Shown: piece after piece, positions 1 to 64,000 of the stretch
Layout of the letters: each line of letters starts with the position of its first letter
How positions within the stretch are numbered: position 1 is the first letter of the stretch
DNA from: Mobula hypostoma
Taxonomy: Eukaryota
Assembly (NCBI RefSeq): GCF_963921235.1
Contig: NC_086097.1
Span: forward strand, 27,034,001-27,098,000
Direction of reading: 5' to 3'
Length of the DNA stretch: 64,000 nucleotides
Translations under genes and position numbers: made by a program
The notes under the pieces: generated by a model
What the model saw: only the letters and a program-made list of their open reading frames with translations
Databases searched by the model: none
Told to the model about the DNA's origin: nothing

Positions 1-2112
1 CCCAATGACGTGTGGCTCAAATAGCCTCTGACAACCAAGTCTGGTTCCTGGCATTCACGTGTGGCTTCAACAAGACAGGAAAAGGCTTTGCTACTAAGCC
101 CGGCAGAATCATTTCTATTGACAGGAGAAGGGGCAAAGGGTGCGTTACTGGCGCCTTAAAACCAGTCGCTTCTGGCAGATGGAGCTTGTCAGCCATGGTT
201 GGCAGCTCATCTAGGAGAAGGAAAACTCTGATCTCAAATTTCCGCTGCCTTGCGGCTATACCCACTCCTGGGGAAGGCTTTGGGAATAAACCCAGAGAGA
301 AAAATCCAGAGCTGGAGTCCCTAAGGTCCTGTGTTGAACTCAGCGCTGACTGGCAACTCCTGCGGCACTGCTGGTGCCAAACTGTATCAGTCTCTGCCAT
401 TCCTTTGGGTTCATCAGATCCATGGAGTGGGGAAGTGCTCTTCATATTGTAGTGTTCTGCCTTGCATACCTAGACTGCTAGGCTGCAATATCCGTGGTTG
501 ACCCTGACTGACAGAGGCCTCATCACCATCAATGGAGATGGAGAAAATGACAGAAGGGGAGAGAGTAATTGTAACCAACTAATATCATTGGTGTGGTTTT
601 GTAGAGTTGTACTGCATGGAAATGGCTTTTAATCCATGTCAACTGTTTTGCCTTTTTATGCTAGTCCCATTTGCTTGTGTTTGGCTCATATAAATATTTC
701 TGTCTTTCAAACGCTGTAATTGTAGTTGCCTCTACTGCTTCCTCTGGTAGATTATTCCATGTACCTATTATCTTTTGTGTGGAAAAATTGTCCCTTATAA
801 TGTCTTCAAAGTTTTCATCTCTCACCCTAAACCTACATTCTCCAGTTTCAAACTCTCCACCCCTGGGGAAAAAGACTATCTACCTTGTGTTTGCCCCCTC
901 ATAATTCCATAAGCCTCCCTATGGTCACCCCGCAGTCTCCTTTACTTTAGGGAAAACAATCTAACCTGTACAGTACATTGACATTTCATTTCCTTGATGT
1001 TACTTTGTGAAACAAGTGGCATATTTAATACAAGAAAACCAGTGTTATTAATGTGTTGGTACAAGAGGCAGATCAATGTTTAATGTGCTCCAGTGTTTTA
1101 AGTTGCTGTGGCTGAGTCCCGTTACTTTCGTTGGGTCATAGTTTATTTTGTAATATAATTTTTATATAATTATTCTTATTATTGAAGCTTGTTTTTGTCG
1201 AGTCTTGCACCAACACCACAGCAAATTCCTAATACACAGAACTGTTCGTGGTGAATGGAGCTGATCGTTGATTGTAGATTTCCAACACAGAAACAGGCTT
1301 TTCAGCCCAACTGGTCCCATGCCAACCACGATCGCCATCTAAGCCAGTCCCATTTGCCTGCATTTGGCCCTTCTCCGTCTAAACCTCTACTATCCATGGA
1401 CCTGTCTATCTTTTAAATGTCCACAGCTCACTAGCCCTAACCTGTATGTTGAAGAAATAGTACATTTTCAGCAGAAAGTTGCCTTAAATGCCCCTAATGT
1501 ATCTGCCTTTACCAACAAGTACTGAGGAAGAAGTGCTGGACTGCTAGATATGCCATCTTTTGGAAGAGTCATTGCAGAGATGTTAAAGTTCCTCTGGAGT
1601 TATTCTGAATGAGGGTAACTTCCTCCTTCAGTAATGACTAATGTTCCTCTGATCAATACATCATATCACTGCTTGCTGGAAAGTGCTATGTGCACCTTGG
1701 CTACTCCGTTCACTATAGTACAATTGTGACTGCTCTTTGATAAATACAGTGAAGTACTTTGCTGTGTTTTCTATTATAAGAATAATCCTTGCTTTAGGGG
1801 AATGTTGTGCACAAAAAAAAACTAAATGTTATACAGATTTGAAACTTTAGAGAAGGGATCATAGGAGTGTATCAAACAAAAATTAACATTGTTACATCAA
1901 GTGGTAATGTAGACCAAGTAGGTTTGTTTAAGCAATGTTCTTATAGGAGCAGAATTGGCAGAGAAATCCTTTCTAACTGATCAGAATTTTTATTTTGATA
2001 ACTTAGGATTTGTACTTTGCCTCAGGTCTGCACCCTCTGGCTGTTGATCAAGGTGCACCCCGCTTCTAATGTGACGGTGACACTGGTTATAGCTATGCTT
2101 TGTTGTGAGAAA

Positions 2113-3931
2113 ACATAGAGTCATAGAAAAGTACAGCACAGAAACAGGCCCTTTGGCCCATCTAGTCCATGCTGAGCCATTTAAACTTCCTACTCCCATC
2201 GACCTGCATTGGGACCATACCCCGCTGTATCCCTACCATCCATGTACCTGTCCAAACAGAGCTTAAACACTGAAATCGAGCTCACATGCATGGCTTGTGC
2301 TGGCAGCTTGTTCCACAATCTCACAACCCTCTGTGTGAAAATATTTCCCTTTGTGTTCCTCTTAAACTTTTCACCTCTCATCTTTAACCCATGACCTCTG
2401 GTTGTAGTCCTACCCAACCTCAGTGGGAAAAGCCTGCTTGCATTTACACTATCTATACCCCTCATAATTTGTAAACCTCTTATCAAATCTCCTCTCAATC
2501 TTCTACGTTCTAAGGAATGAAGTTGTAACCTATTCAATGTTTCCTTATAACTCGGGTCCTCCAGACATGGCAACATCCTTGTGGTTTTTCTCTGCACCTC
2601 TTCAACCTTGTTTACATCTTTCCTATAGGTAGAAGACCAAAACTGCACACAATACTCAAAATTAAGCCTCACCAACGTCTTATACAACTTCAGTATAACA
2701 TCCCATCTCCTCTACTCAGTACATTGATTTATGAAGGCCAATATGCTGAAAGCTTTCTTTACAACCCTATCTACCTGTGACACCACTTTCAACAAATTAT
2801 GGACCTGTATTGCCAGATCCCTTTGTTCTACCACACTCCTCAGTGATCTACCATTCACTGCGTAAGACCTACCCTGGTTGGTCCTACCAAAGTGCAACAC
2901 CTCACACTTGTCTGTATTAAATTCTGTCAGCCATTTTTCCAGCTGATCCAGATCCCTCTGCAAGCCAGGATAGTCTTCCTCACTGTCCACTACACCCCAG
3001 TCTTGGTGTCATCCACAAATTTGCCGATCCAGATCATTGATCTTGATGACAATCAACAATCCGATCCCTGTGATACTCCACTAGTCAGAGAGGCAACCAT
3101 CTACCACCACTCTGGCTTCTCCTACAAAGCCAATGTCAATGCTGAGTGACTGAACCTTCTTGACCAACCTCCCATGTGGGAACTTGTGAAATGACGTACT
3201 AAAGTCCATGTAGACAACATCCACTGTCTTGCATACATCAACTTTCCTGGTAACTCTTGCTTGAAAAACTCTATAAGATTGGATAGACATGACCTACCAC
3301 CCACAAAGTGTTGACGAGCTTAATCAGTCCCTGTCTATCTAAATACTTATCTAACCAGTCCCTTAGAATACCTTCCAATAGCTTTCCCACAACTGATGGT
3401 AGATCCACTGGCCTATAATTTCCTGGTTTATGTTTAGAGCCTTTCTTAAATAGCATTACCAATCCTCCAGTTCTCTGGTACCTCTCCTGTCGCTAAGGAT
3501 GATTTAAGTATCTCTGCTAGGGCCTGGCAATTTCTGCACTTGCCTCCCGTATGGTCTAAGGGAACACCTTGTGGGGTCCTGGGGATTTATCTATCCTGAT
3601 TTGCCTAAGGACAGCAAATGCCTCCTCCTCTAATCTGTACAGGGTCCATGATGCCAGTTTGTCTCACTTCTATAGATTCAGTATCCACTTCTATAGGCTC
3701 TATGTCCATCTCCTGAGTCAATGCAGATGCAAAAAATGTACTTAACATCTCCCCCATCTCTTTTGGCTCCACATATAGATTACCAATTTTGTCCCTTGCA
3801 ATCCTTTTGCTCTTAACATGTCTCTTGGGATTCTCCTTCACCTTGTCTGCAAAGGCAACCTCATGCCTACCTTTAGCCCTCCTGATTTCTGTTTTAAGTC
3901 TTCTCTTGCATTTCTTATACTCCATAAACAT
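2113..3931 (-). mobile_element. Degraded CR1 LINE, 3' part (outermost host of the nested stack)
   Basis: Frameshifted RT fragments (PGNYRPV, YCVQFWS, FTQRVV..WN) and a (CTATG)-type tail near 2113. Confidence 0.9.
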
Positions 3932-4102
3932 ACCAAAATCAGGCTTATTATCACCGGCATATGCCTTGAAATTTGTTAACTTAGCAGCAGCAGTTCAATG
4001 CAATACATAATGTAGAAGGAAATTACTTTAAAATAATAAATAAATCAATTATAGTACACGTATATTGAATAGATTAAAAATCATACAGAAACAGTAATAA
4101 TA

Positions 4103-4633
4103 TTGGGTAGGGCAAGGAAGAGGAGGGCAGTTGTGATAGGGGACTCGATAGTAAGGGGGTCAGATAGGCGATTCTGTGGACGCAGTCCAGAGACCCGGAT
4201 GGTAGTTTGCCACCCTGGTGCCAGGGTCCGGGATATTTCTGATCGTGTCCAAGATATCCTGAAGTGGGAGGGTGAGGAGCCAGAGGTCGTGGTACATATA
4301 GGTACCAATGACATAGGTAGGAAAAGGGATGAGGTCCTGAAAGGAGAATATAGGGAGCTAGGAAGGGAGTTGAGAAAAAGGACTGCAAAGGTAGTAATCT
4401 CGGGATTACTGCCTGTGCCACACGACAGTGAGAGTAGGAATGGGATGAGGTGGAGGATAAATGTGTGGCTGAGGGATTGGAGCAGGGGGCAGGGATTCAA
4501 GTTTTTGGATCATTGGGACCTCTTTTGGCGCAGGCGTGACCTGTACAAAAAGGACGGGTTACACTTGAATCCTAGGGGGACCAATATACTGGCAGGGAGA
4601 TTAGCGAGGGCTACTGAGGTGACTTTAAACTAG
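4103..4633 (+). CDS. CR1 ORF1 C-terminal SGNH-esterase-like domain (partial)
   Basis: VIGDS, HIGTND and DGLHLN blocks; no true start codon because the element is truncated. Confidence 0.85.
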   Translation: MGRARKRRAVVIGDSIVRGSDRRFCGRSPETRMVVCHPGARVRDISDRVQDILKWEGEEPEVVVHIGTNDIGRKRDEVLKGEYRELGRELRKRTAKVVISGLLPVPHDSESRNGMRWRINVWLRDWSRGQGFKFLDHWDLFWRRRDLYKKDGLHLNPRGTNILAGRLARATEVTLN

Positions 4634-7600
4634 AATGGTTGGGGGGTGGGAAATTAAAGAGGCTAGGCTTGAGGAGGTTAGTTCACAACAAGGGGATGGG
4701 AACCAGTGCAGAGAGACAGAGGGGTGTAAAGTGAGGGTAGAAGCAAAAAGTACAAAGGAGAAAAGTAAAAGTGGCAGGCTGACAAATCCAGGGCAAGCAT
4801 TAAAAAGGGTCACTTTTCAACATAATTGTATAAGGGCTAAGAGAGTTGTAAAAGAGCGCCTGAAGGCTTTGTGTGTCAATGCCAGGAGCATTCGTAATAA
4901 GGTGGATGAATTGAAAGTGCAGATTGTTATTAATGATTATGATATAGTTGGGATCACAGAGACATGGCTCCAGGGTGACCAAGGATGGGAGCTCAACGTT
5001 CAGGGATATTCAATATTCAGGAGGGATAGACATGAAGGAAGGGGAGGTGGGGTGGCGTTGCTGGTTAAAGAAGAGATTAACGCAATAGAAAGGAAGGACA
5101 TAAACCGGGAAGATGTGGAATCGATATGGGTAGAGCTGCGTAACACTAAGGGGCAGAAGACGCTGGTGGGAGTTGTGTACAGGCCACCTAACAGTAGTAG
5201 TGAGGTCGGAGATGGTATTAAACAGGAAGTTAGAAATGTGTGCAATAAAGGAACAGCAGTTATAGTGGGTGACTTCAATCTACATGTAGATTGGGTGAAC
5301 CAAATTGGTAAAGGTGCTGAGGAAGAGGATTTCTTGGAATGTATGCGGGATGGTTTTTTGAACCAACATGTCGAGGAACCAACTGGAGAGCAGGCTATTC
5401 TGGACTGGGTTTTGAGCAATGAGGAAGGGTTAATTAGCAATCTTGTCGTGAGAGGCCCCTTGGGTAAGAGTGACCATAATATGGTGGAATTCTTCATTAA
5501 GATGGAGAGTGACATAGTTAATTCAGAAACAAAGGTTCTGAACTTAAAGAGGGGTAACTTTGAAGGTATGAGACGTGAATTAGCTAAGATAGACTGGCAA
5601 ATGACACTTAAAGGATTGACGGTGGATATGCAATGGCAAGCATTTAAAGGTTGCATGGATGAACTACAACAATTGTTCATCCCAGTTTGGCAAAAGCATA
5701 AATCAAGGAAGGTAGTGCACCCGTGGCTGACAAGAGAAATTAGGGATAGTATCAATTCCAAAGAAGAAGCATACAAATTAGCCAGAGAAAGTGGCTCACC
5801 TAAGGACTGGGAGAAATTCAGAGTTCAGCAGAGGAGGACAAGGGGCTTAATTAGGAAGGGGAAAAAAGATTATGAGAGAAAACTGGCAGGGAACATAAAA
5901 ACTGACTGTAAAAGCTCTTTTAGATGTGTAGAAAGGAAAAGACTGGTAAAGACAAATGTAGGTCCCCTACAGACAGAAACAGGTGAATTGATTATGGGGA
6001 GCAAGGACATGGCAGACCAATTGAATAATTACTTTGGTTCTGTCTTCACTAAGGAGGACATAAATAATCTTCCAGAAATAGTAGGGGACAGAGGGTCCAG
6101 TGAGATGGAGGAACTGAGCGAAATACATGTTAGTAGGGAAGTGGTGTTAGGTAAATTGAAGGGATTGAAGGCAGATAAATCCCCAGGGCCAGATGGTCTG
6201 CATCCTAGAGTGCTTAAGGAAGGAGCCCAAGAAATAGTGGATGCATTAGTGATAATTTTTCAAAACTCGTTAGATTCTGGACTGGTTCCTGAGGATTGGA
6301 GGGTGGCTAATGTAACCCCACTTTTTAAAAAAGGAGGGAGAGAGAAACCGGGGAATTATAGACCGGTTAGCCTAACGTCGGTGGTGGGGAAACTGCTGGA
6401 GTCAGTTATCAAAGATGTGATAACAGCACATTTGGAAAGCGGTGAAATGATCAGACAAAGTCAGCATGGATTTGTGAAAGGAAAATCATGTCTGACGAAT
6501 CTCATAGAATTTTTTGAGGATGTAACTAGTAGAGTGGATAGGGGAGAACCAGTGGATGTGGTATATTTGGATTTTCAAAAGGCTTTTGACAAGGTCCCAC
6601 ACAGGAGATTAGTGTGCAAACTTAAAGCACACGGTATTGGGGGTAAGGTATTGATGTGGATAGAGAATTGGTTAGCAGACAGGAAGCAAAGAGTGGGAAT
6701 AAACGGGACCTTTTCAGAATGGCAGGCGGTGACTAGTGGGGTACCGCAAGGCTCAGTGCTGGGACCCCAGTTGTTTACAATATATGTTAATGACTTGGAT
6801 GAGGGAATTAAATACAGCATCTCCAAGTTTGCGGATGACACGAAGCTGGGTGGCAGTGTTAGCTGTGAGGAGGATGCTAAGAGGATGCAGAGTGACTTGG
6901 ATAGGTTGGGTGAGTGGGCAAATTCATGGCAGATGCAATTTAATGTGGATAAATGTGAAGTTATCCACTTTGGTGGCAAAAATAGGAAAACAGATTATTA
7001 TCTGTATGGTGGCCGATTAGGAAAAGGGGAGGTGCAACGAGACCTGGGTGTCATTATACACCAGTCATTGAAAGTGGGCATGCAGGTACAGCAGGTGGTG
7101 AAAAAGACGAATGGTATGCTGGCATTTATAGCGAGAGGATTCGAGTACAGGAGCAGGGAGGTACTACTGCAGTTGTACGAGGCCTTGGTGAGACCACACC
7201 TGGAGTATTGTGTGCAGTTTTGGTCCCCTAATCTGAGGAAAGACATCCTTGCCATAGAGGGAGTACAAAGAAGGTTCACCAGATTGATTCCTGGGATGGC
7301 AGGACTTTCATATGAAGAAAGACTGGATGAACTGGGCTTGTACTCGTTGGAATTTAGAAGATTGAGGGGGGATCTGATTGAAACGTATAAAATCCTAAAG
7401 GGATTGGACAGGCTAGATGCAGGAAGATTGTTCCCGATGTTGGGGAAGTCCAGAACAAGGGGTCACAGTTTGAGGATAAAGGGGAAGCCTTTTAGGACCG
7501 AGATTAGGAAAAACTTCTTCACACAGAGAGTGGTGAATCTGTGGAATTCTCTGCCACAGGAAACTGTTGAGGCCAGTTCATTGGCTATATTTAAGAGGGA

Positions 7601-7763
7601 GTTAGATATGGCCCTTGTGGCTACGGGGGTCAGGGGGTATGGAGGGAAGGCTGGGGCGGGGTTCTGAGTTGGATGATCAGCCATGATCATAATAAATGGC
7701 GGTGCAGGCTCAAAGGGCCGAATGGCCTACTCCTGCACCTATTTTCTATGTTTCTATGTTTCT
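4104..7763 (+). mobile_element. Young CR1 LINE, 5'-truncated in ORF1, ORF2 intact
   Basis: Esterase-type ORF1 end, open ORF2, (TTTCTATG)n tail, AATAT duplicated at 4099-4103 and 7764-7768. Confidence 0.95.
4635..7667 (+). CDS. CR1 ORF2: AP endonuclease plus reverse transcriptase, 1010 aa
   Basis: NARS, ITETWL, GDFN and SDH endonuclease motifs; YLDFQKAFD, GVPQGSVLGP and FADD RT motifs; no stops. Confidence 0.95.
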   Translation: MVGGWEIKEARLEEVSSQQGDGNQCRETEGCKVRVEAKSTKEKSKSGRLTNPGQALKRVTFQHNCIRAKRVVKERLKALCVNARSIRNKVDELKVQIVINDYDIVGITETWLQGDQGWELNVQGYSIFRRDRHEGRGGGVALLVKEEINAIERKDINREDVESIWVELRNTKGQKTLVGVVYRPPNSSSEVGDGIKQEVRNVCNKGTAVIVGDFNLHVDWVNQIGKGAEEEDFLECMRDGFLNQHVEEPTGEQAILDWVLSNEEGLISNLVVRGPLGKSDHNMVEFFIKMESDIVNSETKVLNLKRGNFEGMRRELAKIDWQMTLKGLTVDMQWQAFKGCMDELQQLFIPVWQKHKSRKVVHPWLTREIRDSINSKEEAYKLARESGSPKDWEKFRVQQRRTRGLIRKGKKDYERKLAGNIKTDCKSSFRCVERKRLVKTNVGPLQTETGELIMGSKDMADQLNNYFGSVFTKEDINNLPEIVGDRGSSEMEELSEIHVSREVVLGKLKGLKADKSPGPDGLHPRVLKEGAQEIVDALVIIFQNSLDSGLVPEDWRVANVTPLFKKGGREKPGNYRPVSLTSVVGKLLESVIKDVITAHLESGEMIRQSQHGFVKGKSCLTNLIEFFEDVTSRVDRGEPVDVVYLDFQKAFDKVPHRRLVCKLKAHGIGGKVLMWIENWLADRKQRVGINGTFSEWQAVTSGVPQGSVLGPQLFTIYVNDLDEGIKYSISKFADDTKLGGSVSCEEDAKRMQSDLDRLGEWANSWQMQFNVDKCEVIHFGGKNRKTDYYLYGGRLGKGEVQRDLGVIIHQSLKVGMQVQQVVKKTNGMLAFIARGFEYRSREVLLQLYEALVRPHLEYCVQFWSPNLRKDILAIEGVQRRFTRLIPGMAGLSYEERLDELGLYSLEFRRLRGDLIETYKILKGLDRLDAGRLFPMLGKSRTRGHSLRIKGKPFRTEIRKNFFTQRVVNLWNSLPQETVEASSLAIFKRELDMALVATGVRGYGGKAGAGF

Positions 7764-8366
7764 AATATAGATTAAAAAGTGAGGTAGTGTTCAAGGGTTC
7801 AATGTCCATTTAGGAATCAGATGGCAGAGGGGAAGAAGCTGTTCCTGAATTGCTGAGTGTGTGCCTTCAGGTTTCTATACCTTCTGCCTGATGGTAACAG
7901 TGAGAAAAGGGCATGCCCTGGGTGCTGGGTGTCCTTAATAATGGAATCTGCCTTTTGGAGACACCGCTCCTCGAAGATGAGCTGGGTATTTTGTAGGCTA
8001 GTACCCAAGATGGAGCCAATTAAATTTACAACCCTCTGCAGCTTCTTTTGGTCCTCTGCAGTGGGCCCACCATAGCAGACAGTGATGCAGCCTGTCAGAA
8101 TGCTCTCCACGGTACATCTATAGAGGTTTTTGAGTGTTTTTGTTGACATACCAAATCTCTTCAAACTCCTAATGAAGTATAGGCGCTGTCTTGCCTTGTT
8201 TATAGCTTCATCGATATGATGGGACTAGGTTAGATCCTCAGAGATTTTGACACCCAGGAACTTGAAACTGCTCACTCTCTCCACTTCTGATCCCTTTATG
8301 AGGATTGGTATGTGTTCCTTCATTTACCCTTCCTGAAGTCCACAATCAGCTCTTTCGCCTTACTGA

Positions 8367-11300
8367 TAGGACCATAGAACATTACAGCACAGAAACAGGC
8401 CTTTTGGTCCTTCTTGGCTGTGCCGAACCATTTTTCTGCCTCGTCCCACTAACCTGCACCTGGACCATATCCCTCCATACACCTCTCATCCATGTACCTG
8501 TCCAAGTTTTTCTTAAATGTTAAAAGTGAGCCCATATTTACCACTTCATCTGGCAGCTCATTCCACACTCCCACCACTCTCTGTGTGAAGAAGCCTCCCC
8601 CCAATGTTCCTTTTAAACTTTTCCCCCTTCACCCTTACGCATGTCCTCTGGTTTTTTTCTCCCCTAGCCTCAGTGGAAAAAGCCTACTTGCATTCACTCT
8701 ATCTATACCCATCAAAATTTTATATACTTCTATCAAATCTCCCCTCATTCTTCTATGCTCCAGGGAATAATGTCCTAACCTATTCAATCTTTCTCTGTAA
8801 CTCAGTTTCTCAAGTCCCAGCAACATCCTTGTAAACCTTCTCTGCACTATTTCAACCTTATTAATATCCTTCCTGTAATTTGGTGACCAAAACTGCACAC
8901 AGTACTCCAAATTCAACCTCACCAATGCCTTATACAATCTCACCATAACATTCCAACTCTTATACTCAGTACTTTGATTTATAAAGGCCAATGTACCAAA
9001 AGCTCTCTTTACAACCCTATCTACCTGTGACGCCACTTTTAGGGAATTTTGTATCTGTATTCTCAGATCCCTCTGTTCTACTGCACTCCTCAGTGCCCTA
9101 CCATTTACCTTGTATGTTCTACCTTGGTTTGTCCTTCCAAAGTGCAATATTTCACACTTGTCTGTATTAAACTCCATTTGCCATTTTTCAGCCCATTTTT
9201 CCAGCTGGTCCAAATCCCTTTGCAAGCTTTGAAGACCTTCCTACTGTCCCCTACACCTCCAATCTTTGTATCATCAGCAAATCTGCTGATTCAATTTACC
9301 ACATTATCATCCAGATCATTAATATAGATGACAAATAACAATGGACCCAGCACTGATCCCTGTGGCACACCACTAATCACAGGCCTCCTCTCAGAGAAGC
9401 AATCCTCCACTACCACTCTCTGGCTTCTTCCATTGAGCCAATGTCTAATCCAATTTACTACCTCTCCATGTATACCTAGCGACTGAATCTTCCTAACTAA
9501 CCTCCCATGCGGGACCTTGTCAAAGGCCTTACTGAACTCTACGTAGACAATATCCACTGCCTTCCCTTCATCCACTTTCCTGGTAACCTCCTCGAAAAAC
9601 TCCAATAGATTGGTTAAACATGACCTACCACGCACAAAGCCATGTTGACTCTCCCTAATAAGTCCCTGTCTCTCCAAATACTTGTAGATCCTATCTCTCA
9701 GTACTCCTTCCAATAATTTACCTACTACTGATGTCAAACTTACTGGCCTATAATTTCCAGGATTACTTTTAGAGCCTTTTTTAAACAACAGAACACCAAC
9801 CCTCCGGCACCTTACCCGTAGACACCGACATTTTAAATACATCTGCCAGGGCCCCTGCAATTTCAACACTTGTCTCCTTCAAGGTCCGAGGGAATACCCT
9901 GTCAGGTCCTGGGGATTTATCTACTCTGATTTGCCTCAAGATAGCAAACACCTCCTCCTCTTCAATCTGTATAGGTTCCATGACCTCACTACTTGTTTGC
10001 CTTATTTCCATAGACTCCATGCCGGTTTCCTTAGTAAATACAGACACAAAAAAAAATCATTTGAGATCTCCCCCATTTCTTTTGGTTCCATATGTAGCCG
10101 ACCACTCTGATCTTCAAGAGGACTAATTTTATCCTTTACTATCCTTTTGCTCTTAATATACCTGTAGAAGCTCTTTGGATTATCCTTCACCTTGACTGCC
10201 AAATAAACCTCATGTCTTTTAGCCCTCCTGATTTCTTTCTCAAGTTTTTTTTTGCACTTTTTATACTCCTCAAGCACCTTATTTGCTCCCTGTTTCCTAT
10301 CATACATCTCTCTCTTCTTCTTTATCAGAGTTCCAATATCCCTTGAGAACCAAGGTTTCTTATTCTTATTCACTTTGCCTTTAATCCTGACAGGAACATA
10401 CAAACTCTGCACTCTCAAAATTTCTCCTTTGAAGGCCTCCCACTTACCAATTACATACTTGCCAGAGAACAACCTGTCCCAATCCACGCTTTTTAGATCC
10501 TTTCTCATTTCAAATTTAGCCTTTTTCCAGTTTAGAACCTCAACCTGAAGACCAGATCTATCTTTATCCATGATCAAGTTGAAACTAATGGTGTTATGAT
10601 CACTGGAACCAAAGTGTTCCCCTACACACACTTCCATCACCTGTCCTAACTGGTTTCCTAATAGGAGATCTAATATTGGTACCTCAGTAGTTGGTACCTC
10701 TATATATTGATTTAGAAAACTTTCCTGTACACATTTTACAAACTCTAACCCATCTAGACCTTTAACAGTATGGGAATCCCAATCAATATGTGGAAAATTA
10801 AAATCCCCTACTATCACAACTTTATGTTTCCTGTAGTTGTCTGCTATCTCTCTGCAGATTTGCACCTCCAATTCTTGCTGACTATTGGGTGGTCTATAAT
10901 ACAATCCCATTAATGTGGTCATACCTTTCCTGTTTCTCAGCTCCACCCATATGGCCTCGATAAAAAAGCCTTCTAATCTGTCCTGCCTGAGCACTGCTGT
11001 AACATTTTCCCTGACTAGCAATACCACCCCCACCCTTCGTTCCTCTGCCTCTATCCTGTTTGAAACATCGGAACCCTGGAACATTAAGCTGCCAGTCCTG
11101 CCTCTCCTGTAGCCAAGTTTTACTAATGGCTACAGGTTTCCCCCGCCATCTGAAGGTAGAGCATTCCTATGAAACGGTTCGTAAGCTGAAATGTTGTAAA
11201 GCGAAGAAGCAATTACCATTTATTTATATGGGAAAAATTTGTGAGCGTTCGTCTCTTTCCGTCGTCTCTGATCTGGGCCAACAATTACGTTTTGGGTGGC

Positions 11301-12823
11301 ACCTAATTAATTAGCTTGTTTATTTTGGCTTTTTTCTTAAAGATGTGCTGTGTGCCTCCTGGCTACCGCTGCATTCTCCGCAAATCGCGGGGTGGTGGGA
11401 CACTGGGGTATCATCTCGTCGTCTGTTTCCATTAGAGCAGGCAGCTCATCTTCTATGACTGACTGCCTCGATGTCGAAGGTCGAGGTTTGTCATCTGCTG
11501 TGGCTGATGGGGAAGGCTTGCTTGACTACTGAGCCTCGCGCATTTTTCTATCATACAGTTCTTTGTAAGGACTCAAACCATCCTGCAAATATCCCCTAAA
11601 CCTAAGTACCCTTTCAAAATTAAAGTCGTACTTTATCATTGCAGCAAAAATCTCACGCAGTTGCTTCATGTTCAGTTCCTGGACGACTTCACTTTCGGCC
11701 CGTTCGCTATTGCATTCGGTTTCAATTGTTATCCTTTCCTCTTCCAATTGCTTCAACTCTTCATCTATTAGTTCTTGGTCATGGGATGCCAAAACCTCTT
11801 CGACATCATCTTCGTCAACTTCCAGAAGCCAAACTCACTCAGTCCTTACTTCGTTCACCACGATTGAAAGGCTTAATTATGTCTAGTTTTAAACTAAGTG
11901 TAACACCCTTATGAGCTCTTTTAGGCTTTTCCAATACCTTAGAACTCATCTTGCAAACACCTGCTCACAGGCACGTGTTTAAGTAATGCCGGCTAGAATG
12001 CAGTTCCGAATCCGGGGGAGAGCGGCTGCTCGGGGCGCGCACTGCCTTTTCTCGCGCGCTGATTTTTTTTCATAACAGTGAAAACACCACCTGAAAGTGA
12101 AAACGACACTAATCTTTCGTAACAGTGAGGTTTCGTAAAGCGAATGTTCGAAAAGTGGGGGACACCTGTATAATGTTGTAATTCCATGTGTCAATCCACG
12201 TCCTCAGCTCGTCTGCCTTCCCCACAATACTCCTTGCATTGAAGTAGACGCACCTCAGAAGATTAATACCACCACACACAACCCTTCTATTTGTGACTTT
12301 GCATGAACTTTTAACATCACTTATTTTCACCCCCACTCCACTATCTGCTCTGGCACTTTGGTTCCCATTCCCCTGCAAATCTAGTTTAAACCCTCCCCAA
12401 TAGCACTAACAAACCTCCCTGCAAGGATATTGGTCCCCTTGTAGTTCAGGTGTAACCCGTCTCTCTTGTACAGGTCCCACCTGCCCCAGAAGAGGTCCCA
12501 ATGATTCTGAAATCTGAAACCCTGCCAGTTCCTCAGCCACGTGTTCATCCACCAGAGCATCCTATTCTTATCCTCACTAGCACGTGGCACAGGTAGCAAT
12601 CCTGAGATTACCACCCTCGAGGTCCTGCTTTTTAACTTCCTACCAAGCTCTCTACACTCACTCTTCAGGACCTCCTCACTCTTTCTTCCTACGTCATTGG
12701 TACCGATGTGTACCATGACATCTGGCTGGTCACCCTCCCACTTCAGAATGCTGTGCACGCAATCAGAGACATCCCTGACCCTGGCACCCGGGAGGCAACA
12801 AGCCATCCGGGAGTCTCTATCAC
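8367..12823 (-). mobile_element. Older frameshifted CR1 LINE (ORF1 esterase end plus ORF2), interrupted by a Tigger-like element
   Basis: ORFs 12381..12857, 12109..12378, 10002..11084, 9291..9869 and 8635..9225 are collinear CR1 pieces. Confidence 0.92.
11133..12168 (-). mobile_element. Internally deleted Tigger/pogo-type DNA transposon
   Basis: Imperfect TIRs CAGGTTTCCCCC / GGGGGACACCTG, TA on both sides, ORF 11526..11792 resembling a Tigger transposase C-terminus. The host CR1 reads through once it is removed. Confidence 0.8.
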
Positions 12824-13260
12824 GATGTTGAGTGCAAGGTTGTTGCTGCGACAACACTCCACTAATTGGTATATCTTGCTCCTGTACTCCCCTTCGTCTC
12901 CATCTGAGATTCTCCCAGCAATGGTTGTATCATCAGCAAATTTATGCTTCACTACCCGATGAACTTAACGCTTTCTATGCCCGCTTTGAAGATCCCTGCT
13001 GCAGCCAGTGACCCTGTGATTGCTGTCTTGGAGGCCAATGTTAGGCTGTCTCTAAAGGCGGTGAACCCTCACAAGGTGGAAGGCCCCGATGGAGCACCTG
13101 GTAAGGTTCTGAAAACTTGTGCCAACCAAGTGGCAGGAGTTTTCCAGGACATTTACAAACTCTCATTGCTATAGGCGGAAGTTCCTACTTGCTTCAAGAA
13201 GGCAACAATTATACCAGTGCCTAAGAAGAATAACGTGAGCTGCCTTAATAAACATTTGTT

Positions 13261-16200
13261 GGACTTCCGGTGAGGCACGAGGCAAGATGGCAGCACAGCA
13301 CTGAGCGTTGACATATAACTCTCCTTCTTCACATTCTTTAGGGCTCATAGACGGTCTTAATACAAAGTTGAGTTGGAGAAAGATCTAACTAAAGACATGA
13401 CCTCAAAAAAAAAGTCCACATTCAACCAGGAAACAAGGTACCATACCAGCAGATGACACCAAGCTAGCAATTCATCCGAGGAAATAGCTATGCTAATTAA
13501 GCAAACAATGGCAACGGAGATGGAATCACTGCAAGAAAAGGTAGCCCACATGCTAAAGGAGTCGCTGGAAAAGTCTCTCGACCCCATACAGAAGCATATG
13601 GCAGAGAATGGCAACATTCTCCGGTCGTTAAAGGAGCAAGCGGACATTCATGCTAAAAAATTTAGCACAGTCTTCAACAAAATAGACAACATTCAGGTTA
13701 GCTTACGCAAGAATGAGAAAGTTACTAACTTCTGTCTCGCGGAGGTGACTAAGATATGGAAGAAGCTAAACAACTTGGAGGACAGATCCAGGAGAAATAA
13801 TGTGTGGCTGGTCAACTTACCGACAGGTGCTGAGGGTAACGATCCAAGAGGTTACCTCCAGGAGATGCTGCCTAATTGGATTCCAGTGCTCAAGAATTCC
13901 CACAGCACTCCATTGGAGATCGATAGAACACATAAGATCTTTTCCAACGACACCTCAAGACTGCGGACCATGGTTTTTAGGCTTCTACAGTACACCGACC
14001 AGCAGGCTATCCTGGAGGGCGCGAGGAAAGCCAAACCTACTCTCCCCGACGGCACCCAGCTGCGGTTCTTCACCGACTACAGCCCCGGCACGACAGGGAT
14101 ACAAGGAGATCCGTGCTAAGCTTTGACGTAAGGAGATCGACTCATTCTTCATATACCCAGCGGTTTTGAGAGTGAATATCAAGGGCATGAAGATGTCGTT
14201 TAACTCAGCAGAGGAAGTGAAAGAAGCTCTGAAATCATCAGTGCTGGGAGATATGGAAGAAGACCCTGGGCAAAGTCCACACGCCCCTTGGCAGGAGACG
14301 GAACTGCATGAAGAGCTCGGACCAGCCTATATGCACAACCTAACAGGCACGGGCAAGTTAACGTCCTATGTGTGAAATTTTCTGTTTATTCTTTTATTGG
14401 AAAGTCATTCATTCCACTTTTGTATTAAGTTAATTAAGGGGCCAATTTGTTTCTGAGTATTGCAGGTCAGGGTTTTAAGGTAATGGCTCCGCTAACTTGT
14501 TAGTACAAGGATAACATGGTAAGGTGATATAAGTCCGCCTAGATTTATACCTCTTATCTTTTACTTTCTAAGGTGATATTCAATACACCCAAGTGTCATA
14601 CTTTATCAAGAATGAAGCTGAAAAACAGCAGTTTGTTTTGAATAACTTTAGTTGTACATAAACAACAGGAATTCTGCAGATGCTGGAAATTCAAGCAACA
14701 CACATCAAAGTTGCTGGTGAACGCAGCAGGCCAAGCAGCATCTGTAGGAAGAGGTGCAGTCGACGTTTCAGGCCGAGACCCTTCGTCAGGAGTCCAATAG
14801 CATCCTACAGATGCTGCTTGGCCTGCTGCGTTCACCAGCAACTTTGATGTGTGTTGCTTTAGTTGTACATGTTCATTTCTGGTTATGTCTTCTCCAGTAG
14901 GCTTGTTTATGTTCCTGGGCGCCAGATAAGACGTTACTGGCGCCATCACTAAGCGACGGTCTATTAAAGCAACAGTCTCCCGCAAGAGAGCTGTTGGGGT
15001 CTTGATTATGTGTTATATTTGAGACGGGAATGGTTTTAATTATATAGGTTAATGGGTTTGACCAGGTTTTTTTTTTCTTGTCTCTTTGATATGATTGTCT
15101 ATGAGAACTGCTTTGCCTTTCTAATTTGTTGGTGCTAGAGGGGGGCGGTTATTGTTCAGTGTCTGACATTGCTAAGTGACACTCACAGATGTTACAAAGT
15201 AAAGGGTTGAATGGGGGGGTGATGGGAGGGGTGATGGGGTGGGAGGGGTGATGGGGGGATGGGAGGGGTGAGGGGAGGGGGGTGGGAAGGGGGTAACTCA
15301 AGGCTCCACCACCAACTTACAACAACAGATCCAGGGGAAGATGAGCAATACAGATAAATTAGAAAATCTTACTATTGTATCATTTAATGTTAGAGGATTA
15401 AACTCTCCCTACAAGTGTTCAAAGGTTTTAGATTCTTACGCAGAAAGAAAATAGATATCGCGCTGTTGCAGGAACCGCATCTTAAACCTAATGACATTCC
15501 CAGGGTTCAAAACCACTTGTATAAACCAGTTGTGGCATCAGCTGATGGTACTCGTACGAAAGGAGTTATGATATTAATGAGACATAGTATTAATGTATCA
15601 ATTGAAAGGACTGGCGCCAACAATGAAGGACGTCTAGCTTTTTGCTGTACATCCATTCAGGGTAAAAAAGTTGCATTTATTAGCCTATATGTCCCAACTA
15701 TATTCGAGGTTGAATTTTTTTCCCTCAATTACCTCACAATTACTGAAGTTAAGTGACTACCAACTATATGTTGGTTCGGACATGAATGTTTTGCTAAACA
15801 ATGACCTCTAAATCTTCCTCAACTATATCAAGCTCTCAAGAATCTGCTTCCAAAGCACTTAACCTTTTTCTAACGGATTTAAATTTAACGGATGTGTGGA
15901 GGGTGCATAATCCATCTGCTAAAAACTGTACCACCTTCTCCACAAGACATAAAACTTTCTCTCGGATAGATTATATTCTTATATCCTCCAGTTTGCTGCC
16001 TTTGGTACACTCAGTAGAATTTTTGCCCAGACATCTATCTGATCACTACCCAGTCATATCTACTTTTAATTATGGCAAAATTAAAAATAAGGCTACTCCA
16101 CCCTTCTAAAAAACGACGAATTTCTAACACAACTGAGAACAAAACTGACGGAATTTATAAATTTAAATTAGTGTCTCGGATGTGACAGTGGTTTGGGCCT

Positions 16201-19200
16201 CCATCAAGGGTTTCTTACGAATTAACGCCATATGGTTCAGTTCCCATCTACATAAAAGCCGGCTTCAAAAGATTAACACCCTAGAAGAACAATGTAAAGT
16301 TTTGGAGAATGATCTTAAAAAGAGATGCACCATAACAAAAGAAAACGGGTTCAAAACAAAACAAGCAGAATTAAGTGATTTATTAAGCAGGGCAGAATAT
16401 ATGATCCATATTACCAAACATAAGTATTACGCAGAAGGCAGCAGACCGAGCCATCTTTTAGCACTAACGCTCAAACAGGAAGCTAAAAGGTCTAAACCAG
16501 TGATTAGATGTGCTAAATGTGGAGTAGTATCTTCAACAGAGGAAATAAACAAGACATTAAAGAATTACTTTAAAGAACTGTATACAAGTGGCTCAGTTCC
16601 TTCTGAGAATGACTTCACAGATTTTTTTAGTGGATTAGACCTCCCTATGTTGTCATTAGAGGACACCAAAACTCTAGTCTCTCCTATCACACTGGATGAG
16701 CTACTTAAAGCAGTCAAAGCTACAAATAAAGGGCCGTACGCCAGGTATAGATGGCATACCTGTGGAACTTTACCTAGCACTTTGGGATATCTTTGGACCA
16801 GTATGGTTAGAAACATTAAATTATGCTTTTGGAAATGGCGCTTTCCATAGAGATCTAAACACAGCCCTGATCACAGTTATACCTAAGCCCAGTAAGGACC
16901 CCTTGGAGTGTGCCAATTACCGTCCAATCTCCTTGATGAATGCTCACCTCAAGATATTTTCCAAAGTCTTAGCCAGTAGACTTGAGACAGTAGTTGGGAA
17001 AATAATTAGCCCAGATTAAAGGGGGCGTCTCGCATCTGATAATATTCGCCGGCTCTTACACATACTGAGTGCAACACATAAAATCCTGCCTGCCTGTGGC
17101 CTGCTATTTCTAGATGCTGAAAAAGCGTTCGATCGCCTTGAATGGCCACACCTTTGGAGAGTTCTAAAAGAATTTAAGTTCGACGATAAATTTATCAATA
17201 TGATTCAAACACTGTATGCTAATCCTTCAGCCCGGGTATGTGTGGGAGGTTTCTCAGAGTTATTTGACATAAGATAGGGCACACAACAAGGGGACCCGTT
17301 GTCTCCTTTAATTTTTACTATATCTATTGAACTGCTTGCACATTTAATTAGAAACTCTCCTCAGATCTGCCCTATTACAATAGGTACAACATCACATTCA
17401 GTATCACTTTATGCAGACGACACGCTAGTTTATATGGCAAATGTTCAACAAACTCTCCCCTCTGTTTTAAGAACACTGGAGCAATTTGGATTTCTTTCAG
17501 GATACAAAGTTAATTTGTCAAAATCAGGACTGATGCTGATTAATACAGATAAAAGTAAGGTGTCTCTTCCTCCCCAGATTAAGGTTACAAATGAGGTCCT
17601 CTACTTGGGTATTAAAGTTAATGCTTCCCTATCATATTTGGCTAAAACAAATTACTCTTTAGTTTTGAAAAAAATAGAAGAAGATATTAATAGATGGAGA
17701 CACCTGCCAGCATCAGTCCCAGCCCGTATATCGGTCATTAAAATGAACATCTTACCCCACATTAACTTTATCAGTTCAATGATCCCACTTGCACCTCCAG
17801 CAGGATATTGGCAAAAACTGGACTCCTTACTACGATGCTATGTTTGGAATGGTAAACGACCCAATATAAAGTGGTCAGCTGTACAATTCAAAAAGTCAGA
17901 TGGGGGATTGGCATGTCCAAATTTTAAATTGTATCACTGGGCATTTGTATTAAAAAGTCTTAGCTATTGGATGGAGGAGGATAAAGTTTCGTCATAGAAA
18001 AATATAGAACAAGAGCTAATAGCACCAATAAGGTTGAAGGACTTTCTCCTTATAGGTATGTCCACCAAAAAATGTGATTTGTATTACGGTCCAGTTTTAA
18101 AACCCATATGCTGCAAGTGTTTAGAGCAGCAGAAAAATTCCTAAAATTTAAAAGCATATGGTGCAAATCATCTCCATTATGGAACAATAATCATCTTCTA
18201 TCTGGGGGGAAACCATTCACTAACAGAACTTGGGAGGATAAAGGTATTACTACCCTTCAAGATATTAATGGGGCAAGTACAATCCTTAGCTTTCAAGAAC
18301 TGGTATCTCGATATAATATTGATAAACACTCGCTTTTCTCCTACTTTAGAGTAAGATCAGCTTGTGAAGCCTACAGGGTTCCTTGGAGCTCAGATTTAAA
18401 GGACCATCCCATTTTAAGTTGGATACAGAGAGCTCCAGGACAGATAGTTTCATATATCTATGATAAATTAAACTCCCAGAAATATATGCCTACATCAGGA
18501 ATGAAAGCCTAGGATAGGGACATATCTGAATTGGGACAAGACTTAGACGGGGATGCAATTTGGGATAATGCTGCCGGTGCTTCAAAAAACCCAAATCATC
18601 GGTATATACACTTGAAATTTTGTCATAGAGCATATTTAACACCGAGAATTAGACATCAAATGGGGCTGGTTCCTGACACATATTGCTCATTTTGCCCCCA
18701 CGGAACCATTGACTCTTTTATACACGTTGTATGGGAATGTCCAGGGGGTTTTTGATTTGTGGGGGAAGGTTATCAGTACTCTTAAAGAACTAACAGGAGT
18801 ACAATTACCAATGGACCCCGCTGTACATCTTCTAAATGATGACTCCCACCTTTCCCTTACGGAAAAAACATGCAAAATCTGGCTGGCAGGCCTGACTGCA
18901 GCTAAGAAGATTGTAGTCCAGCGTTGGAAACCTCCCCATGATATTTCAAATACTCACTGGCTTCAGAGCTTTTTGGACATTTCTTACCTGGAACTATCAT
19001 CAGCAAGAGTAAATGATGCACGACCAAACACAATCTTAATGTGGACAAATTTGATATCTAACTTAAAAGATCTTCTGCTGAAATAGGAATGCTCTGTCTG
19101 TGTATGCACTACTATTCAGTTGGTTGGTGGAGGGGAGAGGGGTGGAGGGGGGGGTGATGATGAGGGGTGGAGGGGGGATGATGATGAAAGTTGGGGGGTG

Positions 19201-19285
19201 GCTGGGTTAAACAGTCAAAATGTAATCGGCAACTGGTTGTATTGAATGTAATTTGTTGGTGTTGCAATAAAAAATAGTGATAAAA
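13261..19285 (+). mobile_element. Full-length but frameshifted L1-clade LINE
   Basis: ORF1 with LEDRSRRNN; ORF2 fragments (FNVRG, SRIDY, SDH, YRPISL, LYADD, C-terminal Cys/His motif); AATAAA and A-rich end; 14-bp TSD AATAAACATTTGTT at 13247-13260 and 19286-19299. Confidence 0.93.
14660..14856 (-). mobile_element. Short Penelope terminal-repeat-derived insertion with a hammerhead motif and 55-bp inverted repeat
   Basis: TSD CTTTAGTTGTACAT at 14646-14659 and 14857-14870; CTGACGA...GAAACGTC on the minus strand at 14789-14762. Confidence 0.75.
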
Positions 19286-19299
19286 AATAAACATTTGTT

Positions 19300-19702
19300 C
19301 ATACCTGCTATACACCTCTTTATTTTTTAACCATGGCCTCAATATCTCTTGAAAACCAATATTTTCTACACTTTATCTTTTATTCTGATAGTCCTATACA
19401 GGCTTTGTACTTTCAAAATTTCACTTTTGAAGGCCTCCTGCTCATGGCTACAATATCATTACTCCATGTGTTCATCCATGCCTTGAGCTCACTCACCTCT
19501 CTTAAGATACTTCTTGTATTGAAATATGCGCAGCTCAGGACACTAGTTGCACCACGCTCAACCTTTTGATTCCTGACTTTGTTTGAGGTCTTGCCAACAT
19601 CTGTCCCCACAACCTCTCCACCAACTGTTCTGGCATTCTGGTTCCTATACCCCTGCAACTGTAGTTTAAACCCCACCGTGCAACACTGACAAACCTTCCC
19701 AA
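19300..19702 (-). mobile_element. Continuation (5' part, internally deleted) of the CR1 broken at 3931
   Basis: Aligns by eye with the corresponding segment of the 8367-12823 CR1; ORF 19413..19706 carries the YFNTRSI endonuclease start. Confidence 0.75.
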
Positions 19703-20110
19703 ACAAAGATTAGCTTTATTTGTCTTATCTACATTGAAACATCATAATATACAGTGAAATGCTTTGTTTGCAAAAATGACCAACACAGTCTGAGGATAGT
19801 ACTGTAAGTGTCACCATGCTTCCTGCACCAACGTAGCATGCCCACAACTCACTAACCCTAACCTGTGCATCTTTGGAATGTGGGAGGAAACTGGAGCACC
19901 CAGAGGAAACCCACGCAGTCACTGGGAGAACATGTTGTACAAAATCTTTACAGACAGCAGCATGAATTGAACCCTGATCGATGACCCTAACTGGTATGTC
20001 TTTGGAACATGTGCATGTGAAAATAAAGCTAATGTTTTATTTTGATATCAGTGGAGAATGTTAGAAATACTCTACAGGTCAGGCAGAATCTGTGAAGAGA
20101 GACAAATCAG

Positions 20111-20524
20111 GCTGATGAATATTCAACGGTACTCTGACAAAATCATTTCTTGGAATCTCATCTACACCCGATTTCGGCTGCTGACAGACAGCTGTTGTGT
20201 AGAAGTGTGTTATACATGGACAGCTGTTTACGTCGATGTGTGTTATACCAAGCTGCTTGTGTGGATACGGGGTATATATAGAGTTTGAGAACTTTACATT
20301 TGATAGTGATAAAGTGTCGTTCATGGACGGCTCTATACGTAGGCATCTGTCAGACACGGACTGCTGTGTGTGCCAGCACGCCTCACACACAGACTGCGCT
20401 TTCTGCATGTGCCAACGTGTTGCGCACAGCGGCTCTGTGGGCAAGTAAGTGTTCTGAACCTTTATTCATAATTACCTGTGGCATTGCTGTGAAGACTTTC
20501 ATGTTAACATTTCAAGGTCTGACC
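20111..20524 (+). ncRNA. Putative intronic box C/D RNA with a long G.U-rich hairpin (scaRNA-like, orphan)
   Basis: TGATGA 20113-20118, CTGA 20134-20137, hairpin ~20180-20442, CTGA 20454-20457, GTGAAGA 20489-20495, CTGA 20519-20522; ends 100 nt upstream of the exon 2 acceptor. Confidence 0.6.
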
Positions 20525-20622
20525 AGGAACGGGAGTCTATTCCAGGCCCTATCAATGTTTGGATAGATCATGACTGATCAAAATTGCAGTTGTATGACCC
20601 ACTGTCTTTTCTTTCCCCTTAG

Positions 20623-20676
20623 GGTCAGAGCCAAAGTGGAGGTCATGGGGCTGGAGGTGGAAAGAAAGATGATAAG
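20623..20676 (+). CDS. PSMC1: PSMC1 coding exon 2 (GQSQSGGHGAGGGKKDDK)
   Basis: Polypyrimidine tract and AG at 20621-20622, GTGAGT donor at 20677. Translation matches the Rpt2/PSMC1 N-terminus after the initiator Met. Confidence 0.95.
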
Positions 20677-22817
20677 GTGAGTGTTTCAACTGTTATCACT
20701 GTTCATTGTAGTGATTGTTGTTATAATTTAAATTATAACTAGTTCCTTTAACTGTACCACCCTGGTAATTAATGCTTTAAGTGCACGTTAAACAGTATCA
20801 GCCTTAAAGAAGGAAAGTTTAAGAAGTTGGCAGCATCTGCAAAGAGTGATACAGTTAATATTTCTTGAGAACTGAAGAGAGAATGACATTTTACTGAATG
20901 AAAAGTCAGGGATGTAGGAGAAGGGGTTAGTGGGGTAAGAAGACCAGATTGGGAAAAACACTACTGAGGAACTCAATGAGTCGGGCAGCTTCTGTTGGTG
21001 GAAATAGTTAATGTTTCAAGTCAAGACCCTTTATCAGAACTGGTAGTGTTGACCTGAAACATCGACTCTCCATTTCCCTCCATGGGTGCTGCCTGACTCC
21101 GAGTTCCTCCAGTAGTTATTATTTTGATCCAGATTCCAGCATTTGCACACACTTGTGTCCACAGAGCCCTCGACTCCCTCGGTTGCCAGAAATTGATCAA
21201 TATCAGTTTTGATTTAATTCCTCCTGGATCTGTAGCCTTAGTGTAGCAAATTCAAAAGATTACACCCACCTGAATAATGAATTTTCTCACAGTAGTCTTA
21301 AATGGGCAATCTCTACTCCTGAGACTGTGACTTGAGTTCCAGATTTACCTGTCAGCAGAAACAGTCTCCCAGCACCCATATATTACATCTGCTGAGAATT
21401 TTACATCTTTTAATATTATTGTCCTTTGTTTTACCATAACTCAAAGAATGAATACTCCTGCCACCCAGTCCCAAAAGTGTGATATTCCTTTGGAATATTC
21501 CCTGAGCTGAGGAGCCCTTTCTCATTTTCCACTTGTTTTTGTGATCATAAGACATGGAGCAGAATTAGGCCATTTGGCCCATTGAATCTGCTCCACCATT
21601 CGATCATGAATCAGGAGTAGGCCATTCAGCTGCTCAGAGCTGCCTCACCATTTAATCTGATCAAAGCTGATCTGCCCCATCAAGTTTGCTCCACCATTCA
21701 GTCATGTCTGATTTATTATCCCTCGCAACCCCATCCACCTGCTTTCTCCCCGTAACCCTTGACACCCTTACTAATCAAGTACCTATCAACCTCTGCTTTA
21801 AATAAACCCAATGATTTGGCCTCCACATCCATCTGGGACAATGAATTCCATAGATTTACCACTCTGTGGCTAAAGAAATTCCTCCTCATCACTGTTCTAA
21901 AGGGACGTCCTCCTTTTCTGAGGCTGTATTTTTTAATTTATTGCACTGTGCTGCTGAACTACATATGTCAGCGATAAATAAATCTGACTCTGATCTGGGA
22001 CATTTCTGTTTTGGTCATTACCTTGCTCACATCTTCGTGAAATGATAATATTTCTTAAGGAACGGCTTCTTGCACTCTCATCATCAGATTTCTGAACAGT
22101 CCATAAACCCATGCACACTACCTCGTTATTCCTTTTTTTATGTACTTCTTTTGTAATTTTTAGTTACTTGATGTTTTTTCTGTCACAAAAAAAAATGTCA
22201 TGTCCTATAATAATTTCGAATCTGATCACATACTAGCTGCTATCAGATTGCAAGAGTCCAGCTATGAGTTGAAACCCTCTTCTCTGGCATGCTTGGGAAC
22301 TGACCAGTGCAGAAATTGGCCCAAGCATAAACCTGAGCTTTAGACTTGCCATTTCACTTTGCATGTGTATTGCTGTGTCATGAAATGTAGAATGAAGCTT
22401 AGAACAGAAAATGCCGTCAGAAATCATTTTTATTGTTTTGGGAAATGTAATATAAAGCTTACAATTTCAAAGCTGTACAGGTTGTACCCTGGTTATGGCT
22501 GGGCTTGGTTTGTGGGAAACCATTTGTAACCTGAACCAGATTCCCACCGGACAGATACACAGCAGTCAGCAAGTCCATCCCACTCATCTCTTCATTGCTC
22601 GCTTGTAGATATAAGGCTGTACATAAGTTGAGTGATTGTAGGCTGGTTAGGACTTGTAGTACACAGTACTTGCTCTTAATAAACGATGAGATGTATTTTG
22701 GAAAGTTAAACTATTTTAGGATTTTTACTGTGGTAGTGCACTGGAGTGAAATGGAGCAGAGAAATATTTTTTACAAAACTTTATTATAAATTCAAACCAC
22801 TACAGTACTGGCACGTT

Positions 22818-23052
22818 GCCACGTGACCAAGCGGTTAAGATGTTCGTCTAGTGATCTGAAGGTCGCTAGTTCGAGCCTTGGCTGAGGCAGTGTGTGTGTC
22901 CTTGAGCAAGGCACTTAACCACACATTGCTCTGCAATGACACTGGTGCCAAGCTGTATGGGTCCTAATGCCCTTCCCTTGGACAACATCAGTATCGTGGA
23001 GAGGGGAGATTTGCAGCATGGGCAACTGCCAGTCTCCCATACAATTTTGCCC
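22818..23052 (+). mobile_element. tRNA-derived CORE-type SINE
   Basis: A-box-like GTGACCAAGCGG, B box GTTCGAGCC, and CORE-like TGTCCTTGAGCAAGGCACTTAACC. Confidence 0.6.
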
Positions 23053-24534
23053 AGTACAGTACTATTGTACAATCATACTGCATACAAAAGTGAGACAAAT
23101 CAAAGTTCAAACTATATTTATTATCACAGTACGGTTACAATATGGTTGTATTGTCACCATATACAACCCTGAGATTCATTTTCTTGCCGGCATACTCAAT
23201 AAATCCATAATAGAATAATAACCATAACAGAATCAATGAAAGACTGCAGCAACTTGGGCATTCACCCAGTGTGCAAAAGACACAAACTGTGCAAATACTA
23301 AAAGAAAGTAATAATAATAAATAAATAAACAGTAAATATAGAGAACATGAGATGAAGAGTCTTCGAAACTGAGTCCATAGGTTGTGGGAACATTTTGGTG
23401 ATGGGGCAAGTGAAGCTGAGTGAAGTATCTCCTTTGGTTTAGTCTAACACAGACTAAACTACCACATTCCCGTCCTCATCAAGGATGACATTTATCCCCT
23501 GTGGTGCCCAACAATCTCAGAATACCTCTGTTACCTGTGGGCGTCACATGTTCTTTTTTTCACAGGTAGTCAGGCATGGACATACCTCCTGAACTTCGCC
23601 AGGCAGTCAGCCTGGGCGGATCCCTCTGCTGCCAGTCTCTAGAATAGATGTCTTAGCCAGCCTCTGGGTAGATTTACTAGGACATTCTGCTACCTCCTTG
23701 CACCCCTCTGTACTGAGGCAAAAATACAGTCAGGATGCAAGGAGCAGCCCTCTTGGATATGCAAAAGGGGGCTACTACCTTGCACACTTCATGTAATTGC
23801 ACATAGTACACGGTCTCTTCTAGCGAGAAGTACGTGCATAGTTCATTGACAGTAGCATCGCAGGTAGACAGGTGGTGAAAAAGATACTTGGCATGTTGTT
23901 CTTCATCAGTGCTTAATGCTGTTGAAACATGGGTATGTAATAAAATTTAGAAGAGAAGATAAATTTCATCTGCGAAGTTCAAAGTGAATTTATTGTCAAA
24001 AAATGTATATGTTACACTATACTGCCTTGAGATTCATTTTCTTGCAGGCAATTAGAGGAAAAAATACAATAGAATTTACTAAAAGCTATACATAAACAAC
24101 GACTGGCAAATTATCAATGTGCAAAAAATGACAAACTGCAAATAAAAATAATACTGTGAACAGGTCCTGTGAAAAGTCCTTGAAAATTAGTCTGAAGGTT
24201 GTAGGATCATAGAAAGAGCAGTTACAAAGCAAAAATATCTCAATAAATTCTGTATCTTTTATCTTTGCTTGTGAGGTTCCGTAAGTCACATTCTAGTTGG
24301 GAAACTGATACATTAGTTTCCAAGGGTTATAAATCAGAGTTTAGGTTCTTTCTCTTAGACTCTGCTAATACAGCTTCTCTGGTGGCTGCTTTGCAAGCCA
24401 ACAGCAACAGATTTAAAACATGCCAGACCACAGGACCACAGAATGCCAATCAAGTGAGTTTCAATCTGTGTAAGGCTCTGGCATAGAATCCAAAAAGGGC
24501 AGATGTTTAAAGGTAACTCCTTTGCGTGTCCTAG

Positions 24535-24831
<297 letters not shown>

Positions 24832-25229
24832 TGACATTTATCAGACCATCTATTTTAGTGATATTAAAGGGGGGTAAAAATTGGTCAAAACAGAGCAAAT
24901 AACTTAAAAATGTTCTTTGAGGTCTTTAGCATCTACTTTTAAAAAGGACAAGACTTTATTGAATAGTCTTCTGTCTATCTTGGTCAGTTAGGGAAGTAGG
25001 TCTAGGAGTGGAGTACAGATAAGTGTGATTTATAGAGCAGTACAGTACAGATACAGGCCCTTCAGTCCAACTAGTCCATGTGGACCATGGCACCCACCCT
25101 GCTTGCCCCAATTTCCTGCATTTGGCCCATATCTCTCTTAACACCGCCCCTCCACGTACCAATTCAAATGATACTATTGTACCTGCTTCAACCATTTCCT
25201 CTGGCAGCTCACTTCGTATGCTCACCAGT

Positions 25230-26195
25230 GACGTGATGCATTTTGGGAAGTCTTATGCTATGGTAACGCACTGAGGCGTATAAAGGAGCTGGGGAACTTA
25301 GGAATACAGATGCATAGTTCTTTGAAAGTGGTGTCATCAAGCAGATACAATGGTGAAAAAAATCATTTAATGCGCTGACCTTCATCAGTCATAACTCATC
25401 AGGAGTTGGGACGTTATGTTGCAGATGTACAAGTCATTGGTGAGGCCAGTTTGTGAGTACTGTGCTGGAATGTATGGTGACACTATCATAATCATGTGCT
25501 GGTTATTAACGTAAAGAATGCATTTCACTGTATGTTTCTATGTACAGATGACAAATAAATGAACCTGAATCTGAGTTTTGGTCGCCCTGTTCTAGAAAAG
25601 ATGTGTTTAAACTGGAAATAATGCTGAAAAAATTTGAGGCTGTTGCCAGTACTACAGGGCCTGCGTTACAGGGAGAGGTTGGCCGGGCTAGGTCTTCATT
25701 CTTTGGAACATAGTTTTGGAGAGGGTGCAGAGGGGAGTTACCAGGCTGCTGCCTAGATTAGAGAGCATGACTTGTGAGGGTAGGTTGAGCGAGCTATGAC
25801 TTTTCTCTTTGGAGCAAAGGAGGATAAGAGGTGACTTGATAGGTGTGTACAAGATGATAAGAGGCAGAGATAGAGTGGGCAGCCAGAGACATTTTCCCAG
25901 GGAGGAAATGACTAATACGAGGGCGCATAATTTTACACTGATTGGAATAAAGTATAGTGGGGATGTCAGAGGTAGGTTTTTTACACAGAGAGTGATGGGG
26001 GGTGTGTGGAATGTGGTGTCAGGGATATTCGTTAGAGGCATTTACCTTAGAGACATTTAAGAAACTCTTAGATAGGCACACAGATGAAAAAAAAAAGTGA
26101 GGGCTATGTGGGAAGGAGGAGTTAAATTACTCTTAAGAGGAGCTTAAAGGGTCAGCACAACATTGTGGGCCAAAGGGCCTGTACTGTAGTGTTCT
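25230..26195 (+). mobile_element. Degraded CR1 3' fragments
   Basis: RRIRGDLI.VYKMI and FFTQRV peptides followed by a CR1 tail. Confidence 0.75.
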
Positions 26196-26329
26196 ATGCT
26201 CTTTTTTCACTTAAGGTTGGGTACAACTGGAACTAGAGGTAAAATGTTAAGGGTGAAAGCTGAAATGTTTATGGGAAACCTGAGAGGGAGCATCTTCACT
26301 CAGAGGGTGGAACGAGCTCCCAGCGAAAG

Positions 26330-27105
26330 TTGTGTCTTCTGCCCTAAGGGAGGAGCGGGAGGGATCTTTGATTATGCTGGCTGCTTCACTGAGGCAGCAA
26401 GAAATGTAGACACAGTCCTTTGGGGGGTGGGGGGGGAGGCTGGTTTCCATGAAGTCTCTGTCCACACTTTCTTGCGGACATGCAGAGCAGTTGCCACACC
26501 AAGCTGTGATGCATCCAGATAGGATGCTTTCTGTGGTGTATCAATAATTGATGAGGGTCAAATTTTTTCAGGCTCCTGTGGAAGTAGAGGCACTGGTGAA
26601 CTTCCTTGGCTGTAATGTCTACGTGGTTGGAGCAGGACATGCTGTTGCTAAAGTTCAATCCTGGGAGCTTGAAACTCTCAATCCTCTTGACTTCTGATGT
26701 AAACAGGAACATGTGAACCCCCTCCCATTTCTGAAGTCAATGTCCAGTTCTTTTGTTCTGCTGACATTGAGGGAAAGGTTGTTGTCATGACACCATGTCA
26801 CAAGGCTTTCCATCTCCTTCCTGTACTCCGACTCATCAGTATTTGAGATACAGCCTGCTACAATGATATCTGCAAACCTGTAGATGGAGTTACAAAAGGA
26901 ATCTGGGTATGTAGTCGTAATTCTATAGGGAATAGGGGGCTGAGCACAAAGCTTTGTGGGGCACTTGTGTTGAGAATAATTGTGGCAGAGGTGTTGCTCC
27001 CTATCCTTAATGCTCAAGAATTCAAGGATCCGTTTGCAAGAGGAGCTGTTGAGTCCCAGGTTTAGGAGGGTAGCTAGTCTTGAGCCTGGTGGTGTCTGAT
27101 TAGGT
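26330..27105 (-). mobile_element. Degraded Rex1-type LINE fragment
   Basis: RFAD, WCHDNNLSLNVSRTKEL and AASIIKDP peptides. Confidence 0.75.
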
Positions 27106-27158
27106 GTTCCAAAATAGGCAAGGTGCATTGTCAACCACTAATAGCCTTTGTGTAATAG

Positions 27159-27341
<183 letters not shown>

Positions 27342-28448
27342 TGACCAAAAGTGTGAAAGCTATACTATTGCACAGGACAGTAAGCATGACTAGATGGCAC
27401 CTGACACTGAGAACTTATTGGATCTGAGGATGAAAATTTAATTCGTGATTCCAGCACCCTTAATCTATTCCTCCATATCTGCATGCATTTTGTTCAGTGC
27501 AAGCATTAAGCAGTTCTTGTTGGAGACATAAAGGACTGCAGATGCTGGAACCTGGAGCGAGGGTCCAGAGGAGCAGAGGAGGTTCATGATAATGATCCAG
27601 GGGATGAAAGGTTAGAGTATGATGAGCATTTAATGCTCTGGACCTGTACTCACTGGAGTTTAGAAGAATGTGGGGATGGAGCGATCTCATTGAAACCTAT
27701 CAAATATTGAAAGGCCTAGATAGAGACAGTGTGGAGAAGATGTTTACAATAGTGGGGTAGTCTAAGACCACAGGGCACAGCCTCAGAATAGAAGGACATT
27801 CCAGTATCCCCTTAGAACAGAGACGAGGAGGAATTTCTTTAGCCAGAGGGTGGAGAATGTGTGAATTTGCCCCAGGTGGCTGATAGGTTCTTGATTAGTA
27901 AGGGCACCCAAGGTTATGGGGAGAAGATAACAGAATGGGATTGAGAGGGATAATAAATCGGCCATGATTGAATGGCAGAGCAGACTCATGAGACCATTAG
28001 ATGTAGGAGCAGAAGTAGGCCATTTGGCACGTCGAGTCTGCTCCATCATTCAATCATGGGCTAATCCAATTCTTCCAGTCATCCCCACTTTGGTGCCTCG
28101 ATTGACTGAATGGCCTAATTCTGCACCAATATCTTATATCACTTGGCATGTGTCTGTAGTGGGTCAGTGTGCTAAACAGGTGCTGGTGTTTTATGAGGAA
28201 TCATTAACATCATCTTGGTGTAATCTCAATGCAGGAGGGTGTGACAGCTTGATAGTCATCTATCTGACAGATATTAATACATTTAGGATATTAAGGTAAA
28301 TTACATGAAGCAACAGATCATTCAGCATCTTATTGAATGATAAAGCGGGAAAAGGAGCTGAAGAGCCTACTGTTTGTTTTTGGGGATGATAGGCCAGTCC
28401 TCAGAAAGAGTACATTTCAGAGAAACCTGTTGGTTTTGCCATTGATAA

Positions 28449-28658
<210 letters not shown>

Positions 28659-30303
28659 TGAATGCGGAGTTGACTTTTATTTATTTGTTTACGTGAGGGT
28701 TAGCATGACTGTGCTGGTCTAAGAAGGGTTGGGAAGTATCCAGAACGGAGGCAAACGGTTCAGTATTTACATGTGTGCTTTGTGATCAGATCAGTTCCTT
28801 GCCAATCAAGAGACCTGGTAAAAAGACGAGGGCAGGAGGTGAGATGGCTTGCCAAGTTGTGCAATTCCCTAAGTCCCTGTTATTCCAAGGGACAGGGAGA
28901 TGGACCTATAAAGATGGAAATTAAACACAAGATCCTGCAGATGCTGGGAAGTCTTGAGCAGCACACACACAATGCTAGAGGAAGATAAAGATTAGCTTCA
29001 TTTGTCACGTGTACATCGAAACAGTGACATGGGTATGACCAACACAGTCTAAGGATGTGCTGGGGGACGCCCACAAGTATCACCATACTTCTGGTGCCAA
29101 CATAGCGTGTATGCACAACTTACTAACCCTAACTTGTACATCTTTGGAATGTGGGAGTAAACTAGCAACCAGAGGAAACCCACGCGGTCATGGAGAGAAT
29201 GTAGAAACTCCTTACAGACAGCAGCTGGAATTGAACACCGATCACTCGTGCTGTAAAGCTACAGTGCCATGCTGCCCTCCTCTTACAACAAAATAATGTG
29301 CGTGACATTAAGGCCGCTAGCAGTACCTTTCCGTGGACATAACTTAGGAGCCCGGTTCTGGGCTCTGTGGTCAGCCCGCACTCCAGGTCCCAGGATTGCA
29401 TTTCCACCTTTTTGTGTCTCTGCAACGTGTTGGAAATAGAGGCTTGTGAGGATGTCACGACTACATGTATCAGCAGATAAAGAGGGGTAGCATAAGCAGA
29501 GACAATGTGCGGGTAGATGGGGTCAGCACAGACATTGTGGGCCGAAGGGTCTGTTCCTGTGCTCTACTGTTCTACGATGGAGACTGTTTCAATATTAACA
29601 GGAAAAAAAACAACCAAAACACTCTGAATTTTTAAATATCCCCTTTTATTTCACTGGTGCCACATTAGCGGTTAGTGCAATCGTTTAACTTTTGCGCCAG
29701 CGATCCCCAGTTGGGGTTTGATTCTGTTGCTATCAATAAGGAGTTTGTATGTTCTCCCTGTGACTACATGGGTTTCCTCCAGGTGGTCCGCTTTCCTCCA
29801 CAGTCCAAAGGTGTATAAGTTAGGGCTAATAAGTTGTGGTCATGCTATGTTGGGTCCGGAAACATGACGACACTTGTGGGCTGCCCCCAACACATCCTTG
29901 GACTGTGTTGGTCGTTGACACAAATGATGTATTTCACGGTAAGTTTTGATGTACATGTGACAAATAAAGCTAATGTTTATCATTTCCAAACCAATTCGCA
30001 GGTGATTTGTGATCTTCACTAATGCAGTGACTATCATTAATTGTTGTTGTCCTGTTAGAAATCACAGTCATTATTTATTTAGAGATGCAGCACAGTAACC
30101 GGCCCTTCCAGCCCAACAAGTCTGAGCCAGCCAATTACACACATTTGACCAATTAACCCACTAGCGCATACATCTTTAGAATGCACACAAAGATATTTTT
30201 GTCTAATTTTAGAGTACACAGTTTCAGTATGCCCTTCAAATTGAAAAGTGCTGAATATTGCAGAGGCACACAGCAACAGGTTTTTTCTTGTCCTCTGCAT
30301 TAG

Positions 30304-30504
<201 letters not shown>

Positions 30505-30600
30505 TAGAAATCCAAGCACATAGCTCTGACCATAAGATGTAAGAGCATAATTAGGCCATTGAATCCATCCAGTCTGCTTCGCCTTTCAATTATGGCTCAT

Positions 30601-32080
30601 TTGAATTGAATTGACTTTATTTCTTACCTCCTTCACACATGAGGAGTAAAAATCTTTACGTTACGTCTCCATCTAAATGTGCAATGTGCAATCATAGTAA
30701 TTTATAATAAATAGAACAGTCAATGTAATACAGAGTACACCAAGTCAGCGTGATTTCATCAGTCTGATGGCCTGGTGGAAGAAACTGTCCCGGAGCCTGT
30801 TGGTCCTGGCTTTTATGCTGCAGTACCATTTCCCAGATGGTAGCAGCTGGAATAGACTGCTGGTTGGGGTGACTCGGGTCCCCAATGATCCTACAGGCTC
30901 TTTTTACACACCTGTCCTTGTAAATGTCCTGAATCATGGGAAGTTCACAACTACAGATGTGCTGGTCTGTCCGCAGCACTCTCTGCAGAGTCCTGCAATT
31001 AAGGGAGGTACAGTTACCATACCAGGCAGTGATGCAGCCAGTCAGGATGCTCTCAATTGTGCCCCTGTAGAAAGTTCTCAGGATTTGGGAGCCCATACCA
31101 AACTTCTTCAATCGACTGAGGTGAAAGAGGCGCTGCTGTGCTTTTTTCACCTCGCAACTGGTGTGTACGGACCATGTGAGGTCCACGGTGATGTGGATGC
31201 CAAGGAACCTGAAGCTGTTTACCCTCTCAACCCCAGATCCATTGATGTCAATAGGGGTTAACCCGTCTCCATTCTTCCTGTAGTCCACAACCAGCTCCTT
31301 TGTTTTTGCAACATTGAGGGAGAGGTTGTTTTCTTGACACCACTGTGTCAGAGAGATGACTTCTTCCCTGTAGGCCACCTCGTTATTGTTTGAGATAAGG
31401 CCAATCAATGTAGTGTCATTGGCAAATTTATTTAGCAGATTGGAGCTGTGGGTGGCGATACAGCCATGCGTATACAGGGAGTAAAGGAGGGTACTCAGTA
31501 TGCAGCCCTGAGGGGCTCCTGTATTGAGAATCAGAGGGTTGGAGGTGAGGGAGCCTACTCTTACAACCTGCTGGCAATCTGACAAGAAGTCTAGAATCCA
31601 GCTACACAAGGCAGGGTCAAGGCCGAGGTCTCTGAGCTTCTTGTCGAGCCTGGATGGAACTGTGGTGTTGAATGCTGAACTGTAGTCCAAGAACAGCATT
31701 CTCACATAAGCATCCTTCTTCTCCAGATGTGCAAGGACAGTATGTAGAGCAGTGGCTATTGCATCATCTGTCGCTCAGTTTTGTCGGTAGGCGAATTGTA
31801 GGGGGTCCAGTTTGGGTGGTAACAAGCTGCAGATGTAATCCTTGACCAGCCTCTCAAAGCATTTGCTTATTATTGAGGTGGGAGCGACAGGACACCAGTC
31901 GTTCAGGCATGTTACCTTGGTCTTTTTTGGTACAGGGACAATGGTGGATAATTTGAAGCAGGAGGGCACTCTACGGGGGGGGGCGGGGGGGGGGCGTTAA
32001 AAATGTCAGTAGACACACCTGCCATTTGTGCTGTGCGCATCCTGAGTACTTGTCCTGGGACGCTGTCTCGTCCCACAGCC
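30601..32080 (-). mobile_element. 5'-truncated Rex1/Babar-type LINE in PSMC1 intron 6
   Basis: 337-aa RT ORF 30692..31705 (LFLDYSSAFNT, GAPQGC, FANDTT with a mutated catalytic motif) and a (TCAAT)n tail at 30601-30614. Confidence 0.9.
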
Positions 32081-32759
32081 TTTATTATCTCTCAACCCCA
32101 TTCTTCTTGTAATCTTTGACCCTCTTACTAATCAAGAACCTATCAACCTCCACTTTAAATATACCCAATAACCTGGCCTCTGGCCATCTGTGACAATGAA
32201 TTCCATAGATTCACCACCCTCTGGCTACAACAAAAAATCTGCTGGATGAATCCCTCATCCTACCAGCTGTTGAATTTTGACAGGGAAAGGTGGAATTGTT
32301 GGATTTTGTTAGTTTCGGGGGAATTGTGGTCTTTGATAGCCAGATGCAATTGGATTTATGAGCATTATTGTTTTCATTGGGTTCTGTTTGTAGTGCGAGG
32401 AGTTTCAACGCAGTATAATTAGATATATTTCACTGGTAGAACCTTGTTCCTCAAGTCTGCTTCATAGACTTTGGTTTTACATTGTTACGCATTGCTTGAT
32501 AATAAGGCATATACATTTTGTCTTATGAGCATAGGTTGAATGAGCTAGGGCCTTTTTCTTTGGAGATAGGAAGGATGAGAGGTGACTTGACAGAGGTATA
32601 CAAAATGATAAGAGACATAAATAGAGTGAACAGCCATGCTTTTTTGCTTGGGTGGGTGGAAATAGCTAATATGAGGGGCATTATTTTAAGGTGTTTGGAG
32701 GAAAGTATAGGGAGGAAATGTCAGAGGTAGGTTTCTTACGAAGAGTGGTGAGTGCATGG

Positions 32760-33000
32760 GGTATCCGGAGCATTGGGGAATAAGGGTCCTTTGCCATCAT
32801 AGGGAATGGGTGGACAATTTTGGTTCTAAGTGTGCATTGAAAGTTTTATGACTGATTTATAGAATCTGTAAAATCTGTGACAGGGAGGTTACCTAGTGTA
32901 AGTTGTACCTCACAGAAACCTCCTCCCAGAAATCCACTGGATTTGAACTCGGGAACCTTTGCTCCGGAGTCTGGCACTGATGTCATTGCACCACCAGCTG
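32760..33000 (-). mobile_element. tRNA-derived SINE (head at ~33000-32935)
   Basis: Minus-strand A box TGGTGCAATGA and B box GTTCAAATCC; the 3' boundary is approximate. Confidence 0.45.
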
Positions 33001-33574
33001 GAAATAGTCTGCTTTAGACATGGTGAATGAGGAGTGAATATTAATCAGAACCCAATGCTCCTTGAAAAGAGTATTGTATATTTTACATCTACCTGAGGGA
33101 GCAGGTATGTGTTTAATCTGTTGCTTAAAAAAACATCTCTGGCACTGCAAGTATTTCTATACCTATCTTTACAGTAGACTTAACCCCTTCTCCAATACCC
33201 GTAAAACAACCTAACCATACCCACTGAGCCAGAGTTGGTAGTCCAGAGAAAGAAGAAGAATTTGAGATTGATACAGGATTGTAAATAAAAATCACTAAAA
33301 CTGGAAGCCCTGAATTAAAAACAATTACTGGAAACATTGAGTAGGTTCTGTGAAAAGGCTTTACAAGTGGAAGATGCTTCATAAGGTTGTAATGGTATTG
33401 AATGACTGTATGCATTCAACATTACAATGCCATTACATTCAACATTACAGAATCTCTAGATGATATACATTCTGTACATTTATATAGTAACTGCCGTTCC
33501 TTGTCGCAGAGCACCTTTGGATGTCCTGAGAGGGGAGTGAAAGACAGTACACACTGCATGTCACTTTTTACTAA

Positions 33575-33712
<138 letters not shown>

Positions 33713-34669
33713 TAAATTGTCTGTGTTGCTTCATCTGCAATTAATTTTTGAAATCCCTTTAAACAGCTCCATTGGGATGACAGAGCCCCTGAGAAATATT
33801 AGAGGTTTAGCTGGTGATTGTAGCTTAGAATGAATCTACACTGTCAGTTTTGGTGCATTTTATGGACATTGCAGGGATCCTACCATGAACTTCACACCTG
33901 CATTAATGGCCCTGGAGCTCAGCAACTGAGAGGCCTTTCCAACGTGATTGCATGAACGATTTCTCTCCCCTCCTTCTTCTCTCTCTTTCCACCCCTTGTT
34001 CTGGTTTCCCTCTTTCCCCTTCTCCTCACCTGTCCATTATCTCCCTCTGGTTTCTGTCCTCCTTCCTTTTCTCCATGGTGCACTCTCCTCTCCTATCAGG
34101 TTCCTTCTTCAGATCTTTACCTCTTCCACATCACCTCTCAGCTTCTAACTTCATCCCCACACCTCCACCCACCTACCTTCACCCCTGACCTGGTCTCACC
34201 TATCATCTGCCAGTTTGTACTCCTTCCCTTCCCCGCATCACCTGATTCTGGCTTCTTCCCCTTTCTTTTCCAGTTCTGATGAAGAGGCTTGGCCTGAAAT
34301 ATTCTGCTCAGAACTAAATACTCTTATCCATTAATTACTGCCTGACATATGTTTAATGTTTCTACTTTCGGGTTATGGTAATGTAATTTTTCAGGTTACT
34401 CCGCCAGCGGCCAGAGTTCCACAGAATATGTTCCTGTGGTAGCTGGGAAATTTAAACTCAAATAATTTGAATGTAGAATCTGGAATTTATTAAAAATAAT
34501 TGTCTAGGTAATGCTGATCACGAGACTGCTGGACTGCCATAAAAACACATCTAGTTCTGTAAACAACCTCTCGGGAAAGAGGTCTGTCATTACCTAGTTT
34601 GGTCAGTATGTGACTCCAGGCCTCATCAATATTATTGTCTCCTAACTGGAATTAGGAACATTCAACAAA

Positions 34670-35100
34670 CGGGTGATACAGTAATGTAGCAGTTAGCGTA
34701 ACGCTATCACAGCGCCAGTGATCTGGGTTCAGTTCCTGCCGCTGTCTGAGGAGCACGTATATCTTCCCTTTGACTCAGTGGTTTCCTCTCACATTCAAAG
34801 ATAAAGATGAGCTTTATTTGTCACATGTTCGTCAAAGCATACAACAGTGGAATGTGTGGTTTGCATCAACTCAATTGCACTGGGCAGCCTGCACGTGTCG
34901 CCACACTTCTGGAGCCAACATAGCATGCTCATGACTCACTAACCCAAACCTGTACGCCTTTGGAATGTGGCAGCAAACCGGAGCAGCAGAGGAAACCCAT
35001 GCAGTCACAGGGAGAATGTACAAACTCCTTACGGACTGCGGTAGGAATTGAACCTCTGATCTTACACCTGGCGCAGTAAGCATCACGCTAACCACTATCC
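34670..35100. mobile_element. Two oppositely oriented V-domain-type SINE copies; the same family recurs near 19705, 28985, 29660, 43725, 46560, 53400, 55900, 60045 and 62520
   Basis: Recurrent GAGTTTGTAC.TTCTCCC.GTGAC..CGTGGGTTTCCTC core with tRNA-like heads. Confidence 0.65.
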
Positions 35101-35930
35101 TTGGGTGTAATTGCGTGGCGCAGGCTCTTTGGATCGGAGGGACCTGATACTGTGCTGTGGTTCTAAATAATTTTTTTAATCCATGCCCTGTCTTCTTTCT
35201 CTTTGAGATTCCATCTTCTTCAGCCCCTTGTCACATCTATTCATCACCTCCCAGCTTCTATTCCCACCTATCCTGTCCCCCAATCTGTCTATAACCTCAC
35301 CCCCTTGCCTGGATCCACCAATCACTTCTCAGCTCTTGCTCCATCCCGTCCCTTCACCTCTTTATACTGGCCATCTCCCCTTTACTTGCTGCCCGTTATG
35401 CCTCTGGCATTTAGGGCAGCAGTGAAGGTCCTCCATTTATCTGTCCTTGACCATCTCAGGTGTGGTTCAGGGTCCTTCATCATGCCAGTAGCTTCCTCTC
35501 AGCTTTCATTAAAGTCAGGCCTTGGATGGAGATTCAGGAATAACATCGCACATAGAATTAGGTGGTTTCTTCATTGCTGTTTCCATAACAAATTTTATTT
35601 TGACTAGTTAGGGTTGTTAGCCCTGAGCTGAACCCCCAAACCTGGAGGACTGGTGGACCGTTCGTAGTCTGGCCTCTACCCTTTGACCTGTTTGGCATGG
35701 GTGACCCTACCAGGAGCCACAGCACGAGGCCCTGACTCCAGCCAACCTAGCTCTCTGCGTCATTGAGGCACGCAAGCCTCCAAACCTATGGCAAGGTTGT
35801 TGTCCTTTTTAAAAATAAGAGAAGTAAATATTGCTGTTTCCAGTGATGTCTACATCTGTATAATAGGATGTAGCAAATTCTGTAAACATCACAATATGTT
35901 AACTAGTACCCTGTGTTTAATTAACTGCAG

Positions 35931-36120
35931 GTAAGACTCTGTTGGCTAAGGCCGTAGCAAATCAGACCTCGGCGACGTTTCTGCGGGTGGTGGGCTCGGA
36001 GCTCATCCAGAAGTACCTGGGGGATGGGCCGAAGCTGGTGCGCGAGCTGTTCCGGGTCGCTGAAGAGCACGCACCCTCCATTGTGTTCATTGATGAGATT
36101 GATGCCATCGGCACTAAGAG
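35931..36120 (+). CDS. PSMC1: PSMC1 exon 8 ([12 protein letters not shown]...[13 protein letters not shown]), end of Walker A and Walker B
   Basis: AG/GT boundaries, 190 bp; overlaps ORF 35942..36241. Confidence 0.97.
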
Positions 36121-36307
36121 GTCAGCTGGGTTGAGGAGTGCTATTGAACACTTAGATTATGCAATGCTTAAAAGGATTGTTTCCGTTTATAGATTTCAAT
36201 GCACAGTGGATATAACTTTTGGTACTACTAGGAGGTTGTGATAGAAGTGTCCTGATATCCTTAACCATTTGATCAATAATTGAACCAGCTATCATTGTGT
36301 TTGGTGA

Positions 36308-36604
<297 letters not shown>

Positions 36605-37148
36605 TGATCGGGTTCACAAAGCAGCTAATTGTAGAAGAGAAATTGTGGGTAAATATGAGGCACCGTTTCCTGGGAATGTGATCTTGTCAACCTTCAGTTT
36701 GTTTAGAATGACAGAGTTATGCCCTTTGGCCCAACACGTCCATTCTGACCAGGTTGTTTTCCTGAGCTTGTCCAATTTGCCTTTATATTTTATACTTTAT
36801 TGTCGCCAAACAGTTGATACTGAAGCGTACAATCATCACAGCGATATTTGATTCTGCGATGATTGTACATTTTAGTATCAATTATTTGCTTCTAAACCTG
36901 TTAAGAATGATGGTATTGGTCCCTGGCACATAAAGGTTGTGAACCCCTGCTGCAAACCTTTCTTTTCCCTGTACTTGTCTAAATGTCTTTTAAATGTAAT
37001 TATATCCAACTCCCCCACTTCCTCTGGTAGCTCGTTCTATATACCCATCATCCTCTGAGTAGAAAAGACTCTTATGTGCCCAAAACTACAAGAGATTGCA
37101 GAGTTGTGGATACTGCTCAGCACATCATGAAAACCAGCCTTTCTTCCT

Positions 37149-38063
37149 TTGATTTGGGTTAGTAAATTTGCTGACGACACAAAGGTTGGGGGTGTTATGG
37201 ATCGTGTGGAGGGCTGTCAGAGGTTACGGTGGGACATTGATAGGATGCAAAACTGGGCTGAGAAGTGGCAGGTGGAGTTCAACCCAGATAAGTGTGAGGT
37301 GGTTCATTTTGGTAGGTCAAATATGATGGCAGAATATAGTGTTAATGGTAAGACTCTTGGCAGTGTGGAGGATCAGAGGGATCTTGGAGTCCGAGTCCAT
37401 AGGACACTCAAAGCTGCTATGCCGGTTGACTCTGTGGTTAAGAAGGCGTATTTGGCCTTCATCAAACGTGGGATTGAGTTTAAGAGCCAAGAGGTAATGT
37501 TGCAGCTACTGTATATAGGACCCTGGTCAGACCCCACTTGGAGTACTGTGCTCAATTCTGGTCGCCTCACTACAGTAAGGATGTGGAACCCATAGAAAGG
37601 GTGCAGAGGAGATTTACAAGGATGTTGCCTGAATTGGGGAGCATTCCTTATGAAAACAGGTTGAGAGAACTTGGCCTTTTCTCCTTGGAGTGACGGAAGA
37701 TGAGAGGTGACCTGATCGAGGTGTATAAAATGATGAGAGGCATTGATCATGTGGATAGTCAGAGGCTTTTTCCCCAGGGCTGAAGTGGCTAGCACGAGAG
37801 GGCATAGTTTTAAGGTGCTTGGAAGTAGGTACAGAGGAGAGGTCAGGGGTAAGTTTTTTATGCAGAGAGTGGTGAGTGTGTGGAATTGGCTGCCAGCAGC
37901 GGCGGTGGAAGCGGAAACGATAGGATCTTTCAAGCGACTCCTGGATAGGTACATGGAGCTTAGAAAAACAGAGGGCTATGGGTAAGCCTAGGTAGTTCTA
38001 AGGAAAGGACACAGCTTTGTGGGCCGAAGAGCCTGTATTGTGCTGTAGGTTTTCTATGTTTCT
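37149..38063 (+). mobile_element. 5'-truncated CR1 in PSMC1 intron 9
   Basis: SKFADDTKVGG through the C-terminus, with frameshifts and a TTTCTATG tail. Confidence 0.9.
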
Positions 38064-38833
38064 ACTCTGCCTCAGGAAAGCAGCCAACATAATGAAAGAC
38101 CCCACCCACCCCGGATATTCTCTCTTCTCTCTTTTCCATTGGGCAGAAGATACAAAAAACTTAAAAACATGCACTATCTATGCTCAAAGACAGATTCAGT
38201 CTCACTGTTATGAGATTGTTGAATGAACCTCTTGTTAGATGAGCCTTTGATCTCGCAATCTTGTCATGGTCCTTACAATTTTTATTGCTTTCCTGCACTG
38301 CACATTCTGTGTAACTGTAACACTTTATTCTGCATCTTATTATTATTCTTATTTGTACTATCTTAATGTACTGATATTTTGAAAATGATCTGTATAGTTA
38401 ACATACCAAATAAAGTTTTTCACTATCTCAGAACATAGAACAGTACAGTGATGTTGTGCTAACCTTTTAACCTATTTCAAGAACACTTTAACAGTTCCCT
38501 CCAACATAGCCATCCAATCTTCTGTCATTATTGTGCCTATCTAAGAGAATCTTAAATGTCCCTAATGTATCTGCCTCTACCCCCACCCCTAGCGGAGTGT
38601 TCCACACACACATCACTCTGTTTCTTAAAGAAAAAACTACCTTTGACATCACCCTATACTTTCCTCCAAATACCTTGAAATTCTGCCCCCTCATATTAGC
38701 CTGGAAAAAAGTCTCTGGCCATCCACTCAAACTACACCTCTAATCACCTTGTACACATCTATCAATAATGTAACAACTATAATTCAATTGCCCATCAAAT
38801 GCTAGTCTCTTTTTGCCCTTGGTTTTGTTCCAG

Positions 38834-38988
38834 GAAGGATTGATCGTAAAATTGAATTCCCTCTTCCTGACGAAAAGACAAAGCGCCGAATCTTCCAGAT
38901 CCACACGAGTAGGATGACAGTGGCACAAGATGTGAGTCTGGATGAGCTGATCCTGGCCAAAGATGATCTGTCTGGGGCAGATATTAAG
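38834..38988 (+). CDS. PSMC1: PSMC1 exon 10 ([24 protein letters not shown]...SGADIK)
   Basis: AG/GT boundaries, 155 bp. Confidence 0.97.
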
Positions 38989-40239
38989 GTGTGTGGAGGA
39001 CTTTATTCTCTGGTGTTGTTTCTACCTGTCTCAAGCTAGATTGTGTCCTAGGTATAGGGGATCAACCTATGATATCTTGTGGAGTTCAATATCATCAGAG
39101 GTGATCTCGTTGGTAAGTGCAATACTGTAATTGCTTTGCTACCATGCCTCTACTTGATGTACTGACCTACTGAGATTTCCCGTTTTTATTTCACATTTCC
39201 TATGGTTGCAGTTCTTTGTTTTATTTCCAGCATTTATTGGTACTTCCTGTCTTTGTCCATGTGGCTGATCAATAGACATGAGCTGTTTAGTGAGGGACCT
39301 GAAAAAGATTATGAAATATTCAAGTTCCCATCATCTTTGTCTAAGTGTTTCTTGTTTAGCTACTAGGGTCACAGGACCTTCGGCCCAACTCACCCTTGCC
39401 CACCATGTTGCTGACCAAACTAATCCCACTTGCCTGTATTTGGTTAGCCTATATCTCTCCAAACATGTCCTTTCCATGTAACTGTAAAATTGCTTTTAAA
39501 TGTCATAATTGTACCCACCTCTACCATTTCCTCAGGTATCTTTAAATCTTTCCCCTCTTGCTTCAACCCTATGTTCAACACACAAAGTGCTCAGCATATC
39601 TGGCAGCATCTATGGAGGAGAACAAAATGGTCAACGTTTCAGGCTGAGACCTTCCCATCCACAATCGCTACCTGACTAGCTGAGTTCCTCCAGTATTTTA
39701 TGTGTTTTGCTCATGATTTCCAGCATTTACAGAATGTCATGTGTCTCAGACCTTTTCCCTCTAGTTTTAGACTCCCCTGCCAGGGTTGGGGGGGGGAGGG
39801 GAACAGACTGTGGCTATTTACCTTTTATTTATATATATCCTCCAGATTTTATAAATCCCTATAAGGTTGCCCCTCAACCTCCACCTTTCCAGGGGAAAAA
39901 GTCTTATCTAACCTATCTAACCTTTCCTTAACTCAGGCCCTTAAATCCTGGCAGCATCTTCATAAATCTTCTCTGCACTCTTTCCAGTTTAAAGATGTCT
40001 TATAACAAGGCAACCAAAGGTACACAATACAAATTCAGTCTCGCCAACATCTTCTATAATCTCATTGTACTTATTACAATCAGGAATTTGTAGAGAAGAT
40101 GATTACTCTGATGTTGAAGTGTCCGTGAGATTTGGTAAGGGACTGGTAGGAATTTTAAAAAGTTCAAAGTAAACTTAATGATCAAATTTATGGTGTGGGA
40201 TCTAAGGCCCCTGTACCTCTTTCCTGATGGTAGCAGTGA

Positions 40240-40446
<207 letters not shown>

Positions 40447-40587
40447 CCTAACGATTCCTTGCATAAACCTTTCTACTTTGCTTCGCTGAAGGCTTTTAAG
40501 CTACAGGAGTTTGGGGACAGAGCTCGACTCTTGAGGGTTGTTTGCATAACTTTCTCCACCTTCCTGAAGTCCTGTAAGTCATATCTT

Positions 40588-40593
40588 AATAAA
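40588..40593 (+). terminator. Probable PSMC1 polyadenylation signal AATAAA
   Basis: First AATAAA, about 140 nt after the stop, followed by T/GT-rich sequence. Confidence 0.65.
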
Positions 40594-43500
40594 AACTGTA
40601 AACTATATATTTTGGAATGAACTACTGTGGTTCCTGTTGTCTTCTGCAGTGACTATGCTTTATGAGGATGCTGTTTTCATTCAGATTGTCAATTTGTCTT
40701 ACCCCAAATTCCCTTTGCCTTTAAACCCTGCAAGTGAATCCAGCATAGACCACAAGCTAAAGGAGCAGAATTTAATCCATCAGGTCTGCTCTGCCATTCA
40801 ATCATTCCTTATTTTTTAAATCTCAGCCCCATTCACCCACCTTCTCCCCATAATCCTTAAGCCCTTTACCAATCAAGAACCCATCAATTTCTGCTGTAAC
40901 TATATCCAATGACTTGCTTTCATAGTCCTGTGGCAGTGAATTTCACCCTTTGGCTGAAGAAATTGCTCCTCGTCTTAATTCCAGTGAGACAGCACTTTAT
41001 TCTGAGGTTGTGCCTTTGGATCCTAGACTCACCTACCAATGGAAATCTCCTCTCCACGTCCACTCTATCCAGGCCTTTCAGTATTCATTAGGTTTTACTG
41101 AGATTTCCACCTCACTCACCTCCTCCCCCAATCATTCTGATCGCCAAAGACTACAGTCCCAAATACTCATTTTTAACAAACATACACGTTTATTCACTCA
41201 CAAAATACATACAATAATCAGGGGTTTACAAAACTATTGACAATTTCAAATTAAAATACGATTGCTATTGTCTACAAAACTCTACATTTCTTGGTAGCCC
41301 ACTGTTCTGGGAAATTCTCCACTGTGCCCATTGTAATTTGGATCCCCCCTCTCCAAGAATGTAACCCTGGAAGAGGGGCAGGCAGTTGGCTTGGGCAAAG
41401 GTCTTGACTGCCCACTTCCTGGATCCACGAATGGACATCTGGGCTGGGCCCAGAAGCAGGCTTACCAGGAGATTCCCCGCGCAACCCACCCCCTCCGTAT
41501 TGGAGGAGACTTTCATTCCTGGGACCGTTCTGGTGGTATGTGACTCTTTTTGCTATTAGCTGAAAATGATCCCTGCAGAACATCACAAGGAGCCCTCATT
41601 TCAGCTCCCACCACTCACAGGTCCACTACAGACACCGCTGGATTGTTTCTACAATTAAAGAGGTCAAGTCATTGGGTACATTTAAAGCAGAATTTGATAG
41701 GTTCTTGATTAGTGTCAAAGGTATGGGGGGGAAGGCAGTAGAAGGGATTGAGAGGGTGATAAATCATACAGGATGGAATGACAGAGCAGACTTGAGGGGC
41801 CAAATGGCCTAATTCTGTGGTGCTAGAGATGAGGCCTGGGGCAGATAAAACTTGATCAGGGTAAACAGTGAGGCGGGTTTGAGGTGCTGAATGGACTTCT
41901 CCTGATCCTATTCCTTGCGGACAAAAATACTTGGGAAGATTATAGGGTGCTGGGGAAGTGGTGGGGTAGGGAAGGGTAATACTACTGATTAAGAGCCAAT
42001 GCAGTCTGAAATGCTAAATTTGTTTTTCTGGAGTATTTTCTATGAACTAAGAACCAAGAAAATCAACTTTTTTTCCCAGCAAGCTGTCCTGCCTGAAGAT
42101 AGTTCATCTTACTGAATGGTAAACTGGCAAATTAGTTTGGAGTTTAAAAGAATGAGCGAGATCTAGTTGAAACCTACTGAATATTGAAAGGGCTAGATAG
42201 AGTGGACATAAGGAGGATATTTCCTATAGTGGGGGACTCTGGGAACAGAGGGCACGGCCTCAGGATAGAGGGTCATCCCTTTAGAACAGAGATGAGAAGG
42301 AATTTCCTTGGCCAGAGGGTGATTAATCAGTGGGATTTACTGCCACAGGTGACTGGAGGCCAAGTCATTGGGTACATTTAAAGTGGAGTTTATTAGGTTC
42401 TTGATTAGTAAAGGCTTCAAAGGCTATGGGGAGACGGCAGGAGACTGGGATTTAGAGGGAAATGAGCCATAATGGAATCACGGAGCAAACACAATGGGCT
42501 GAATGGCCTAATCATAAACATGAGGAATTCTGCAGACGCTGGAAATCTAAAGCAACACACACAAAATGCTGGAGGAACTCAGTACATCGGGTAGCATCTA
42601 TAGAAATTAATAAACAATGGACATTTCGAGCTGAGACCCTTCTTCAGGGTTGGAGAGGGTGGGGGGAGGGAGCAGGAGGATATCTAGAAGGTGATAGGTG
42701 AAGCCAGGTGGGTAGGAAAGGTGAAGGGCTGGAGAGGAAGGGATCTGATAGGAGAGGAGAGGAGAGTGGACCATAGAAGAAAGGGTAGGAAACAGAAGAA
42801 GAGTGGAGGGGAAGGAGAATTTTTTTTTAGCAAAAGGAGAAATCAATATTCATGCCATCAGGTTGGAGGCTACCCAGACAGACATGTTATAATTATGTGG
42901 TTTTGTTAGTTTTTTCAGTCTTGGTCTGTCCTGTGTTTTGTGGTATCACACCGGAGGAATACTGTATCATTTCTTAATGCATGCATTACTAAATGACAAT
43001 AAGAGAGGACGTGTCCTCATAATCTAAGATGTTGCTGCTCCACCCTGAGTGTGGTCTCCTCGTGGCACGAGAGAAGGTCATGGACCGACAAGTTGGAATG
43101 GGAATCTGAATTAAAACACTTGGCTACTATGAAGTTCCACTTTTGGAGGGGAGGTGGTCGACGAAGCGGTCCCCTAAATTACGACGGGTCTCACCAATGT
43201 AGAGGAGGCTGCATCGGGAGCACTGCATACAATAGATGACCCCAGCAGATATACAGGTGAAGTGTTGCCTCACCTGGAAGGACTGTTTGGGTCCCTCAAT
43301 GGCCTAATTCTGCTCCTTTGTCGTAGGATCTTATGGTTTATTATTGTAGCATGTACCGAGGTAGAGTGAAAACATTTTTGCATGCTGTCAATACAGAATA
43401 TTACATTACAACAATGCATTGAAGTATTTTAAGGGGAAAAACAATAAATGTGTGCAGAGTGAGGTGTTGTAGTTACAGAGAAAGTGCAGTGCAAACAGAT

Positions 43501-43980
43501 AGTAGGCTGCACGAACCATAATGAGGGTGAGTCTGATGACAGGGATTAAAGCTGTGATAAGCCTGGTGTTGCATGCTTTCAGGCTTTCGTATTTCTGTCT
43601 GATGGTGGCGGGGGGGGGGTGGGGAGAGAGATTGGGGCTGATGGGGTCCTTCATTCTGTTGGCTGTTTTACTGAGGCAGTGAGAAGTGTAGATAGGGTCC
43701 AGGGAGGAGAGGCTGGTTTCTGTGGGTGGCGCAGTCGTGTAGCAGTTATCACATTGCTTTACAGTGCCAACGTCACTGATCAGAGTTCAGTTCCCACTGC
43801 TGCCTTTGAGGAGTTTGCATGTTTTCCCCATGACCACCTGGGTTTCCTCCTACATTTCAAAAACATAAGGATTAGCGAGTTGTAGACATGATATATTGGT
43901 GTCAGAAGCATGGCGACACTTGCAATCCTCACTGATTTGATTTGATGCAAACATCGCATTTTTCTGGATGTTTCAATGTA

Positions 43981-45358
43981 CAATGCCTTGAAGATGTATT
44001 CAGACCCCACAACTATTTTCACATTTTACTGTCTCATTTTCTAAATTTAAAATATATTGAAGTAGGATTTTTAGCTATCTACAAAACATTGTGCATCAAG
44101 TCAAATCAAAAGAAAAATTCCAGTTTACTAAAAATTAAAAAACAAAATTGAGGCTGAAAATATATCCATCCCCTTTGTAATAACTACACTGACGTTCCTC
44201 AGGTGCAATATATTACCTTTTCTACATCAGTTTGTTGATGTAGAAAATTGGATGATCAACTCTCTCTCTGTAAGGTCCAACAGTGTGGACATCTCATTTT
44301 ACAACAGATCAAACCAAAATGAAGACAAAAGAGAATTCAAGACATGTCAGGGAAATGATAAGAAAACCACAAATCTGGGGATGGGTACAAGACCATCTCA
44401 AAGGCATTGGAAAATATTGCACCTCGAAATTCAGTGCAGTCTATCACGAAAAAGTGGAAAAAATATGAAGCTACAGTCACACTGCCTTGGTAAGGCTGCC
44501 ACTCTAAACTTAGTTGCTGGAGAAGAATTGCGTTTGTTAGAGAGCCTGCTGTGACACTAACAGGTAGTCATTCTGGTGAGTAAGCTGCTAAAGTCTGGCT
44601 GCAACTGCAGATGAAGTTCATGGCTCCACAATCTCTAAGGCCTTGCACAAAAACGGCACTTATGGAAGAATGGCAAGGAAGAAACCCTGGCCAAAGAAAA
44701 AGCATATTCTTGCCTGTAAGGACTTTGCAAAGTGTCACTTACAAGATACCGTAAAGATCTGGAAGAAGGTCTTGTGGCTGGATGAGACTAAATTGGAACT
44801 TTCTGGCCTCGACACTAAGTGGTACATGTGGCATAAATCTAATACTGTACATCAACCAGGTAACATCATCCCTAGGGTAAAGTATGGTGGAGGTAGCATC
44901 ATGCTATGGGGATGCTTTTAAGCAGCAGGGACTGGAAATTTGGTCAGGATTGATGGGGAGATGAATCTTGCTAAATACAGAGAGGTCCTGGATAAAAACC
45001 TGCCAGAAAGCTTAAACTGGGGAGCAAGTTGATCTTTCAGCAGGACAATGACCCAAAGCACACTGTCAGAGCAACTACGGAGTGGCTTCAGATGAAGAAA
45101 ATTAATGTCTTTGAGTGGCCCAGTGAGAGTCCTGACCTTAACTCAATCAAACATGTCTGACAAGACCTCAAGATTGCTGTCCACCATCACTTCCCAACTA
45201 ACCCGACACAGCTTGAGCAATTTTGCAAGGAGAAATGGGTAAATCTTGCTCCTTCACATTGTGCAAAGCTAATAGACTTATCCAAAAAGACTGCTGGCTA
45301 TAATAGCTGCAAGGTGGTTCACTGGACAAGGGGGGATGAATACCTTTCCAAGGCATAA
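43981..45358 (+). mobile_element. Degraded Tc1-family DNA transposon
   Basis: TIRs CAATGCCTTGAAGATGTATTCAGACCCC / GGGGATGAATACCTTTCCAAGGCAT, TA flanks, transposase remnants [30 protein letters not shown] and WPSESPDLN. Confidence 0.9.
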
Positions 45359-48112
45359 TACATATGACGAATAAGGTTAATCTAATCTGGTTTACTAAAA
45401 TGTGTCCACAATTTGCTGCAATTTCTTGTGGTTATGGGCAAAGCAACAATTAATAAAATGTTAGGCTTACCTAAAGAGCGAGATGACTTTCTCAAGTCAT
45501 TAAGCTTGCTAATAAATCCTGAAAGCAGTCCTTTGTTAATTATTGTAACTACCAAGCAGAACACTGTTAACCTGGGTTGCTGAAGGCAGCAGCTGATTGT
45601 GCTGGTCCTCATTGAGTCTTAGCCTAAGGGCTGTGTTAGTGGAGGCCTGTTAATGTTTGATGTGCTGAACTAACAGCATGAATATTTACAATGCAGTGGA
45701 AGAGTTCAGGGGCCAGAGGTGAAGGTAAATGGCAGTGATTGACAAGGGCAATCGTTCAAAGGGATTGAGGGAGAGAAGTCCAAAGTAGTTGAAGCACATC
45801 AACCCGTGGGAACTCAGTGGCAGTGGGTAGAGCTCCTGTGACCCAGGTTCAAAGTTCCAAACAAATTTATCAAAGTACATATATGTCACCATATACAACC
45901 CTGGGGTTTTTTTTTTTGGAGGGATGCACAGTAAATCCAATAATCATAATAGAGTGAATGGAAGACAGCACCCAACTTGGGTGTTCAACCAGTATGCAAA
46001 AGAACAAACTGCAAATGCAAAAGAAAAAAGTAATATTAATAAATAAACATTAAATATCAAGAACATAAGATGAAGAGTTCTTGAAAGTGAGTCCATAGGT
46101 TGTGGGGACAGTTCTATGATAAGGCAAGTGAAGTTATCCCCTCTAGTTCAAGAGCCTGATGGCTGGGGGGTAATAACTGCTCCTGAACCTGGTGGTGTGA
46201 GTTCTGAAATTCTTCCTGATAGCAGCAGTGAAAAGGGAGCATGACCTGAGCTGTGGGCCCCGATGATGGATGCTGCTTTGCTGTGACAATCCTGACACTG
46301 CGTGATACCAGAGTGGAGTTTGCACGTTCTGGCTGTACCACACAGGTACAGGCTGCCCCACATCTTAAAGATACACAGATTGGTAACGTGTCCCAGTGTG
46401 TAAAAGAGTGGTAAAATCGGAGGAAATTGAGGGAAATTATGAAGATAAAATGGGACTGGTGTAAATGGGTGTGGACTTGATGTCTAAAGGGCTGGTTTCA
46501 GTGATGTTTGATGATATGGAGTGTGTGTTGTTGCTTTGGTTTTTTAGCCTTTTCCCCTTTTAGCTTTATTTGTCACGTGTACAGTGAAATGCATGGTTTG
46601 TGACAAACGAAATCAGAGGGGAGTGTGCTGGGCGGCCTGCGTGTGTCACCACACTTCCGGTGCCTCATAGCTTTCCCACAACTGACTAAGCCTGACCCGT
46701 ACAATGTGGGAAAAACCCAAGCACCTGGAGGAAATCCTCGCGGTCACAGGGAGAATGTATAAACTCCTTACAGACAGCAGCGGGAATGGAACCCAGATCA
46801 GTGAAAGCTGGCACCGTAAAGCGATGCGTTAACCGCTGCGCTACGTGCTGCCTGCTTTGGTGGGAGTGAAATTGGGTTGGGAGGCTGGAGTTGGGATGTA
46901 GACTTAAGATATTTCACAAAGTGTTTAACTACCACTGCCTTAAAAATAGTTAAGGATTCTCCTCCACAAAAGGCAATGGAAGCAGATGACCCTCAGAGAA
47001 TGAACAGTGCCTTGTTTCTGTCTTTGAGGAAAACTCTAATTTTAAACTGTGCCCCTTGGTTCTAAATTCTCTCACAGAATATGGCCAGCACAAGAACAGG
47101 CCTTCAGCACATGATGTCTGTGCCAAACACAGTGCAGAATTAAACGGTCCTGATTAAGGATCCCAGTCCAAAATGTTGACTGTTTGTTCCCTCCAATAGA
47201 TACTGCCTGATTTGTTGAGTTGCTCCAGTATTTTCTGTGTGTTGCCAAATTAATCTATTCCCTTCTGCCTGCAGATTCCTGTATCTATCTAACAGCCTCT
47301 TAAACCTCACTAGCTCACTATCACTAACCTGATAGTTCTTTTCCGGTCACCCACCATTCTCTATCTAAAAATCTTTCTCTGCCCTACAACACAAAAACAG
47401 TCCTTTTGCCCATCTAGTCCATGCCGAAATATTATTCTACATAGTCCCATCATCCCAAGGTCTAAATTTGTTTCTATGTCTTATTTCAATCGTTTTCTCC
47501 CACTGTGCCACCCCCCTCTCTCTGACATGGCCTACCCAATCTTTCCTCATAACACAGTCACTCTTAAGTATTGGTCTGGTACACGTCCCCTCGGCTTCCT
47601 CAAAACACAAGTGAGGATTTGTTTTAACCACTCATCTGTAAGATAGGATCTCAGTCCCACATTTCTACCTGTGTCTTTGTGGAAGGAACACTCCTGACAA
47701 GTATTTTCTTAACATAGAAGTACAGTACAGGCCCTTCAGCCCAAAATGTTGCACTCAATCTTTAACCTATTTTAAGATCAATCTTACCCACATAGCCCTC
47801 CATTTTTCTATCATTCATATGCCTATCTAAGAGTTTCTTAAATAGCTCTAATGTATCTATCTGTATCACCACCCCCCCCCCACCCGGCAGCACGTTTCAT
47901 GCACCCACCACTCTATGTGGGGTGGGGGGGAACTACCTCTAATATCCCCCCAAACATTTCACTAATTACCTTATAATTATGCTCCCTTGTATTAGCCATT
48001 TCTGCCCTGGGAAAAAGTCTCTGGCTGTCACATTAGACAAGCACTCTATTCCAGGCAGCACCCTGGTAAATCTCTTCTGCACCCTCCCTAAAGCTTCTAC
48101 ATACTTCCTTGC

Positions 48113-50000
48113 CACACAGAGAAACTACTGAAGGAACTCAATATGTCTGGCAGCATCTGTGGAGAGGAATAGATGTTTCAGGCCGAGACCCTTCATCAGG
48201 ACTGGAAAGGAAGTGGGAAGAAGCCGGAATAAGAAGGTGGGGGAGAGGAGGAGTACAAGCTAGGAGGTGATAGGTGGAAAAGGTAACGGGCTAGAGAAGA
48301 AGAACTCGGATAGGAGAGGAAAGTGAACCATGGGAAAAAGGGAAAGAAGAGGAGTGCTGGGGAGGGTGATAAGCAGGTGAGGAAATGAGGTGAGGGTGGG
48401 GACAGAGTAGAGAATTGAAAAAGAGGGAATAGGGAATGGAGAAGAGGGAAAAATTATTGGAGGTTGGAGAAAATGATGTTCATACCATCAGGTTGGAGGC
48501 TACTCAGACAGAATGAGGGATTGCTCCTGCAACCTGAGAGTGGCCTCATCGTGACATGGACTGGCATGTCGGAATGGGAATTAAAATGGTTGGCCACCAG
48601 GAAATCCTGATTTTTTGCAGATGGAGCTAAGGTGCTTGACAAAATGGGTCTCCCAGTCTACTTTGACTCTCACCAATGTAGAGGAGGCCACATCAGGAGC
48701 CCTGGACACAGTAGAAGACTCCAACAGATTCATAGGCGAAGTGTTGTCTCACTTAGAGGTAAGGAAGAAGGTGAATGGGTGTGTAGCACTTCTACCACAG
48801 CAGGGATAAGTGCCAGGAAGATTAGTGGGGAGGTTCGAACGGACAAGGAAATCACAGAGGAAGTGATCCCTGGGGAAAGCAGAGAATGGGGTGGGGCAGG
48901 GGAGAGGGAAAGATGTGAAGATGGCATACATTGCGGAGAATGGTGTGTTGGATGCAGAGGCTCATGGGATGGTAGGTGATGACAAGAGGAACTCTAGCAA
49001 CATACATCAAAGTTGCTGGTGAACGCAGCAGGCCAGGCAGCATCTATAGGAAGAGGCGCAGTCGACGTTTCAGGCCGAGACCCTTTGTCAGGACTAACTG
49101 AAGGAAGAGTGAGTAAGGGATTTGAAAGCTGGAGGGGGAGGGGGAGATGCAAAAAGATGCACAAGAGGAACTCTATTCCCTGTGAAGGTGGTGGAAAGAT
49201 GGGGTGAGTGCTGATAGGGGGAAATGGAGGAGATGTGGATGAGGGTAACATCAATGGAGGAGGAAGGGAAACCTCATTCTTTGAAGATGTTTCTAATGTC
49301 CTGGAAAGGAAAACCTAGTCCTGGCAACAGATATGGTGGAGACAAAGGAATAGAGAAAAAGGAATAGCACTTTTCCAGGAGACAGGGTGAGGTATAGTCA
49401 AGATAACCGTGGAATCGGTAGGTTTATAAATGATATCAGTAGATAATTTGTCTCCAGAAATGGAGAAAAAGAGATTGAGAAGGGGGAGGGAGGTGTCAGA
49501 AATGGACCAAGTGAATTTAAGCAGGTGGAAGTTGGAGGCAAAGTTGATGAAATTGACGAGCTCAGCATGGGTGCATGAAGCAGCATCAATACAGTCGTCA
49601 ATGTAGCAAAGGAAGAGTTGGGGCGCATTTCCAACAAAGGCTTCGAACATGGACTGTTCTACGTAGCCAAAGAAAAGGCAGGCATAGCTGGGGTCCACAC
49701 AGGTGCTCATGGCTACACCTCAAGATTGGAGAAAGTGAGAGGAGCTGGAAGGGAAATGTTCAAGTTGAGGACCAGTTCTACCTGACCCAGGAGGGTGGTG
49801 GTGGAGAGGAACTGGTCAAGATCTGTTGTTGACAGAGGCAGAGAGCTATATGGGCTTTTTAATGGGGGGGGAATAGAGGTATACAGGGACTGGACATCCT
49901 TGGTGAAAGTGAGGCAATCAGGGCTAGGGAGTTGATTGAGAGTTGTTGAGATCAAGAGCATGTGAAGTACCATGGATGTAGCTGGGAAGGGACTGACCTA
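48113..50000 (-). mobile_element. Degraded Penelope-like element (RT, endonuclease remnant and terminal repeat)
   Basis: DVQSLYTSIP, PSYACLF.GYVEQ, YIDD, LKFTWSIS and VANHFNS peptides; hammerhead-like core at ~48173-48205. Confidence 0.8.
48997..49160 (-). mobile_element. Second young short Penelope-repeat insertion, nested in the older Penelope element
   Basis: 15-bp TSD ACAAGAGGAACTCTA at 48982-48996 and 49161-49175; near-identical to 14695-14790. Confidence 0.8.
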
Positions 50001-50892
50001 GAGAGATACATTGTAACTTTTGTTCTACACTAAAAATCTTACAAATGTTCAGTGGAAACCAGGATACATAATTTTGTTTGAAATGTCCTTGGGATGACTG
50101 CAATAATCTACAGTGTAAAAGTGGTGCATTTCATGAGTAGCTAATGTCTTTTAATGTTAACACTGTATTTAAATAGACTCATTACCATCACTTAACTCAA
50201 ACTGGCACCAATTTCACAGCCCATTTGTTTTTGATGAGTTCCTGCTAAACTCTGCAGTACTTCAAGTACCAAGTTTGCATTTTTGACCCTTATGTGGGTC
50301 TTTATTTCACAAATTGGCATCTACACTTATCACATAATAGGCCCTTTTACAGTGATTAAAGCAATTGTTAAACAAAATGTAGCACGTATCATGTAGAAAT
50401 ATCTCAGCCAGAAGTCTCCCGGAGGCTGTCTCTGCCCACTGGAGGAAATCCGTGCTTATTCAGGACTTCTATGGCACCACGGAAGGAATTCATAACCAAC
50501 CTGATTTTTCTATTTCATAGAATGAGTGGGCAACTTGCTCAAAGCTGCCCCTCCAGAAGAGAATTTTCACCTGCAAAGAGCAGGAACCAGCAAATGTCTC
50601 TCTCAAAAACATGAGCGCATGGGCTGAAGAACCTGAATCCCTACATGGATCTTTGGTGGATCTCTAGTTAAACATTAGCACGGCAGCTTAATTAAGAGTC
50701 AATCTGCAAGGTGTCTAAGCTTCTTGGCAATGGAGACATTAGTTACAACCTGCTTTAGATCTGTTCTGCTGAGTTTGATCATCAATACTTGCGAGAACCG
50801 AGGCTCTTGCTGAGGCTACAGAAGGTCTTGGGTGCTACAAAAAGCAAGACTTGGTTCCGAGAATCCGAAAGGTCGAGTTAGTTTCTCGAAGG

Positions 50893-50946
50893 TTAACGTG
50901 CTAAACCCATCCTCTGGGCCAGCTGGTGGTGCTCCAACTCCTGGCC
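50893..50946 (-). CDS. Probable terminal coding exon of the EPCAM-like gene (GQELEHHQLAQRMGLAR*)
   Basis: TTTTGTTTTAGCAG acceptor, phase 0, short tail and TAA, followed by non-repeat UTR-like sequence. Sequence similarity to the EpCAM tail is weak. Confidence 0.6.
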   Translation of the reverse strand, partial: GQELEHHQLAQRMGLAR

Positions 50947-52227
50947 CTGCTAAAACAAAACCCATGAGGGACACAGTGAAATGAGAGAGAGCAAGAACAG
51001 CAGAAAGCACAGGTGAATCTGTGGAATTCACTGCCACAGACGGCTGTGGAGGACAAGTTATTGAGTAAGCAGAAGCTGATAGGTTCTCGATTAGTAAGGG
51101 GTCAAAGGTTATGGGAGAAGGCTGGAGAATGGGGTTGAGAGGGACAACAAATCAACCATGAGCAGACTCAATGGGCAGAATGCTCTACACAACTTCTTCA
51201 CTACTTTGTCTACCTTTGTCACCACTTTCAGAGGACTGTACATTCGTACCCTCAGCCGTCCTGTTCTGCAGTGCTCTCCCTGGGCCCTTGCCATTCCCCG
51301 TGTAAATCGTGCCCTGAAAGGCTGCCTTGATCAGTCTGACCATTGATATTCATTGCCATCATCAGGCACCAGAGATCATCAATCCCTGTTCTGGCAAAGC
51401 AAGTCTTCAGCACCAGGAGTTTGGCTGGACAGTCGGAAAGGTGTCGGTGGACAGGAATACAGAACGGGAATTCCTCTACCCTGGTCTTTATTCCCCATCC
51501 AGTAGACCGTGCAATATAGAGTCATACAGCACACAAAGGGACACTTTGTGCCACAGAGTCTGCACTGACCATCAGTCAATAATCCCACTTTATTCTCCCC
51601 ACGTCCCTGAGATTCTACAAGTTAGGCTGGTTAAAAAGCTATATGGTGTGTTTGCCTTTGTGAATCCAGGGATGGAGTTTAACAGTCACGAGGCAACGCT
51701 AGTGGGCTGCTCAGCACAGTCCTCAGTTCTTTGATTCGGTGCAAATGACACATTTCACTGTGTGGTTCGATGTACATCGAATAATGCTAATCTTTTCTTT
51801 AAAGAGTTAAAGGGTTGAAGGCGAAATCTGATGAGAAAGGAAAGTGGACCATGAGAAAAAAAAAGAGAAGGGGAACCAAAGATGGGGTAAGAGGGGAGCT
51901 GGAATGGAAAAGGAGAGGAGGAGGAGGAGGAGGAGAGAGGAGATTACCATAAGTTCGGGAAATCGATGTTCATGCCATCAGGTTGGAGGCTACCCAAACA
52001 GAATATGAGATGTTACTCCTCCAACCTGAGTATGGCATCAAAATGGCAGAAAAAGAGGCCATGGACCAACATGTCAGAATGGGAACAGAACGTCAAATTG
52101 AAACGGGTAGCCACCAGGAGATCCTGCCTTTTGCAGCAGACAGAAACTGGAACATCAGTCACTGAACTAAATCCCAAGTGACCCTACCATGGAAGAGCTG
52201 CACAGAGGTTTGAGCACGATACATCAC

Positions 52228-52287
52228 CTCAATCACTTCAAACTGGATCCTCTGCCAGTCCTCCTTCGCTCTCCTCCTGACCACAAC
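52228..52287 (-). CDS. EPCAM-like cytoplasmic exon (VVVRRRAKEDWQRIQFEVIE)
   Basis: TTTGCAG acceptor, GT donor, 60 bp; ends the TM helix with a basic stop-transfer cluster. Confidence 0.8.
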
Positions 52288-54018
52288 CTGCAAACACACA
52301 GTGATATTAGGGTTACATCCCCTCGAATCATCCCTCTTGTTTTTCACCCCAAATCATTCTGATGGAAGGCATGAACATCAAATGGTGCTGGAGAAGGCAC
52401 AGGAGTTTCTGCAGAGGCTGGAATCTGGAGCAGACACAAAAAACACTGGAGGAACTCAGCAGGTCAGGCGGCATCTGTGGAGGGAAATGGACTGTAGATG
52501 TTTCATGTCAAGACCCTTCACCTGGACTGGAAGGTACAGTGGAGATAGTCAGTTTAAAGAGGTGAGGGGAAGGAGTGGAGCAAGACCACATTTGGAGTAT
52601 TATGTTCCGTTCTGGTCACTTCCAGGAAGAATATGGAGCAGGGGGTTCCCAAACTTTTTTATGCCATGGACCCCTATCATTAACCGAGGGGTCCATGGAC
52701 CCCGGGTTGGGAACCCCTAAGTGGAGCATGTAGAGAGGGTGCAGAGATTTACCAGGACGCTGCCTGGATTAGAGAGCATGTCTCGTGAGGATAGGCTGAG
52801 CGAGCTAGTTCTCTAGGAATGAAGGAGAATGAGAGGTGTCTTGATAGAGATGAACAAGATGATAAGGAGAATAATTCGAGTGGACAGACAGAGACCTTTA
52901 CCCAGGGTGGAAATGACTATTGCAAGAGGGCATAATTTTAAGATGATTGGAGGAAAGTATAGGGGGATGTCTTGGTAGGTTTTTACACAGAGAGCGGTGA
53001 GTGTGTGGAACGCCCTGCCACGGAGGGTGGTTAAGGCAGATACATTAGGGACATTTAAGAGACTCTTGAAAGGCACATGGATGAAAAGAAAATGAAGGGC
53101 TATGTGGAGGGCAGATTTAGACCGATCTTGGAGTAGGTTAAAAGGTTGGTACAACATTGTGAGTCAAAGGGCCTGTACTGCGTTGGACTGTTCTGAGCTC
53201 TAGGAACTGGCAGGCAGTAGTTGGATCCTGGTTGTTGGGGAGGCGGATGAGCAGATAGACTGGGAATGGAATGAGTGGGAACAGTGACAGAAGCTGGGAG
53301 GCGACAAGGGGCTGATGAAGATGAAATTTGAAAGCAGAGTAAGGTTGGAGCATGGAATTGTTTATTTTGTTTAGAGATATAGCCGGTAACAGGCCATTCT
53401 GGCCCACTTAATTATACCCACGTGATTAATTAACCCACTAACACATACATCTTTGTAAAGTGGTAGAAAAGTGGAGCACCCGGTGAAAATACAGGTGGTC
53501 ACGGGGAGAATGACAAAGTCCTTACAGACAATGGCGCGAATCGAACCCAGGTCACTGGTACTGTAATACTGTTACACTAACTGCTACACTACTGGGCTGC
53601 AATAGAGCGAGAGAGGCGAGGGAGGCAGAGGGGAGTAGCAGGGGATGGTGGAGAGTCGGCAGGTTGGGCAGCATCTGTGGAGGGAAACGGACAGTCAAAG
53701 TGTCAGGTCAAGATCCTTCATCAGGACTGTGAGTAATTTAACTATCTACTTATGTCCATAACCAGCCTAGACAGCAATATAGAGAAAATAGTTTTAGATA
53801 GCAGAGAAGGGGTGGATGAAAGGCACTCTGACAGAGTGAGACCAAATGATTTAGTGTGAAATTCAGTCCAAGCATTAGGTCACCTTTCCCCTGGTGTGTT
53901 TGCAGCTTTGCTAGAGAGCCCAACAAAACCCCATGTTTAACGGGCCATGAAAGCATGCTCAGTGGGTGCTGGTAAGAATAGATCTCCCCCTCACCGCCGT
54001 CCTGCGGAATGTACTCAC

Positions 54019-54201
54019 AAACACTGCGATCCCGGTTAGAATGGCCAGCGCAATGATGATGATGATGGCCGCAAAGCCCGGCGAGATGGACTTCATGTTG
54101 ATCCGGGGAGGCTCGTTGTCAAAGAACCAAACCTGGACCGACTCCCTCTCCACCTGCAAGCTCTTCCCGTCCACTTCCAGAGTGAACCTGTTCGTCTTCA
54201 G
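54019..54201 (-). CDS. EPCAM-like exon with transmembrane helix (LKTNRFTLEVDG...FFDNEPPRINMKSISPGFAAIIIIIALAILTGIAVF)
   Basis: AG/GTGAGT boundaries, 183 bp; juxtamembrane D..PP...M pattern followed by a hydrophobic helix. Confidence 0.9.
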
Positions 54202-56217
54202 CTGCGGGGAGTTCAGAACACTCGTGAATGCTGCTCATATGATGCCACGCGCCTGTGAGCTTTTCACTGCACTGTGCATACACGGTCCTGCGTAAATGAC
54301 AATAAACTCGACTTTGACTTTGAGAGTGACCCAGCCAACCAGACGTGGGTTTCAAAAATAAAAGAAAATCACAGGTAAATAGAAATTAAAATTATGGAAG
54401 CACTCAGCACGTCAGGCAGCATCTGTGGAGAGAGAAACAGTAAACGTTTCAAGTTTATTAAATTATGAGCGGCATAGATAGAGTGGACAAAGAGTATCTG
54501 TTTCCCAGGGAAGAAATGTCTAATACCAGAGGGCATGCAGCAAAAGTGAGAGGGGGTAGGTACAAAGGGGATGTGAGGGGTAAATTTTTTGGGGGGATGC
54601 CCGGAATGAGCTGGCTGGTATAGGTAAATACATTAGAGGCTTTTAAGAGACAGTTAGATAGGCATGTGAATGTGAGGAATATGGAGGGATATCGACATTG
54701 TGTAGGTAGGAGGGATTAGTGTTTGTGTGTATTTGATTTGCTTTTTGGCTGGTTCAGCACAACATTGTGGGCCGAAGGGCCTGTTCTTGGGCTGTACTGT
54801 TCTGTGTTCGAGACTTTGGGAAACAGAAAATGAGTTAGAACATAGAACAGTTCTGAGACGACGTTTTAACCTACTCCCCCACTCTCTGTATTAAAAAAAT
54901 ACCCCTGGCCTTCCCCCTTTCCTCCAACCACAGTTTTAGGTTAGAGTTTTAGAGACTGAGTTATACAGCACAGAGCCTGTGTCTCTATTTCCATGAGAGG
55001 TTAAGGAGGTTCGGCTTGTCGACGAAGATTCTACAGAGGTACTGGTGAAAGTGTCCTGACTGGCTGCATCATGGTCAACTATGGCAATTCTTAAGAACAT
55101 AAGGATCTGCAGAGAGCCAAAATGGCACAGACAACCAGCGACTCGTTGTGTGCAGTTCCAAAAGGAATCATCGAATATTCCCGTTCAGCACTACGACAGC
55201 TGAAATCCACAGTCAGAGCCATGGGCATTTCAGTAAGCAACATGGTCTTAAGCTCTATTTATTTAATTTATTTTATATACTGTATATTTGTTGTAATTTA
55301 CTGTTTTTATATTATGTATTGTACTGTACTGCTACAACAAAACCACAAATTCCACAGCGTATGCCAATGATATCAAACCTGATTCTGATTGTGAATAGTG
55401 TACTCTGCCCAACTAATGCTAGATTTAATAATGAAAGAAAATCTTGTTATTTATGTTTGTACAGCAAGGTAACAGGCTCTTGTATTTCAACTATCACCAT
55501 CCTGAAGTGTTTTACCATCTCAGAGTGCTGCAATGCCTGAATCCTGGAAGGTTACAGAATTATAAGGTCATAAAGAATGGAAAGAGGCCATTTGGCCCAG
55601 CTTATCCGTACTAGCCAAGGTGCCTTCCTGAGATAGTCCCAGTTGCCTGCATTGGCCTGTATCTTTCCTATCCATGTTTCCATCCAAGTGTCGATAAAAC
55701 ACTCTAATTGTACACACCCCCACCACCTCCTCTGGCAGCCCGTTCCATATTATCACCACTCTCTGCCCCCCCCCCACCCCCAGATTCCCTTAAGCGCGAG
55801 AGGAACTGGAAGATACGGAGGTGTGGTGGAAGGAGTTGCCATAGAAACCCAGCTGCTGGGCAATGCCTATTCTCACTCAGTGAGGGAGTTAGTAGAATGG
55901 GGCATCACGGTGGCACAGTGGTCAGTGAAACGCTTTACTGCATAGTGACTTGGATTCAATTCCTACCGCCGTCTGTAAGGAGTTTGTTTGTTCTACCCAC
56001 GACCACATGGGTCCCTCTGGATGCTCCAGTGAGTTGTGGGAAAGCTATGATGATGTCAGAAGCATGGCGACATCTGAGCGTTGCCCCCAGCACATCCTCA
56101 GACCGTGCTGGATCTTTGATGCAAACAGGAGATTTCACTGTACGTGACAAATAAAACCAATCCTTATCTTTAAGAGCAGGGCTATGCTCTCGGGAGAGAG
56201 TCAGGAGCTGTACTCAC

Positions 56218-56316
56218 GTCCCTCTCGATGTAGTATGCCACAGTAGAGATGTCGGCGGGGTCTTTGGTCCCATTCTCGCTCAGCCGGATGCAGATCTCTC
56301 TGGACAACTCGTGGAC
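56218..56316 (-). CDS. EPCAM-like exon (VHELSREICIRLSENGTKDPADISTVAYYIERD), equivalent to EPCAM exon 6
   Basis: AG/GTGAGT boundaries, 99 bp; carries the family DI..VAYY.E.D motif. Confidence 0.9.
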
Positions 56317-56994
56317 CTGTTGCCAAGATGACAGGGAGGCAGGCCGTCAGTTCTGCAGGGCGGCCGACCTTCGGGGTGATAACAGGGGAGCTATTTCAAG
56401 CCTGTCGTAACAGTCAGCGTGCTCACGGTTAATCTGACTCAGGCCTCGTTTCCCCTCTGTACCAGTTCCCCATCACTCTCAATTCCCCGATCTTTCAAAA
56501 CTACCATCTTCCTCCACACTCTCTGTGACCAAGAATTCCACAGATAACAACAAATTTTATGACATATGGCAGTGATATTAAACCAGATTCTGATCCTGAG
56601 ATTCACACCCCTCTGCAAGAAAAAACATCCACCCAGCTCGGCGGTGTGTTGGGAATACTGTATCAGCGTGGATTTCAGATTCAGATTCACCTATCTATTA
56701 CGTGGACAGGGAATGTGTCGCTTGTGCGACAAGAATGTGCTGCGGGCAGCCCACAGGTGTTGCCACACATTCCGGTGCCAAGGTGGCATGCCACAGTGCC
56801 CAGTGGAATACAGGCAGCAGCAGAACGAGCCTTTTTCCTCCCCTCAATCCCTCCCACCCAGTCACAAACACACAGATGCCTCCAACCCCAGGAGGGGCCC
56901 CCTACGTCCAGGATGGGCGGGGTCGTTGGTTATGCTGGCTGCTTTCAGATTCAGGTTTATTTATCCCAAGTACATCGAAACATACAGTGAAATG

Positions 56995-57237
56995 TGTGGT
57001 AAACCATATATATATACATACATGTTTGTAACTGGGTTAACTGTCTGGACACGCCCCTCTGCTGACTGCCCCTGTGGCTCCTCCCACAGACCCCTGAATA
57101 AAGGTGATTTCGCCATTGCTCCTCCTCTCAGTCCAGGGGCAGACACTCAGCATGATGGAGGTCACATTTTACTGCGAATAAAAGCCTTTCAGTATTTACC
57201 CTACTTCCAGTCTTTTGGAGTTATTGAAGGAGCATCA
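56995..57237 (+). mobile_element. Solo LTR (243 bp)
   Basis: TG...CA termini, two internal AATAAA, 5-bp TSD AAATG at 56990-56994 and 57238-57242. Confidence 0.7.
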
Positions 57238-57639
57238 AAATGTCACCAGGCCAGCCAGGGATGTGCTGGGGAAAGACCACAAGTGTTGCCACACATTCCA
57301 GAGGCAATATAGCATGCCCCCAGTATCCAGCAAAACAACACAGAACACAACTTGCAACAAAGCAACATCAAGTCCCATTTCCACCCACCCACCCTCTCTC
57401 TCACAGGGACAGTCCTCCGACTCCAGACCTTCAGGCTCCCGGTCCCCAGTTTAGCACATCTACCCTTCCCCATTCCCCTGTCCTGCCCCCGCACCTCACG
57501 CCTCCTGCTCTAGCTCACTGTATCCCAATCAGATCTCTGAAATGGAGCTGGTTTCTCTTGGTGGAGTTGAACACTGGTGAGGGGAGCCCCCTGTACCACC
57601 TACCCACCCAGATCTCCCATTCAGGAGCCAGGTACTTGC

Positions 57640-57703
57640 CGTGATCTCCAGGATCTGGGTAGCCTTCAGGGTGTACTCTTTGACCAACTTGATGGCCACC
57701 TTC
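57640..57703 (-). CDS. EPCAM-like exon (KVAIKLVKEYTLKATQILEIT), equivalent to EPCAM exon 5; GC donor
   Basis: TTTCAG acceptor, 64 bp, phase 2 to 0. The only nearby donor that keeps the frame is GCAAGT. Confidence 0.8.
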
Positions 57704-58683
57704 CTGAAACACAAGAAACCAGAGAACTTCCTGAAGAAACAGGAAACAGAGGGCAGCACAGTAACAAGATGATAAGAGGCATAGATAGAGGGGACAGTCA
57801 GAGACTTTTTTCCAGGGTGGAAATGGCTAATACAGTGGGGTATAACTTTAAAGTGATTGGAGGAAAGTATGGGGGAGGGGATGTCAGAGAAAAATTCTTC
57901 ATGAAGAGGATGGTGAGATGAGACGGGGTCGACAGGGGGAGGAGAGGGGCTGCCTCCTGTCACGTGCTGAGTTATGTTCACAACTCCGCAGTTTCTTGAG
58001 GCACGGCAAAGGTGAGCAGAGTGAACTCCAACGGTAAACAATCGGACAGGATAGCACGATGGTTAAACTTCTGCTGGTAACAGAGAGACATGAGTTCTAA
58101 TCCCATCCCAGCAAAGACATACAATAGAATTGATGAGAAACTATATACAAGGTTTGACAAAACTATCAATGCGCAAAACGAAGACAGGCTGTGCAAATAC
58201 AAAAATACAATATATTAAAATACAAGTACATACATCAATATTGAAATTGAGTCCTTAAAATTAAGTAGAATCAGTTCAGAGTTGAGGTGAGTGAAGTTAT
58301 CCACACTGATCTGGAGCCCGATTGTTGAAGGGTAATAACTGTTCCTGAACTTGCTGGTGTGGGACCTGAGGCTCCTGTACCTCCTTCCCGATGGTAGCAG
58401 TGAGAGGAGAGCATGGCCTGGATGGGGGGTGTTCAAAGCTACTAGATTCTTGCAAGAAAACCAACCCAATGCCCTTAGGAAAAGATAAGGGCCATTCTTA
58501 CCTTGTCTGGACTGCAGATGGTGGTGGGACCTCTGGTCAGTGTTTACCAACTCGTCTCTCCACCTTCTCCCGAACCCCGGCAAAGGGGTACTGAGGCTGG
58601 TTAACTCAACACTATCAACATCTACACCCCGCCATCCCAAGTGAACCCTCATCCCCCCATGGCTCTGAAAAGATTCTACCCAC

Positions 58684-58755
58684 CGTCGAACAGCTGCCTC
58701 CTTCATCTTCAGGAAGACAAACTCGACTTTGAAGCTGAAATCAATCTGAATGAGG
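58684..58755 (-). CDS. EPCAM-like exon (HLIQIDFSFKVEFVFLKMKEAAVRR), equivalent to EPCAM exon 4
   Basis: CCTGCAG acceptor, GTGGGT donor, 72 bp, phase 2 to 2, keeps the frame open. Confidence 0.75.
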
Positions 58756-58825
58756 CTGCAGGAAGGTGAGAGATTGGATTAGTTACTGAGGCTGGTTTGT
58801 TGAAGGAACACTAACCGGTTGTTCA

Positions 58826-59017
58826 TTCCACTCCCCACCCCACTCCCCGTCCCACCCGTCGTGCAGCACCCACTCCCCGCCCCACCCATCGGCCAGCACC
58901 CAGTCCCTGCCTACCCGTCAGCCAGCACCCACTCCCTGCCTACCCATCGGCCAGCACCCACTCCCCACCCCACCCGTCGGGCAACCCCCACCTCCCAGCC
59001 CACCCGTCAGCCAGTCT
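58826..59017. repeat. C-rich minisatellite, ~29-30 bp unit, about 6 copies
   Basis: Repeated CAGCACCCACTCCC.GCC..ACCC.TC.GC units. Confidence 0.8.
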
Positions 59018-59726
59018 AGCCAAACAGCAGCAATGAGACTGTTGGTTCTGACCAGGGCCTTCCCTTTAAATCCAGAACCAACAGGGGGTGCCCTGACGCG
59101 GGACCTGAATCTCTTTCCTTCACCATACTCCCATCCAATCTGCACTCCTTCTTCTGGGTCTGTGACCCAGACCTGCCCTGCTCAGTATCCCAAGGTCCAA
59201 ATCTCTGACCCTGGGTCTGTGTCTTATTGCCCGGGTCCATACCTTTGTCTTTAGGTCTGCATCCCTTCCCTTGGCTCTCTGTCCCACTGACTGGGTCTGT
59301 ATCTTTGTCCCATCCTTCCCCATGTCATTGTCACAAGGTCTGTATCCCATCAACCCACACCCGGACCATAGTCCTCCATAACCCTCCCATCCGTGTACCC
59401 GTCCAAACTTCTCTTAAATGTTGAAATCGAACCCGCACCTACCCCTGCTGCTCACAGCTCGTTCCACACTTATGAGTGAAGATGTTCCCCTTAAACATTT
59501 CATCTTTCACCCTTAACCTATGACCTCTAGTTGCAGTCTCACCCAATCTCAGTGGGAAGGTACCCCTCAGAAGTTTGTATCTCTCTATCAAATTCCCCCA
59601 CTACATTAGGAATGAAGTCATAACCTATTCGCCCTTTCCCTCTATCTCAGGCCTCAGGTCCTGGGGACATCTTTGTCGATTTTCTCTGCACTCTTGATGT
59701 CTATTCTGGTTCTGAGTAACACTCAC

Positions 59727-59964
59727 TGGACTCGGACGAGCTGGCCGCACTTGGGGTCGTCACCGGTCTTGTCGGTGACCCTGACCCCGGCACTGTCCAC
59801 GCACCAGCAGAGGTTGGAGTCGTCGCACTGCTTGGCCTTGAAGGTGCCGTTCCGCTCGCACTCGGGGTCGTACAGGTCGTCGACCCGCCTTCCGCCCGGC
59901 TGCCTGCTGGCCGTCCGGCTCTTGTGAAGCATCTCCAGGCGCAGCAGGCGGCATTTGGGCGTCA
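59727..59964 (-). CDS. EPCAM/TACSTD2-like gene, thyroglobulin type-1 domain exon (TPKC...LYDPECERNGTFKAKQCDDSNLCWCVDSAGVRVTDK...C...VRV)
   Basis: AG/GT boundaries, 238 bp, phase 1 to 2. Six Cys with the YDPxC, FKAKQC and CWCV..AGVR.TDK motifs characteristic of EpCAM/Trop2. Confidence 0.92.
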
Positions 59965-60455
59965 CTGAGAAAGCGGGAGAGAGGCAGTGGGGAGGCGTCA
60001 TTAAAGCGTGCAGGGGAGATCTGTCGGGACTCGAGGGACCAAAGGTAAAGATAGTTTTATTTGTCACGTGTACTTCGAAACATCGAAACCGCAGCGAAAT
60101 GTTTTCCGTCATGTTTGCAGCGTACTGGCGGCAGCTCGCAAGTATTGCCAAGCTTCAGGCACCAACACAGCAGGCCCACAGCTTCTTACCATCACTAACC
60201 CCTGGGAATGTGGTGGAAACCAGAGCACCCGGAGGAAACCCACGCGGTCATGGGGAGAACGTACAAACTCCTTACAGACAGCGGCGGGAATTGACAGTGC
60301 ACTCTTGGGTGTGCTGGTTGATAATGCAAACAACACAGGTTTTGATATACTTTTTAAAACTTTCCTACTTTTTGCACTACTTAGTTCATTTAACTGTTTA
60401 ATATATATTTACTTACTGTAATTCAGTTTCCTTTTTCTCTCTGTATTGCATTGAA

Positions 60456-60885
60456 AACATAGAAACCTAGAAATCTACGGCACATTACAGGCCCTTCGGC
60501 CCACAATGTTGTGCTAACCATGTAACCTACTCGAGAAACTCCTTGGAATTTCCCTACTGCACAGCCCTCTATTTTTCTAAGCTCCGTGTGCCTATCTAAG
60601 GGTCTCTTAAAAGACCCTTTTGTATCCTCCTCTACCACCATCGCTGGCAGTGCATTCCATGCACTCACCACTCTCTGTGTGAAAAACTTACCTCTGACAT
60701 CCCCCTTGTACCTACTTCCAAGCACCTTATTTCTGTGCCCTCTTGTGCTAGCCATTTCAGCCCTGGGAAAAAGCCTCTGACTATCCACACGATCAATGCC
60801 TCTCATCATCTTATACACCTCTGTTAGGTCACCTCTCATCCTCCGTCGCTCCAAGGAGAAAAGGCCGAGTTGAAGCAACCTGTTT
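60456..60885 (-). mobile_element. CR1 3' fragment
   Basis: LGLFSLERRRMRGDL...FFTQRVVSAWNALP and a CR1 tail. Many similar fragments occur elsewhere (e.g. 27585, 42150, 52730, 61185, 63125). Confidence 0.85.
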
Positions 60886-63800
60886 CAGCGTTGTGCTGCT
60901 GCACGTGCCAGTGATATTAAACCTGATTCTGCTTCTGATTTGGGAACTAAATCTGAATCTGATGAGATCAACACACACAGTCATTTTCCCAGAGGGCACA
61001 GGTTTTTGGTGAGAGGGGAGAGATCTAAAAGGGACCTGAGGGGCAACTTTTTCACATGGAGAGTGGTTGGCATCTGGAATGAGCTGCCAGAGAAAGTGGT
61101 AGAGCGAGGTACAATAATATCTAAATGACTCTAGGTCAAGAACATGGAGAGGAAACCTAGGAAAGGCTTAAAGGGCAGCGGAGGTTTACAAGAATGATCC
61201 TGGGAATGAAAGAGTTAATGCATGAAGAGTATTCGATGGCTTTGGGCCTCTGTCGAAAGGCTTAGATAGAATGGATTTGGAGAGGATATTTCCAGTAGTG
61301 GGAGAGTCTAGGACCAGAGGGCACAGCCTCAGGATACAAGGACGTCCCTTTAGAACAGAGCTGAGAAGGAATTCCTTTACCCAGAGGGTGGTATATCTGT
61401 GGAATTCTTGGCCACATATCAGTATGGAGGCCAAATCATTGGGTATATTTAAAGCAGAGCTTGATAGATTCTTGATTAGTTAGGGTGTCAAAGGTTATGG
61501 GGAGAAGGCAAGAGGATGGGGTTGAAGGGGATAATAAATCAGCCATGATGGAATGGCAGAGCAGATGCGATGGGCCAAATGGCCTAATTCTGCTCCTATG
61601 TCTTCTGGAAATGGGTCAAACGAGAGCAATTGGGACTAACTTCGATGGGCACCTTGGTCAGCATGGATGAATTGGGCCGAAGGGCCTGTATCCGTGTTGA
61701 ATATGATGGGATGTGCAAAGTGAGTCATTGCTTACATAACTATTGCAACAAGAACAGAAATGCTGTAAGATCTCAGCCAGTACAGCAGCTTCTGGAAAGG
61801 AAAACCAGAGAATATTTTTGGTTATCTGCTTTCCAGTTCTGAGAGAGGGTCCCTGACTCAAACATTGACTGGTTTCACATTCCACGTATGCTGTTTGACT
61901 GACTGAGCCCCTTTGCAGATTCATTTTACACACCTATCACTGTACACCTTATATAAAGTGTACACCGTGTGAAAGATATTGACTTATAAACTACAGTATA
62001 TTTTATTTTACATATTATGGATACAATGAGCTAAAAATTCCCATAATAGGTATAAATAAAGTAGAGGAAGAAACACAAAAAGCTGGAAGAACTCAGCAGG
62101 TCAGGCAGCATCTCTGAAAATGAATAAACAGTTGAAGTTTTGGGCCGAGACCCTTTATCAAGACTGTAAAAGGAAGGGAGAGGATACAGAATAAAAAAGA
62201 TAGGCAGAAAGAAGGAGGGCTAGCTGGAAGGTGGTAGATGTGGCCAGGTGGGTGGGAAACCCAAAGGGCAGGAGGAGGAATCTGATAGGAGAGGAGAGTG
62301 GACCATGGGAGAAAGGGAAGGAGGAGAGGCAACAGGGGGAGTTGATAGGCAGGTGAAGAGAAGGGGTAAGAGGCCAGAGTGGGGAATAGAAAAGGGAAGG
62401 GGGAGGGGAAAAATGAAAAAAAAATTACCCGAAGGTGAAATTGATGTTCATGCCATTAGGTTGGTGTTTAATGAAGCAGGGAGTTTACGTAAATGTGTAA
62501 TGTTTATATGGAGACACCAGGGGGCAGCACAGTAGTGTGGCAATTAGTGGAACACTTTACAGGGCCAGTGAATTGGATTCGGTTTTCCCATTGCTGACTT
62601 TAATAAGTTTGTACCTTCTCCCCGTGACTGTGTGGGCTTCCTCCCATATTCCAAAGACATATGGGTAGGATTAGCGAGTTGTGGGCACGCTGTGCCGGAA
62701 GCATGGCGACACTAGTGGGCTGTGTTGGTCATCGATACAAATGACACATTTCACTGCATGTTTCGATGCACATGTGACAAACAAAGCCAATCTTTAAAAG
62801 AGACAGCAGATGCAGCAACAAACAATTTGCTGGTGGAACTCAGCGGGTCGAGCAGCATCTGTTGTGGGGGGGTGAGCAACTGTCAACATTTCAGATCAGA
62901 ACCTTGCATCTGACGGGAAATGATAAAGTGACAAGGTACCTCGTGGCAAGAGGAAATCTTCTGGGTATCAGCAGGGCACATGAAAACACAGTAGGATAGT
63001 GATTGTCAGTGTAGTTTCATTACGTGCAAGGTCTGTGATGAATATGGAATGTAGGGATTGTAAATTTGGACTCTAATCCAGGTTTATGATGTGTTCTAGT
63101 ATTTAGATCTAGTTCTGGTTGTTTTTTAGACCATAAGACCACAAGACATAGAAGCAGAATTAAGCCATCTGGCCCATCGAGTCTGCTCCGCCATTCAATC
63201 ATGGCTGATCCTTTTTTTTAATCTCTTCCTCAACCCCAGTTCCCGGCCTTCTCCCCATAACCTTTGATGCCATGTCCAATCAAGAACCTGTCAATCTCTG
63301 CCTTAAATACACACAACGACCTGGCCTCCACAGCTGCACGTGGCAACAAATTCTACAAATTCACCACCCACTGGCTAAAGTAATTTCTCCATATCTGTTT
63401 TAAATGGACGCCCCTCTATTCTGAGGCTGTGCCCTCTTGTCCTAGACTCCCCCACCATGGGAAACATCCTTTCCAAATCTGTCCAGATCTTTCAACATTC
63501 GAAAGGTTTCAGTGAGATCACCCCTCGCCCTTCTAAATTCCAGCGAGTACAGACCCACAGCCATCAAATGTTCTTCGTATTTCATTCCTGGAATCATCCT
63601 TGTGAACCTCCTCTGGACCCTCTCCAATGCCAGCACATCTTTGCTAAGATGAGTCCAGAACTATTCACAATTCTCAAGGTGAGGCCTCGCTAGTGCCTTA
63701 TAAAGCCTCAGCATCACTTCCCTGCACAGCTAGTGGCAGCAAGGGACATGAGTGATCAGTGGTATAGACCAATCACAGTCTAATTAAGCAGGGCCAACGG

Positions 63801-64000
63801 GGCTGAATACCTTTCAAAGCTTTCAAGGGGAATGGAAACCAACAGATATAAATTTTTCTGTTACTACTTTTGGCTGATTTTTGAATCGAGGTGACCTGCA
63901 GAAAATGAACACTGAGCTGAACTGTACTGAAATATACCTTCTGATTTTGTGTTTTATATTCTGTGTTTTTTCTCTTTTTTTGTTGCCATTTGCACATGGG

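Follow-up and report, generated by a model that had tools for sequence, protein, structure and literature searches.

A conserved EPCAM-like gene beside PSMC1 in Mobula hypostoma is almost certainly a separate, ancient EpCAM paralogue and probably a product of the first vertebrate genome duplication

The closest described systems are EpCAM (TACSTD1; PDB 4MZV, 6I07) and TROP2 (TACSTD2; PDB 7PEE, 7E5N). One review presents EpCAM as unique to vertebrates and the second gene of the family as arising solely by retrotransposition in amniotes, with TROP2 as that amniote retrogene (PMC7563481), and another review describes the EpCAM N-domain as structurally unique and the C-domain as lacking relatives by sequence beyond the family (PMC7349879). 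The gene considered here is already annotated automatically as 'EPCAM-like' across non-mammalian vertebrates; its orthologues include the RefSeq 'epithelial cell adhesion molecule-like' proteins XP_072129055.1, XP_062901124.1, XP_059817227.1, Xenopus XP_002933269.2 and lamprey XP_032811768.1, although such automatic names are inconsistent (EPCAM, EPCAM-like, TACSTD2-like). Our search of open-access PMC and bioRxiv found no paper describing the gene as separate or as a third paralogue, and nothing on point on an invertebrate origin or on the paralogon. Pei and Grishin 2017 or Novinec 2006 may have touched on members from invertebrates or further ones from vertebrates.

We analysed a window of 64,000 nucleotides from M. 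hypostoma, in which seven coding exons of this gene lie on the minus strand (59964-50893), with AG at all acceptors and one GC-AG intron. Spliced together, they form a single open frame of 255 aa, in keeping with the in-frame EPCAM exon 3-9 layout proposed in the initial annotation. All 255 of its 255 residues are identical to the Mobula RefSeq 'EPCAM-like' proteins P0166 and P0168, so that the exon junctions, including the GC donor, agree with independent annotation, and the Hypanus RefSeq protein P0001 matches all seven exons in order (tblastn, E 2e-48 to 1e-5). The exon 3 equivalent (59727..59964, 238 nt) encodes the thyroglobulin type-1A (TY) domain that had been recognized from its six Cys, with CWCV and one N-glycosylation sequon (Pfam PF00086, E 1.1e-16), and the SEA-like C-terminal domain begins on the exon 4 equivalent (58684..58755, 72 nt, phase 2-2). 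The 72-nt exon is left out in some annotated isoforms of EPCAM-like orthologues. The exon 5 equivalent (57640..57703, 64 nt) is followed by the non-canonical GC donor, the junction being that of P0166/P0168; a GT donor at 57636 was rejected because it would break the RefSeq-supported frame. Further downstream, the exon 6 equivalent (56218..56316, 99 nt) carries the second sequon and the DISTVAYYIERD helix, the exon 7 equivalent (54019..54201, 183 nt) the end of the SEA-like domain, the juxtamembrane stretch and the TM helix with AxxxG, and the exon 8 equivalent (52228..52287, 60 nt) the RRR stop-transfer signal and the first half of a cytoplasmic tail without EPCAM's Y-x-K. The last coding exon (50893..50946, 54 nt including the stop) ends in TAA; a tandem acceptor at 50949, 3 nt upstream of its acceptor, adds one Gln (compare RefSeq isoforms P0167/P0172). 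A single contig of 2105 nt from run X11, a run guessed to be RNA, spans a probable 3' UTR on the same strand (49556..50892; AATAAA at ~50306), which may extend further toward PSMC1. A search of 59965-64000, the end of the window, did not reveal exons 1-2, and the N-domain was therefore read from orthologous RefSeq proteins. No EPCAM-like exon joint was among the 15 joints listed (966 more unlisted) from four sequencing runs guessed to be RNA, because repeats swamped the joint table. The gene is intact and is best explained as one of nine exons, of which 3-9 lie in the window, whose product would be an EpCAM/TROP2-family type I membrane glycoprotein of ~337 aa.

With EpCAM the protein shares the layout and fold of N-domain, TY-1A domain, SEA-like domain, TM helix and short tail (Foldseek E 8e-18). 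The SEA-like domain (PF21283) scores 32.1 bits in orthologue P0001 against a cut-off of 25.9 and is followed by a single TM helix and a short tail, and a homologous Cys-rich N-domain precedes TY in the identical-sequence orthologue, its exon lying outside the window. The best structural match to an AF2 model of the EPCAM-like protein is TROP2 (Z 22.2, rmsd 2.4, 220 residues, alignment starting at residue 45); a homodimer prediction for the ectodomain gave no usable answer (score 0.01, controls not folded). Intron points are common to EPCAM and EPCAM-like, and the lungfish EPCAM isoform P0259 omits exactly the stretch of ray exon 7. The two motifs initially pointed out, DI..VAYY.E.D and the TM AILTG, are both in the translated frame, the latter being the AxxxG found at the same alignment columns in EpCAM. 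AxxxG is retained in 25/27 rows of the EPCAM-like clade but is a weak predictor, since it is missing from 5/7 cyclostome and 4/32 EPCAM-side rows.

EpCAM differs from this protein in several respects. Identity between the two is 32-34%, EPCAM-like evolves much more slowly, and its N-domain has eight Cys and an acidic extension where that of EpCAM has six Cys: all 25 EPCAM-like clade rows with the domain have eight, and all 29 such EPCAM/TROP2 rows have six. The eight-Cys N-domain, which the aligned sequences indicate is kept throughout the EPCAM-like clade, is new here. It scores 14-19 bits, under the EpCAM_N (PF18635) cut-off of 27.5, and gave no usable match against the ESM Atlas. Between the ray and six of seven bony vertebrates the domain is 83-92% identical (salmon 68%), compared with 31-44% by the same measure for EPCAM. 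The tail is divergent and longer, as first noted (34 aa, where 31 EPCAM-side rows have a median of 24), and Y-x-K occurs in 0/23 EPCAM-like clade rows vs 26/31 on the EPCAM side. We took this basic juxtamembrane Y-x-K tail as a proxy for the nPKC pseudosubstrate; section 4.4 of PMC7563481 describes the pseudosubstrate without residues. The GGRR initially read in the TY loop is present, but it is confined to chondrichthyan rows and lies ~5 residues further on in the alignment than EpCAM's G79-R80-R81, and its equivalence to the R80-R81 site was rejected.

Sequence identity and phylogeny place the gene outside both named members of the family. The ray EPCAM-like protein is 32.5% identical to Mobula EPCAM and 100% identical to Mobula EPCAM-like proteins. 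In a main tree of 77 rows (outgroups: hemichordate, crinoid and protostomes; no amphioxus or tunicate) the EPCAM side is supported at 100/100 without the ray gene, and at 100/99 in a reduced tree without N-domain and tail columns. A separate EPCAM is present in Mobula birostris, Hypanus and eight other chondrichthyans, and in all 10 chondrichthyans listed with both genes the record lengths of the two differ, on the assumption of a single assembly for each species; lungfish offers no information here, both records being 2,000,000,000. The ray gene is thus neither within EPCAM nor the only copy. Its downstream neighbour is PSMC1, where EPCAM has MSH2: the catfish EPCAM-type model P0051, fused to MSH2, marks the canonical EPCAM locus, and with this query no MSH2 match was obtained in the window. 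TROP2 is nested inside amniote EPCAM in the full and reduced trees, whereas EPCAM-like, with six introns in a ray genome, is no intronless amniote retrocopy and predates jawed vertebrates. That the gene is Mobula's own EPCAM, relocated or misassembled, or else a processed or decayed copy, might be suggested by databases that call its Xenopus, Amia and Chinook salmon orthologues simply 'epithelial cell adhesion molecule'; the RefSeq identities, the separate EPCAM record and the distinct clade refute this reading, and the six introns and open frame speak against a processed or decayed copy, leaving it virtually no probability. The initial proposal of a third family member, neither EPCAM nor TACSTD2, is borne out, and we regard the ray gene as almost certainly a separate ancient paralogue.

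The EPCAM-like clade is slow-evolving and comprises sharks, coelacanth, lungfish, amphibians, basal ray-finned fish, salmon and alligator fragments. In the main tree it joins lamprey gene A (support 100/99), and EPCAM/TROP2 joins the cyclostome genes B/C/D (98/86). The duplication node therefore precedes the cyclostome/gnathostome split, more weakly so in the reduced tree, in which EPCAM with B/C/D is still supported at 99/96 but EPCAM-like and lamprey A form no supported group and the root falls among them. A split older than the divergence of lampreys and jawed vertebrates fits the first, shared genome duplication (1R) and not the second, as does the location of the copies on different chromosomes judged by record lengths. 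The three family genes of Petromyzon lie on separate records (23.5, 14.0 and 16.2 Mb), and this one-plus-two pattern agrees with 1R and a subsequent cyclostome hexaploidy (PMC10972751). Long-branch attraction may play a role, since fast evolution marks EPCAM as well as lamprey B/C/D and the outgroups sit on long branches. A duplication confined to jawed vertebrates (2R or later), in which lamprey A resembles an orthologue through shared slowness while the fast genes attract one another, would accommodate the very unequal rates and the unresolved grouping in the reduced tree. However, a jawed-vertebrate-only clade of the copies is rejected with all columns (AU p=0.0011) and with TY-to-TM columns in 47 rows (AU p=0.022), and the ray gene shares 55% of TY-TM positions and 71% of N-domain positions with lamprey A, vs 34-37% with lamprey B/C, all of which makes such a late origin highly improbable.

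The neighbourhood bears on the remaining alternative, in which a single gene or a segment was duplicated close to or before the origin of vertebrates and the adjacency to PSMC1 is incidental. The only limits that the tree sets on the split are the sampled invertebrates on one side and the lamprey divergence on the other, and because the tree set contained no amphioxus or tunicate (none were among the matches named, 20 of 150 listed being looked up), an older single-gene event is conceivable. As initially described, the gene converges on PSMC1 (Rpt2), whose plus-strand exons run from the GQSQSGG exon to the stop (20623..40446; stop at 40444-40446), with 26S subunit 4 as best PDB matches (E 1.6e-30) and 10.4 kb between the two stops. 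PSMC1 is the sole expected neighbour seen within the window; the 80 open reading frames scanned with Pfam of 156 listed (at least 75 aa, start before 48000) contained no KCNK13 or NRDE2 domains and only domains of retroelements and transposons. We take the human EPCAM locus to read TTC7A-CALM2-EPCAM-MSH2-KCNK12 and the human PSMC1 locus KCNK13-PSMC1-NRDE2-CALM1-TTC7B, and we know of no EPCAM-like gene at human 14q32. The pairs CALM1/2, KCNK13/12 and TTC7B/A would presumably be shared by both neighbourhoods in matching orientation, and the CLGA blocks of chicken chromosomes 3 and 5 presumably correspond to human 2p and 14q. Published work lists PSMC1, NRDE2, KCNK13, CALM1 and TTC7B together for human chromosome 14 (PMC6834745) and assigns pure CLGA blocks to chicken chromosomes 3 and 5 (PMC7269912). 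The paired neighbours and CLGA blocks argue against an isolated duplication, which we consider quite unlikely, and an origin of EPCAM-like by 1R is held with good confidence.

The module of N-domain, TY, SEA and TM also forms the C-terminal end of invertebrate Kunitz/WAP/TY proteins. This end, in which the Cys-rich domain is joined by TY, a SEA-like domain and a TM helix, is seen in Priapulus XP_014679388.1, Glandiceps XP_077995049.1, Pecten XP_033732549.1, Strigamia T1JEZ8 and Antedon XP_071962823.1. These unnamed Kunitz/WAP/TY/antistasin membrane proteins are 15-24% identical, mostly 900-3000 aa long with inhibitor-type repeats, and have up to four copies of the Cys-rich domain per protein in this set. 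The Priapulus protein consists of Kunitz repeats and the module and nothing else, and its model, for whose folding just invertebrate rows were used, aligns with TROP2 over 196 residues (Z 15.9). EpCAM is very probably no vertebrate invention, its ectodomain being an old bilaterian cassette that anchored Kunitz/WAP/TY inhibitor arrays to the membrane.

By analogy with EpCAM, the EPCAM-like protein would expose a compact ectodomain of N-domain, TY and SEA at the cell surface and could associate with claudins via the TM AxxxG. In contrast to EpCAM, it may offer a conserved extracellular partner a fixed surface to bind in the form of its strongly conserved acidic N-domain, and it is probably no inhibitor of novel PKC, since its tail lacks EPCAM's basic Y-x-K stretch. 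Whether it acts as a claudin-associated surface scaffold we judge an even call. Its main role might instead be cell-surface protease control, as decoy, substrate or docking partner of a membrane protease or its Kunitz inhibitor and a relic of an inhibitor-studded ancestor. Kunitz and WAP domains each lie upstream of the module in 8/10 invertebrate relatives scanned, but both are promiscuous domains; the TY loop is basic in most EPCAM-like clade rows, with a dibasic site in just 14/25; and PMC10482385 describes loss of EpCAM when matriptase is not restrained by HAI-2. On this evidence a mainly protease-related role seems rather unlikely. Similarly tentative, and on the whole doubtful, is a fuller account in which vertebrates kept the bare cassette and doubled it by 1R, EPCAM/TROP2 descending from the fast copy, in which one N-domain disulfide disappeared and a PKC-binding tail was acquired, and EPCAM-like being the ancestral-type copy, apparently lost in mammals and still in surface-protease control. 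If it were true, the invertebrate fusion of Kunitz domains and cassette would, speculatively, be a Rosetta stone for the EpCAM/HAI-2/matriptase link.

No mammal, bird, turtle or squamate member was among the 51 matches listed, and loss in these groups is not established, since the search was word-limited and the other listing holds 50% representatives. EPCAM-like is still a paralogue of a known family and already in automatic annotation. Cross-species 'epcam' assignments may name the wrong gene, because the Xenopus, Amia and Chinook orthologues go by the unqualified EPCAM name and there are three genes in lampreys. Overall, EPCAM-like is probably the surviving second 1R copy, the slower and more ancestral of the two. 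As Xenopus is the principal system in which EpCAM's part in morphogenesis is studied, the presence of the gene there opens it to immediate experiment. An older and more conserved third paralogue changes the history of the EpCAM family, ties the family to invertebrate proteins and means that the N-domain, which antibodies mainly target, has an ancestor and probably a conserved function.

The gene beside PSMC1 comprises seven minus-strand exons, equivalent to EPCAM exons 3 (59964-59727), 4 (58755-58684), 5 (57703-57640), 6 (56316-56218), 7 (54201-54019), 8 (52287-52228) and the last coding exon (50946-50893), which closes with a TAA stop. All seven have an AG acceptor, and the donors are GT in five of six cases and GC after exon 5; the junction of this GC-AG intron (57640/57639, minus strand) is backed by identical RefSeq proteins. 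As the initial annotation had proposed, the seven exons are in frame: spliced, they form a single open frame of 255 residues ending at the TAA, identical at 255/255 positions to two Mobula RefSeq "EPCAM-like" proteins (337 aa), and a stingray RefSeq protein matches all seven in order. The first exon encodes a thyroglobulin type-1 (TY) domain (PF00086, E 1.1e-16), for which EpCAM and TROP2 are the top single-domain matches in the PDB (E about 1e-15). Neither exon 1 nor exon 2 could be found in the 4 kb that remain of the window. A weak hint of expression comes from X11, a sequencing run that is RNA by guess, in which a 2105-nt contig aligns to 49556-50945 up to the acceptor of the last exon and continues for 717 letters beyond it; exons 3-8 total 716. 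Seven listed contigs of the same run, gapped and at depth 16-38, lie over 44043-50945 between both genes and would be consistent with a 3' UTR that spans several kb and nears that of PSMC1.

A search with the TY exon returned 51 proteins at E <= 1e-8 from 72 candidates. Of these, 41 share 67-96% identity and derive from sharks, rays, coelacanth, lungfish, axolotl, caecilians, frogs, bichir, sturgeon, gar, arowana, eels and alligator (with the window gene, hereafter the clade). Three lamprey proteins follow at 55-56% and seven EPCAM-type proteins, otophysans among them, at 44-49%; a single member of these seven bears the annotation of an MSH2 fusion, which flags the canonical EPCAM locus. Elephant-shark EPCAM as query retrieved separate chondrichthyan EPCAMs. 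We therefore reject the identification of the window gene as EPCAM itself: its protein shares 32.5% identity with Mobula EPCAM from TY to the transmembrane helix (TM), and in 10/10 chondrichthyans for which both genes are listed with record lengths, the two lie on records of unequal length (254.3 vs 171.0 Mb in Mobula birostris, 212.3 vs 112.3 Mb in Hypanus), a comparison presuming a single assembly per species. The two records are of unequal length in coelacanth, bichir, gar, bowfin and eels too; lungfish gives no information here. Catfishes (proteins P0047-P0055) carry an extra EPCAM-type gene, with models devoid of any N-domain, among them the MSH2 fusion mentioned above.

The age of the split was addressed with a tree built from 77 rows chosen by hand (27 clade, window included; 7 cyclostome-type; 32 EPCAM/TROP2; 11 invertebrate modules). 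Lamprey gene A joins the clade (support 100/99) and lamprey genes B/C/D join EPCAM/TROP2 (98/86), with TROP2 nested within amniote EPCAM; constraining the jawed-vertebrate copies to one group is rejected (p-AU 0.0011). After removal of the N-domain, the tails and 30 rows (partial, aberrant or redundant ones and five long outgroups), support for EPCAM with B/C/D rose to 99/96, the pairing of clade and lamprey A was not resolved at the root, and the AU test again rejected the jawed-vertebrate-only grouping (0.022). Long-branch warnings apply to both trees. Among the matches listed in a profile search, three family genes belong to Petromyzon, each on a record of its own. Shared tetraploidy followed by cyclostome hexaploidy (PMC10972751) predicts a node that has lamprey genes on either side, and additional lamprey copies. 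The upper bound on the split is loose because amphioxus and tunicate rows are absent from the tree. We are close to certain that the window gene is a real, ancient third paralogue, in line with its earlier reading as a non-EPCAM member from early vertebrate duplication, and consider it likely to be an ohnologue of EPCAM from the first vertebrate whole-genome duplication. Lamprey gene B (P0370/P0230) and coelacanth EPCAM (P0444) have TY domains without the third and fourth cysteines, a four-Cys (type 1B-like) form that arose independently in the two lineages.

PSMC1/Rpt2 is the neighbour on the plus strand; it extends from about 20623 to 40446, where its stop faces the stop of the window gene 10.4 kb away, so the two genes converge, as anticipated. 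The PSMC1 Walker A exon (about 33680-33700, plus strand) reads GAPGTGK; the usual form is GPPGTGK. Within the 64-kb window, where 80 of the 156 listed ORFs were scanned for domains, the window gene is accompanied only by PSMC1 and transposon remnants. An unbroken 1012-aa endonuclease and reverse transcriptase frame (4629-7664, plus strand), preceded by a GDSL-esterase-like frame (4073-4630, plus strand), is probably a young CR1-type LINE, and L1-like and Tc1-like remnants lie at about 13400-19100 and 44592-44918. Assuming the gene order of the human chromosome 14 block and of its mirror, TTC7A-CALM2-EPCAM-MSH2-KCNK12, the window gene presumably points to PSMC1/KCNK13 and away from CALM1, and EPCAM likewise to KCNK12 and away from CALM2. 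The CLGA blocks of chicken chromosomes 3 and 5 we take to correspond to human 2p and 14q. One listing in PMC6834745 puts PSMC1, NRDE2, KCNK13, CALM1 and TTC7B on human chromosome 14, and PMC7269912 assigns pure CLGA blocks to chicken chromosomes 3 and 5.

The N-domain contains eight cysteines in 25/25 clade rows with the domain and 7/7 cyclostome-type rows vs six in 29/29 EPCAM/TROP2 rows, and in the clade it scores under the EpCAM_N cut-off. Its first 23 residues include ten acidic and one basic. Identity between ray and bony vertebrates is 83-92% in six of seven comparisons (salmon 68%), and 71% between ray and lamprey A, vs 31-44% for the EPCAM N-domain. Over TY-to-TM the clade is better conserved than EPCAM in 10/10 ray/bony pairs (67-78%, salmon 53%, vs 43-57%). 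The identical Mobula protein, as modelled by AF2 (pLDDT 78), matches TROP2 (Z 22.2) only from residue 45 on, leaving an acidic two-Cys extension with no solved counterpart. Basic GGRR residues noted earlier in the TY loop are present, but are chondrichthyan-specific and offset from G79-R80-R81 of EpCAM; dibasic pairs, at whatever place in the loop, are present in 14/25 clade and 17/30 EPCAM-side rows. AxxxG, which EpCAM requires for claudin-7 binding (PMC6179577), is present in 25/27 clade rows. The tail is divergent and longer, as first described (median 34 vs 24). Y-x-K, which we take to mark the nPKC pseudosubstrate of EpCAM, is found in 0/23 clade vs 26/31 EPCAM-side tails. That pseudosubstrate is placed in the juxtamembrane tail by PMC7563481. 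The salmon copy (P0224, Oncorhynchus tshawytscha, named plain "epithelial cell adhesion molecule") belongs to the clade as a fast member (branch 0.5 vs 0.02 in eel, 77-row tree) that retains eight cysteines. Alligator models (P0041, P0193, P0194) are without the N-domain, and those of A. sinensis run out of frame just before the TM, A. mississippiensis remaining in frame; either decay or model error would account for these defects. Both copies hint at relaxed constraint on the margins of the clade. Mammals have apparently lost the gene.

The profile search, against 1.84 billion representatives, gave 790 matches, of which 150 were listed and 20 of those looked up by name; among the matches listed were hemichordate, crinoid, priapulid, two bivalve, centipede and other proteins. 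At their C-terminal end these share a Cys-rich domain followed by TY, then a SEA-like domain and a TM helix; of the ten scanned, 8 have Kunitz domains upstream and 8 have WAP domains there. Their N-domain modules contain eight cysteines in 9/11 cases and nine in one, and one is truncated. In the invertebrate-type proteins P0245, P0338, P0341 and P0256 this domain is a repeated module of 1-6 copies, which no Pfam family matched in the proteins scanned. An invertebrate-only N-domain HMM matches the ray domain (2.4e-10) and up to four repeats within its own source proteins. Profile-profile probabilities are 95.9 (N-domain) and 97.7 (C-domain) against the clade vs 79.6 and 71.4 against EPCAM, a comparison that favours the clade because its profile found the invertebrate proteins; all five cross-domain controls fall under 2. 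Independently, for a Priapulus protein folded from invertebrate rows alone (pLDDT 65 overall, Kunitz part poor) the top match is TROP2, over all three domains and 196 residues (Z 15.9 against 10.4 for the next row, rmsd 3.6; Foldseek E 9e-11). From the cysteine counts, HMM matches and this fold, it follows that the eight-Cys N-domain is ancestral, the six-Cys form of EPCAM derived and the ectodomain older than vertebrates.

RefSeq already carries the window gene with names assigned automatically, at times just "epithelial cell adhesion molecule" (Xenopus, Amia and Chinook salmon), and NCBI's pipeline labels the Priapulus and Antedon proteins "EPCAM-like". In the literature, EpCAM is called vertebrate-only with one retro-duplicate (PMC7563481), its N-domain unique (PMC7349879), and one partial lamprey sequence its orthologue (PMC3756971); searches of open-access text turned up no publication that describes a third paralogue or an origin among invertebrates.

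The window gene encodes a type I membrane protein that is intact, strongly conserved and has the EpCAM fold. There is perhaps an even chance that it would act at the cell surface bound to claudins via its TM; the PKC-damping role of EpCAM is probably absent. The main functional rival, control of surface proteases inherited from a Kunitz/WAP-bearing ancestor, seems rather unlikely. EpCAM needs HAI-2, a Kunitz inhibitor, as protection from matriptase (PMC10482385), but its TY domain itself is no peptidase inhibitor according to PMC7349879. Within the EPCAM/TROP2 family, the protein is an ancestral-type variant, and the exceptional constraint on its acidic N-domain suggests that this domain would contact a fixed partner outside the cell, unlike the variable tip of EpCAM.
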